DNA from: Tubulanus polymorphus | Taxonomy: Eukaryota > Animalia > Nemertea | Direction of reading: 5' to 3' | DNA: 64,000 nucleotides | Assembly (NCBI RefSeq): GCF_964204645.1 | Contig: NC_134031.1 | Coordinates: 20,467,910 to 20,531,909, forward strand | Program-made: the position numbers and the translations under genes | Notes under the pieces: generated by a model | Told to the model about the DNA's origin: nothing | The model's database searches: none | Seen by the model: the letters and a program-made list of their open reading frames with translations, nothing else | Shown here: in pieces, positions 1 through 64,000 of the stretch | Numbering within the stretch: position 1 is the first letter of the stretch | How the letters are laid out: the number at the start of each line of letters is the position of its first letter

Positions 1-195
1 GTGGGGGGGGGGACCGTTCTGACCAGTAATTGTATACAGAAATTTGAACAATTTGATCAATCCGTTGCGGTTGTAAGTAAACTCAAGTCGAAAAGGTTCC
101 TGACTAGAAAATGGCACGATCTGATCGGATCTTAGATGACCTGAGTTAGAGCACATGAGTTTCACTGTACTGTTCTCATTCGATATTCTTTGCAG

Positions 196-3100
196 GCGCG
201 AGTTTGAAGATAATTCAGTTGCTGCAGCATTTCGAACATCTGACATCACCTCTCGCACAAGCCGTCGAAATGTTCGTCAATGAATACGGATCTAAGGCAA
301 TCGTGGGTGAAATAATGAGGTAATCATCATTTGTAAAACTCGTCGATTCCTTGAATCCTCTTTAATTTTGAGAAATTACTCTAACTCTTAGAAACTCCTT
401 AAATTTTGGGAAAGTCTTTTGAAAATTTTCAAAAATAAATGTCCATGTTTTTCGTGAAAGGTTTGCTCGTTAACTGCTGCGGAACATTTAAGAAAGTAAA
501 CAAGCAAAAATCAACCATCTTTCTTTTTTAAAGGGAAATAGGTCGAATGGATGCTCGTGATTTAGTACGTGATAATACTGCTACTCACGCGTTTTCCCTC
601 TTCCTCACCGAGTTGGCCGAAAAAATTCCACACGTGATGCTGCCAAATTTGAGCGTGCTCGTTCATTTCCTCGACGACGAGGTAGGAATATCTAGGGAGA
701 TAAATGACTGGTTCATTGTTACGGATTTAGGCGAGGGGGTTATTATTATGAAGGACCAGGAAGGGATGATTGATACACAGTTACAGATGTAGTCTTGGGG
801 GTAAAAATACCAATGTCACTTCTCTCTAGAGAGAGATGACTGATACACAGTAACCGATATAGGCAATTGGTAAATATATCAATATTGCTTGGTGCCTGAA
901 CTTTTATGATGCTCAAGGATAACAGAATTAATCATTTAACGATGATGATCTTTTCGCTTGATTTGAGGAGGATTGTCAAACAAAAATGCTTGGCAAAAAT
1001 TAAATGGTGATTGAATTAAATTGAACTATTAAAGCGAAATGGTTTTTTCTTACAGCCGTATACAATGCGAAATTGTGTATTGACTATGATGGGTGATATT
1101 CTAATAATTACATTGAGCGGTGAAAACTTGGACGAAAAACAGAAATCAACTCGAGATAGTTTCCTCGATCAGCTAGAAGTAAGTACGTAGCACGAGCAAT
1201 TAACCATCGTTCGAAGAAACGTTTTTAATATTTTTGTTTTTTTCATTAGGAACATATTCACGATGTACACGCATTCGTCAGGGCTAAAGTTATACAAGTT
1301 TGGCTGCGCATTGTTGAAAATAAGGTAAACAACAATAGGACAAATGTGGCAATTAAGTGTTTTTGGATTTAAACGGGTTTGGATTAAATGGTTTTGGATT
1401 AAACAGGTTTGACCGTGAACTGCTAATTTTCCACTCTCGTTTCAACTCACTATATCGAACGTGTTATTTTAGGCGTTACCCCTGACCCGTCAAGAGGACG
1501 TCGTTGATATGATAATCGGTCGTCTGGAAGATACGTCGAGTCAAGTTCGTAAATACGCGATACAGTTCGTTCGTACTTTACTAGAGAGTAACCCATTCGC
1601 GGCGAAGGTATGAAATAATAGATATTTACAATCAAATTCAATAACAAGTTCACTGCTAAATACGAGATATCCTGGTACAAGGCATCATGTAACTGATCCT
1701 TCTTATTCACTATTCAATATTATACAATGAGAAATTTTCTTATCCTTCAAGTGTTAATCCTAGATAATATAGTTATAGATGTAAAAACTTGTTCAATGCG
1801 ATGATGTTTTGCAATTCAAGTAAACAATGTTTCGTGCATTTTCCTATATTTTCAGTTGTCCCTTGAGGAACTAAAAGAAAATTACGAAAAAGAAAAGGCG
1901 AAATTGAAGGAAATGGTTCCTGACCGAAATAGCGATGTATTCACAGGTAAAAAGCAGTTACAAAATAAATATTCAGTATCTTTATTTGTTGAATATTTCG
2001 AAATTTTCAAGTTAAAACCAGGATAGAAAATCCACAATGAAGAGTGTACTGTGTACAACTGAACCGAGGGCATGTTCTGTTAGCCTTCTTATTACTGATG
2101 TCAACACAGCAAAGTTCATATCTTTTCAATAAGCTTAAGGGTTAATTTTTCTAACTTCAGAAAATGCGAAAGAAATAGAAAATGAATGGGATCGAGTTTA
2201 CCAGAAATTAGGAGGTAAAATACGCCAGTATTTGGATACGGAAGAGGAGATTGATCCATCATTCATCGATGATACGGATGATGCTAAAAGGTATTTAGAA
2301 AAAAAAGATGTTAAACCTGTTTAAATTTGAAAATGTTTATTCGCATATTCAGTTATAACTTGTTCGTTATATCGTTTTGTAAATAGCGTTGTGGATAGGT
2401 TGAGAAAAATGATCAAAGAAGAACAACTTGAAGATGTCGTACCGCTACTAATGGCTGCTAAAGACGCCTTCCCAGATTCAGAGATATTAAAGGATTCATT
2501 GGCCGATGAGTAAGTTTGTCCATCTTTTGGACGCCAATTCAGAAATGCCATTTGCCATTTGTTATATAAGGTTTATAATATGTTTACGACTATGTTTTCA
2601 TCAGTGTCAGTTTGTTTGTAGATCTCAGAGTCAGGAAATGGATGAAATAACCCCTGCAAATCGCGTTCTGCAAACCTTCAAGAATATCTATCTTGCATCA
2701 GGTAAAGAAAGAGAGACATAACGTGGCCAAATTCTTTATAACGCGCAGTTTTTCATTGGTCCTAACGGTGGCATTATGAAGGACATTTACTGTATTTCAA
2801 AAATTAGTCAATTGGTTTATCATCGTTACTATGGTATTTGAGGATCCCTAGGGCTAACATAAATACTCTGTCTTCTGAAACTGGTTCTTGTTGATCTGTG
2901 GTTATTACAAGTATTCAAATCAAAATATCATAAATAAACTGTTGAATTGCTGAATATTTTTGTAGCGGTGAATTTGGAGCTATTGGCTAATCCATCGTCT
3001 CAGGCAGCTAGTCAAGATGATTCAACGGTGAATGAAGTCGCGAAACAACAGTTTTTGGTGCAGTATCTAAAGGTTTGTCAGTCACAAGGTTTCAATTTTG

Positions 3101-6100
3101 GATTCTCAAAGTTAAATATGATCTCCTCTGATTTGAGGTTATCGAGTGATTTCTAATGATATCAGAGATTGTTCAGTCCTATTATCAAATTGATGGTGTA
3201 AGGTCCGATACAGATGTTATTCAACCTATTTCAGGGGTCAATATGTAGGATTATGGAATTTATTTTTGGATGTCCAGTAGATGTTTTCATAGTCAAAGAG
3301 TGGTTAGACTACTGAACTCAGTTCCACTGTTGTTAAATAAGATTTGACATGAGCACTGTAAAACATCGATGAAAGTGAACTAATTCGATTCATCCTCCTG
3401 GGATGGGGATTAGAACCTGATGGCATCGCTGCACTCAGCCACGATACGAAACCTGTACCGTGGCGAGTCTCGATGCCATCAGCTTCGAATAAAAGTGGCC
3501 ATTGAAAAGTGGTTGAATGATCTGAAAAGTAATATATGACGAATATGTTTTCTAGGATTCTATGGTTTTCGCGGGGCAGATACAGAAAGCGTTGTCGGTT
3601 ATCTGTCAGTTGCTCGGCTCGAAGGTTCAGACCGATGTGCTCGAAGCGGTCGAGTTTTTCGTCGCGGCGTTTGATTTTGGCGTGTTGAACGCGATGCGAG
3701 GAGTTCGCGCGATGTTCACGCTCGTTTATAGCAAAGAGAATAAAGTGAAAGACTCTGTAGTGAACGCTTATAAACGACTGTATCTTACACCGGCTGATGG
3801 TAACGCGCGGTAAGTTAGAAACATTATTAGTTTGTATTAACCCTTTCAGTGCGGTGTATTAATCCGTGATTAACTTTGTTAGTACACCGAATTGCAGTGT
3901 ACTGGGTGTATCAGGGAGCCACTGAGCTAGAAAAAAACCTGTGAAGTCAGAAAAGAAAATTTCACATATCTTACCAAAAACCTGGAAATCGGTACATGAT
4001 TCAACATTTTGAGGCAGAAAGTGGCCACCCTGATAGATCTAATTAGTAGTTTACTGGTATGCCCTACTGAACTTTGTACTGGGGTGGAATTTTTTCATAA
4101 TTTTCAAATTATCTCTTGCACTATAGGAACCTGCATTGAAAAGGGAAACTTTTCCGACTTCTTCTATATTCTGTAATGTTTTCATTTCTATAGAGCACAA
4201 GCGATGGCAGTTGTGAATAATTTAACAGCTCTGACGATCGGAGCGTGTAAAAAAGAGCTTACTTCAATGGAAGAATTGGTATGTCTCTAGTTTCAATTTG
4301 ATGTAAAACTAATTTGAAAATGGAAATTCGAGGTTGTCTGTTTTGCCTATAACATTATCAAATGTGGTAGTTGGACTAAGACAATAAGTAATGTCTATTA
4401 CAACTTGTTTGCACAGACATCGGGTGCTATAACTCGGCACATATCGAAGGATTATCAAAACATTTTCTCGTACTCAAATCTAACAGTTTGGATATTTTAG
4501 TTCAGCTGTGTGCTGATGATTTTAAGAGCGTTATCGGGTATTTACTGAGTTATGGCGCCTGATGTTGGTGCAACAAGTTGAAATAGTCGTTGATCTCCTC
4601 GCTGGGATACGACGTACATGTTATAGTAGCTATTGTAATTCCTATTCATACTGTTATTGTAGGTTTGTGAGTACGTAAAGAATGGAGATATCACCGAACC
4701 GGTTATAAAACTTCTGTGGGAAAGATTTACGATGAAAATATCGAATACGACCTCGGAAGAAAGTCGAGCTGCTCTCGTTCTTCTAGGAATGGCTGCCAAG
4801 TAAGTTCTTTTCGAATTGCCTACATTGCGATTTTCGTGATTTTGCGATGAAAAGATCGTCGATTTATAAGATATTTTTGCTTTATCTACCGGTTTACATT
4901 TGAAAAATGTTCTCGTATATGAATATCTCGCTGATTTTCTTTTTTTAAGAGCTGAGGAGAACATTGCGCGTAGTAATATCGACATCCTTGTATCGGAGGG
5001 ACTAGGGCCGCGAGCTCGTCAGGATCTGATGTTAGCTCGTGACGCTTGTATCATGCTATTGCGAATAGGCGGATCAGTGAAGGTAAGTAACACCTGTTCA
5101 GTTTTCGACCTCTCTCCCTTGCTTTATAACAAATCGAGAAAATTCTCTATATGAAGAACGGTAAATCTACACTAAAGCGCTGTTGAAATCATCTTTGATA
5201 GGTTTATAAATCAGTTATTTACAGTAACTAGAACTGAGAACTCAATCAATGCTCTGTTTAACATGGTTTGTTATATACATTTTTAGCCCAAAGCTGGTCA
5301 AACTGTTGAACCGTTCAGATTATCAGAATCTCATTCCATATTCACCGAATTACAGAATCTACTTTACGAAGGTAACATCCATTTTATTACTTGCCTTTCA
5401 TACATTTTAGTTTAAAGGACTTGTCTTCCACTTCCCCCGAGCCTCTGGTAACTCATTCGGATATTTCAGAATGATAAGATCTGTGGAAAGACCTTGAATT
5501 TGTTTGCCTATACAGCTGGATATGAACTACAATATAGCAGACAGTCTTCTGCTAATCAATAAACGCCTATATACCACTATGCTGTACTAGCACACTTGCA
5601 CTTTACAAGCCAATCGAAATATCAGTCTCTATAGGAAGTGAACTGGTTGAAATTAATGACGAATCATATACGTTGTATTTGTAGGATTTTTCATAAAGGA
5701 TGATAATCATTGGGTACCGATGGCTGAACAGGCCGTGAATGTGATCTATAAACTAGCCGAACATCCTGACACAATCTGCGGCAACGTCATCAAACGACTT
5801 CTTAAACAAGTTTTCACTGATTCTTCAACATCCGATGAACGTGAAGTGAATGCTGTCATGGAGGTCAACAATAGTGATTCGCAAGGTTTGTCGTTAGTAG
5901 AAATCTGAAATACGGCTGAGACGTGTTAGTGAAATAAAGTGTAATCCTTATTAACTTAAGATAAATGAAAAGATCCCACGATAGAATGAAACCACAAAGT
6001 TTCGGCCATTAACTAACAGGTGGTAATTCTAATCTATGTGATCATCAGAACCATTTCCATTTACACAATTTTGAACATTAAATGTCCATCATGGAAACTA

Positions 6101-9100
6101 TTTATTTTCATCGGGGTCTGTCCATCCGTCATGAATGATTGAAAGTCTAAATAACAAGTAATGCTTTTGCAATTATTCAGGAGTTGAAATAGTGTATTGA
6201 CTCTGTTCATGAATTCATAAAGGTTCAGCCGGTTCTGTAATCAGCAGTCAGGTGTCGGCCGTCTCTGACAGTCAAGATTTTCCCAAAGACATCCAATGCT
6301 CGACGGTGTATTTGACGAAGTTGTTATCGATGGCCGGACACATGGCATTACGTCAGCTGATACACCTCGACGTCGCCGTGTTCGGTGAATTCAAACGCAG
6401 ACGCGTCATACAAGACGAAGAAAACGAAAAGGGAAAAGCGAACAAGAAAAAGAGTAAATTAACGAGCGTCAGTGATACGGTTTCTAAAAGTAGACAGGTC
6501 GGTGCAAAATAGACAAAAACTGTTTGACTTTATAGATTTATAGTTTCTATTAAAACGTGGTCATCATCGAAATAATTGTCAAAAAATAAGCCACAGATGA
6601 TGATTCAACTAATCTTATTGAACCCAAAAGTCGAAAGCCAAGTTTCTTTTTTGTGTCAGTTTTTCAGAGTTTGAAATATTTCGCCCATATTTGGAAAGTT
6701 GAATTTTACTCTTTAGAATTGAGATTTGATGATATTTGAAATTTCATTATACGTATTAGTTTATTCATTAAGATTTGTTTTATTTATTTCTTTTCGCTTT
6801 TCAATCAAACAGGAAAGTACGACGACAGTTGAAGCGATTGAGGATGAACTCGGATTAGCTGGTGGAGCTGAGGAAGATGTGGAAGCTGAATACATCAGAA
6901 AAATCTGCGAGGAAGACCTCATTTCAGGTATTTGGCGTACATTTGTTTAAAACATGTCATGATTCAGCCATATGTTTAGTCATATGGGAAGCCACACATG
7001 TATATGGGATCCGATTTGAGAATATGTCACTGAGACATCAGAGGGTTTTCATAGAACTAAAGTTGCTTTATGCCCAAATTTTAGTTCCATCGGTATTGGA
7101 GGATAGTGAGTTCTTCAGTGGCTTCTCACTGATCATAGAGAAACCACCTACCTACCGGTACTCATAATATCCTCAGTGGTGTTCAGTGTCTTAAAAAACA
7201 TCACTCAGTTGTAGCTTATATCCCATTTTTCTGTCCTACACTTTGGATTATCAAATTTGTTGAAAATTATCTCTTTTCGTATTTTAAACTAGGTGACAAT
7301 TTGTTGGCACTGTTCCAGCCGATTATTGTAGCTGTATGCAGTAATCCGAGTAAATACTCCGATCCCGATTTACAATCATCGGCCGCTTTGGCTCTCGCTA
7401 AATTCATGTTAGTCAGGTGAGTTACGTGGGCGATAAAGATCGATTAACGGTGGCCACTGACCTGAAAATCCTTGAAAACTCGGGGAATTAGATAAATCTT
7501 TAAAAAAAATCAGGGAATTTGACAAATTTTACCAAAAACCTGGAAAAGTCAGGGAATTCAGATACTGTTATTTACTTTCATTATCGGTACATGATTCAAT
7601 GTAAAATTTTATATCTAGAAATTTCTCTGAATTTTGTGTAGTAGTCGCATGGAAAAAATTAGGGAAAACTCGGGGGATTTGTAAACGGGCGGAAAGTGGC
7701 GCCACCCTGTCTTACCATCGATTACTGATAGATTTTTATATTTACCCTATATGATGATTATGACTTGTGATTATTGAATTTCTCATCTGAATTTAGTTCG
7801 GAGTTTTGTGATTCACAGTTGCAACTGCTGTTCACTATCCTGGATAAATCACCGAGCCCGGTCATTAGAGCTAATACAATCATAGCCCTCGGTGATTTGA
7901 CGTTCAGATTTCCAAACAACATCGAACCATGGACCGGACATTTATACGCAAGGTAAAAACAATGTCAATGTCAAATGGTTGTGTATGGTGAGTTTGAACT
8001 TCAGTGAACTACTGCGCTTCAGATCACAAACGAGGTCCGCTGTGTTACGTCAGGCAAATAGACGCGTGAAAATCCATGTCAAATTGAAGTAGTTTTAGCG
8101 AGTTTGTTGTAACTGTTTATTTGTGTAGGTTGCAAGATGATTCGATTCTCGTAAGAAGAAGTACATTGACTGTGTTAACTCATTTGATTCTCAACGACAT
8201 GGTCAAAGTGAAAGGGCAAATCAGCGAAATGGCTAAATGTATCATGGACGATGATCCGCGAATTAGTGGCCTGGCGAAATTATTCTTCCAGGAACTAGCG
8301 AGAAAGGTACAGGAATTTATCACTTAAATTCATCATGACCAGGACCTCGGGACGCCTGGTTCCATTTGGCTTAGATTTGACTCTCGATTTAAAACATCAG
8401 GAGCAACCGATGACTTTTGAATTGGAGCCAATACAGTAATAATCGTGATTAAGAGTTGAATCTGGTTTACGTAAATTAATCATTTAAATCTGTATTTTAG
8501 GGTAACGCGGTCTACAATAACTTGCCCGATATGATCAGTCGTCTGTCCGATCCGGATATCGGAGTCTCCGAAGAATTCTTCCAAACTATCATGAAGTACG
8601 TAGAATTGTGTAAATCAATTCTTATAAAAGCGAGCAAAATTTTAAGAAGTGCTACGGTTTATATTTGATTTGCGATTACAGCATTTCCAGATGTAAGCCA
8701 TGCGCTTTATCGCGTGACCCACACCATACTGCCGGTCAATATTTAGTAAATCTCCTGATTATCTTTCGTTGCTATTTACGACAAGTCTCCAGCGCTGACG
8801 GCGAACAAACTCTGACGTCTGCAGTATCTACAGGACTTCTTTCAACTGTCACTGATTTACTGCGTTAATAAGTATAGAATATGGTTTCCGTTTATTTTCA
8901 GGCTTTTATTCGCCTACATTCAGAAGGACAAACAAAGCGAAAGTTTAGTGGAAAAACTCTGTCATCGTTTCAAAGCTACCAGGTACAGACAAAACATTGA
9001 TGTCATGGCTTAGTCAGACATGGCTCATGGCTTGAATCTAAAAGTAGTATCTAGGTTTGAATGAAGCCTGTTCGCTGCCAACAATGAGTTATTTTGATGC

Positions 9101-11244
9101 TGATCCTTCTTATTGACAGGGAATAACACACTTTCTGATTGGCTGGCAATGTGAACAAACTCTGCATCATTTGCCATGCTCATTGGTCAATTTTGCACAA
9201 TGGCTGACTTGTTACGATAGCTCTATTGCCAACTACGAGATAACTCGTATTAGCAACTAGGAAGAAATGTGGCAGCCAATGTGTTAAATCTTAAGAATTG
9301 CCTTAAGTTGTTAGATTGGCAAGAGAAACAAGGAGCATTTGAATCTAAAGCCTTGACATTGCGACTAGCACTGGGTCAATCTGGATGTTAATCTACCAGA
9401 TTTTCTAATTATTATTGAACGTTGTGTTTCAGGAGCGAACGCCAGGCGCGAGATCTAGCGTTGTGCTTATCGATGTTAAACTACTCGGAACGCAGTGTTC
9501 GGAAAATTCAAGAGAACTTCCCGTGTTTCGCGGATAAACTTCACGACGAACAAGTGTTCAATTACTTCCAAACTATCGTAGCCAGCAGCAAAAAATCAGC
9601 TAAAGTTGATACAAAGGTATTTCATTATTCAAATAGTAGAAGCACTTCAAGTTTATGCAAAGTATTCGCAGTTTTTTTCAAATTTCAAATTATCTCCAGC
9701 ACTTTTTGGTGAAAATTAGTCAGCACTGAAAGGGTTATTTATCTCTGTATTAATGTTTTATTTGTTCTCTCACAACAGACGATGATTGAAGAATTGGAAG
9801 CTCGTTTGGAGGAATGTCACTTGAAGGGCGCTGATGCCGAACTCGTAGCTCAGAAAGCGAGTAAGGCTTCGGCAGCAGCTAAAGCGCGGAAACGCTCGCC
9901 TCGAAAGTCTCCAAAAACACCCGGTGAGTTCGTAAATAAATGTGGAATATTAGTAACTAACGATACACCACATTGTTGCCGCATTGAGACTCTGTAACGT
10001 GATGCCTGTTAATGAATGCCCCGGGTGGACATTTCCAGCACTTTCGGGTATTGATTGTCAGCACTGAAAGGGTTCAGGCATTGAATGTCTCAGTTGGTCC
10101 AGATACAGGATGGCCAATGACCTGGAAAACCTTGAAAACTAGGGAATCGGAAAAATCTATAAAAAAATCAGAGAAACTTTTTGTCAAAATTAACCAGAAT
10201 CCTGAAAAATTCTTATGGCTAGTTTTATAGACTGGTATTACTTTGAACCCGGGGGCTACAACTATTTCTGATTCTCTCTGGAATATTTCGCAATGACACG
10301 GAAAAATCAGGGAATTTGTATATTGGTAGAAAGTGGCGCCACCCTGATATGCACATACAGTATAGAAAGGCGTTTTCACGATGTTTTGTAGGTAAAACCC
10401 GGTCGCCGCCGATAGTGCCTCGTGCGACGCGACGTAAAACAACGACGACAGCCGTGAAAAAGAAACCATTCGAACTGAGTGACGATGATGATGATCTGAT
10501 TCTACCGACGAGATCGGTACCACGACCAAAACGTCAGACCGGTAAATCACGAGCACCGGTCATCGAATCTGACGATGACGACGACAATGATGACGATGAT
10601 GATGATGAAGATGATGAAGTTGCTGTTACTCGGCGAAGCGTTAAACCGAATAACCGACGCGGCAAAATTCGACAAAAGATCATCATGGATTCAGATGATG
10701 ATGAGTTGTTTGAAATGGACAGGTTTGTATTATAATTTATAACTCTAAAGTGAGTTGTATAGCCAAGACTAAAGCTGTCTACATCTACCACTGTTTGAGA
10801 GTAGTTTGTGCTCTTAGATAATTCAATTACAAATGTTCTCTCAAAACCAGAACAATTTCTTGTTCATTTTCAATTAAACTTGACTATTTTCCATATCAAA
10901 TGACTCATTTTTGCTGAAAACTACTACAATCTGAGATATCATCTGGTCTGCTAAATGGCAGATTTAAGACCATTTCGCTCTGAAAGCCAATCTCTCAAGC
11001 CATATTGTGATTAAGACCAATTTTTGACACAAGTCTCAATTGTGTCATGGGTTATTTTATAGATTAGCAGGGGCTGCAGTTGCTCAATTGTTGGTTAAAG
11101 ATAACTGGCAGATAGATTCCATAGTGACAATGAAATTTTAACTAGTTTTACCGGTTTTAGCTATCGGCACCTCATTTCAGTATCGACTGATCTACGCTCA
11201 GAATTATTTCACAATGTGTTATTTTGCTGTATATTTTTAGCTGA
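196..11244 (+). CDS. NCAPD2: Condensin complex subunit 1 (CAP-D2), multi-exon, 5' end outside the window
   Basis: Many GT-AG bounded exons (e.g. 196-319, 534-681, 3556-3809, 7797-7952, 8130-8306) encode HEAT/Cnd1-type motifs: IRANTIIALGDLTFRFPNNIEPWT, LTHLILNDMVKVKGQISEMA, NAVYNNLPDMISRLSDP, KDKQSESLVEKLCHRF, followed by a basic then acidic low-complexity tail. The stop is either at 10735 (unspliced) or at 11244 via GAC AG|gtttgt (10722) spliced to tttttag|C TGA (11241); gtttgt donors are used elsewhere in this gene. AATAAA near 11526. Confidence 0.95.
3404..3490 (-). mobile_element. tRNA-derived SINE-like remnant, related copy at ~44674-44725 (+)
   Basis: Shared segment cgatgccatcaggttc(g/t)(a/g)atccc with a B-box-like GGTTCGAnTCC. 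A further B-box-like motif (ggggattcgaaccc) lies at ~32622. Confidence 0.4.
3912..4032. mobile_element. Non-autonomous DNA transposon (MITE) with CAGGG(T)GGCCAC...GTGGCCACCCTG termini, copy 1
   Basis: Inverted termini; internal ccaaaaacctggaaa is shared with the copies at 7449-7709 and 10106-10346. CAGGG ends suggest a hAT-like element. Confidence 0.65.
7449..7709. mobile_element. MITE, CAGGG family, copy 2 (NCAPD2 intron)
   Basis: ggtggccactgacctgaaaatccttgaaaactc...aaagtggcgccaccctg, with repeated cagggaatt subterminal motifs. Confidence 0.7.
10106..10346. mobile_element. MITE, CAGGG family, copy 3 (NCAPD2 intron)
   Basis: caggatggccaatgacctggaaaaccttgaaaactagggaat...aaagtggcgccaccctg. 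Confidence 0.7.
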
Positions 11245-12358
11245 TTGTCACCCGTCTAGAAAAGGCTCTTAATACGAAGAAGATCGAATCGTATGCGTTA
11301 ATGGAATTCGTATAAAATGGCATCAGCTCTGGATTCCTGTGACCCATTTCCTTAGTTTTGGTTCAAATTCCAAAATTCAACACACCCGCGAAATTGAAAA
11401 ATTTTTCTCTAGTAATTTGTTTAGATAATGATAATCTACCTTACTGCCGAACTGGGCTCAAATTTAAATCTGCATTTCTTCCATATTATTACATTATATT
11501 TTTATGTTTATATCGTGTTTGTGTAAATAAATATTTGATATGTATTTGTATATGAAAAGATATTTTGAGACATTACTTTCTTTGGAAATACGGGATTCGA
11601 ACCTATTTGCCTCAGGTGTACTCTTTAATCAGATCGGAGAATCCATCGAAGTGGTGTGATTGGATTTTGTGTGGAGCCACCCGAGGATTTCGGATGGAGA
11701 CTTTGGAGGTCATAAAAGAATACGCCCGGACAGTTTTATCGGTTATAGAGACACTCACTAACTCTACACCCTGAAGGTCGTTGCGCCTGTAGATCTGTCA
11801 AACTAAATTCCACGTAAAAGGAAAGTTTCTTCAATATTGATGTCGAACTGGGCAAAATCAAAGCTAAAATTAGGTATGCTTGACAAATATGATTATGTTC
11901 ATTGGCTTTTTATCTTAATAATATGCACGATGCTTAGCTTGCACCCGCTGGAAGTCGATGGTGGATTTTCTTCAGAAAATTCAATTTCTTGGGCTTTTGG
12001 CCCTTGCCACTTGAACTTGGACCTAGTCTAGTACCTAGCCGTTGTTCCTCAAACAACGAACCGGTCTCTCCAGTGTTTCCAGCTCCCTTCGAATTTTGCG
12101 ATGTTTTACCGGTGATCGCTGGAGGATGATTTTCTTTATTCGATGATGTGTGTAACAGGAATGATCAATTAAGTTAGGCCTACTTAAACCAGTTTCTGGT
12201 CAACCCAGTCAAATATTTATTGCTAACTGCAGTCTACTTAGTCTTTAACGGTAGGCTTCTAAGTCTATCTTTGAGCCATACTCGCACCTACATATGTGGA
12301 GCAAATCTATATTTTAGTTCAGCACTTTAATCGAGAATTCAGCTAGACCAAGTTAATA

Positions 12359-15300
12359 ATGGCAGAATCAAATCCACCCGCAATCACCCACACGAAAAAG
12401 AAGAAAAGATTCCGATTGAAATTTTGGAAAAAGAAAAAACGTAGGGATTTAGAGCCAAATGAGACATTAACCACAGAATCAGGTATGTGCTTTATAGGTG
12501 TGATGCGGGTTAGAGAGTTTAATATCTTTAGCTACCGTTAGTATGGCTTGAAATCGATGATACATGTCAAAAGTTGATTTAATTTTTCTGTTTACGGAAA
12601 TTGATTCTCAAGTTTTAGTTTCCGTAAACGGCTGGAAATCCAACTTGAGCATAGTTTACTGTACCATTTGTAACATTTGATATACATTGCATAATAATTC
12701 ATTAAAGGAGAGTAATTTTCTCAGATTGGCTAATTCATTTCCATACAGAATATTCTGGTTGTTTTAGAACATCTTTCGCTATCGCAACAAACTTGTCCTG
12801 TTGTTCTGTAAATAAAATAATTACAAATTGTAATGTCTGACCTTGTCTAATCGATGTGTTTAGAAATTTGGATTGTTACGTGGGTGATTCTGAGAATTGT
12901 GTGCGTATGAAAAGTTTCTACCTTTTCACATTTTTTACCTTTGTAAGTTGGAGCAGAAACATAAACAAATCCCAGGAAACTACCAATCCGTCCTCCTGGG
13001 TATTTCACTTGATCTTGTGGGTCTAACCAAAGATGTACTTCCGGATGGCGTTTCAAAACTCCAAACTCTATCAGGTTTTCAACTGTGTCCGTAGCAAAAG
13101 TTGTAAGATATCCTACCATGAATTTTGTGCCATTTGGGGTAGGTGCCTTCGGTACTATCCCTTGACTGACTTTCAACAGCGCCTCAAAGCAGTTTCCATC
13201 ATCGAGGCAAGCTCTAAACATTGGTATACATTCAGTGGCAATCCTATGATTCACCTCTATTATTTTATGGCTTCCATCTTTCATAATCACCATTTCCAAA
13301 AAAACGAATTGATTATTGAATCCATAGTCAATCATTCTCTGAACGACAATGTCAAAGGTTTTCCAGATTTCTTCCTGGGTATCTTTTTGTACTCTTGACG
13401 GGTATGACAGGCTCGACATCTCCACAGGGTCAGTTTCCCAAAAGTTAGCGTCAGCTATTGCCCATTTGATAATCTGACCACGGGCAACTAGTCCAGTTAC
13501 AACTAGGAACATATCGAAGTCTTCGAATTCTTCCACTATCAGTGCATTTTCAGGACAAGGTGCTCCAACTTTCGACAGAAATTCTTCATCGAATCGATGC
13601 CATTTCTTCTCTACTTTAAGACTCTCGTAAGCTCCCAGATTCTCCCGCAAAGCATTTTCACATTTGATCTTCTTCGAACCGACGGAATGTGTTCCCGTGC
13701 ACGGCTTCACAAAACAAGGAAATCCCACTTGGTTGAGGACATCATGTATTTCAGTAGGCGAAGCATCATACCTCAATAATCGATAATTAATTCCACCTTG
13801 TTCTTTAGTGAAATACAAACGAGTGTAATATTTATGTAAAGCGATGGCTACTGATTTCAATGATGGTCCAGGTATATGAGGTAACCTTTCACAGATTGCA
13901 GCGCTGATTATAGCAGCGATATCGCGTAGTCCTAACACGCCAGTTATTTGTTCATTCTTCACTATATCGATACATCTCTCTGTGAAATCAAATATATCTT
14001 CATCGGGTGAACGGATTATATTCATAAACTCGTAGCATTCCTTCACTTCTTCTCTCAATTCCTGAATTCCGATTTCTGAAGAATGCACTTCCATCGGTTC
14101 GTAGCAAATCATTGCGATCTTTGACTTTGTTTTAGACATGATTATTTTTCCGCCAAAGAAATCAGTGATCGTTGATATTTTTTTCTTACTTTGAGCAGTT
14201 TATGATTTACACTAGTGCTGAGTTGAGTGCTGTGAACTTGAATGATCATGGAGTAATGAATTGACAAATGATTATTCTGATCTGAACTTGTATTCGTGTT
14301 GTTTTGTTCAAATTGTGCCAACTGAGGTCATGGCTATATGTCATACACAGATACATATTCGACAAATATACATTAGAAGATTATAGAAGCGATATCGCGT
14401 AGTCCTAACACGCCAGTTATTTGTTCATTCTTCACTATAACGATACATCTCTCTGTGAAATCAAATATATCTACATCCGGTGAACGGATTATATTCATAA
14501 ACTCATAACATTCCTTCACTTCTTCTTTTAAACTACCGATGCAGATTTTTGATGCTCCGACATCCATCGACTCGTTCGAGATAATTGCAATTTTTGTTTT
14601 GGACATGGTAATTTTAACCCTTAACCACTTCTACGAGTGGTCACTATTAGATTTGAGTCAGTAAGGTGACTGCGTTCAGTCTGACAACTCCAATGTTGCA
14701 CAAGGTGAAGCCTCAGTTATTGTATTTAATCCATTGTATATTAATGTGGCATTTAGCGAATAAAACAGGCCTCAGTCAATAGCTGCAATATGAAAGGTCT
14801 GGGTCATTTGAAAATGCACGTTAGAGATCAATGAAAACGAGGCAATAAAAATGTATAAAAGTTTGTTGTTAAAAAGGAGATAAATTTAGAAATATTATAT
14901 ACTTCTTTGTAATACCTACGACAAGTGATGTCACATTATTTCTTGGAAGCCAAATTCAATAATTCTGAGAAATAAAGAGTAGAAGTAAAATTTAAGGAAG
15001 GGGTTGTAATTAAGACATATAAGATAGAAATCCATTTTACCCACACTGCACTATTATATTTATAGATAACTCTGTTAGCTGCTGTTAGTTAATGTCCATT
15101 CAGTTGACTATTCTTAATGACTTCTTACCCACAGATTTATGGCACAGACACTTGGAAATTATGGAAGTCGAGCTTTTAAAATCTCATAATCTAACCTATA
15201 GAATTCTATGCCTAAAACAATACAGGATTAGCCTGTCTGTTGATACTTTCAAACATAATCTTAAAACCTTCCTTTTTCGAAGAACATAGGAATCCGAATG

Positions 15301-18300
15301 GTGATTGTATTTTGAATATCTATTTATTATCTCAAATGTTTTTAATGAGTGTAATATTTGTTTAATACAAGTGAATTATTTATGTAAAGCGATGGCTACT
15401 GATTTCAATGATGGTCCAGGTATATGAGGTAACCTTTCACAGATTGCAGAGCTGATTATAGCAGCGATATCGCGCAGTCCTAACACGCCAGTTATTTGTT
15501 CATTCTTCACTATATCGATACATCTCTCTGTGAAATCAAATATATCTTCATCGGGTGAACGGATTATATTCATAAACTCATAATATTCCTTTACTTCTTC
15601 TTTTAAACTACCGATGCAGATTTTTGATGCTCCGACATCGGTGTTTATGGAAATTAATTCTCAAGTTGTAGTTTCCGTAAATGGCTGGAAATCCAACTTG
15701 AGCATAGTTTACTGTACCATTTGTAACATTTGATATACATTGCATAATAATTCATTAAAGGAGAGTAATTTTCTCAGATTGGCTAATTCATTTCCATACA
15801 GAATATTCTGGTTGTTTTAGAACATCTTTCGCTATCGCAACAAACTTGTCCTGTTGATCTGTAAATAAAATAATTACAAATATGTAATGTCTGACCTTGT
15901 CTAATTGATGTGTTTAGAAATTTGGATTGTTACGTGGGTGATTCTGAGAATTGTGTGCGTACGAAAAGTTTCTACCTTTTCACATTTTTTACCTTTGTAA
16001 CTTGGAGCAGAAACATAAACAAATCCCAGGAAACTACCAATCCGTCCTCCTGGGTATTTCACTTGATCTTGTGGGTCTAACCAAAGATGTACTTCCGGAT
16101 GGCGTTTCAAAACTCCAAACTCTATCAGGTTTTCAACTGTGTCCGTAGCAAAAGTTGTAAGATATCCTACCATGAATTTTGTGCCATTTGGGGTAGGTGC
16201 CTTCGGTACTATCCCTTGACTGACTTTTAACAGCGCCTCAAAGCAGTTTCCATCATCGAGGCAAGCTCTAAACATTGGTATACATTCAGTGGCAATCCTA
16301 TGATTCACCTCTATTATTTTATGGCTTCCATCATTCATAATCACCATCTCCAAAAATACAAATTGATTATTGAATCCATAGTCAATCACTCTCTGAACGA
16401 CAATGTCAAAGGTTTTCCAGATTTCTTCCTGGGTATCTTTCTGTACTCTTGACGGGTATGACAGGCTCGACATCACTACAGGGTCGGTTTCCCAAAAGTT
16501 AACATCAGTTATCGCCCATTTAATAATCTGACCATGGGCAACTAGTCCAGTTACAATTAGGAACATATCGAAGTCTTCGAATTCTTCCACTATCAGTGCA
16601 TTTTCAGGACAAGGTGCTCCGACTTTCGACAGAAATCCTTCATCGAATCGATGCCATTTCTTCTCTACTTTAAGACTCTCGTAAGCTCCCAGATTCTCCC
16701 GCAAAGCATTTTCACATTCGATCTTCTTCGAACCGACGGAATGTGTTCCCGTGCACGGCTTCACAAAACAAGGAAATCCCACTTGGTTGAGGACATCGTG
16801 TATTTGAGTAGGTGAAGCATCATACCTCAATAATCGATAATTAATTCCACCTTGTTCTTTAGTGAAATACAAACGAGTGTAATATTTATGTAAAGCGATG
16901 GCTACTGATTTCAATGATGGTCCAGGTATATGAGGTATCCTTTCACAGATTGCAGCGCTGATTATAGCAGCGATATCGCGTAGTCCTAACACGCCAGTTA
17001 TTTGTTCATTCTTCACTATATCGATACATCTCTCTGTGAAATCAAATATATCTTCATCTGGTGAACGGATTATATTCATAAACTCATAACATTCCTTTAC
17101 TTCTTCTTTTAAACTACCGATGCAGATTTTTGATGCTCCGACATCCATCGACTCGTTCGAGATAATTGCAATTTTTGTTTTAGACATGATAATTTTAACC
17201 CTTAACCGCTTCTACGAGTGGTCACAATTAGATTTGAGTCAGTAAGGTGACTGCGTTCAGTCTGGTGAAGCCTCGGTTATTGTATTTAATCCATTGTATA
17301 TTAATGTGGCATTTAGCGAATGAAACAGGCCTCAGTCAATAGCTGCAATATGAAAGGTCTGGGTCATTTGAAAATGCACGTTAGAGATCAATGAAAACGA
17401 GTTTACAAAAATGTACAAAAGTTTGTTGTTAAAAAGGAGATAAATTTTGAAATATTATATACTTCTTTGTAATACCTACGACAAGCGACGTAACATTTTT
17501 AATAAATCAAGGCAGTACATTATGTAGCACTATCTAGCAAAGTTAGCTCCCAGCCGTCCAACCTCATCAAATCTATTATGAGTTTTTCGTCATTATTACA
17601 TGTATCATCATTTTCGTTTTGATCTCTTGCCACTTGGTGAGAAATTTACATTGGATTGTTACAAGTAATATTCTATTGTCCCATGTACTCATATAAACCA
17701 GGTTCCAGCGTATGTAATGTAGTTTGAAGCAGGGATTTAAAGCTAAATTTCATTTTGATTTTGAACTGTTAAAAACCCCTCGATGCATTAGAATAGAAAT
17801 TGTCGGCGAAAATTTAGAAAAGAAAATCAATATTGATTGATTGACTGGAAACAGCCAGCTGGGCAAACAGAGCTAGGAAAATACACTGTATTGTATTTAT
17901 TCTATAGATATGTGTTCAACGATACCGAGTGCGGTAAACACCAGTAACAACAGTGACGATTGTGTCGGCAAATACCTCGCTGAAAACATCGCTAACATGC
18001 AGAAAGAAGCTGAAATCATCGCCACGCATCAGCAACAGAATTCATCTTCAAATAATGCGCAGGTAATTTAGCCCCGAGTAATTGTGCTGTAGCGGTTATT
18101 TGACAGTTCAAGTTAAGAGGTTAATAATCAGATTTGAATGTTGAAACTAGTTCAGATACATCTACAGAAGGTTTCGTCATGGAAAGACTTACACATACAA
18201 TAAAATCTTCCTAGATAATATTTAATTTGTGTTTATTTGTAGGTGTGCGATCAATCTAGTAATTCTCAACCATCTCTATTGAGAGATATAGTATCTGCTA

Positions 18301-19539
18301 TTTGCGACTTGGTGACATTCCGAAATAGTGCATCCCGAAATTTCCAACAACAAACTCCAGTCATCTCGTGTAAGTATTTGTTTCCACATGAAGTTTGATT
18401 ACATATTTCTCTTATCGGATGCGTTTTCAAGTGGAAATTATTATCTAATAAACTTGGTCTTACTGGGCGGGTATCAGTCAACTGGGTAAACTTGGTCTTA
18501 CTGGGTGGGTATCAGTCAACTGGGTAAACTTGGTCTTACTGGGTGGGTACCAGTCAACTGGGTAAACTTGGTCTTACTGGGTGGGTATCAGTCAACTGGG
18601 TAAATTTGGTCTTACTGGCTGGGTACCAGTCAACTGGGTAAACTTGGTCTTACTGGGTGGGTACCAGTCAACTGGGTAAACTTGGTCTTACTGGGCGGGT
18701 ATCAGTCAACTGGGTAAACTTGGTCTTACTGGGCGGGTATCAGTCAACTGGGTAAACTTAGTCTTACTGGGCGGGTATCAGTCAACTGGGTAAACTTGGT
18801 CTTACTGGGTGGGTATCAGTCAACTGGGTAAACTTGGTCTTACTGGGTGGGTATCAGTCAACTGGGTAAACTTGGTATTACTGGGTGGGTATCAGTCAAC
18901 TGGATAAACTTGGTATTACTGGGTGGGTATCAGTCAACTGGGTAAACTTGGTCTTACTGGGTGGGTATCAGTCAACTGGGTAAACTTGGTCTTACTGGGC
19001 GGGTATCAGTCAACTGGGTAAACTTGGTCTTTCTGGGCGGGTATCAGTCAACTGGGTAAACTTGGTCTTACTGGGCGGGTATCAGTCAACTGGGTAAACT
19101 TGGTCTTACTGGGCGGGTATCAGTCAACTGGGTAAACTTGGTCTTACTGGGCGGGTATCAGTCAACTGGGTAAACTTGGTCTTACTGGGTGGGTATCAGT
19201 CAACAGGGTAAACTTGGCTCTAAACCATGAATTATTTTACGCCTGGAATTTATTTGTTAAACTTCATATTTCCCTGATTCTGAACTCAGTAAACCGCTCC
19301 AGCCTCCAGTCGGTAAATTTTCGTTTTGAAAACCTCTTGTTTTACTACTGAGTAAGGTTTTAATAGCAAACAAAATTTGGAACCCAAATGAGACATTTCA
19401 TTTAGCTGTAATGTAATTTTGGATATGACTTTATTCTGTTTCAGATGTCGTATTATGGATTTTACTGGCTCCATTTTATCTGATATTCTACATATTCAAA
19501 GGGCTTGGAAAATCCCGTCGCCTCTTAAAAAACAAATGA
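12359..19539 (+). CDS. Orphan ~166-aa protein with a Lys/Arg-rich N-terminus and a C-terminal transmembrane (tail) anchor; 4 exons
   Basis: Exons 12359-12482, 17908-18062, 18243-18369 and 19445-19539 are all GT-AG bounded, phase-compatible (1,0,1) and stop-free: MAESNPPAITHTKKKKRFRLKFWKKKKRR...ES/DMCSTIPS...NNAQ/VCDQ...PVIS/YVVLWILLAPFYLIFYIFKGLGKSRRLLKNK*. Confidence 0.65.
12735..14139 (-). CDS. ATP-grasp ligase copy A (L-amino-acid ligase / carnosine-synthase-like fold), 423 aa, 2 exons
   Basis: Motifs HKYYTR, FPCFVKPCTGTHSVGSKKI, IVEEF and LEM...IIEVNHR. Exon 1 is 14139-12939 (TACAAAG|gtaaaa); exon 2 is 12805-12735 (tttacag|AACAACAG), giving the C-terminus EQQDKFVAIAKDVLKQPEYSVWK*. Confidence 0.88.
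14373..14606 (-). pseudogene. Truncated ATP-grasp copy (5' fragment of B type, with ~320 bp of duplicated upstream region)
   Basis: Near-identical to the copy B N-terminus, with homology ending shortly after LRDIA. Upstream 14607-~14930 matches 17188-~17490. Confidence 0.85.
15376..15639 (-). pseudogene. Internal ATP-grasp fragment lacking the start codon and ending at ALHK*
   Basis: Homology runs from DVGASK to ALHK followed by TAA. The fragment directly abuts the 3' flank of copy B (gtttatggaaattaattctcaag, which matches ~12590). Confidence 0.85.
15788..17187 (-). CDS. ATP-grasp ligase copy B, 421 aa, 2 exons
   Basis: Same motifs as copy A. Exon 1 is 17187-15993 and exon 2 is 15858-15788 (DQQDKFVAIAKDVLKQPEYSVWK*); the intron position is identical. 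Confidence 0.88.
18449..19217. repeat. 38-bp minisatellite, 20 copies plus a partial unit (intronic)
   Basis: Unit taaacttggtcttactgggYgggtaYcagtcaactggg in direct tandem without spacers. Confidence 0.97.
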
Positions 19540-20182
19540 AAGAATTTGTGCGGATTATGACTTTTTGTGGTATAAATTTTATTCACATATCTTTGTGAAC
19601 TGTGGAACTAAATGTTGAGGATATTAAAGAAAGAACTGTTTTAATCTTCCGAATAGAAACTGAACGAAATTTGGCCAGTCAAGAAGGATCGGTGGTTTCG
19701 ATTTGGTTGGATCGTGTAAATGAAAAAAAAACATTTTAAAGAACCATTGTTAGAATTTGACTGAGGTCCAGTTGAGTGAGTCCATCAGTTTTGTAGTAGG
19801 CCCACTTAGACCTTAGGCATTCATAGAATCAAATATAGACCTTTAGAACCTAGATACCAAGTTGAATTTGAAGCCGGAGTGAAATGACGTATAACTTATG
19901 TTATCTTATTTTTAGGAGTCAAACTTCGACCCAAAATCTAGAACTTGACCAAATGAATTCGTGGAACTTTGTGTTAGGTGAATTAATGTACCATACATGT
20001 CACAAATATTTACCATTCTATTAAACTTATTTATTTTTTGTTAATTAAATGTTGTAAATTAGTTGAAAACTGTTTAAAGAACAAGATTTTTTTTGTAATA
20101 GACAATTTATTCTGGATGTCTTTGTCAGTGGGTGTTTTCTGTCGGTCACAGATTCTTCAACACCGGAGTTCAGCGTCGTCAG

Positions 20183-20287
20183 TCCGTCAGTTTGACTTGT
20201 GGCAGCGGTCCGTCAGTTTGACTTGTGGCAGCGGTCCGTCAGTTTGACTTGTGGCAGCGGTCCGTCAGTTTGACTTGTGGCAGCGGT
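20183..20287. repeat. 26-bp tandem repeat, 4 copies
   Basis: Unit tccgtcagtttgacttgtggcagcgg. Confidence 0.95.
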
Positions 20288-20812
20288 ACAATTTCTTGGA
20301 CAATAGGTATCTATGGTTCGTTTCTTCGATTTCTATAATTATTTCAACTCTTTCGTCACAATCCGACTAACCGTGGCCCTTTGAATTTTTTGGAGTAATC
20401 CTCATCTTGTTCCATTATTCTACCCGGTATTCGATCGCGGCAAACAACAAATAACTGGAGCCACCCTTGTATATTGCAATTCAATTCAACTCACCTGAAA
20501 CTGCAATAAAGCGATAAAGTGGGACTACAAGAAGCCGAAATCAGAGAGCAAGAATCGTTAAATAGTAGTAGGCTCCTATGATTGTTCAGCTGTGCAGATA
20601 AAAAAAGAAGGGGTCGATGATTCCGTAGTTTTACGGTAAACGGTTTCCTTTTATTAATCATCAATTGATATTAATCATCAATTTTTTAACAAGGCCCACT
20701 GTCACTGACACTCTCCAGACAAAAACAGTCTTCGTCTTCGACTTCTTCATTCAAGACTTCCTTCTGATTTTTCAGCTATCGAGTGAAAACCAAATAATTA
20801 TTTGCGGCCGCT

Positions 20813-21862
20813 ATGGAAAAACAAATGCTGAAATCTCGACTGCCTCCGATCCCTGCGGGAGATATAAGATCGACGAGGCATCGTCAAATAGATTACACCC
20901 CGGTCGATTGGAAGGGTTATTTCGACCAACAAGACGAAATAACCGTCGGCAATGACCGATTTCACGTTTATAAAAGCGGTAAGTCGGGTCCGGTGTTGTT
21001 ATTTCTACACGGCGGTGGATTCTCCGGCCTCACGTGGGCGTTACTCTCGACGGCGATTCAACAATCGATCGAATGTCGTTGCGTGGCGCTCGATTTCAGA
21101 GCTCACGGCGAGAGTAAATGCGCCGACGAAAATGATTTGAGCACGGACACCCTAACGAACGACGTCGGGAATGTCGTTACGGCTTTATTCGGCGACGAGG
21201 CTCCTCCGCCGGTCGTATTGATCGGGCATAGTATGGGCGGGGCTATCGGCGTCGACGTGGCCCATCGAGGTATTATACCTTCGTTAACGGCTCTGGTCGT
21301 CATCGACGTCGTCGAGGGCACCGCGTGCGAAGCTCTCGGCAGCATGCGCAGTTTCCTCGGTAACCGGCCGCGAGCGTTCGAGTCGTTGGAACGCGCGATC
21401 GAATGGAGTTTAAAAACCGGACAAATTCGTAACATCGATTCGGCGAAAGTTTCGGTGATCGGACAATTGAAATCAATCGATTCAGGGAGTGATTTTCAAC
21501 AAAGCGTTTCCAACCAATCAAATATAATCGCTGAAGAAACCGAAGAGGAGGCTGCTGCTTCGAACCACGAAGTTCCCGCTCAAACTAATAAATATACTTG
21601 GAGATTAGATCTTATGAAAACAGAACAGTTTTGGAAAGGTTGGTTCACCGGTTTATCGAAGAAGTTTCTCGGCGTGCCGGTTCCGAAAATGTTACTGCTA
21701 GCCGGCGTCGATCGCTTGGACAAAGATCTGACGATCGGTCAAATGCAGGGCAAATTTCAAATGAAAGTTCTTCCGAAATGCGGACATTGTGTACACGAAG
21801 ACGTTCCCGACGAAGTAGCCGAGATTCTAGTGAGCTTTTTAAAGCGGCATAAATTAGTTTAA
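20813..21862 (+). CDS. PPME1: Protein phosphatase methylesterase 1 (PME-1), intronless CDS
   Basis: Alpha/beta hydrolase motifs LHGGGFSGLTW, GHSMGG (Ser), IDVVEGTA (Asp), LLLAGVDRLDKDLTIGQMQGKFQM and CGHCVHED (His). Confidence 0.96.
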   Translation: MEKQMLKSRLPPIPAGDIRSTRHRQIDYTPVDWKGYFDQQDEITVGNDRFHVYKSGKSGPVLLFLHGGGFSGLTWALLSTAIQQSIECRCVALDFRAHGESKCADENDLSTDTLTNDVGNVVTALFGDEAPPPVVLIGHSMGGAIGVDVAHRGIIPSLTALVVIDVVEGTACEALGSMRSFLGNRPRAFESLERAIEWSLKTGQIRNIDSAKVSVIGQLKSIDSGSDFQQSVSNQSNIIAEETEEEAAASNHEVPAQTNKYTWRLDLMKTEQFWKGWFTGLSKKFLGVPVPKMLLLAGVDRLDKDLTIGQMQGKFQMKVLPKCGHCVHEDVPDEVAEILVSFLKRHKLV

Positions 21863-22685
21863 ACAATCAGTTTAATCGCGTGTGAAATACTTTTGTACTC
21901 GGAAATTCATAGAATTTTGTCGCGTCAAATTTTGATAGTATCTCGTAATTTGTATTTGCAAAGCAAATGATTAACCTGGTGCCAGAACTGACTATGATAA
22001 CTGAGAGTGCTTAATACTCCTCTATTCAAGAGATCGACTTCTCTACCAAGTATCAAAATACTCAAAATCACAATCATTTCTTGTTCATTTTCAATTCAAT
22101 TATCATTTTTTATGTCCAATTACTGTCTTTTGCTCAAAACTAGATAAATCTAGATTCAGGTAGCCTGCAAATTCTGTGGCATTGAAAGCAGGCATGGGTA
22201 GTCATCTTCATGAAATAGAGTAAAGCAATTTGTAATATATTGTCCGGGACATGGGATAATCTGATTCTGGGGCAATCGACTCCAAGGTAAATGGAGTAGG
22301 CTGCACTCTAGTCATATCCTAGCAACTCGGATAACCAAGGTGGTTGAAATACTTAATGTGCTTTGGATTTATTTCATTCTGTGTGCGCTGCTAGGGTTAA
22401 GAAAATCTTCAGTGTTCTTGTGTGCCGTTATAATTGTATATTTCAGTAAACTGAAATAAATGCATTAATCATCAATCATTAATTCATTCTCTGCTTCGTG
22501 GTAATTCATTTCATCTTGACAGCTATCATAAACACCAGATGCAAAGCAAAGATATAAAAAGAACATTGATTTTAACAGTTTTTAGCAAAATAATTATTTT
22601 CCCTATAGAAACTACATGTGTACAGTCAGTTTAAAAAATCATATTCTGCATACATTTAAGCACAGTGTAAAATAATGTCCAGATG

Positions 22686-22821
22686 CAGTGAAATCTCGTT
22701 ACAACGAACTTCACGGGGCCAGAAAATATGTTCATTATAACCGATTTCTTGGTACACAGTTTTAAATTTGTTATATCCGATGAATCGTTGTATCTGAGTT
22801 CATTATAACGAGGTTCCACTG
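22686..22821. mobile_element. Tc1/mariner (pogo/Tigger-like) MITE
   Basis: Imperfect TIRs cagtgaaatctcgttacaacgaact ... agttcattataacgaggttccactg. Confidence 0.7.
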
Positions 22822-22923
22822 GAAATGTGAAAGACTTAATAATTTTGGCATTATTCTATTCCGGGACCGTTGAAAAAGGCTGGTGGTGCATGTATTAATC
22901 GGAATAAGTCATTCTGATATGCA

Positions 22924-25900
22924 TCATAAAATTTCCAGTCCTTCCATCATCGTAACAAGCGCTTGCTGGGCGCCACTTTCTGACCGCGTTTTAATCAGAT
23001 CTTGCAGTATTTTCACCGAACGTTGTAGATTTTTACCGAGTTTATTTTCGTCGAGCGTGTCCTGACACGACGCCCGTCTGCTCGATATCGCGTAGATCAC
23101 TTCGTTCGATTCGTCGACCATTTGTTTATTGAACACGAGTTTGAAAACGGCGCGAATGTTGGCGATTATTTCCGACCGGAGACGTGCATCACCTTGGCAA
23201 CTCAAATTGACGATAAATAGCCCTGTAAAAGAGATGAAAACGTCTGTGAATGGATACCGTTGCTAACAGAACATTCCTATTAAATTCGAATCAACTGTTC
23301 TCAATAATAAATCAATTTTCAGTGAAATCTACTTCATACAATAAGTGGATAAGTCAATCTTACATCTATTCAATGACCTGCCTAGAAATCGAATCAAAAT
23401 GAGTTGAGTTCATTGAACACACTATAGTCTCACCTTGAGGATGTAGAATTGAATCAACTTTTTTGAGGAAATCTTTCTGCATGAACAAAATCGGTGGCGA
23501 TACCAGAGCGCTTTTCGTGTCCTTGTTGTCAATATCCAACATTACTATGTGTTTTCTACCAACTACAACGACATGAATATTCAAGTGGTAAATCTGCGAG
23601 GAATGACTGAATGGAACAACCAAAAAGAGTCCTGAAAACTTGTAATGAAGTAAGTCTGATGACAATAGGAAGATATGAGTAGTGGTTTCAGGTCGCTGAT
23701 TGATACATCAGAAATGCAAGTTCAGAGATCTTGCACAAAAATGGTAAATATGTGCCCAGTTGGCAGATCACATTTTATATGATTTAATGATATATTTCAT
23801 ATATCTCTTCGAACTGTCGGTACCTTCATGAGTAAGCCGTTCGATGTAGTCCAATGCGTCGCACATATTCGGTCGTATGAACTCTGATGGTTTCATGCCG
23901 AACCAATCTTCCGCTACTGTTAACATTGCGACATCTTTTTCGACGATATCGATAGTTGCCTAATGATAAAGTGTTGAATATAATACTAACTATACAGCAA
24001 GGAAAAGCTGTTTTATTCAGATCAATTTTATCCAGAGAGACTCGACTTGCGCGTTAAGTAATACAGATTTCTACATAGTATGGATTCTATTTCTCGTATT
24101 CAAAGCTTTTTTCCGACAGTTTCCGGATTTATGTAAATCCCATGTTCAGAGAAACTATTCCTTAGATAACACTATACAACAGATAACGACAATGAACAAA
24201 GTCAATTAGATTCAAACTCAGTCGTTATCAGATTAGATGTCACATTTCTTATGAAAGTTGCCGAGATAATATTGAGTCCAAATTCGATTTGAAGTGTAAA
24301 TTGCTAGTGTTAATCCTCATTTGGATAAGTAATCAACACAATGATGGTGTCAGCTATGATAATTTGAGAGTAAGTTTGACTGTAATCTATGACAAGCACA
24401 TCTTAAAATGCTGTGGAATTCGTTGTAACGAATGAAATGTATGAAAATTACTTACTTTTGGGTACACAGTGTTTAAGTATCGAGGCAAACAACCACCACC
24501 TAATCCTAATATTGATATATCTAATCCTTCTTCTAGAAATGAGAGCAAATCGAAGCATTCTATCAGTTATCAATCGCTGGTTTCAGTCTGTAAGCGAGTG
24601 TATTTATGTTAAAAAAATTTGAGAATCAAACTGAACCCTGTCCAACGACATGGATAGCTACATTGCAAGGGTTACGAATTTCTTGAGGAATACTCAAAAT
24701 AACACTTATCAGTTCCATAATAATTGCTAAGAGCAGGACCTCATTCTTCAATCCTGTATTAAATTTGACTGGAGTTACAATTAGTGCATTTCCAATGTTC
24801 TAACCCCAGAGGTTCAGTTCTTTGAGCAATTATCATGGAACCAAGAAATGCAAGATATTTATATCAAGCAAAATTTAGATGATACGAAACCGGTTTAGCA
24901 CAACAGTTTCACTGTTGCCTGATAGATTTGTATTTTTATTCTAGGTTCTATCTAAAATAATTTTTGCTACCCGGTAAAATTAGATTTTGTTGGGGCCTAG
25001 TTTACGGATCCTCATTAGTCTTGTGAAGCAAACAAATTCTACTATAAGCTGAATATGCTATTGTTTATTTCACACACAGCCAGAAATTAATCATTAATCG
25101 ATTATCAATAACATGTGTATTCGAAAATTACGAACCGATTATTTTCTGAAAATCTTCCATGAAAGCCAATCCGGCTACCATGGCGACGTGGATCTGGAAG
25201 GCGAGATACGTCGGATCAACGATGAGCTTCGTGAACACTTTCGCTCGTTTCTTTTTGACCACCGCTTCGAAAAAAACAAAATCATTTAAAAATAATTACC
25301 GGTAAGTGTAATTCAAGTTTGACCAGGATTTTTGATCTAATCAGAATACTATTTATGATGATATGATTTATTTTCTCCACAAAATTTTTCATGATTAACA
25401 AAATATTCAAAGTAGTTGGTTGATAATATGGAGGGACACCAAGCAAGCTTTAAAACATTTACAGTTACAGTTCACCTATACATAAACATTGTATAGGTCT
25501 ATGTAAAAGATACCGGTTCTGCTGTAACGGGAGATTTTTGTTCACTTACCTTTCACGAGTTTAGCCTCTGATTGACACGTCGATGGATTATTCTTGAAGT
25601 AAAGTCGTCTGAAAACTTCTGAATCGACATCGACATCTTCGATTACGTAATCTCCCGTATCAATGCTATTACCTTCGTGCTTAACAGTCCGTCTGCCAAT
25701 ATCGTCGCCGATCGATAAAAACGGCACTTTCGCTTTACCGGGGTTACGCGGAGCTAGTTCCATAACTTTCGCCGATAGTTCCGATTTGATCTGTTCCATG
25801 TTATCGTATTTATGTTCGCGATGCGTCGCCACGACGAGTAATCGTTCGAAATTTACGGTTTTGGATAAATGATCGCGACCCATATCTGTACCGAACAGCC

Positions 25901-28190
25901 ATTCATTCTCCCTAGAGATACGACAAACATATATAAACCCTTTCACTACCTGGTCCCTGCTATGCGATGTATAATCCACCCATCCTATATTGCGTTTACT
26001 CCACAGTGCGGAGTATCCATATTTGTTGGCAAGTTAAAATTTCTATTGAAAGATTGCAGCACCTGTCAAACATAATGAAGTATTAACTGATGATACACCG
26101 CACCAGGTAGATACAATGCAGCAGTACATTTTTTTGTACATTGCATTGCACTGCACTGCGCTGCACTAGAGTAATTTTCGATCTATTCAACTTGAACCCT
26201 GCTGTAGAGCTTCAAACTTATCAAGTCACTCAACCGCACAACTTTCACTTAGTTAACTGAATTCAAAACGTTATACATACATACCTTCCTTGAGGAATTA
26301 TGAAGATAGCAAACTTGTTCATGCTGCGTTCACCATCCACGACATACAGTGTATAACGTGGAGCTGTGATTGTCGGACTATATAAACTCACTGATAGATG
26401 TTTACCAGATTGATTTCTGAAGAAGCAAATCATAGGTATTTTATGAATAGGCATTTTAAAGAACAAATTTGCCCATTTATCTAATTGAAATTCAGAGGAA
26501 ATATCATTCTTTATAATGCCAAATTTATTATAATGCATGTCGCACTAGTTCTACCAGTGGTATTATTAGAGACTTTTACAGCAATTATCAGTGAATATTA
26601 CTAAACTTCAATACTTCCTGGTCAATAATTCTACATGAAATTACGAATCATATGTAACAAAATTTCAGGTAGTAAGCCATCATCGTAATTTCATTTGGAC
26701 AAGACTGGAATTTGAACCTGATGTCAATAAATGATTGAGGTTTGAACTAATACGAACTTGTTTTGTAGATTATGTCTGACTAACGCGTAATGTTGTAAAG
26801 CTTTCACCGATTTTTTCATATCGTCCAATGCTTCAACACGTTCAACTTGATCTTCAGTGTACGCTACTTCAAATATCTGAAATATCCAAATGAATATGAC
26901 CTTATCCCCAGACTTAATTCATCATTCTGGGGCCAGTTCCTCAAAAGCTGGTTAAAGATAAGTGACTGTTAAATACCATAGTAACAATGAAATTTCAATT
27001 GTCACCATATCAACTATCCACTGGTTAACTCTAACCAACTTTTTAGCAACCGGCCCCTGACTATATAATACCAACGTACCTTGGGGGCATTTGGCATACG
27101 TCTGAATTTCGTAAGGATGAACACGAAAACCGGCAACTTAAACTGCTCGCCGGGTTTAACATCGGATTCATCGTCTAACCTATGAACACATATAGGCCAT
27201 CCTCTACAAATAAAACAAATCTCAGTTTTATCAAAAATAAGTCAGTGAAAAGTAGGCCTACAATACGGTAAGGTCTCTAAACTTACTCCTTTGAGAAATA
27301 GGTCAACAGTTTGTTGATGATGTGATCCTGAGCTAACGAAATACAAAGGTATCGACCGCCGACTTTCAACACGCGCGATATTTCAGCGAACATTTTGTCG
27401 ACTTCCCAGAGCACGGCTTCGCTCGCGTCCGTCAGAATCGCGTCTAACGTTCCCTTGTCGACGACAACATTGTATAAATCATCTCGAAACTCCATCTGAA
27501 TCACGACAATATTCACGTTTCATTCACTCATCGATCTCGAACAAACATTTCAATGGATTCCGAGGATTCCACTAAAAAAAAACTTACCTGTTTCATGTCC
27601 ATTTGAATGAACTGTAGATCAGGACGTTGAGAATGATTTTTTTGTATCATCTGACGAATAGCCACATCGCTGATATCTATACTCGTTAAGTCTTTATAAC
27701 CGACATCGTACATGTTGGCGCTGAGATCTGAGTTTCCGCAGCCAACCATCAAGATTTTATCGGTAACTTTAACATACTTGTGTATAATACCGCATAGTTG
27801 ATTGTATTCTCCATACCTAAAACATATGCATACCGGTATATAGTCAAACTCTTGTTAAAAGTTGTCCCACTATTGAAGAAGTCATCTGATCTCTAAAACA
27901 ATTATCGAAGAAGTCCCAATAATTCAATACACTGAGAGTAGATAGTTAGCCAATTAATTTGGCATTATTCAAGTTAACGCTATTTTGCCAATATATGAAA
28001 ATATAAATCAATCACTTAGGTTAGAAAAAGAAGGGGCAGGGTCCGAGTATGATAAAGACTAAAGTTAACTTATATGAATATTTGAAGTGTAAAATTACCA
28101 TTCAAATGATTTATCTCCCCTCTTCTTGAAAAAACCTTCCCAGTAATCCGAACTTCCAAATTCGTCAGAGCTTTTCGGCAACAAATTCAT
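22924..28190 (-). CDS. METTL13: eEF1A lysine and N-terminal methyltransferase (two methyltransferase domains), multi-exon
   Basis: Exon 1 (28190-28099) reads [31 protein letters not shown]; exon 2 (27816-27588) YGEY...MVGCGNS; exon 3 VVDKGTLDA; later exons [25 protein letters not shown] and MLDIDNKD; last exon 23222-22924. Confidence 0.95.
24712..24842. mobile_element. MITE-like inverted-repeat element in a METTL13 intron
   Basis: gttccataataattgct ... agcaattatcatggaac. Confidence 0.5.
26930..27056. mobile_element. PIF/Harbinger-like MITE with a CTG target-site duplication; degenerate relative at ~11070-11170
   Basis: ctg|gggccagttcctcaaaagctggtt ... aaccaactttttagcaaccggccc|ctg. Internal ggttaaagataa...ccatagt(a/g)acaatgaaattt is shared with the 11070 region. 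Confidence 0.7.
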
Positions 28191-28389
28191 TGTTTGTTTA
28201 TTAATTCAATTAATAAAATTATTTTTATTTAACATGACTTTATTCATTTCCTGCTCCACAATTGATGATATATCGCGAACCAAATTCAATTCAATTTAAC
28301 TAATAGACTGGTCGCCTTCCCGATTATGCGCCACCTGCATTCGCAAAGATAGAGACCGGTAACCAGTCTAGGTAGAGACCAGCAACCAG

Positions 28390-28454
28390 GGCCACCTTCG
28401 GTTATCTGAGTTAGTCGACTACTAGTCGACTAGATACGAAAACCGAATTTGGCC
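28390..28454. mobile_element. Internally deleted Harbinger-like MITE with a CAG TSD; longer copy inverted at 51404-51567
   Basis: cag|ggccaccttcggttatc...ctagtcgactagatacgaaaaccgaatttggcc|cag; both ends match the reverse complement of the 51404-51567 termini. Confidence 0.7.
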
Positions 28455-30284
28455 CAGTCTACCGAACTCGTGGAAACGAGTTCGGGAGTGATACCGGGCC
28501 AAATTTGGCCCGTACCTAATAAGAGAGCGCGTTCACACGCAAACCATTCACTTGATACTAAACCAATGCGGAAGTGACGAAGTGGGTCATTTCCGGTACC
28601 AGTTGCAATTCTTAAACGCAATCATTTGGCTCGGGCCTGGTCCGACGTTTTCAGTCGGGCCAAACAGGCTCGGGCCCATTTAGCACCCGTGTGAACAGTT
28701 GTTCCGGGCCAAATTTGGCCCAGGCCAAAAACGCTCGTATGATCGCGGCTAGTCATACTATAGCCCAAGGCGAAATTGTGAAAGGTGCCTCCGATTGGGC
28801 CAACCGATTACACCGATGTACGGCTACATAATTACTTTTTAAACTCACTGAAACTCATTCATCGGAAACAAATAATTTCCAAAAACCGGGGCAGTACATT
28901 TCTTGTCAGCCTTTTAGAACAAGTCGTCAAATTTATCCTGTTGTGCAATTATATTTGATTAGCAACGCTTTCTACACAAAATATGAGCTCATTGTGATGA
29001 TAATTTGTGATCAAGGAATTTTTAGGAGTGGATGTTTTCAGCATTACGCGATCGTATGCTGAGTAAACTATCGCCCATAAATGAAAACAAAAACACACGG
29101 CTCCTCTTCTTAAGCAGCAGATTTAGGTCAATGGGAATGTTACACGCGACGAGCTTCTATTAAAGCCTCTCTCGTGTCCTAACGTGTACGCAATGTGCAT
29201 CCAGCGGGTGGGTTACAAAATAGCAGTTAAACATAAGGTCAGACAACCAACAGCGTGTTTAGGGGTCACCGACTCGCAAAGACCAAAGATTTTTTCGGGT
29301 ATGCGCACGGCTTATCGCTCCGAGACCCAACCGAACATGCGATGTCACTCGGCCATTCCTTAAACCGCAACGACAAATCATGTCCGTTTATCTATGATAA
29401 ATCAGATACTCCTCCTTCACCAAGAACCTTAGTGTCTGACACTAGGATCGTAATCGTAGAGCAACGTACAGCCACACTACAGGACTGGTTGAACTCCTCC
29501 GAGCTAAAACAACTCGATTCTTCAGATTCCATAGCGTTACCGATAATGGATGAATTGGAACTAAAAGTGGTGGATTATTGTATAACGCTGGAGTGGTTGA
29601 ATTGTGTTGAATTTCGCCTTTTCCATGAAAACCATTTTAAATGAATGACATTTTCAAAGAATTTGTTTATAGTGAAAAACCAAAACTTTTGAGGCCAATC
29701 AGGAAAAACAATTACACTTAACGAACTTAAATGTTTTGTCACATCTGATGACTTTATTGTAGATACATGTAGTATCTTCGAGTTTGACATTTCAGTTAAA
29801 TTCATCTGAAATGTAAATACAACATTTATTAAAACCATCATGAATGATTCACAGAAATGTGTGTTATACAATTAATTTCTGCTTCCAGATTTTAATTTTC
29901 TGTAACAAAGACAGCCATGATTGGTAGTTACAAATACTGCATATCTGTTTGATCTCTCCAGTCACAATGATGGGTACGAGTTTTGCTAGATGATCATTTT
30001 TTATTTGATTTTTTCCGCTGAATGAAATTGAATTGAACGGAATATGCAGACCTGCAGTTACGTTGTATGATTATAATATTTCATAACTGTTTCTAAGATT
30101 CTGTATTGACCATCTAGAACATGTGGCACGGCTACTTCTTAGAGCGAAACACTGTTTAAACGGGTCACAATGGCGATGTGTGGGTTCGTTCGTCCAACGA
30201 CGAAACTCATCACAGATTCGACATGTTGATTATACTCACTTTACGCAATAGCAACACGCATAAATGCATTTAACTCTGAGACGT

Positions 30285-30687
30285 TTAACATGTGTTGCAT
30301 GTCTTTTTGCACAAAAACCTTCTGTATTCATAGTGTTTGCAAATATTTGACAACCTACACGTAGCCCCCGCTCTATCAACGCAAGCGCCTGTTCAAAGAT
30401 AATCGATACATGCATATGAAGTATAGATTATTACGTCAAAGATCTATAAGTTTCGAAATTTCTCTCAACAAAACTTACGTTTTACAACGACATGTTCTTT
30501 CTCGAGGGCTGGAAACAATCAATACATATAGTTGGTCCTTGTGATGGCAATAAGTCGAATGAACTTTCTGGCAATCATTTCTCGGACCCACCCTTTCAAT
30601 TGACGTATTAAGCAAAAGCTTACCTGTGATTTCTGTCACTGCCACTGTCATTGCCAGCAGCAATATCATAACTTTGAAACTAACCAT
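30285..30687 (-). CDS. Secreted single-domain ShKT peptide precursor (ShK-like toxin), 65 aa, 3 coding exons
   Basis: Exons 30687-30624 (ACA G|gtaagc), 30508-30479 (gtttccag|...AAA C|gtaag) and 30388-30285 (tttgaacag|), both introns phase 1: MVSFKVMILLLAMTVAVTEITA-LEKEHVVVKR-ACVDRAGATCRLSNICKHYEYRRFLCKKTCNTC*. Six Cys with CxD and CxKTCxxC match the ShKT pattern. Confidence 0.9.
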
Positions 30688-30809
30688 CCTAAATTGTAAT
30701 AACATATTTTAAAACAATCGTTTGAACCTTTCAAAGTTATAGTTAGATGAATGTGTCAGTGAATTTACCTTCAGAAACTGGTAGAACTGTCACAGGATTC
30801 AGTAGAACC

Positions 30810-30843
30810 TATTGATTTTGTTTTGGGGGAACCTGTTTATAAA
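30810..30843 (-). promoter_or_regulatory. TATA box and initiator-like motif of the ShK-like gene
   Basis: TATAAA on the minus strand at 30841-30836 and TCAAT about 25 bp downstream. A 5'UTR intron is plausible (donor gaag|gtaaat 30768, acceptor tttag|G ATG 30689). Confidence 0.55.
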
Positions 30844-31199
30844 GGCGATGTGTAAGAGTGAAGAGAGCCGATTATTCTAAATATGAATTTTTCATGAGAT
30901 ATTATGCCAGGAGTATTATACTTCGGTAACATTTGTCAAGGTTTTTAAATCTGGAATACGCGTATCACGAAAATATGTTACTGTCTCGTTTTTAAAGAAT
31001 AATGTCGCTAAATAGCAGACTTATGAGGGCCTACATAAAACATGGCAGATTGTAAACTTTTTTGCGTATTGCATCATTTCTGTTCTACTCCACGGTATGG
31101 TGATATATATCTTTACCTTTGACATTATTCATAGTGCACTTAAAGACCTTTTAATATTTGACACCGTGCTTGACGTTTAGATTAAAAAAAAGTCAATGG

Positions 31200-32153
31200 T
31201 TATCTAACTGCTGAATTTCTACAGCGGATTTTCATACAGAAATATTCGCGAATTTCTCGTCCAAGTAAAAGATATATGTAGAAATTTACCACATAGTTAC
31301 ACATTTGAAACTGTGCAAATATGTCATATAGAATATATTTAATTTCTTCAGAGATTGGCGTCAATACAGTAAAAGTGGATGGAAGTGTGAACATCGCAAA
31401 TGCGAGCGAAACTGTTACAAGCATTATTGTTGTACGTTTTGATTTCGTTGTTTTCTGATCGGAAGAAACCATTTTTGAACCTCTGAATAACTGAACTATT
31501 ATAACAGAATTTGCTGTTATAATCAAAGATAACGGTATGATATACGCGTGAATGACAAACACGGAAAAAAATTTAATTTGGTCTATCAAAGTATGGTAGC
31601 ATCCGAACGCAGGATCTGCGAAACGAATCGACACCGTGGGCAGAAGAGTGAGAACCACTATATTTACTAGAGAAATTATCAATGTAGCAAATCTTGCGAA
31701 TCTCGGTGTACATATCAAACGAGATGTGAACGGGAAGAGAACAACTGCCACTCGTTCTAGAGATATCGCTATTATTAACCACGAACTATTGACAACTGCA
31801 AACCCCATTACGAATTCATAGATTTGACAACTGATCAGTGAATTCATGATGAATATAGGACCATCTTTAACGTGCAAGAGAATAAACTGTAAAACAGGTA
31901 TCAGCGAATAATTCAAACAGACCGTTGAATCACCGAGAGACAAAACGACAAGATAATTAGCGTAAGATAAACTGCGGAATCTGCGACTTATCATTATCAG
32001 GAAAGTAGCCGAATTTCCGAAGACACCTAACATGAACCAGACGGGCAGAATTACCAATGACACATGAAGGTAGATTCCTGACCTGTTTGCAACAGACATC
32101 AGAATGATGTAACTCCTGTAAGTTCGACCAATTTGAATCTGAGTTGAATTCAT
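31200..32153 (-). CDS. Intronless rhodopsin-class GPCR, FMRFamide/sex-peptide-receptor-like orphan
   Basis: Seven hydrophobic segments: GVFGN (TM1), LSLGD (TM2), ISLERVAVVLFP (TM3), FAMFTLP (TM6), NYVVNFYIY (TM7). Confidence 0.85.
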   Translation of the reverse strand: MNSTQIQIGRTYRSYIILMSVANRSGIYLHVSLVILPVWFMLGVFGNSATFLIMISRRFRSLSYANYLVVLSLGDSTVCLNYSLIPVLQFILLHVKDGPIFIMNSLISCQIYEFVMGFAVVNSSWLIIAISLERVAVVLFPFTSRLICTPRFARFATLIISLVNIVVLTLLPTVSIRFADPAFGCYHTLIDQIKFFSVFVIHAYIIPLSLIITANSVIIVQLFRGSKMVSSDQKTTKSKRTTIMLVTVSLAFAMFTLPSTFTVLTPISEEIKYILYDIFAQFQMCNYVVNFYIYLLLGREIREYFCMKIRCRNSAVR

Positions 32154-33204
32154 GATTCACGAGGAACGAATGAGAGAACCGAGTATCTCTGAGAGTTTAC
32201 TGACTGTGTGAGACTTTACCGAGTGTCGAGTGTTACTGTATGGACGGTCAGAGAGAGTACTGAATGTCTGTTAGTGTATACTGTGCGCGAATCTACAGGA
32301 CCTGACGGTGTCTTTACAGCTAACATTCATTTGCAGCGAATAGAAAATCAATTCTCTCGGAAAACCTAATGCAATTTTCTTATATTTTGTGAAAGTTTAT
32401 CATTGTGTAAAATATATATGTAACTAAATCAAATATCAATATTTGTTGTACAAGAATTCATTGCAAATGGTGTGAAATTTATCATAGTAAAACATCAGAA
32501 CAGGTTGGAAAATGTGTTTTTATATGAAGTCCCACGTCACACTCGACACAGAGGCTTGCTGCGATTATTACTCCGACGCCAACAGTGGGAATAATCCTTT
32601 CAGAGGCATTTTCATCCGTCAGGGGATTCGAACCCACTACGCTAAAGCTGTTCTGCTGGTGGAAACGAGTTCGCGAGTGATACCGGACCCCTGGCAAGCG
32701 AGGATGCTTCAAAGGACGTTCTGTTATCTAAATGAATTTTAGTAGCAAACTGCGCGTTGGTTTATCAAATACAACCAGCCCGATATTGAATCTGTATGTG
32801 GATTCCGATGGACAGCTTTCTTATTCCACTCCTTTTAGGAAACGAATGTATGATTGACCCAGTCATTGAATTTTATTTCTCCGATCCGCTCATGATTTTG
32901 AACCTAATAGCAGGTATCAATAAGAAGATGTCCTTGTTCTAAAAATACATGGAATTTGAAAAAATCGTAACTCGATAAAAGAACTTACACGAATTGCAGA
33001 GAATAGATTTTTTATTGACATGAAACATAAATTTGTTGTTTCATTCTGTCCATAGATTGATTAAATAGCCCGCGTATAGTTGTCGGTCATTCAGATGCAC
33101 CAACTCTGAAAAGATAAGACATGATATGTTAGATCAACGGACTTCTATTTAGTCAGTAATTCAAGCTAATTTTCTTAAAATGAAATATCATTGATTACCT
33201 ATAT

Positions 33205-33969
33205 CTAACCGGCCATAGCTGTGCCGTTATTAGTCGCAGGTGCCGTGCTGTTTGATGCGCCGCCGCCGGACTCTTCTGAATCTTCTTCAGATGAGCTGCT
33301 TTCTGAACTTTCTGAACTTTCTGAGCTCTCTGAACTACTTTCTGAACTACTTTCTGAGCTCTCTGAACTACTTTCTGAACTACTTTCTGAACTCTCTGAA
33401 CTACTTTCTGAACTACTTTCTGAGCTCTCAGAACTACTTTCGGAACTTTCTGAACTGCTTACTGAGCTCTCCGAACTACTAGAACTACTGGAGTCACCTA
33501 ATTCCACGGGGATCATAGCAATTGCCAATTCTTCTGACGAAGCATCTTCCTCAGAACTTGAGCTTGAGCTACTGGAGCTGCTGGATCCCTCGGAGCTGGA
33601 TTCACTTGATTCAGAGCTGGATTCCTCGGAGCTACTTGAACTGGATCCCTCGGAGCTACTTGAGCTGGATTCCTCGGAGCTACTTGAACTGGATTCCTCG
33701 GAGCTACTTGAACTGGATTCCTCGGAGCTACTTGAGCTGGATCCCTCGGAGCTACTTGAGCTGGACGACTCCTCAGATGACTCCTCAGAGGTTGCATTGT
33801 TGAATAAAGTTGGAATTGGATTTTTTGCTGGTTTGTTTGGAACTTTTCCCACCAGTTTTCGTGACGCTAATTTTTTCGTGGATTTACTTTCTATATTCAC
33901 CACGAATAAAGTCAAAGCCACGAAAAGAAGAGTTAGCGTGAAACCTTTCATGATTACTGAAATGAGCAA
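33205..33969 (-). CDS. Secreted Ser/Glu-rich low-complexity protein
   Basis: Signal peptide (M)KGFTLTLLFVALTLFVVNIES, a basic Lys-rich segment, then (SSSSSSEE)n 24-bp and (ESSESSSESSS)n 33-bp repeats. Apparent 5'UTR intron (~34357-34058), 3'UTR intron (33198-33106), AATAAA ~33011-33016 and TATA-like motif ~34458-34464. Confidence 0.85.
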   Translation of the reverse strand: MLISVIMKGFTLTLLFVALTLFVVNIESKSTKKLASRKLVGKVPNKPAKNPIPTLFNNATSEESSEESSSSSSSEGSSSSSSEESSSSSSEESSSSSSEESSSSSSEGSSSSSSEESSSESSESSSEGSSSSSSSSSSSEEDASSEELAIAMIPVELGDSSSSSSSESSVSSSESSESSSESSESSSESSSESSESSSESSSESSESSSESSSESSESSESSESSSSEEDSEESGGGASNSTAPATNNGTAMAG

Positions 33970-36746
33970 TTAACACTTAATGAGTGACTGACTTCAGTAG
34001 TCTGGACGGGTGTGTTACTTAAACGACTAAAACGAAGACTTAGGACCTTTTCACCACCTGAAAATGTTATAGGTGGGCTGTCTGGCCATACCGAAACAGG
34101 GTTGTACCAAGCAATTTAAATTTTTGGTAGGTGGCAGAGATACCCGACGAAGGGCAGTTCTATAGGATATAACGAAAAAGGGCACTTTTCCAAAATTTCT
34201 GGGTAGCAACTGCCCCTTTTCCCCCAGTACGGACCCAATACGGCCCTGCAAGATGATCAGTTTTCTGGGGTGCATATGTCTTTTTGTTTTACTCATGTGC
34301 ACAGTTTCGGTAACACCCTATTTGGATTATCCAATGAGTCTTTATATCAGCACTTACCTTGATGGTTGTATCCTTTTAATACGGTGAGATGACGTCTGTC
34401 TCGTGTCTCTTACAGTGACTACAGTGACAATGTACAAAAGAGAATCGAGAGCGAAGGCTATATACAAAACTGTATTTGTTCATCATTGCAAGTGACAATT
34501 GGAAAGTAAATATTAATTAAATTTATTCAATTTCATTTTAGCAATAACGTCCGTAGGTAATTGATAATTTAATTCAATAATTTTTTATTCGATATTGTAA
34601 TTCTAGATTGATTTTTTGTATTTAGAAATTACATTGAATAATTTTTAAAGATCCGACTAGCTCAGGTCGACTAATCGGATTGTAAGGAGGCGAGTCTGCG
34701 ATTTTCTAATCGGGAACCTTTTCGACATGCGCGACATGTACTTACGACCGTAAACACGCGATCGCAGACTGATCTTTTGCCGAATCGATCGCGCGACAAA
34801 CAAATCGACAATCGGCGGTCACGTGTTTACTACCTCTGTTCTTACGACGATCTAATCGGGTCGTAAGTCGACTTGAATTTGTCGAACGTTTAGGTGACCG
34901 GTGCGCGTGCGAACTGGCACGTAGGGCTATTATTATTAACTCGTGGCAAATAACTGTTTACTTAAATGTAATGATCTCATCTCTATGTTCAAAATTGTTT
35001 GATCACCCTGTAATAACTGAGTTCCAGTGTGTGTGTGTATTTTTTCAAAGTTGATATAGTTCTGGTGGATTATTACGATGTATCGTATGAAACATAGCTG
35101 ACCATTTTGATATGGCATTTATATACTGTCAAAATGAAACATTCAATTCATATTTTTGCCGTTAAAGTTTCATATTCTACTCAAGATCATATTTCACCCG
35201 TTAAACTAGCGAAGTCGAATTTACCTGTCAAAACTACTTATGCTCGTCAAAAATCATGTCGTGGATTTTGAAAAAGAAAATCAGTATTGCTTTGATTTTA
35301 TTTGATGATTTTCAGAAGGTATATACATAACTATAGATAAAGATTATACATTATTCATGACAATCATAAATACCTCGGAAATCATAATATGATTGTCAAG
35401 CGGAGTCCCTGGTAAAGACATTTGACGGGTTAGAAAATCGATATGGTAGATACTATTACAATTAGAAGTTCATATTTCCTCAATCCTACAAACTGTCATA
35501 TTTTACCCATCAAAAAAATATATTATGTACATTTCTCAAACTATCATATTCTACCTGTCAAAATGTCATGTATTTTACTCGTAAAACTTCCATGTTTCAC
35601 ACGTGTCATTGAAGTAATGTGCCTTTGGTCGTAAGAGCATCATACATATATAATATGGTTACTTATGGTACATCTGTTTTTCACATAACCAACGAAGAAG
35701 TGGATTTATGAAAAATGGAAAGTGGCACCCAATAGAAAAGAACGGCACGTGATAGACGCCCGATTAGCCGACTGCCGTAAGCATATCTGCATCAGTGACA
35801 GAACATTGCCAAAGCACGCCCGGGTGTCAGGTTTGCAGTTTTCTTGACAAAATGCGCAACCCTCGATGGGTGGAAGGTTAACGGAAGCCCAAGGATATAC
35901 TTTATTCTTCTATATACCTGTTTAGTAAGAGGTATTTAAACTAATGATCCCATGTCAACGGAATGTATGTCTACGGGTTCCTGTAATATTCTGTCGTGTC
36001 GTACATTATGGGTGCAGACGATACAAGGCCAATGGTAATGTTAAAGGCAACTTGGATGTTAGGATTTCTTGATCATTGGAATTTACCAAAACAAACTTCA
36101 AGAAGTTACGTGTACGCGAAAATAACGGCAAATTAGACGAGATCTCAGATGATATACAGTATACTCCTCTCAACTTGACGAATTTAACTTCATTTTGTTT
36201 GGAAGAACCTTCCAAGTTATTCTCAACGCGGGTATCCGGCCGTTTCTGTGAACACTTACGAATAACGTGGAGCTCCCTGCAGCTGATCAGCTACCAGCGA
36301 AAAAATATTGCAGGTGTGCGTGTTTATGTGTCTGGTGCATGGTTAGACCTTTGATCTATCTTAAGTCGTCACAATTAGTTAAGTTTATCATTCAATATAT
36401 TACAACAAACACATTATAAAACAAGACACAACGGAATACAATGATATACACGAAGAAAGCTGCATATTGGCCAAATTGATTGATCAACCTGATTGATCGA
36501 GGTCGAGTGCTTTTCAGGCTGTAAATCCTATAAAAACCTAATCAGTCCTGCAACAAGGTTTCTCGAAATCGTCTCATCATGGGTGCATTTAGATTGACTG
36601 TTATTATTGAATCCGAATATATAACTATGAAAATCCTCGGTAAGCTAATCGAACAGGGGTGGATTTGATGGCTATTGTCATAAGTTTAGTATAAACTGGC
36701 ATAACGGGGGCACGATCAGCGTCGTCACGAGTATAGTTTCGATATT

Positions 36747-39787
<3,041 letters not shown>

Positions 39788-42700
39788 TTAATCCCAATTT
39801 AGTTCCCACTCAACGGTCCCACCTCGCGTATTTTCTTACGCGAGTTTTATATTCTTTCCTGTAAACATCAAACAGTACTTAAATATACCAACATTATGGC
39901 CTACTGCAGTAGGTCGCGTCATTAGGCTATCACGATTTTTAGATAACAAATTGTTTCCGGGTTTATAAGGCTTATCTATACCTACTATGCGCATTCAAAA
40001 CACATTCTCATAATATTTGAACAATAAACTTGTTGAAAGCTATTGGAACAACTACAATAATAGATTGGATAATAGATTTATCGTGAATAACAATAAATCC
40101 TAATTTCACTTTCGCTTTCTGATGAATTAGATTCCCGTGTATCTTGTATTTGCCAGAATGCTGTCGGTGTACTGCATGCGCTGCTATCGCGATCACGGAA
40201 ACGACTGTACGATCGCAGTAAACGTTGTCGACTGATCACCATCGTAAAATTCGTAAAATTCGCCATCATTCGCTTTCATTGTTTCAGCACAGTTCGTCGA
40301 AATCCAGTTAAAATGGTTTGAAAAATGGTTTTTTGAAAATGTTTCTATTTTTTCCACACCTGACTATTTTCTTATTCTTATTCATCTACATAATAATGGT
40401 GCAAGGAAAAATTTCTATTTTCTCCGATATTTAAATCATTATCATGATTTTCTATTCAACTTATCGAATCTCGAATAAAGATTAATATCAACTTATCTCA
40501 TAAAGTCTAATTAGTTCGCTTTTATAATTTGAAACACCGCAAAGTGATACGGAATGAAATCCAAGACAAAATTATATGAAAAGAGGATTTTAATTCCTAA
40601 TTTTTCAAGATCTCAAGATACATTAATCTCGGGACTGCAAGAGTATGATTACCTGTCGAAATAAACCGTAATCCGAATTGTGGCCAATGGACCTTTGTGA
40701 GACTTATAAAAAAATATGGAAAAATAGTTCGCATTCGAAAAGTCTGAAAGAATTATTTTCACTCGGTACGGAGGGCGAGTCGAAATCGCAATAGGGAGTG
40801 TTCATATTTAAAATTGTCAGATTTGCTGTTGGACGAAAATAAACCTAAAAGCTACCGGTAAAATCTAGACCGACTGATTTCCGATTCATTGCGTTTAGTC
40901 GGTGGAGTATCACATGTCAAAAACGTTTCATGCGCAGCAGCAACTTTCCATTTTCCCGGAACAATCCCCTTTTGTATCACATTCGATGTGTAAGTATATA
41001 CGTACGTGAGCCGAATATAATACGTATTAACTGCTGTATTGTATGCCTTATATAGCCTGCAGATGAGTCGTAAACCGCCCAACGTGTGAGAAAAGAAGCG
41101 AGCTATAAAGACTCAATCGCATTTCCTCAAATCGTCTATCTAGTATGTCATTTGCAGCGAAAACCGTGTATTAATATCTGTGTCTGTGCGGTAAGGTTTA
41201 TAAGTAACTTGAATGATGATCCACTTCATGAACGAACGGCGTCTGTCAGTCACGGTATTGACTAGTCCACTAACATAGCAATTCATGATCAACATTTCCG
41301 TTCGATGAAAACAAATTTTTTTGCTTAAGAAATGGTTGGAAAAATCCACGAAAGGCATTTTTTTCAGAATTTCTTTTTGATAGCAATTAGTTATTTCAAA
41401 ACGGGAAAATCATAGCAATAGAAAGCAGTAGAAAGCAGGCCAACGTGTATTCTATATCAACCACCAGCAAAAACACCTGCACCGTGGAAAATCCGAGAAT
41501 ATTGAAATAAATCAACGATTGCTTCATATTTCGGCAAGTTCTTTCTGCAGACATCACTAAGGAAGAATAGTGTGTTACTGGTATATTTCGAGTATAAACG
41601 CATCCGCCCATTGTACATCTGCGTCGATCAATTCATTTCCGTTCGTCTTATTCTTTATGGCCGAAAGCTACAGAATTTGTATGTTATTTCGGCATCATTG
41701 TCGACCGGACCGATGGTGCCTGGTCCCACTGCGGGTAGTAGATAGAAATAAATATAACATACGTGGAAATATTCTAAACGCAATCGATATCACTGTCGTC
41801 CGGGCAGACCTCTTCTAAGACTTATCAATCTTAGACATTCGTCAGAAATTCAAATGACAAACTGGTTACGTTTGGACTAGAAATCTGTTGTGATGATCAG
41901 CAGTCTACGATACCGATATCATCCGGTTAGTATATACGGGATGTCCCAAAATAATGTCCCCTTTTTTCATCTGGAAAAAGTTGGTAATTATTAAGATTCT
42001 GACAGAACAATATATTGCATGAATTCAAAGCACAGGCATGGAATTATTTCTCTCTGAGATATTATGTCGAAAATATTTTTTATCTCATGTAGGTAGCGAT
42101 AGAATCAGATATAAATATAGCTATCGTCACTTATGCTCGTCTATTATTTATGCGCATTTGTTTTACAAAACCTTTCGTGTTCCGAAGCGATTGAAAAATA
42201 CTTCTGTTTCGCATTTCTGGCCGGAGAAAGGTCTGATCGATAATTTCATAATGATACAATTGCTGAATCCCGGTAAGACCGGTGCCGGTGCAACACGTGC
42301 ATCAATGATTTACGTTTATTACTTAGTGAATGCACGCATACGTATTAAATAAAGCTTTTTAATAATTTCATAAATGCACAGCATGTCGAAAATGTGCCGG
42401 GCGATCGTCAACAGAAAAACGGAGATTCCTGGAATGATTACTCGACTCGAGAATAGAGTTGAAACGCGGAAAGAGACATAATGCAATTTGCTGTAAGGTA
42501 ATGATATCGTGCAATCCTACAAAACATGAATATTTTAACAGAAACGACTACACAGAAAGGGAGAACGTGTAATTCCAGCTATAGTTTATGGAAAATTATC
42601 CAATTTCATTCTGTACGGTTTTTATGCTCAATCATTTTCAGCTCCTTATAGATTGTGTTATGATTCCCCTTGAAGAGACACCGCATGCGTTTGATATCTT

Positions 42701-42819
42701 TTGTATATGTCTATACGTCTTTAGTTTAATCAATACTCTATAATCCTCTAATCCGTGTTAACTGTAGATAGATGAAAAGGCCCACAATAGGATTTTATTA
42801 GGTAAAATCAATTAAAATG

Positions 42820-42864
42820 AAACCACAAAGTTTCGACTATTGACAACAGCCATCATCAGGTGAG
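42820..42864 (-). ncRNA. Minimal hammerhead-ribozyme-like motif (probable Penelope-like retroelement remnant)
   Basis: The minus strand reads tcac CTGATGA t ggctgtt-gtc-aatagtc GAAA c ttt gtgg. A related degenerate copy lies at ~5985-6050. Confidence 0.4.
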
Positions 42865-45800
42865 ATGCCATCCTAGTATCGATGTTACCCTTGTAGGGTT
42901 TACAGAACTTTATGTGTATGTTTTGTAAAGATTTGATAACGTGTTGGTCTATTGACCGTTTTAGTATTGGTCAGGGCGCTTCCATTGGCGGGTCCATGGG
43001 CAGGGGGTTTATGGGGTGGCAAACCCATGGTGAGGGGGTTATGGGGTGTCGAACCCACTGCTCCATTTTCTGATGGTGGTATCAATCATATTAATTCATC
43101 GAAGACACCGGTTTTATATGCGTTATATCATTTTAAAAACCAATTATCAAAAATCAACATGCTTTTGCACTTTTTTGTGATTCGATGAAAATTGCCACCA
43201 AAAAGAGCGCGACACATATATATATATATAATTTTTGGTACGAATAAATCGTTTACATATATGTATACATCGAATTCCCAGACATCGGCTAGTCAGTAAC
43301 AAAATGTGTCGAGACATAAAATAGAAATCATAAGTAAACTCAATTACTGGGATATATGTATATTAAACAGGGTCTTATAATACGGCACTTTTGTCGGTCG
43401 CCGCACGCAAAATTCTGTCGATATAATTTCATTATCCCATCATTCACGTTTTATTTCCGACAACCAATGCGCATGCGTCGTCGGACTCACACGGCAGCAG
43501 CCGAGACACGCTGAGCCATTCAAACGTTCTGCAGTCGGTAATATTGTCATTCATACTCCACGAGGAACATCGTCAACCTCTTAAAATGTTGTCGGCGAAA
43601 ACTACGAGAAAAAAAGTGTTTTTCCGGATTATAAATTGATTTAATGTACTCTAGTCTGGCACGATTCTCCCTGTGTTAGCAGACGGTTGATGTCTGGCGT
43701 AGAATGAAGACATCCATATCGAAACACGACGAAATATTGTGGTTAGAAATATCGGGATGTATATACTCCAGGTTGGGTTTTAACTTGATAGTGATCCAGA
43801 ATTCATGAACATACAAACGTATCAGACAACATAATCTCGCGTTCTATACTAAAATACTCGTAATCAAGCTGCGTTAAACGGATTTATTTTGTGTTATGTT
43901 CGAAAAAACATGAGCAGGAAAATCTACATCTCAGCGAATTACATCAATGATATTTAGGACATCAATCGGTCTTCTCTTAAATGGCACCAACATAATCTAA
44001 AGGTAAGCGCTCTCAATTAATCGACTAAATGGACCACGATATATCAACACAAGACCTTCGAACTATTTTTACCGGCTATTGTCGCATCTACTATCTCGTA
44101 TGTAATAAAATCAGATCAGAGCTTAAACCTTTGAAATTCAAATGACGACGACAACAGGATTTTTTTCAAATGAATGACGTCACTTTTTGCTGCGTTCAAA
44201 TTTGAAAATGTATATCATCCATCATCAGGCGGACGAGTCACTTTCGGTCGAGGCAGTACTAATTTACAGGAGTGTCAGTGAGTTATAGTTTACCATAGGT
44301 GGTTGAGTACACTAACATGGCGTAAAGCGTCGTAAAACACAAGGATACGATCGCTTCGAAGACCGGGTGAAAATACAGGGGTGTGGATCCAGGAAATTTA
44401 AATCAGTTAACTTTTTCAAATTTTGTCGTCCGGTAATGTAATATTCAATTTATTAGAGTCTATTTCGCAAAAACTCCCGAAATGCTCTAAAATGCATTGA
44501 ATTTTCAAAACGCTTTTCCAATTACTCGCATTATCCAATATACTGAAACATCCGAAAATCACTGAAGCAAATTTCACGGATAAACTATAAATGGAAAACC
44601 CGAGCCAAAATTCCGATTGGCTAATGATGACATCGTCTAAGCTGCGCGTGTAGCTGCACAAGTGGAGTTTTCAGACAGGGTTTCGTTCTGTAGCGGTCTC
44701 GATGCCATCAGGTTCGGATCCCTGTCGATGACCAGGCAACGAAGTTCGATCAATTTTCCGTTCGGGGGAAGTTCACCTTTTCAAAGAACAACACGGCCAG
44801 CGACTCTCATCTTCCTCAAATGACGATAGTTAGTTAGCTATTTACTACGTCTTATCACCGCATTTATATGATGTGTAATTTTGCTGTTGTGCAGAAACCA
44901 ATATGGCGGATAGAAAAATGATTATTTTCCGGTTGGAACTCCCGCCATTAAGGAGCGTATCATGCGTCGGAACGATCGTCTTCTGAGAGAAGAAAGTTGG
45001 TTCAATATTCATAAGCACACTAAGAATGATCGATGAAGGAAAAATATCGTTATATGAAATTTGCAATTGGCGACACGGTCGCAGAACGTGCCAGACACGT
45101 GATCATACATATCCATAACAACCGCAAAACGCACGCGGAAACCCACTGAATACATCGCATCGAACTGCGATTATTCCGCATCTTTTCCTACGCCGTAGAA
45201 ACCGTTAAAACTAAAATGTTTTCATACACATTTATAACTTATAAGCGTTATCTAAGGTGTACCGAGGGAATCGATGTGCACTACGTCATCAATATTGGCG
45301 TTTCAAAATAACAATTACAATGTGAATTTTGGCATTTATTTCGTAATTAAATATGAAATTATTACGTAACTCTCATATATTTTCGATAGATTTTTACAAC
45401 CATTTTTGGGAGGATGTGACCTACGTCATCAAATACTGACAATTATAGTTAAAGGGGCTTTTAGTATTGGTACTAAGCATCATAGATACAACATAAAACT
45501 TGCTTTTTTACTTTATACGCCCGATGGAACAAGTTCCTGCGGGATAAATAGTGATGATATGAGAGATGAATTATTATCTGTGGATCCCCTTTATATACAT
45601 ATTTATTAAGCCCGATTCCTTTCGGCGGTGCTTTGTCAACCGAGGGGCTGTTTATCTTTACTGGAATATGAAGAAAAAAAAACTAGCAAATCGAATGTTT
45701 TAAGAGAAAATCCGATTATTATAATATCGAATAAATAAATCGTCTCCTAAACAATAGACTAAACATGATTAGAATGATAATCAGGGATCAGTTGTTTATG

Positions 45801-46291
45801 GTGAAAATAATCATCATTACGATAAATATTATGTTTATATAGCGCCGTTCTCAGACTAAGGCCAATAGAACATGTCATGTCAATGCATTTTCTCAAACAT
45901 TGCAACCATGTAGAGTCGAACCCGATCGGCCTGTAGGACACGGTCGCAGACCTCAGGTATGATAGATAAATCAGGTGGCTTGATTTAGAACCGGGTTTTG
46001 TTGAGAATATAGTTGAATCGTTCGCGTGTGTATAGCAATCATAGTTAACCACCAGTAAAGGGAGTGTAAATACGTTATTGCGTGTCATCTTTATTACCAG
46101 GGAAACGTACTGAGACTGCGCCATTACTGAAATTGTCGCCGTGAGATGATGATGTTTGTTCGACATTATTTCTAGTATAAACTGCTCAATTTCCCTTCAG
46201 TTAATGCGAATGCACTCGGCTCTTCATCAATCGCGTTCTGTCGTTTCTCTACTTTCAGAAAGTACTCCCGACCGGATTAATACACGACACC

Positions 46292-48073
46292 ATGAAGAAC
46301 AAAGATCACGTGATCAACTCGGCTGCCGCGGCTGCTCCGTGTATGATAGCGGGCACGAATACGACTACTATGAAGTATTTGGCAGATGACCACCTGGACA
46401 TCAACGACTCTTACAAACGTGAACCTTGGCCTGTTGAGCGACGTATCATCGTTTGTGCATTGATATGTATAGTTATATTAATTACAACGCTCGGGAATCT
46501 ATCGACTATTTTAGCTGTTCGATTTGATAAACGATTGAAACCGATCAGTAACTTGTACATAAGCAGCCTAGCCGCTGCCGATTTGATAGTCGGTTTGTTC
46601 GTGATGACCACTTTTATGGTGTACTCTATCGCCTTCGAGGGCGTGTGGACGTTTGGTTATCTGATGTGCGATATCTGGCAAATTACCGACTACTCGTGTT
46701 GTTCCGCGTCGTTAACGAACGTTTGTGTTATTGCGCACGACCGCTTCACCGCCGTATCGCAACCGTTAAAGAACATACACCGCCGCACGAAAGCTAGAGC
46801 CCGGTTGATGATGGCGTGCGCTTGGGTCGTGCCTTTTGTGTTTTGGATAATATTTTTATCGATAGTTCGCGTAACGAACGGTCATTCGCCCGATAACACG
46901 TGTTATCACATTTGGAAACCGACGTATATCGTGATAATCGCTACGATTTTGGGAATTTACGTCCCGATTGTCGTTATTTTGATTCTATTTAAAAAGATTA
47001 TGAAAGTGTTGCGGTTGCATATGACGCAGATGAATACGCGCATGCGCTCGATAAGGGGGCGTGGCGGTGACCAAACCGAGGACGAGAAATACGACTCATT
47101 CGGCGCAAATCGCAACGAACGTAAGCGCTCTTCGGCGACCAGTTCCGTAAAATTCAGTAGTCAGTCAAAGACGAAAGGCTACTTTTTCATATTTTCAAGA
47201 AAACCGCGCCGGTCCTGGCGACAGAAACTAGGCTCGATTCATAGTCAGAGTACGAGCGCGAGTGAAGGCGCCGTAACTGAAGATCCATCGACTGATTTAT
47301 CAGAAAGCGACCAAGGAGATTGCGTTTTCACGGCTACCGAAACTGCTGTCGTAGGCGATCAAGTTAGAACGAGCGTTTCGTATCGCACCGTCGGCATAAA
47401 TACGAGCGCCGAACGTTTCGTAGAGACCGTCGGAACGAACACGTCACCTTCGTTAGAAAAACACTACGCGCAAAACGTGTTGTTGGCCATCGAATGTACG
47501 AACGCGGAACAGGGCGGTACTAAATCATCACCGGAACTAGCTTACCGCAAATCGGAGCGGAAGGATTCGGGCTATAGCGCGAACGGGTTTCTCAATGCGC
47601 CGATACAACAGTTTCACAGCGTCGACGCCGAGTTAAATCTGTCGGCTCGACCGTGTTCACTGGCGTACGACACCAATATCACCAGATCGGCGTCTTTTAA
47701 CGTCATGCCTCGTAACAAGGAACAACAGCCGAATTCGAACGAGGAAAATACCAAAACAAACCCGCATACGCTCTACGGCGAATACATGCGCGCCGAAAGA
47801 TATATGAACCTGGAAAAAATCCGGCTATCGAAACAAATCAGCGCCGCTAAAACTCTGGGAGCCATAATGGCCGTACTGTTAGTTTGTTGGATACCGTTTG
47901 CTATTATTTGGCCCATCAAAACTTACTGCCATAACTGCATCACCCAGAGAGTCTACGACATAGCCGTTTGGATTAACTATTTGAACAGTACCGTCAACCC
48001 CGTGATTTATTGTTTATGTAATCAGAATTTCCGCCGAGCTTACAAGCGTTTATTCAAACGATGCGCTCTGTGA
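46292..48073 (+). CDS. Intronless biogenic-amine GPCR, histamine H1/muscarinic-like
   Basis: LGN (TM1), SLAAADLIVG (TM2), CDIWQITDY with Asp3.32, HDRF, long ICL3, AAKTLG..CWIPF (TM6), NSTVNPVIY (TM7). Confidence 0.9.
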   Translation: MKNKDHVINSAAAAAPCMIAGTNTTTMKYLADDHLDINDSYKREPWPVERRIIVCALICIVILITTLGNLSTILAVRFDKRLKPISNLYISSLAAADLIVGLFVMTTFMVYSIAFEGVWTFGYLMCDIWQITDYSCCSASLTNVCVIAHDRFTAVSQPLKNIHRRTKARARLMMACAWVVPFVFWIIFLSIVRVTNGHSPDNTCYHIWKPTYIVIIATILGIYVPIVVILILFKKIMKVLRLHMTQMNTRMRSIRGRGGDQTEDEKYDSFGANRNERKRSSATSSVKFSSQSKTKGYFFIFSRKPRRSWRQKLGSIHSQSTSASEGAVTEDPSTDLSESDQGDCVFTATETAVVGDQVRTSVSYRTVGINTSAERFVETVGTNTSPSLEKHYAQNVLLAIECTNAEQGGTKSSPELAYRKSERKDSGYSANGFLNAPIQQFHSVDAELNLSARPCSLAYDTNITRSASFNVMPRNKEQQPNSNEENTKTNPHTLYGEYMRAERYMNLEKIRLSKQISAAKTLGAIMAVLLVCWIPFAIIWPIKTYCHNCITQRVYDIAVWINYLNSTVNPVIYCLCNQNFRRAYKRLFKRCAL

Positions 48074-51013
48074 ACGCGTGCGTGTGACGTCACATCAGAC
48101 GTCCACACGTCGTCTCCTAGAGACAACGTGATGCGTTTTCTACAAACAACGAGTATCTCTCTATTCCAATATTTGTGATAAAAAAAAGTAAACTTCCATC
48201 CAACGAAGTTGTTCTAATGATGCTATAAAAACGTCGCTTGCTGGTTCTTGCGGCGTAGCAGATCACGCTTGTGAATTTGTTTATTACGTGTTTAACGTCT
48301 ATTTGATAAAATCTCATGTAATAAATTTCAACGCATACGGATTTCAAACAAACCAATGTTTATAATCTTTTCGAATCGTTCCCAGGGTCGCAATTCGTGG
48401 TGATATTAAGAAATTTATAATCAGGCTGGCCGCGCTTAAGGGGTCGCGTTTACCTTTACGAGCTGTCGATGTCTCTATGAATTGAGAATTCCTTCGACTC
48501 TTGTGGTCGATCGACTGGCGTTAAAGCAAACGACACAGGGAAACGCCGAAACACAGAAACATTGAATCAAACATGCTTGATCTCGGAAACATTGACCCCA
48601 AAACCAAGCACTGAGAAACATGTTTCCTGTTTCCGCATTTTCGTGCGTCGTGTGCGTTGGGTTTAAGGCTAAAACAAATCAAATTCAATCTACCTTCCTG
48701 ATGGAACCGAAAAGATTCATTTCATTTCAAGCCACAACTCTGCAACCGCGGCCAGGTTTTGTTTTCGATAAAGTGGTGAAAGTTTGTTCTCTTCGCGTAT
48801 CGATCAAATTCCACATCAAAACGTTTTCAATCATTTCGATCGACGACCGAAATCATGATCAACAACTTCAGGTCAATCTGAAGACGTTAATATCATTACA
48901 AGTTAAGCCGTCTGGCTAAGAGTCCTGATAATTCATTGAATTTCGAAGAGGTGATAAGGTGATTACGAGCTTGTCAATCGTGATTCATGGTTTGAACAAA
49001 AATGAATTCATCGCTCGCGAATTGCGAGCAGTATAACTCAATTTGAGAAAGAGGTTGTTGCCCGGTTGGAAGAACGATCCTGAAGACATCCCTGGATAAC
49101 AACCAGTTTCTTTTATAGACAACGTGATAATGCTATTATGGAGACGAGACCTGCGATCGTGAAACAGATATTTTACTCCGTTCCCCGGAGACTTTGCCGC
49201 GGACGAACTCAACAAAGTAATAAAACCCCGCGCACGGGAGAGTCGCGACAACACGATGTGTATACGGAGAACAAACCGACTGCTTTACAGATTACTCCAG
49301 TTTGAAAATGAAGACAGAATACCTAGCGAATTAACTATTCTCTCGCGCTGACAGGTCCCGCGATAAAACAGCAAATGAAGATATAGTTTTTAGGGCCCAT
49401 TTTCCTTGATTCCGGCGACTTGTCGTTATATCGACGAAAACCGTAAGACGAGATATACCCTGTACTAAAACTGCCGCTAAAGCTGACAAGCGATACATCA
49501 TGTTCCGACTCCACTAGTAATCATGATTCCGATTTGGTTCACGATCGGTGACTTTTTGTATGCAGTTCATGCTTCCTCGCGGCCTTGATACCGATGCATT
49601 TAAATATCAAAGGTCGATGCGCCGTTGAAGTTTTTGGACAATTTGATTTTCCGCCTGTCGGCAATTCTGCTTCTGTAAAACGGAATATTACAAAATTGGT
49701 CACGCGCTTTGTGTTTTCTGGTGGGAATCAAATCTGACATTTTATAAATCCTCGCTATCATTTGCTAATTCGGTGCCTAGTAGGTAAACTCGCATTATAG
49801 CGCCAACTGAAAATTGAAATGAATTAGCTCGAAGATAGTTGCATAAAAGCCCGAACTTCTAAGAGTTATAAAGTTCATCAGTAAAAATGATCTTTGAAGT
49901 TGTTTTCTAATATTTTCATCTAATAACTATGCGTATTTATAAATCTGGATAGGATTTAATGACGCGTGCAATTTCATTCCACGGAAATCGTGTACATTTT
50001 CAAAATGCCGACTTTCATTTCATGACGACAGTGTCCGATTTTTTTGCAGTACAGTTGTCATGATATAATACCCTAGAAATGTCGGCTGCCGTTGGGCAAC
50101 GGCAAGTTCTACAGCTTCACTTGTATTTCATATATCCCTAATTATTCCGGCGAATTTCGCAAATAGAATAATGATTAAGCGAAATGCGGATCGAAAGATG
50201 TAGAGCTACTCCCGCGTGGAGTTCACAGATAATGAGTTTTCGCCGAAATTGCGTCGTAACTGGGGAGCGATTACCCACGAGCTGGTTCCACTGACTGGAC
50301 GAACATTTCGCACGATAGCTCCTCTCAATACAGACGAAATGCCCACTCAATACAGATCTAATATTAAACAAGAAAACTGACTTGAAGTTTATTGATGACT
50401 GATTAACACATGTATTGCTTAAGATCCGGAAGAAGAAACATAAAATATTTCAATGTATTTGCCATGATAGAAAAATACGGTTTAGGAATAGCTCAATGTG
50501 CTCCTCGGATCGGATACAATCAAACGTTTAGGCTGCATGTCAAAAACTAGACATTCCGAGGAGATTTACTTGCTTTTAGAGTTTTAGATCTTACGGATAG
50601 ATCATATTGTTGGAACGGCCATGTTACGTATGTCCGCAAATTGACTATTAAATCATTTCATTTCTCGTTATATTTACGATATGTCAGGTACGACAGACGG
50701 ACGGCCGACCTTTCCGCGCTTGAGAGATCTGCAACAATTATTTCGCAAATCTAGAAAAAAGGGTCGGTGTCTGTTGGCGAGATTTATTAGGTCTCGCGAT
50801 GTTGACGTTTGTTCGTGGATGACAGCATTTCGCCCACGTAAAAGAAGATAAGTATTCGATATCTCAGCGGTAAACGAACACGAATATCATCATCACATCA
50901 GCTATAGCACTCGATTCACGTGATATATCAAATTCTAAATCATTTGTTGTCGACAGTTAAATAGCGATGTTTTTCGCGTTATTCGCGACGTGTTTCAATA
51001 TTCGTCGGTTTTA

Positions 51014-51179
51014 ACTGTCGAAGCGCGCGGAGCGGTGCAGATTCACTGTCGGAGCGCGCGGAGCGGTGCAGATTCACTGTCGGAGCGCGCGGAGCGGTGC
51101 AAATTAACTGTCGGAGCGCGCGGAGCGGTGCAAATTAACTGTCGGAGCGCGCGGAGCGGTGCAGATTCACTGTCGGAGC
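51014..51179. repeat. 31-bp GC-rich tandem repeat, 5 copies plus a partial unit
   Basis: Unit actgtcggagcgcgcggagcggtgca(g/a)att(c/a). Confidence 0.95.
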
Positions 51180-51403
51180 TTGTGCTGCGTTTAGTGTCAT
51201 GTTATTCTAATAAAGTCCACTTACCGAGATTAGTGCATCGCAGCGCCTTCAGTGGAGACCTTCCAAGCGAGGCTCCGATGTTGCTTGCCTTGTACGTTAA
51301 TCCTCTCTCATTCGCCGCCCACACACTGGTCCGACTGGTCGGGACTATCTTGTTCCTGGCTGATGGTCGTGTCCGCCGGGTCAGAATCCTAGTTCCTCAG
51401 TAA

Positions 51404-51567
51404 GGGCCAAATTCAGTTCTCGTATCTAGTCGACTAGTGGTCGGAACTAATAACCGAATGCGCTTTATTTCCGAACTATTTCCGGACTATGGTTCCGACT
51501 GACTGACATTCGGTTTCACTTAGTTCGACTATAGTCGCGACTAACTCCGATAACCAAAGTTCGCCCA
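51404..51567. mobile_element. Harbinger-like MITE (same family as 28390-28454)
   Basis: gggccaaattcagttctcgtatctagtcgactag ... gactaactccgataaccaaagttcgccc, with internal ccgact/ccgaact repeats. Confidence 0.65.
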
Positions 51568-52201
51568 GCGTACGTGGGTCACCAGTCAATTTCAGTCTCC
51601 TCGTGATGGAATGAAAATGTTTCGGAATTTTCTGCAAATTTTTCATCCTGAAACAACTGATTCCAGACAGCCGTGTAGGTTAGCTGTGTTTGTTTCAATA
51701 CTCTCAATTTCGGCACAATTTTTCCTATTACTCGTCGTAATAGTTACCGATATGAAATTGATTCATTTTCCTCTAGAAAAATGAAGTTTTCGCAGAAAAT
51801 TCCAAAACAGGTTCATTCCACAAGTTCGAACTAGTATTGTCCCACTGAAGTTATCTTCGTCAAAGAAGGCTGAAAATCGAATCTTAGTCTTAGAAGATTT
51901 CCTTAATGTCCAAGAGAAATGGGCCTGCTGCTTTCAAGGGTTCGAATCCAGCCCGAGTTGTCCAGTGTCCATTGACGAAGGCTGCATGCGACAGTGGGTC
52001 CGAATCAGGAATTAAAACACGATGTTCCCTTATTCCGTAGAGGAGCCTGGGGTATAAACCGGGTTTAGAATAATTATAACGAGACAAGTATAAGTATACA
52101 ATATAGGTTTATTTGACGCACAAGCTTTCGCTACTAATCAGTATATATAGGCAGACTGACACTAATTAGACAGAACCGAGTGAGAAGATTAATTACAAAT
52201 A

Positions 52202-52352
52202 CACAATACAATACATATTACAATACATAATACAATACATGGTACAATACATATTACAATGTATGGTACAATACATAATACAATACATAATATAATACAT
52301 GGTACAATACATAATACAATACATATTACAATACATATATTACAATACATAA
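52202..52352. repeat. Degenerate 12-bp minisatellite (tacaatacataa-like)
   Basis: Repeated acaatacat(a/g) units. Confidence 0.9.
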
Positions 52353-52430
52353 CTGAGTGAGTTGATATATGATTAATTACAGAACAACAAAATAAGTGAT
52401 GTATCTGGGATGTGCAAAAATGACAAAAAG

Positions 52431-52620
52431 AATGGCGCGAGATTACTTCAAAATAAAATGGCGCGAGATTACCTCCAAATAAAATGGCGCGAGATGAAAA
52501 ATAAAATGGTGCGAGATGAGACTTCGAAATGAAATGACGCGAGATGAGACTTCGAAATATAATGGTGCGAGATGAGACTTCGAAAAAATGGCGCGAGATT
52601 ACTTCAAAATAAAATGGCGC
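52431..52620. repeat. Degenerate tandem array of aaaatggcgcgagat units
   Basis: About 8 imperfect copies of AAAATGG(C/T)GCGAGAT with variable spacers. Confidence 0.85.
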
Positions 52621-55600
52621 GTGAAAAATTTAATTCTATCATTTTAATGTGTAATGTTATATAAGTGTATATTTGTCTATTGTTTCATATTTGTATCACT
52701 GTTTCTGTGTTCGTATTTTTGGGGGGTTAATAGTCCAACCACCTAGCTCTACATGTGTTAACGTTTATGTAGTTTCTATTATGTAGAAAAAAGTTGTCAA
52801 GTCCAAATCGTCAATTCCTCATCCTACCAAAGTCACGCTAAACCCACAAAATCGTCGAAGCTTCGTTTTAAGGGGAGGGGTGAGGGGGGCGTTGGATAAT
52901 TGTGAAATATATTCAAAATACCTAAGAATTAACGGTTGAAATTATGTTTTAATTGGGGGTCAAATAACTAGCTAAAACTAACATAAGTTCTATCAATTCT
53001 ATTTATCTACAAGAACTATTAGACATGTCATACAAGTCGCACCTGAATTTTTTCAAGCCACTCTGTCATCATCATTCAACTTCGGGTTCGATCTTCTGTG
53101 GCCCGGGGGGTCTTTTTCTTCTCACTGAAATCATGGACGTATCAACTCTAGTTGACAAGTCCACGCTGAAATATGTCCTACCTTATTCAATTCGGACCGC
53201 TCTTGTTTTTCATCAGTAGGCGAGTCTTTTGTATCTTCCATGAAGCTGTAACACTGGGTACCGGTACCTGTTAATTAAACCTAACCTAACCCTAACCTAA
53301 AGTGCAACTATTTTTTCCTAAATCTAAATCTATAAAACATAATTTCGACCGCTAATGTTAAATAAACGTTCCACCTACCTTACAGCAACCTTGTAACGTG
53401 GATGAAGCAGCAATTTGAAAATGTAATCCTTTTATTTAAGAGTCAATCTTAAAGTCATTTTTAAATTCCGTGTCATGTTGCCAGAATCCAGTTGTATTAA
53501 TAACAAATAGTTAATCAGCTCAGCTGCGTTTGTTACAATCTAATGCAAATTCTCTTTTTCTAAAACGTGTCCTATCTGAGCAATGTCCGGCGACAGAGAC
53601 TTCTTCGCCGTGTAGAATTTCCAAGTGTAATGACAACTTGTAGGAGCGCCCACCGGTTTTTAACTGACCCCCTTAAAATTCGTAGCCGGTGATTGGTTAC
53701 ATCACCGATAACAAAAGCTTCGGGGAATGATTTCAAAAGGTATTGCAGGTAGGTCACTGGCCATTCTTGAATTGGGGTCATCTTTTCTTTTGAAGTTTGT
53801 AAATGCTTCGAAGTTTGAAAACGCTGAGGTTATGTGGCGCTGATCGGCGATTATCCGGCCGGTTGCGTTGGTCTAGGCGTCGACATGAAGCCAGCCTTAG
53901 ACGTCACTTCGCGGAAAGAAGTTTAGAAAGTGTAACGAAAAAAGTGTATTGAGTGTCAGAATATTAATAGATAGTATTTTCACCCTCACGCAAGCCTCAT
54001 GGCTAGCGGAGCGGATGATCGGTTAAAAATATGCACGCCTAATTCACACAAACTGCTCTCGGGGGCCACTGGTGGTTATAGTGTCTAATACTTAGCGAAC
54101 TGCCCGAATTATGGATCGGAAAGTACGTTTATAAAATCAGAAAAATTAGATGATTATCGGTGAGGGAGCAAATGTAACGACTGCAACAGAAATCGAAGGT
54201 ACAAGTGGAAGCCGAACTTTTTTGGACCCTACTAGCATCATAGATGCTATAATGCGACATGTGTAAAGAATCTAGATGGAATGAACACTTTTCGATTGGG
54301 AATCGGGGCCGGGGTAGTTTTTATCCTCTCCACATTAATCATTCAGAAGTCAGGAGTATAATAGAGACAGTGCTCAGAGTCAGATCAACTATTTATCATC
54401 GTAATGACGAACTTTCAATTTGCTTATTTTCTAATGAAATCATGGACTAGGAGGAATTCCCTTTTATGAACAACTGTTAATTTTTGTATTTTCTGCATTC
54501 AATAATTCTAAAATCCTATGCCAACTAATTTCTGTTTTGTCAGTAGAGCGACTTGTAAATCCACCATTAAGCAAGTCACAATAATGAATACATGAAATAA
54601 AAATTAAGAAAAAGAGGATAGTGCTTACAAGATTATCGAATTGCTACATAACGACATGGGAACCTTAAGGGTATCTTACGCCTTGGAGTAATCGTTCTAA
54701 CTGATCGAGTGCCGATCAGAAATTATAGATTTTTCATGTATATTCAAACCCGAATTTAGCAAAAAAGACATCGTAAAAATTGAACCCCCCATTTTATTCT
54801 CGGTAGGTGTGTTGGTGGATTTGTAAAGGTATATTTCTGATCCCTCGATACGAAGTTAGTTTCTTAAACGCAGACAGTTGTCGCAAAAAACTCTCAAATT
54901 GAATTTTTGTCAGTAGTTTCGATTAAAAGGTTTCGTCTACGCGCGTATATGCGTGTATATGATTTAAAATGAAGCGAAAAAGACAGCGAAGCGAAACCAA
55001 ACGAAATGGCAGGGTTCAAAATTGTTATCGGTCGTGTTTGTGCTAACATTTATGTTAGAAGAAGAGGCGTCGACCTTGACATTTTCGTCGCCAGTTTTTT
55101 TTGTGGATAATTTTGTTTTCATTGCTATCAATATTACTATTACTATCACTTTTCATCAATCAGTCAATATTAATATAAACGTTACCAAGCATTACTAGAA
55201 TATGACAACATAGTAAAACAATATTACCGCGTATGTATTACCTTGGATTACTCAGATGTATTACTCAGCGTATTAATGAAATCTTTCTTTCTATACTTAC
55301 GCTCTTTAGGGTGATGAAAACCGCGACTGGCGGTTCATCAAACAAGGATCACGAAGCAATTAGGTTGCGAAAAAACATCGGTCAACAACATCGTGTTAGC
55401 TTTAATGAGAAACAATAGATAGACACCACGAGCTTATGCGATTAATTCGGTTTAATATGGAACGATATCCAGTTTAGGGCCATGGATACAAACATTATAC
55501 CAATATTCAGTATTAATTGAAAATGCAGGGTCGTCGAATCTTAGGAATTTGAAACCAGTTCAACAATTCTCAGTTAAGCCTTATTCATATATTAAAGATC

Positions 55601-56360
55601 ATGTTTTTTTCTAAAATCTTAAAATAGGGATTGTCCCTGTTATTTATTGGGTTGGAAGATTTGGTCTGATTCGTTTAGATTTTCAGTATTTTTCACGAGC
55701 GGTTTTCAGCGACAGCAGGAAAAAGCTGCCGGAAACCGCTGGTGATAAACGGCCTTGCCCGAGATCAATGAAACTGGATCCAAGGCTCAGAGTTAATCGC
55801 GCCACTCACGAATAGTGTGGTTTCAACTGATACCAAAGGTTTTCAGTATACGGCTGAAATAGACAGAAAAACAGACAAGTAATGAATATTGCTAACAATA
55901 GATATTTTTACCAATTCGAACTGGTTTTTTTTTCGAATGGAGGAATCGTTTCAGTAGGTTCGGAATGATTTTCTTCTATTTACACCACTTATATCATCGA
56001 TGAAATTAGACAATCCCAACTTTTACTCGAAAAGATGATATCATTGATGCTCGACAATTTTTCAATATGTCCGAAGATAATTCCAGTCGTACGCCCACTC
56101 AGCTACACGCGTTATTGTGGGTGGCAACTAAATTGTCGGTGGTAAGAAACTTGAGAAAATATCATCAACAGTTCTCTTTCTAGATGTCAACTGCATGGAA
56201 ATGTATTGTTCCTTGTCAGACACTTCTTCATCGAGTGATTGCGATTATTTTTACTCGAAGGGGATAATCCGCTGTGACCTTATTTGGTTTTGAAACACTG
56301 CCAGAATAGTTTAGAATATTGTATGTTTTCGAGTCCTAGGCAGCCCCCTTGTCTAGAACG

Positions 56361-56464
56361 TCTATTCTATCAGTCTATTCTATCAGTCTATTCTATCAGT
56401 CTATTCTATCAGTCTATTCTATCAGTCTATTCTATCAGTCTATTCTATCAGTCTATTCTATCAG
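56361..56464. repeat. 13-bp tandem repeat, 8 copies
   Basis: Unit tctattctatcag. Confidence 0.96.
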
Positions 56465-59400
56465 TTATTTGTCGATTTTAGACATTTCACTACTTGATTG
56501 GGGCCACCACGTTGTAGAGTGACGTCACCAGTTGCTATGATCGGGCACGAATTTCAGTTCGACACCCGGTGTATGCACCATTGGTATCAGTTTTCAAGCA
56601 GGGTGACAAAATAGCCGTTCTTTTTTCATTATTGCACAAGGAGGATTCTTTGTGGCGATTTTGGGAAGGTTTTGATGTCAACATCAAATCATTTACATGT
56701 ATCTAGCTTGTCGTTTCGTAACATCTAGGATTTCGTTGTATTCTATTGGCATAGACAATGCGGTAGTCATGCAATGTCGGGTAGGAATTAATTAGGCTTC
56801 CTGATACACCACGCAGGGAAAACCATGGTATGAGTTTTATGTTACTTCCCCAGATCTTATTCACGGACAAATGTCAATATTTGCCATATAGATATAACTG
56901 TGATGCCGGTAATTAGGATACGTACATTTATCATTGTTCTGTTTCCCGAGGTGTTTCATATAGATATTAAATCGCTGACAGTAACATCATCAACCGCTGG
57001 TTGGATTTTTCCGTCCTGGATTTCATTCGCGTGTCCTCATAAAAATCCTAATGTTCCGATTCCTAAAGCTATAATGATTCTTTATCAATTTCGCAAATAC
57101 ATGTATCACACGATTCTTAAAAGAATCTACGTAATGAGAATTGGCCGTTTTTAGGTCCTATTAAATTGTAGCTGAGTAGAAGAAGTAGATGAATGAATTG
57201 GATAGTAGATTGTATTGAATTGGTGGTCGAGTCTTGCTTCAAGAAATACCGTTGGAATCCCTACCGGGGGAGGATATCGCTCTCAGGCGTATCATTTATT
57301 TCCGATAGATTCTTCTCTGATCGAAATCTCCCGAGTTACGAGTTCGTGCACTTATATATCGTACTACAAAGCATTTTTCAGTGCGCAAGAAATGAGGCAC
57401 AGTAAATACACGAGAAAGAAAAGTCAGGAGAAGGTTTGAGTTCGTGAGTTCGTAACCAGGAAAGGAATTAATGACGGAAAGCTGATTTTGCATATATGAT
57501 CATAAATGATAGAATATTTGAAATGTCTGTACGTGTGTATATCGGCCATAATGTTATTCTTTCTGTCCAGATGAACCACGTGGCTAATCTTGACGAAAAA
57601 AATCGAGATTAATGCTACTAATAAAGAATATTAAAACCCTGTATCGAACATGATAGTGTTATTATCGTGTCATCTTATACCAGTCGTAAAACCAGTTGTA
57701 AGGACGAGAAACATATTTGATAATTTTACGGTTTGTTTGAATAAGACTTGTCACGTACATATTTTGAAGATTTGAAAGGGGACGTTATACTATGGAAATA
57801 CGATATTGTCGCATAGCCCGGAGATTTTCTTTTTAAAACAGCAATAAACACACCTCCTTTCATTGGTCGCTTTCCCGCAACCTTTTTCATGCAGCGTTTC
57901 TTAGTAAGACGTTTGTTTTGACTCCACCCGAACAGACGCTGCAGAGAACTCACCCAGTTTTTGTTCGCGCATGTCGTAGATATGTATAATATGATAATTC
58001 ATATAATCCATTAAAGGAAATTTGATGACGAGGATGTTCACCTTCAGTTTCAAAGGAAATGTCGGTGGTGAAACATGAGTCGAGCGCTTACACTTGCGTT
58101 GTTTGGATCCACCGGATTAAGCTGCACACGTCTATTTGACCATGAACCCAAGGTCCAAGGCAGATTTTTCATTTCATAGCTAAAACAAAAAGGGATGTGA
58201 AATGAAAAAGCCGTTTGTTATCTCTGATAAAATCCGATGGCTTTCCATTTAGATGATCTGACGCATCACACGAGGATCTGTAAAAATATTCGACTTTTAA
58301 AACTTCTCATTGAATGAAGCAAGCCTGCAACCAACTTTTTCACAATTTCACATAAATTTAGACCAATTCTAAATGTTAATTGTTAAAATGTAAATATATA
58401 TATATACCCTGGTCTCAGAGCTAGATTTGAAAAAACACTTGAGCCCAATGTGAGTTTCTCAAGCGGTTGCGAGAATCATACACTCTAGTCATAAAAAGTT
58501 CACTAAAATCAAGATCATGAAAACCAAACACAATTTATCCGTGTGGTTGGTTCCACACGGGCTGCACCGTCACCTCTGTCAGCCCTTCTCACAGACAGTG
58601 GCGTCTATTGTACAATTATTTTCGCACTGATACGCGGTCCAGGATAATGGCAGCTTTGCTTCAGATAATAACATATAATTCGCTGACATTCATGCACGAT
58701 GGTCTAAAGACACACATACAGTAGAAGATTAAGAACTATTTTCCTCGGATGACACCTGCAGTTCTTCCGCGCGTACGGATACATGCATAATGTATATATA
58801 CTAGATTGTTAACATTTGACATTTTCCCTCACCGGAGTCTAGTTTCTAACTTGGCGATGATAAGGTCACGAGTAGCCTATCCACGCTGAAGTTTATCATA
58901 TCAGCAATATCAGTTGGCCAGCATTCATGATCCTCCATCATTTAACCAAGATAAAAACATCGGATTTATAATACAGTTCCTTTTTCTGACGCCGTAAAAA
59001 CCGTTACAACAATATTTTTTTATACATGTAATAACTATTGTGCGTCGTTTAAGGGGTTCTGTGTGAGTCGATGTGCAATACGTCAAAAATATTGGCGTTT
59101 CAAAATAACAATTATCAATTGGCGTTCATTTTGTAATATAATGAATATCATAACTAATTCTCTATTTCATTATTTTTTTTTCTTTTTAATAATGACGTTA
59201 ATGGAGCTGGACTGTTTGCCGGTCAAGACAATATTCAATTGGCGATATGTTCAAATTCAAAATAACCGTATTTATCCCATATTACATCTGTATATTGTTT
59301 ATATTTCTACGTATGCATTACTCAATCATTGTCGACAATATCAAACAATATATGTTATTTTTCAAGGCGTCAGAAGTTTTCAGTTCTTTTTAGATCATCA

Positions 59401-62400
59401 GTCAATCAATGATTTACGTAGCTACCTACTGATGAAAGTCTTGTCGAGCCATGACACACGATGCAAACGTATTCTAGTCGGCGAATCGATTCGCCCGATT
59501 CAAAGATACCAGAAACTATCGCCGTTTAAATTCGGCAAATAAATCCATGCGGAATGATGCGATTACTGTGTGTTAAGGGATGACTGTGAGCGTGTTTTGT
59601 GAGCTCTTTTTTTCTTCTTCACTTTTCTCTTTTGAGGGACTTGTTTTATATAAACTATTTCTTAGTTTCTACAGACCCCTCTTAGTCTAATGTATTTACT
59701 GTATCTTTTATTATTATGCTTTTGTAGACTATGCTGTAAATTATATTTGAGAAATAAAGTATTCAAGTGTTCATTCATTTTAAACGGTCACCCCGAATTC
59801 GCCTGAATGTATTTCTGATTGTATATACCACGGTGAAAACGAATTCAAAATCGAAATCTTGTTTAGTCGTAAAACGAGACTCGTTCTTTCGGGTGATAAT
59901 TAAAAAGGAGAGAACGTGTTAATAATTCATAGTATCTGTTGATGAATGAGGCGTCGATGTGAACGATCAATCGGGGGGAAGAAATCAAATCCGCAGAATT
60001 AAACCTATCAGTCGCGCGGTGTTCAATTAACGAGTTCTCGGAAAATCTATAAAAATAGACGCTCGTTTTTCGTAAAGCCACTCTCGATCTCTCTCGAAAC
60101 ATTAGCCGAGGTCGATGCGACCTTTTCAATCAGCGTTCGGCGTGTAAAAACACACAGGACTGTCCCAAAAACCAAAAAATGGAAATATCAAATTGTTATT
60201 TTTCTCTTTTTGCATATATTTCTTTTTCGTCTGAAGAACAACAAAGAATGGGCAACTTTTCCAATTAAAGAAATCTTGTTATCACTCGGAAAGGTCTTAG
60301 AATTGCCTAAATGTCAGAGTCTGGTGGCCTTTTTATTGTGAATGAGTTCGTCTGCTTTTATGCTCGTCCATGATTTGCCGAACTGCATCGCTTTCAATCC
60401 AAAATTAATTGACTTCATTAATTTGAGCGCCGTTATCGACATTTTGACATCAATGAGCGTACTGAAAATATAGTCGGTAAAATCAGGAGACGTGGCGGCG
60501 TCAATGTTAGCCAGTAGAGCTTAAAGGCGGCTAGCTGATCTCGGGCTATGACGCAACGAACACCGATTCAACTGAAATGAAACGCGATCGTGTCCTAGTT
60601 TTAAATGTCCAATGCGTTGTTTCATCCAGCAACTAGCGGGATAAAATGAATATGATCTACTTCCTACCAGTTGTTCCCTTGCCTACGATCACGAATATTT
60701 CTGTTGTCTTTCGCCACAGAAATCTCAACAGTCGACAAGAATAATTTCTATATAGACACTCCATGGTCTCCCCGTGGTATATCCAGTAAACACCCTGAAA
60801 AATCTTTTAACCGGGTCCTATTTGCATCATACAGAACAGAACTTACAAGTGCAACATGGTCTCAGATCATACTGTGATTTAGAACCAAGATAGACTTAGA
60901 CTGGTCTTAAATCTAAGACTTGGCTGTGTACCACTGGTCCAGGGCTTTTGGTGTAAATATTGAAACTCATATTCAATATTTTGGTTTGGTGTCCGGGCAC
61001 CGCCTTTCGGTGAGATTGCCCTTTTCCTGGAGGCAAATAGCGTCAAAACCTGCTTGACACCGATCCTGTCGGAAATCGCGCAATTTCGGATGTATTTATT
61101 CAAAAGTTTCGAGGGACCCCATTAAGCCGGCTTCAATAGCGGTACGCTCTTCTTTTTTTGTCCTAGAACCGCCCCTGCATTTCGAAACCTGAAACAACTG
61201 ATAAAAGAATATCCTTGAGACACCCACTATCAATGGGCGAGGATTACAAGACATCGCCGCAGTCTAACGTTCGTCTCACCACTGACGTCATAGCCGTAAC
61301 GGATCGGCTGACACAATAATTCTCAACACGTGATCGGCTGACACTTGTACATAACAGTTTTGGCACGTTTCCATACTTACTTCTCACACCATAGCGAAAA
61401 TAGTACATACGTGAACATAATCATTCTCTTTGGGGCATGCCAAAAATTCCAGCGACGATAAGCAGTCGGAATAACAGATATAATACGGCTGCGCAATAGT
61501 AAATTATTGTCGACCGATTCGCAGTGTACTGGGTTAGGTTAATTTGTGATTTCAGTTGTCCAAATAACCACAACGGTTGCATATATACATACAACAAATA
61601 CCAGATTGTCGATTAATTCTTTCCAAGCGTTAAATCATGAGGCACTACAAGCCATCTTCAGATTTATTAACCTTATCAGATCACTCATCGAAAACTCCGA
61701 ATCGTCCCGTCAAAAAGAAGGAGACTTGGTATGACTCAACCTTACCAATCCGTATCTTTTCATTTGGCCTTCATTGGTCCTAATCAACTAACTTACCAAC
61801 ATATCGCAGAATCTATTCATCATGATCACTTCAGATCAGTTAAGAATATCGTATGCATATTTGTCACGTCATAGACATAATATTGTTTCTATTTGCCCAT
61901 GTATTTACTAATGAATTATGATGAATAAAATGAATTCTTGTTTGAATCTTCAAAACTGGGATGAAAGAATCGGGCTTTCTACTTTATATGTTATCAGATC
62001 TAGCAAGAATTCACCAAATTATCACGCCATATTTGGCTTCTGAATAGATTGTAAAGTCGTATTGTAAATCGTCTGTTGTTGCTACGTTCACGCGACGTAA
62101 ATAAACGTAGTTTTTTCATTCATTCCACTGAGATTCGTTCATTCATCGAAAACCGGTCAAGACATGAATGCGTGGGCGGTTCTCACACTGCGAATACGTG
62201 TATCGCGTGTACAATGACGAATCTTACGATGTTTAGATATCGTAGTAAATCGACGAACACAAAAGAATTCCTAAAATCAGTTAATCATTTCGAAGAGACC
62301 TAGAAACCGGTGTCGTAGATAAACAAATCACAAACAATTACAGATTTATGGATCACACCGTCATAACATATATTTCTCTCTCACTTTTGATATTTACATT

Positions 62401-62672
62401 CTGTCAAAAATAAACTGTACATTGCACTAAATGATTTTATAGGTTTATATTTACATATTGACATTACATAAGGGTTAATCAATGTCACCAGGTCCGTTAA
62501 ATCAAGACAGCAATTTGTCAAATCGTTATCTATTTCACTTAAATAGCTTTTGATATTAGATATATTAAACAGCGTGATTATATTCTAGATTACAAGGAAC
62601 TGTGACTTAAAACAGCCCCAAAGAGTTTCAGTTTCAGTTCTCGTTCTCATTTGATTGCAAAATTAAAACTTT

Positions 62673-62784
62673 GGATCCGGTTCCACGGTTGTGAGTTAGA
62701 GTTAACTCTTTGAGTTAAAATTAGCTCATTTTCAATGAGTTAACTCAGGGTTAGATCTTAACTCACAACTGTGGAACCGGGTCC
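62673..62784. mobile_element. MITE with ~26-bp TIRs
   Basis: ggatccggttccacggttgtgagtta ... taactcacaactgtggaaccgggtcc, with internal gagttaactc palindromes. Confidence 0.75.
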
Positions 62785-64000
62785 ATTTCACATCTAGATT
62801 TAAACTTTGACCAATACTTTCTGTGGCCCGAATGCAGTCGAGATGAAATCACAGAAAATGAAAGCGAATCAATTTTGGCTGTAGTGAACCTATGGTTTAG
62901 TATTTTCTCTTTCTTTTCTGTCACAAAGCGGTATTGACTTTTAGTTTATGGTCGACGAAAAAATGATAACCTTTGATCTGAAGCTTCGCAATAAAGAAGT
63001 TTATTCATGTACAACGCGAAGATGAAAACAGTCATCATTACTTTCACCCAATTCTCTCTCTCTCTCCATCCTCTGTATATTATAGGCTGCACTAAAAGGC
63101 TTTAACAAGCGGTTACTTGTTCAACACTCATTTTACCATTACAAAAAATACCGACCTAGTCAATCCCACGCTACACATAATCGACATAAGCGAGTAGTTT
63201 TCCACGTTTATTACCGACAATTACTAATATATCTGAGAGAAAGTTATAACCTACGGTCTTTGCACGGGTGTTGATGGAGGGCTTAATTTCGAAGAAAAAC
63301 ACGAGTACCCATGACGTGTACGCGTAAGCGTGTAAATCGGCTTCATAAATCATATTAGTAACAGGTGCAATTTTTAAACTTTTTCGTATCTATGAAGTTG
63401 GACGTAGTACTACTGTACATAATGGAAGCTCAAGCGAATCAGGGGGGGGGGGGCTGTTTTCCACTTCCAGAGCCGGGCTAGGAGTTTTAAGTTACAAGTA
63501 AGGCCTACGTACATGTGATCCCCAAACTATCATTACATCATAGATTATGATCACATTTCCTCATTTACGCGTAGAAATTCATTTTTTATGTTCCCCTCTC
63601 TTACGACGAGGCTCTGCTTCACCCTCCCTCAAAAGTGTGTCGAAATCTCTTCGTAAAATATGTCGTTCCGATGCGAAAAAATTCGTAACAGCACAACCAT
63701 GGTATACATTATCGGGATAATTTGATAAAAAGCGAGTGATAATACTTGATATCAATACGTTGCGACGGTCTGAAGAGGGTTATTGTTTGTTTACGATGAT
63801 GAAAATATCTGCAGCCCATACGAATACATGATTGTCTATAATTAGGAAAATTAGTTCCAGCTAACCGGGTAATCAGTGAATACCTATATGACATTCAGAA
63901 TTATGCATATTACACATGTATTACATATACAAAACTTCGCGTAATAAGAAATTATGCTTTCGTTGATTTCATGACCACCATTTTTATGTTGTTATACGGA

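What the first reader, a model, noticed from the sequence alone, without database searches (positions are those of the whole stretch)
12735..17187. Stand-alone bacterial-type ATP-grasp ligases in an animal genome: candidate horizontally acquired peptide/small-molecule synthetases
Seen in sequence: two intact ~420-aa ATP-grasp genes (KPCTGTHS, EEF, E..IIEVNHR) with nearly the whole CDS in one exon and a single short intron near the C-terminus, while neighbouring housekeeping genes are intron-dense. Established: single-domain ATP-grasp proteins of this size are typical of bacterial L-amino-acid ligases; the main animal example, carnosine synthase, is about twice as long. Inference: the GPSLKSVAIALHKYYTR segment looks more like uncharacterised bacterial ATP-grasp proteins than animal enzymes, suggesting HGT followed by intron gain and expansion, and possibly an undescribed dipeptide or defensive-metabolite pathway.
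Basis: partly seen in the sequence, partly recalled or inferred. Interest (0 to 1): 0.8.

Follow-up and report, generated by a model that had tools for sequence, protein, structure and literature searches.

The report
Ribbon-worm ATP-grasp ligase gene pair
Two intact, recently duplicated genes for bacterial-style ATP-grasp "amino-acid ligase" enzymes sit in a ribbon-worm chromosome. They belong to an old, patchily kept animal family shared with acorn worms and amphioxus, so they are not a recent bacterial import.

Summary
On the minus strand lie two intact ATP-grasp genes of 423 and 421 codons. Each has one long exon, a 133/134-nt phase-1 GT-AG intron and a 23-codon last exon. They are 93% identical, in a 3,054-bp tandem repeat, with two 5' gene relics between them.

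The genome is Tubulanus polymorphus. It holds at least 11 intact paralogs on four chromosomes, all with the same intron and all under purifying selection (dN/dS 0.15-0.29). The fold (pLDDT 94) and a profile search both place the protein nearest the bacterial L-amino-acid ligases BL00235, BacD and RizA.

Recent transfer from bacteria is not supported:
- The nearest relatives are hemichordate and amphioxus genes.
- The intron lies at the identical position and phase in Glandiceps and Ptychodera genes.
- The ML tree nests the nemertean clade among hemichordate genes and separates bacterial sequences (99/95).
- The AU test rejects a nemertean+bacteria clade (p 0.0009).

An ancient, pre-bilaterian transfer stays open. 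Substrate and expression are unknown, because no RNA run was available. First readers of this scan flagged paralogous arrays on other pieces of this genome (four unchecked notes).

The parts
12939..14139 (-). Copy A, exon 1 (codons 1-400 plus the first base of codon 401): the whole three-domain ATP-grasp body
   Evidence: ORF; Pfam PF13535; donor AAAG|GT read; AF2 model with pLDDT 94
12806..12938 (-). Copy A intron, 133 nt, GT-AG, phase 1
   Evidence: Sequence; the spliced product matches the C-termini of P0001/P0002; a DNA contig spans it unspliced (record 1)
12735..12805 (-). Copy A exon 2: last 23 codons (E-QQDKFVAIAKDVLKQPEYSVWK) and the TGA stop
   Evidence: Read; carries the family-wide C-terminal LK.PE.S.W motif
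15993..17187 (-). Copy B, exon 1 (codons 1-398 plus the first base of codon 399)
   Evidence: 93% amino-acid identity to copy A; dN/dS 0.28
15859..15992 (-). Copy B intron, 134 nt, GT-AG, phase 1
   Evidence: Sequence
15788..15858 (-). Copy B exon 2: last 23 codons and the TGA stop
   Evidence: Sequence
14367..14606 (-). Relic of a gene 5' end (about 80 N-terminal codons, one in-frame TAA in the match); 97% identical in DNA to the 5' end of copy B
   Evidence: L015; repeat family D2; ORF 14373..14606
15367..15639 (-). Second relic of a gene 5' part (query residues 17-107, 86% identity, one TAA)
   Evidence: L013; ORF 15376..15573

Best explanation
The locus is a young tandem duplicate (dS about 0.13) of a functional gene. 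It belongs to a family of at least 11 intact cytosolic ATP-grasp carboxylate-amine ligases in Tubulanus polymorphus.

Evolution. The family is animal- or eukaryote-resident and old. Its nearest relatives are hemichordate and amphioxus genes, and its single phase-1 intron is shared with hemichordate genes. The nemertean therefore inherited gene and intron from at least the last common bilaterian ancestor. Most other animal lineages then lost the gene, while Tubulanus expanded it by tandem and dispersed duplication. The wider superfamily is bacterial, so the ultimate origin may be a very old transfer, but that is not shown.

Mechanism (inferred from fold and motifs, not assayed). As in L-amino-acid ligases, ATP bound between the central and C-terminal domains phosphorylates a small carboxylate, probably an amino acid, to an acyl phosphate. 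Inferred contacts are the Lys of FVKP, the VEEF hinge, and Mg2+ on E..E-x-N with the Arg of E-V-N-H-R. The amine of a second small molecule then attacks the acyl phosphate, giving an amide (a dipeptide-like metabolite), ADP and phosphate. Paralog diversity suggests several substrates.
For: Gene structure and integrity.

Own-genome family: 11 intact copies on C7, C9, C3 and C6, plus a 9-stop pseudogene and fragments. All copies end exon 1 at the same ..G|GT site. dN/dS is 0.15-0.29.

Organism: the contig lengths of C9, C3 and C6 equal those of the T. polymorphus records.

Relatives: 468 hits in the deep profile search. The named top hits are Glandiceps, Ptychodera, B. floridae and B. lanceolatum.

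Shared intron: it lies 14 codons before K[KQ]PE, in phase 1, in Tubulanus, in Glandiceps P0003 and in Ptychodera P0011.

Careful PMSF tree:
- Tubulanus is monophyletic (100/97).
- Its sister is Ptychodera P0011 (96/97).
- The group joins the other hemichordate genes (91/81).
- Bacterial-context rows are split off (99/95).

AU test: Tubulanus+bacteria as one clade is rejected, p 0.0009.

Enzyme class:
- AF2 model with pLDDT 94.
- Foldseek top hits BL00235 (TM 0.76) and BacD, then PurT/PurK, with RizA at rank 40.
- Profile against PDB sequences: 4dim 2.5e-25, BacD 7e-17, BL00235 1e-15, RizA 2e-14, with E-x-N-x-R aligned to BacD's E-S-A-A-R.
- The N-terminus starts directly with strand 1, so I see no room for a signal peptide (my reading, no predictor was run).
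Against: - No RNA evidence could be obtained. The only run found is DNA, so expression and splicing of these two copies rest on homology with annotated paralogs.
- No activity, substrate or product is known for any family member.
- Many sequences on the eukaryote side of the tree are unnamed. They are judged eukaryotic only from gene-sparse contexts.
- The deep nodes joining the named animals have only moderate support (88-91 UFBoot, 47-81 SH-aLRT).
- The amphioxus genes examined lack the shared intron: P0012 has 2 exons and P0021 has 8.
- The Pfam LAL-specific domains (LAL_C2, ATPgrasp_N) do not hit.
- The AU group was named after the tree had been seen.
Confidence: 0.7

Rival explanations
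1. One reading: a recent horizontal transfer from a bacterium into the nemertean lineage, followed by intron gain and expansion.
For: The closest characterised enzymes are bacterial LALs. A cyanobacterial homolog (Okeania) scores 2.8e-61 and shares the N- and C-terminal family motifs. Nearly the whole CDS lies in one exon.
Against: Animal hits score better than any bacterial hit (2.8e-80 against 2.8e-61; a rough alien index of about -44). The intron position and phase are identical in two hemichordate genes. The tree and the AU test reject it. GC is not anomalous. Paralogs as low as 37% identical all carry the intron.
Confidence: 0.03
2. One ancient transfer of a bacterial LAL-type gene into an early animal (or earlier eukaryote), then vertical descent with many losses. 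This is compatible with the best explanation and concerns only the ultimate origin.
For: In the unrooted tree the eukaryote-side sequences lie on one side of a 99/95 branch. The wider structural neighbourhood is almost wholly bacterial. Distribution in animals is patchy.
Against: The tree has no root, so direction cannot be told. The family is also rare in the one bacterial phylum surveyed: 3 of 401 cyanobacterial genomes. Transfer from eukaryote to bacterium is therefore equally open for the Okeania clade. The identity of many rows is unknown.
Confidence: 0.4
3. Independent acquisitions by nemerteans, hemichordates and amphioxus from related unsampled donors, for example marine protists or symbionts.
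For: The phyletic pattern is very patchy. Unnamed intron-less relatives are abundant in marine or holobiont assemblies. The amphioxus genes lack the shared intron.
Against: The shared phase-1 intron and the nesting of Tubulanus beside Ptychodera P0011 argue for one ancestral intron-bearing gene in nemerteans and hemichordates.
Confidence: 0.1
4. The enzymes modify proteins or peptides (as TTL, RimK or graspetide-type ATP-grasp enzymes do) rather than joining free small molecules.
For: ATP-grasp enzymes include many protein and peptide ligases. No substrate evidence exists here.
Against: The best sequence-profile and fold matches are free-amino-acid ligases and purine-pathway small-molecule ligases, not TTL, RimK or microviridin-type enzymes. 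The bacterial relatives sit in small-molecule contexts.
Confidence: 0.12

Closest known systems
Bacterial L-amino-acid ligases BL00235 (3vot), BacD/YwfE (3vmm, 3wnz) and RizA (4wd3)
   Same: A stand-alone three-domain ATP-grasp protein of about 410-470 aa. These are the top Foldseek matches (TM 0.76 and 0.71) and profile hits at 1e-14 to 1e-17. The E-x-N-x-R Mg/catalytic loop aligns.
   Different: Sequence identity is only 13-16%. Pfam LAL_C2 and ATPgrasp_N are not detected. The family has its own motifs: GPS.ES...HKYYTR near residue 90 and a C-terminal LK.PE.S.WE tail. It is encoded in animal chromosomes with a spliceosomal intron, and no product is known.
4dim, annotated 'phosphoribosylglycinamide synthetase' of Anaerococcus prevotii (structural-genomics entry)
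   Same: Best sequence-profile hit in the PDB (2.5e-25, two stretches covering most of the protein). It ranks 7th in Foldseek.
   Different: Bacterial and of undefined function. It gives no substrate clue.
Carnosine synthase CARNS1, the known animal dipeptide-forming ATP-grasp enzyme (from general knowledge)
   Same: An animal-encoded ATP-grasp enzyme that joins two small amino compounds.
   Different: It did not appear among the named top hits that were looked up.
Okeania sp. SIO3B5 ATP-grasp gene (cluster of P0007) in a ProX / amino-acid dehydrogenase / SABATH methyltransferase / ATP-grasp operon, next to a SolA-like N-methyl-amino-acid oxidase
   Same: Same family at about 30% identity, aligned end to end with both family motifs.
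   Different: Bacterial operon context with no intron. It lies on the other side of the 99/95 split. The partner genes were not found beside the animal genes. The Methyltransf_7 search of the worm genome was uninformative because the control did not ring.

Membership tests
ATP-grasp superfamily (Pfam PF13535 ATP-grasp_4) | Match to the family model above its curated cut-off | tested here: met
   29.2 and 27.3 bits against a cut-off of 27. This is marginal, but it is backed by the profile search against the PDB.
ATP-grasp superfamily (Pfam PF13535 ATP-grasp_4) | Three-domain fold with the ATP-grasping central and C-terminal domains | tested here: met
   AF2 pLDDT 94, pTM 0.92. At least 500 PDB ATP-grasp matches with E <= 0.001, TM up to 0.76.
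ATP-grasp superfamily (Pfam PF13535 ATP-grasp_4) | Conserved nucleotide and Mg2+ residues (Lys of the ..KP strand, EE hinge, E ... E-x-N-x-R) | tested here: met
   FVKP, VEEF, FLE and IEVNHR are invariant in the four closest sequences and kept in most paralogs. The loop aligns to BacD's. The roles of the residues are inferred from general knowledge of the fold.
L-amino-acid ligases (BacD/RizA/BL00235 type) | Closest sequence and structure similarity among characterised enzymes | tested here: met
   Foldseek ranks 1-5. Profile E-values 1e-14 to 1e-17. PurT and PurK are only slightly weaker.
L-amino-acid ligases (BacD/RizA/BL00235 type) | Pfam LAL_C2 (PF18603) and ATPgrasp_N (PF18130) domains | tested here: not met
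   No hit at E <= 1. These domains appear only in more distant Atlas structural neighbours.
L-amino-acid ligases (BacD/RizA/BL00235 type) | ATP-dependent formation of a dipeptide from unprotected L-amino acids | not testable with these tools
   Needs an enzyme assay.
Recently horizontally acquired bacterial gene in an animal | Nearest relatives are bacterial, not animal (positive alien index, nesting in a bacterial clade) | tested here: not met
   Best animal hit 2.8e-80 against best bacterial hit 2.8e-61. Tree; AU p 0.0009.
Recently horizontally acquired bacterial gene in an animal | Absent from other animal phyla | tested here: not met
   Present in Hemichordata (Glandiceps, Ptychodera) and Cephalochordata (two Branchiostoma species). 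The intron is shared with hemichordates.
Recently horizontally acquired bacterial gene in an animal | True integration in the host chromosome (not contamination) | tested here: met
   The gene lies on a contig of over 20 Mb, between a condensin gene and GPCR genes. It has a spliceosomal intron, 11 paralogs on 4 chromosomes and host-like GC.
Carnosine synthase (CARNS1) | Protein of about 800-950 aa with an N-terminal extension before the ATP-grasp part | tested here: not met
   423 and 421 codons, with the ATP-grasp fold starting at residue 6. CARNS1's length is from general knowledge. No direct sequence comparison was made.

The most novel reading that the evidence does not exclude
Animals once carried their own L-amino-acid-ligase-type enzymes, present in the bilaterian ancestor and now kept only in a few marine lineages (nemerteans, hemichordates, amphioxus and unnamed marine eukaryotes). 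In Tubulanus the family has expanded to about a dozen enzymes that make a set of non-ribosomal dipeptide-like metabolites (osmolytes, mucus or defence compounds) encoded by the animal itself, not by symbionts.
Probability: 0.3. Interest if true: 0.7.

Novelty: new member of a known kind. Interest (0 to 1): 0.45.

Why it matters
Animal-encoded enzymes for small-molecule natural products are few, and each has changed ideas about who makes marine metabolites. Here is an uncharacterised family of LAL-type ligases that is clearly part of animal genomes, under selection and strongly expanded in one ribbon worm. It offers a direct handle on possible dipeptide-like metabolites of nemerteans, acorn worms and amphioxus: express the enzymes and screen amino-acid pairs. 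It is also a worked example in which a 'bacterial-looking, nearly intronless' gene is not a recent transfer. A shared intron and deuterostome orthologs show old residence with massive loss.

Tried and rejected
- Word-index search with the single protein found only two T. polymorphus paralogs. With a 30-row alignment it found six proteins, so it was too insensitive for this family.
With P0007 alone it returned only the Okeania MAG.
- RNA evidence: the one run found (X1) proved to be DNA contigs with no splice joint. Expression is therefore untested.
- Co-duplication of the neighbouring alpha/beta hydrolase with the ligases is rejected, because the hydrolase is single-copy.
- I looked for a conserved partner-gene cluster around the paralogs. 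I found only LINE fragments, a GT31 galactosyltransferase, a GPCR and one MTS-type methyltransferase, with nothing shared between loci.
- The Methyltransf_7 search of the worm genome was uninformative, because the control genomes did not ring either.
- Literature searches could not name the ENA and GCA records that hold the unnamed eukaryote-context homologs. I also found no paper on this family.
- The first large 'quick' tree call gave no answer. It was replaced by FastTree on 109 rows and a careful tree on 70 rows.
- The joined (spliced) protein was never submitted to any tool. Searches and the fold used exon 1 by reference, and the 23-codon exon 2 was read by eye.
Full report
**What is there.** The minus strand of 12,735-17,187 carries two intact genes. 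As raw ORFs they are 12847..14139 (430 aa) and 15901..17187 (428 aa). Each ORF runs past a splice donor.
- In copy A, exon 1 ends at 12939 (AAAG|GTAAAA). A 133-nt intron ends with TTTACAG at 12806. Exon 2 (12805-12735) adds 23 codons and a TGA.
- Copy B has the same layout: exon 1 17187-15993, a 134-nt intron at 15992-15859, and exon 2 at 15858-15788.
- The intron is phase 1 in both copies.
- The spliced C-terminus (K[ED]QQDKFVAIAKDVLKQPEYSVWK) agrees with the C-termini of two annotated Tubulanus polymorphus proteins, P0001 and P0002.
- The products are 423 and 421 residues, 93% identical over exon 1.

All searches and the fold used exon 1 by reference (window:12940-14139:-). The short exon 2 was read by eye.

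The two genes form a tandem repeat with a 3,054-bp period. Two relics of gene 5' ends lie between them, at 14367-14606 and 15367-15639, each with an in-frame stop.

**Whose genome, and is the gene really in it.** The window is C7:20,467,910-20,531,909 of a 268-Mb, 77-contig assembly. Contigs C9, C3 and C6 have exactly the lengths of the records that carry the T. polymorphus proteins P0002, P0001 and P0004. The genome is therefore Tubulanus polymorphus, a palaeonemertean.

The genes are truly integrated:
- Upstream on the + strand lie exons of condensin subunit 1.
- Downstream lie an alpha/beta-hydrolase ORF and two rhodopsin-type GPCR ORFs.
- Gene GC is host-like, 0.405 against 0.384.
- DNA contigs of a public run cover gene, intron and flanks.

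**A lineage-specific expansion.** A six-frame search of the genome finds 11 intact copies (37-100% identical to copy A):
- two on C7;
- three on C9;
- two on C3;
- four on C6.

It also finds a pseudogene with nine stops and several fragments. Every intact copy ends its long exon at the same ..G|GT site, so the intron predates the expansion. Pairwise dN/dS is 0.15-0.29. For copies A and B, dN is 0.036 and dS 0.129. All copies are therefore under purifying selection, and the window pair is a recent duplicate.

**What kind of protein.**
- Pfam ATP-grasp_4 is just above its cut-off, and NCBIfam gives only weak partial hits to Ddl, PurT and CPS-like models.
- With a 71-row alignment, AlphaFold2 gives a confident model (pLDDT 94, pTM 0.92).
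- Foldseek against the PDB ranks the L-amino-acid ligases BL00235 (TM 0.76) and BacD/YwfE first. PurT, PurK and PurD follow, and RizA is at rank 40.
- A profile of the family against PDB sequences gives 4dim at 2.5e-25, BacD at 7e-17, BL00235 at 1e-15 and RizA at 2e-14. The E-x-N-x-R loop aligns to BacD's.
- ESM-Atlas structural neighbours include clusters that carry LAL_C2.
- The canonical ATP-grasp residues are conserved: FVKP, VEEF, FLE and IEVNHR.
- The fold starts at residue 6, so I see no room for a signal peptide (my reading, no predictor was run).

The enzyme class is thus an LAL-like carboxylate-amine ligase. Pfam's LAL-specific accessory domains do not match. The substrate is unknown.

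**Relatives.** The exhaustive profile search found 468 proteins at E <= 0.001.
- Thirty representatives were looked up, and all named eukaryotic ones are animals. They come from Glandiceps talaboti (best, 2.8e-80), Ptychodera flava (several paralogs), Branchiostoma floridae and B. lanceolatum. A later word search added one more B. floridae protein.
- The best bacterial cluster is from the marine cyanobacterium Okeania sp. SIO3B5 (2.8e-61).
- A rough alien index from these profile E-values is about -44, which points to animals.
- Several unnamed sequences from ENA 'metagenome' and NCBI assemblies lie on long, gene-sparse contigs. One has cathepsin and GIMAP/stonustoxin-like neighbours. I read these as eukaryotic, probably host DNA in holobiont samples, but I could not name them.
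- Two lower-scoring clades are in dense bacterial contexts. One is a gene cluster with Ddl, a MurL-type epimerase/FMO fusion, three ATP-grasp genes, PhyH and an MFS pump.
- Among 401 cyanobacterial genomes, only 3 have a match at 1e-15, so the family is sporadic there too.

**The decisive evidence: a shared intron.**
- In Glandiceps P0003 the coding sequence is one long exon plus a 27-codon last exon. The canonical junction is GAAGAG|GTAAAA...TTATAG|AAG, in phase 1.
- In Ptychodera P0011 the junction is ATGAAG|GTAAGT...TTGCAG|AT, in phase 1.
- In both genes, as in all Tubulanus copies, the split codon lies exactly 14 codons before the K[KQ]PE motif.
- Amphioxus P0012 lacks this intron (two exons). 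P0021 has eight exons, none at this site.

**Trees.**
- A FastTree of 109 rows already placed all named animals in one half.
- For the careful tree (IQ-TREE, LG+C20 PMSF, 70 rows, 426 columns) I kept 68 of those rows and added two cyanobacterial loci.
- I left out 41 rows. Most were lower-scoring members of the two bacterial-context clades. The rest were two near-identical C6 copies, and some short rows and some long-branch rows, among them P0023, P0043, P0056, P0077, P0082, P0102, P0111 and P0150.
- Results of the careful tree:
  - The nine Tubulanus genes are monophyletic (100/97).
  - Their sister is Ptychodera P0011 (96/97).
  - They join the other hemichordate genes (91/81).
  - An unnamed eukaryote-context group comes next (88/73).
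  - Amphioxus follows (91/47).
  - All 17 cyanobacterial or bacterial-context rows are split off by a 99/95 branch.
- Forcing Tubulanus and the bacterial rows into one clade costs 46 log-likelihood units (p-AU 0.0009). The group was named after the tree had been seen.
- The tree is unrooted, so the direction of any ancient transfer cannot be read from it.

**Interpretation.** The nemertean genes are not a recent bacterial acquisition.
- Gene and intron go back at least to the common ancestor of nemerteans and hemichordates, that is the bilaterian stem. Wide loss elsewhere and strong expansion in Tubulanus followed.
- The family may ultimately stem from a much older bacterial transfer. I put that at about 0.4.
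- The likely chemistry is ATP-dependent amide formation through an acyl phosphate. This is inferred from fold and motifs only.

**Context clues to function are weak.**
- The Okeania gene sits in an operon with ProX, an amino-acid dehydrogenase and a SABATH-type methyltransferase, beside a SolA-like N-methyl-amino-acid oxidase. This hints at N-methyl amino acid or compatible-solute chemistry.
- The Ptychodera gene has an OCD/mu-crystallin neighbour.
- The Tubulanus paralog loci share no partner gene.

**Earlier notes of this scan.** Four first-reader notes flag paralogous ATP-grasp arrays on other pieces of this genome. They agree with what I found independently on C6 (methyltransferase, GPCR) and C9 (GT31 transferase). 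They are unchecked and add no independent support.

**Verdict.** The enzyme-class reading is supported and the recent-HGT reading is rejected. The find is an uncharacterised, patchily distributed animal family of LAL-type ligases, of moderate interest.

Noticed in passing
window 18335-18980: Tandem array of a 38-bp unit (at least 11 registers of a 266-nt reference, 94-96% identical in the right half), between copy B and the hydrolase gene.
   Followed up: no
window 20813-21862 (+): Single 349-aa ORF for an alpha/beta hydrolase (Abhydrolase_6, 1.9e-27), 3.6 kb from copy B. It is single-copy in the genome, so it was not co-duplicated with the ligases.
   Followed up: partly
window 31200-32153 (-) and 46292-48073 (+): Two long single ORFs for rhodopsin-family GPCRs (7tm_1, 1.3e-13 and 2.4e-48). 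Near-intronless genes are thus common in this region.
   Followed up: no
window about 500-10750 (+): Many short exons of condensin complex subunit 1 (NCAPD2/Ycs4). The exon at 3562-3813 matches Ycs4 residues 549-629 at 1.8e-07.
   Followed up: partly
L020:6757-12607 (ENA contig k141_131822; same arrangement in L021): The cyanobacterial (Okeania-type) homolog is the last gene of a tight operon: ProX-like betaine/proline-binding protein, an amino-acid dehydrogenase (distant ScyB/Glu-DH type), a SABATH-type Methyltransf_7 and the ATP-grasp gene. A SolA-like N-methyl-amino-acid oxidase lies on the opposite strand.
   Followed up: partly
L036:362-11200 (Logan SRR33270626 contig): Bacterial gene cluster with Ddl, a MurL-epimerase/flavin-monooxygenase fusion, three different ATP-grasp_4 genes, a PhyH-like dioxygenase and an MFS exporter. 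It looks like a small-peptide biosynthetic cluster.
   Followed up: no
L034 (G275:C1:2696039-2697244, -): In one cyanobacterial genome the family domain lies inside a 760-aa open frame, a fusion with an unidentified second part.
   Followed up: no
L027:1-2296 (Ptychodera flava CM083797.1): An ornithine cyclodeaminase/mu-crystallin family gene lies about 3.7 kb upstream of the Ptychodera ATP-grasp gene P0011.
   Followed up: no
L042:8538-9377 (-) (G000:C6:4807137-4807976): A 280-aa single ORF for an MTS/HemK-like class I methyltransferase lies between the two pairs of C6 ATP-grasp paralogs. A GPCR ORF and LINE reverse-transcriptase fragments are nearby (L043).
   Followed up: partly
L024:4698-17475 (ENA ERZ25073868 ctg77044): The unnamed eukaryote-like contig that carries homolog P0017 also has two apparently intron-less cathepsin (Peptidase_C1) ORFs. 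It also has a 1,040-aa ORF with Stonustoxin_helical, Thioredoxin_11, fn3 and Septin hits and a weak AIG1 hit. The organism was not identified.
   Followed up: partly
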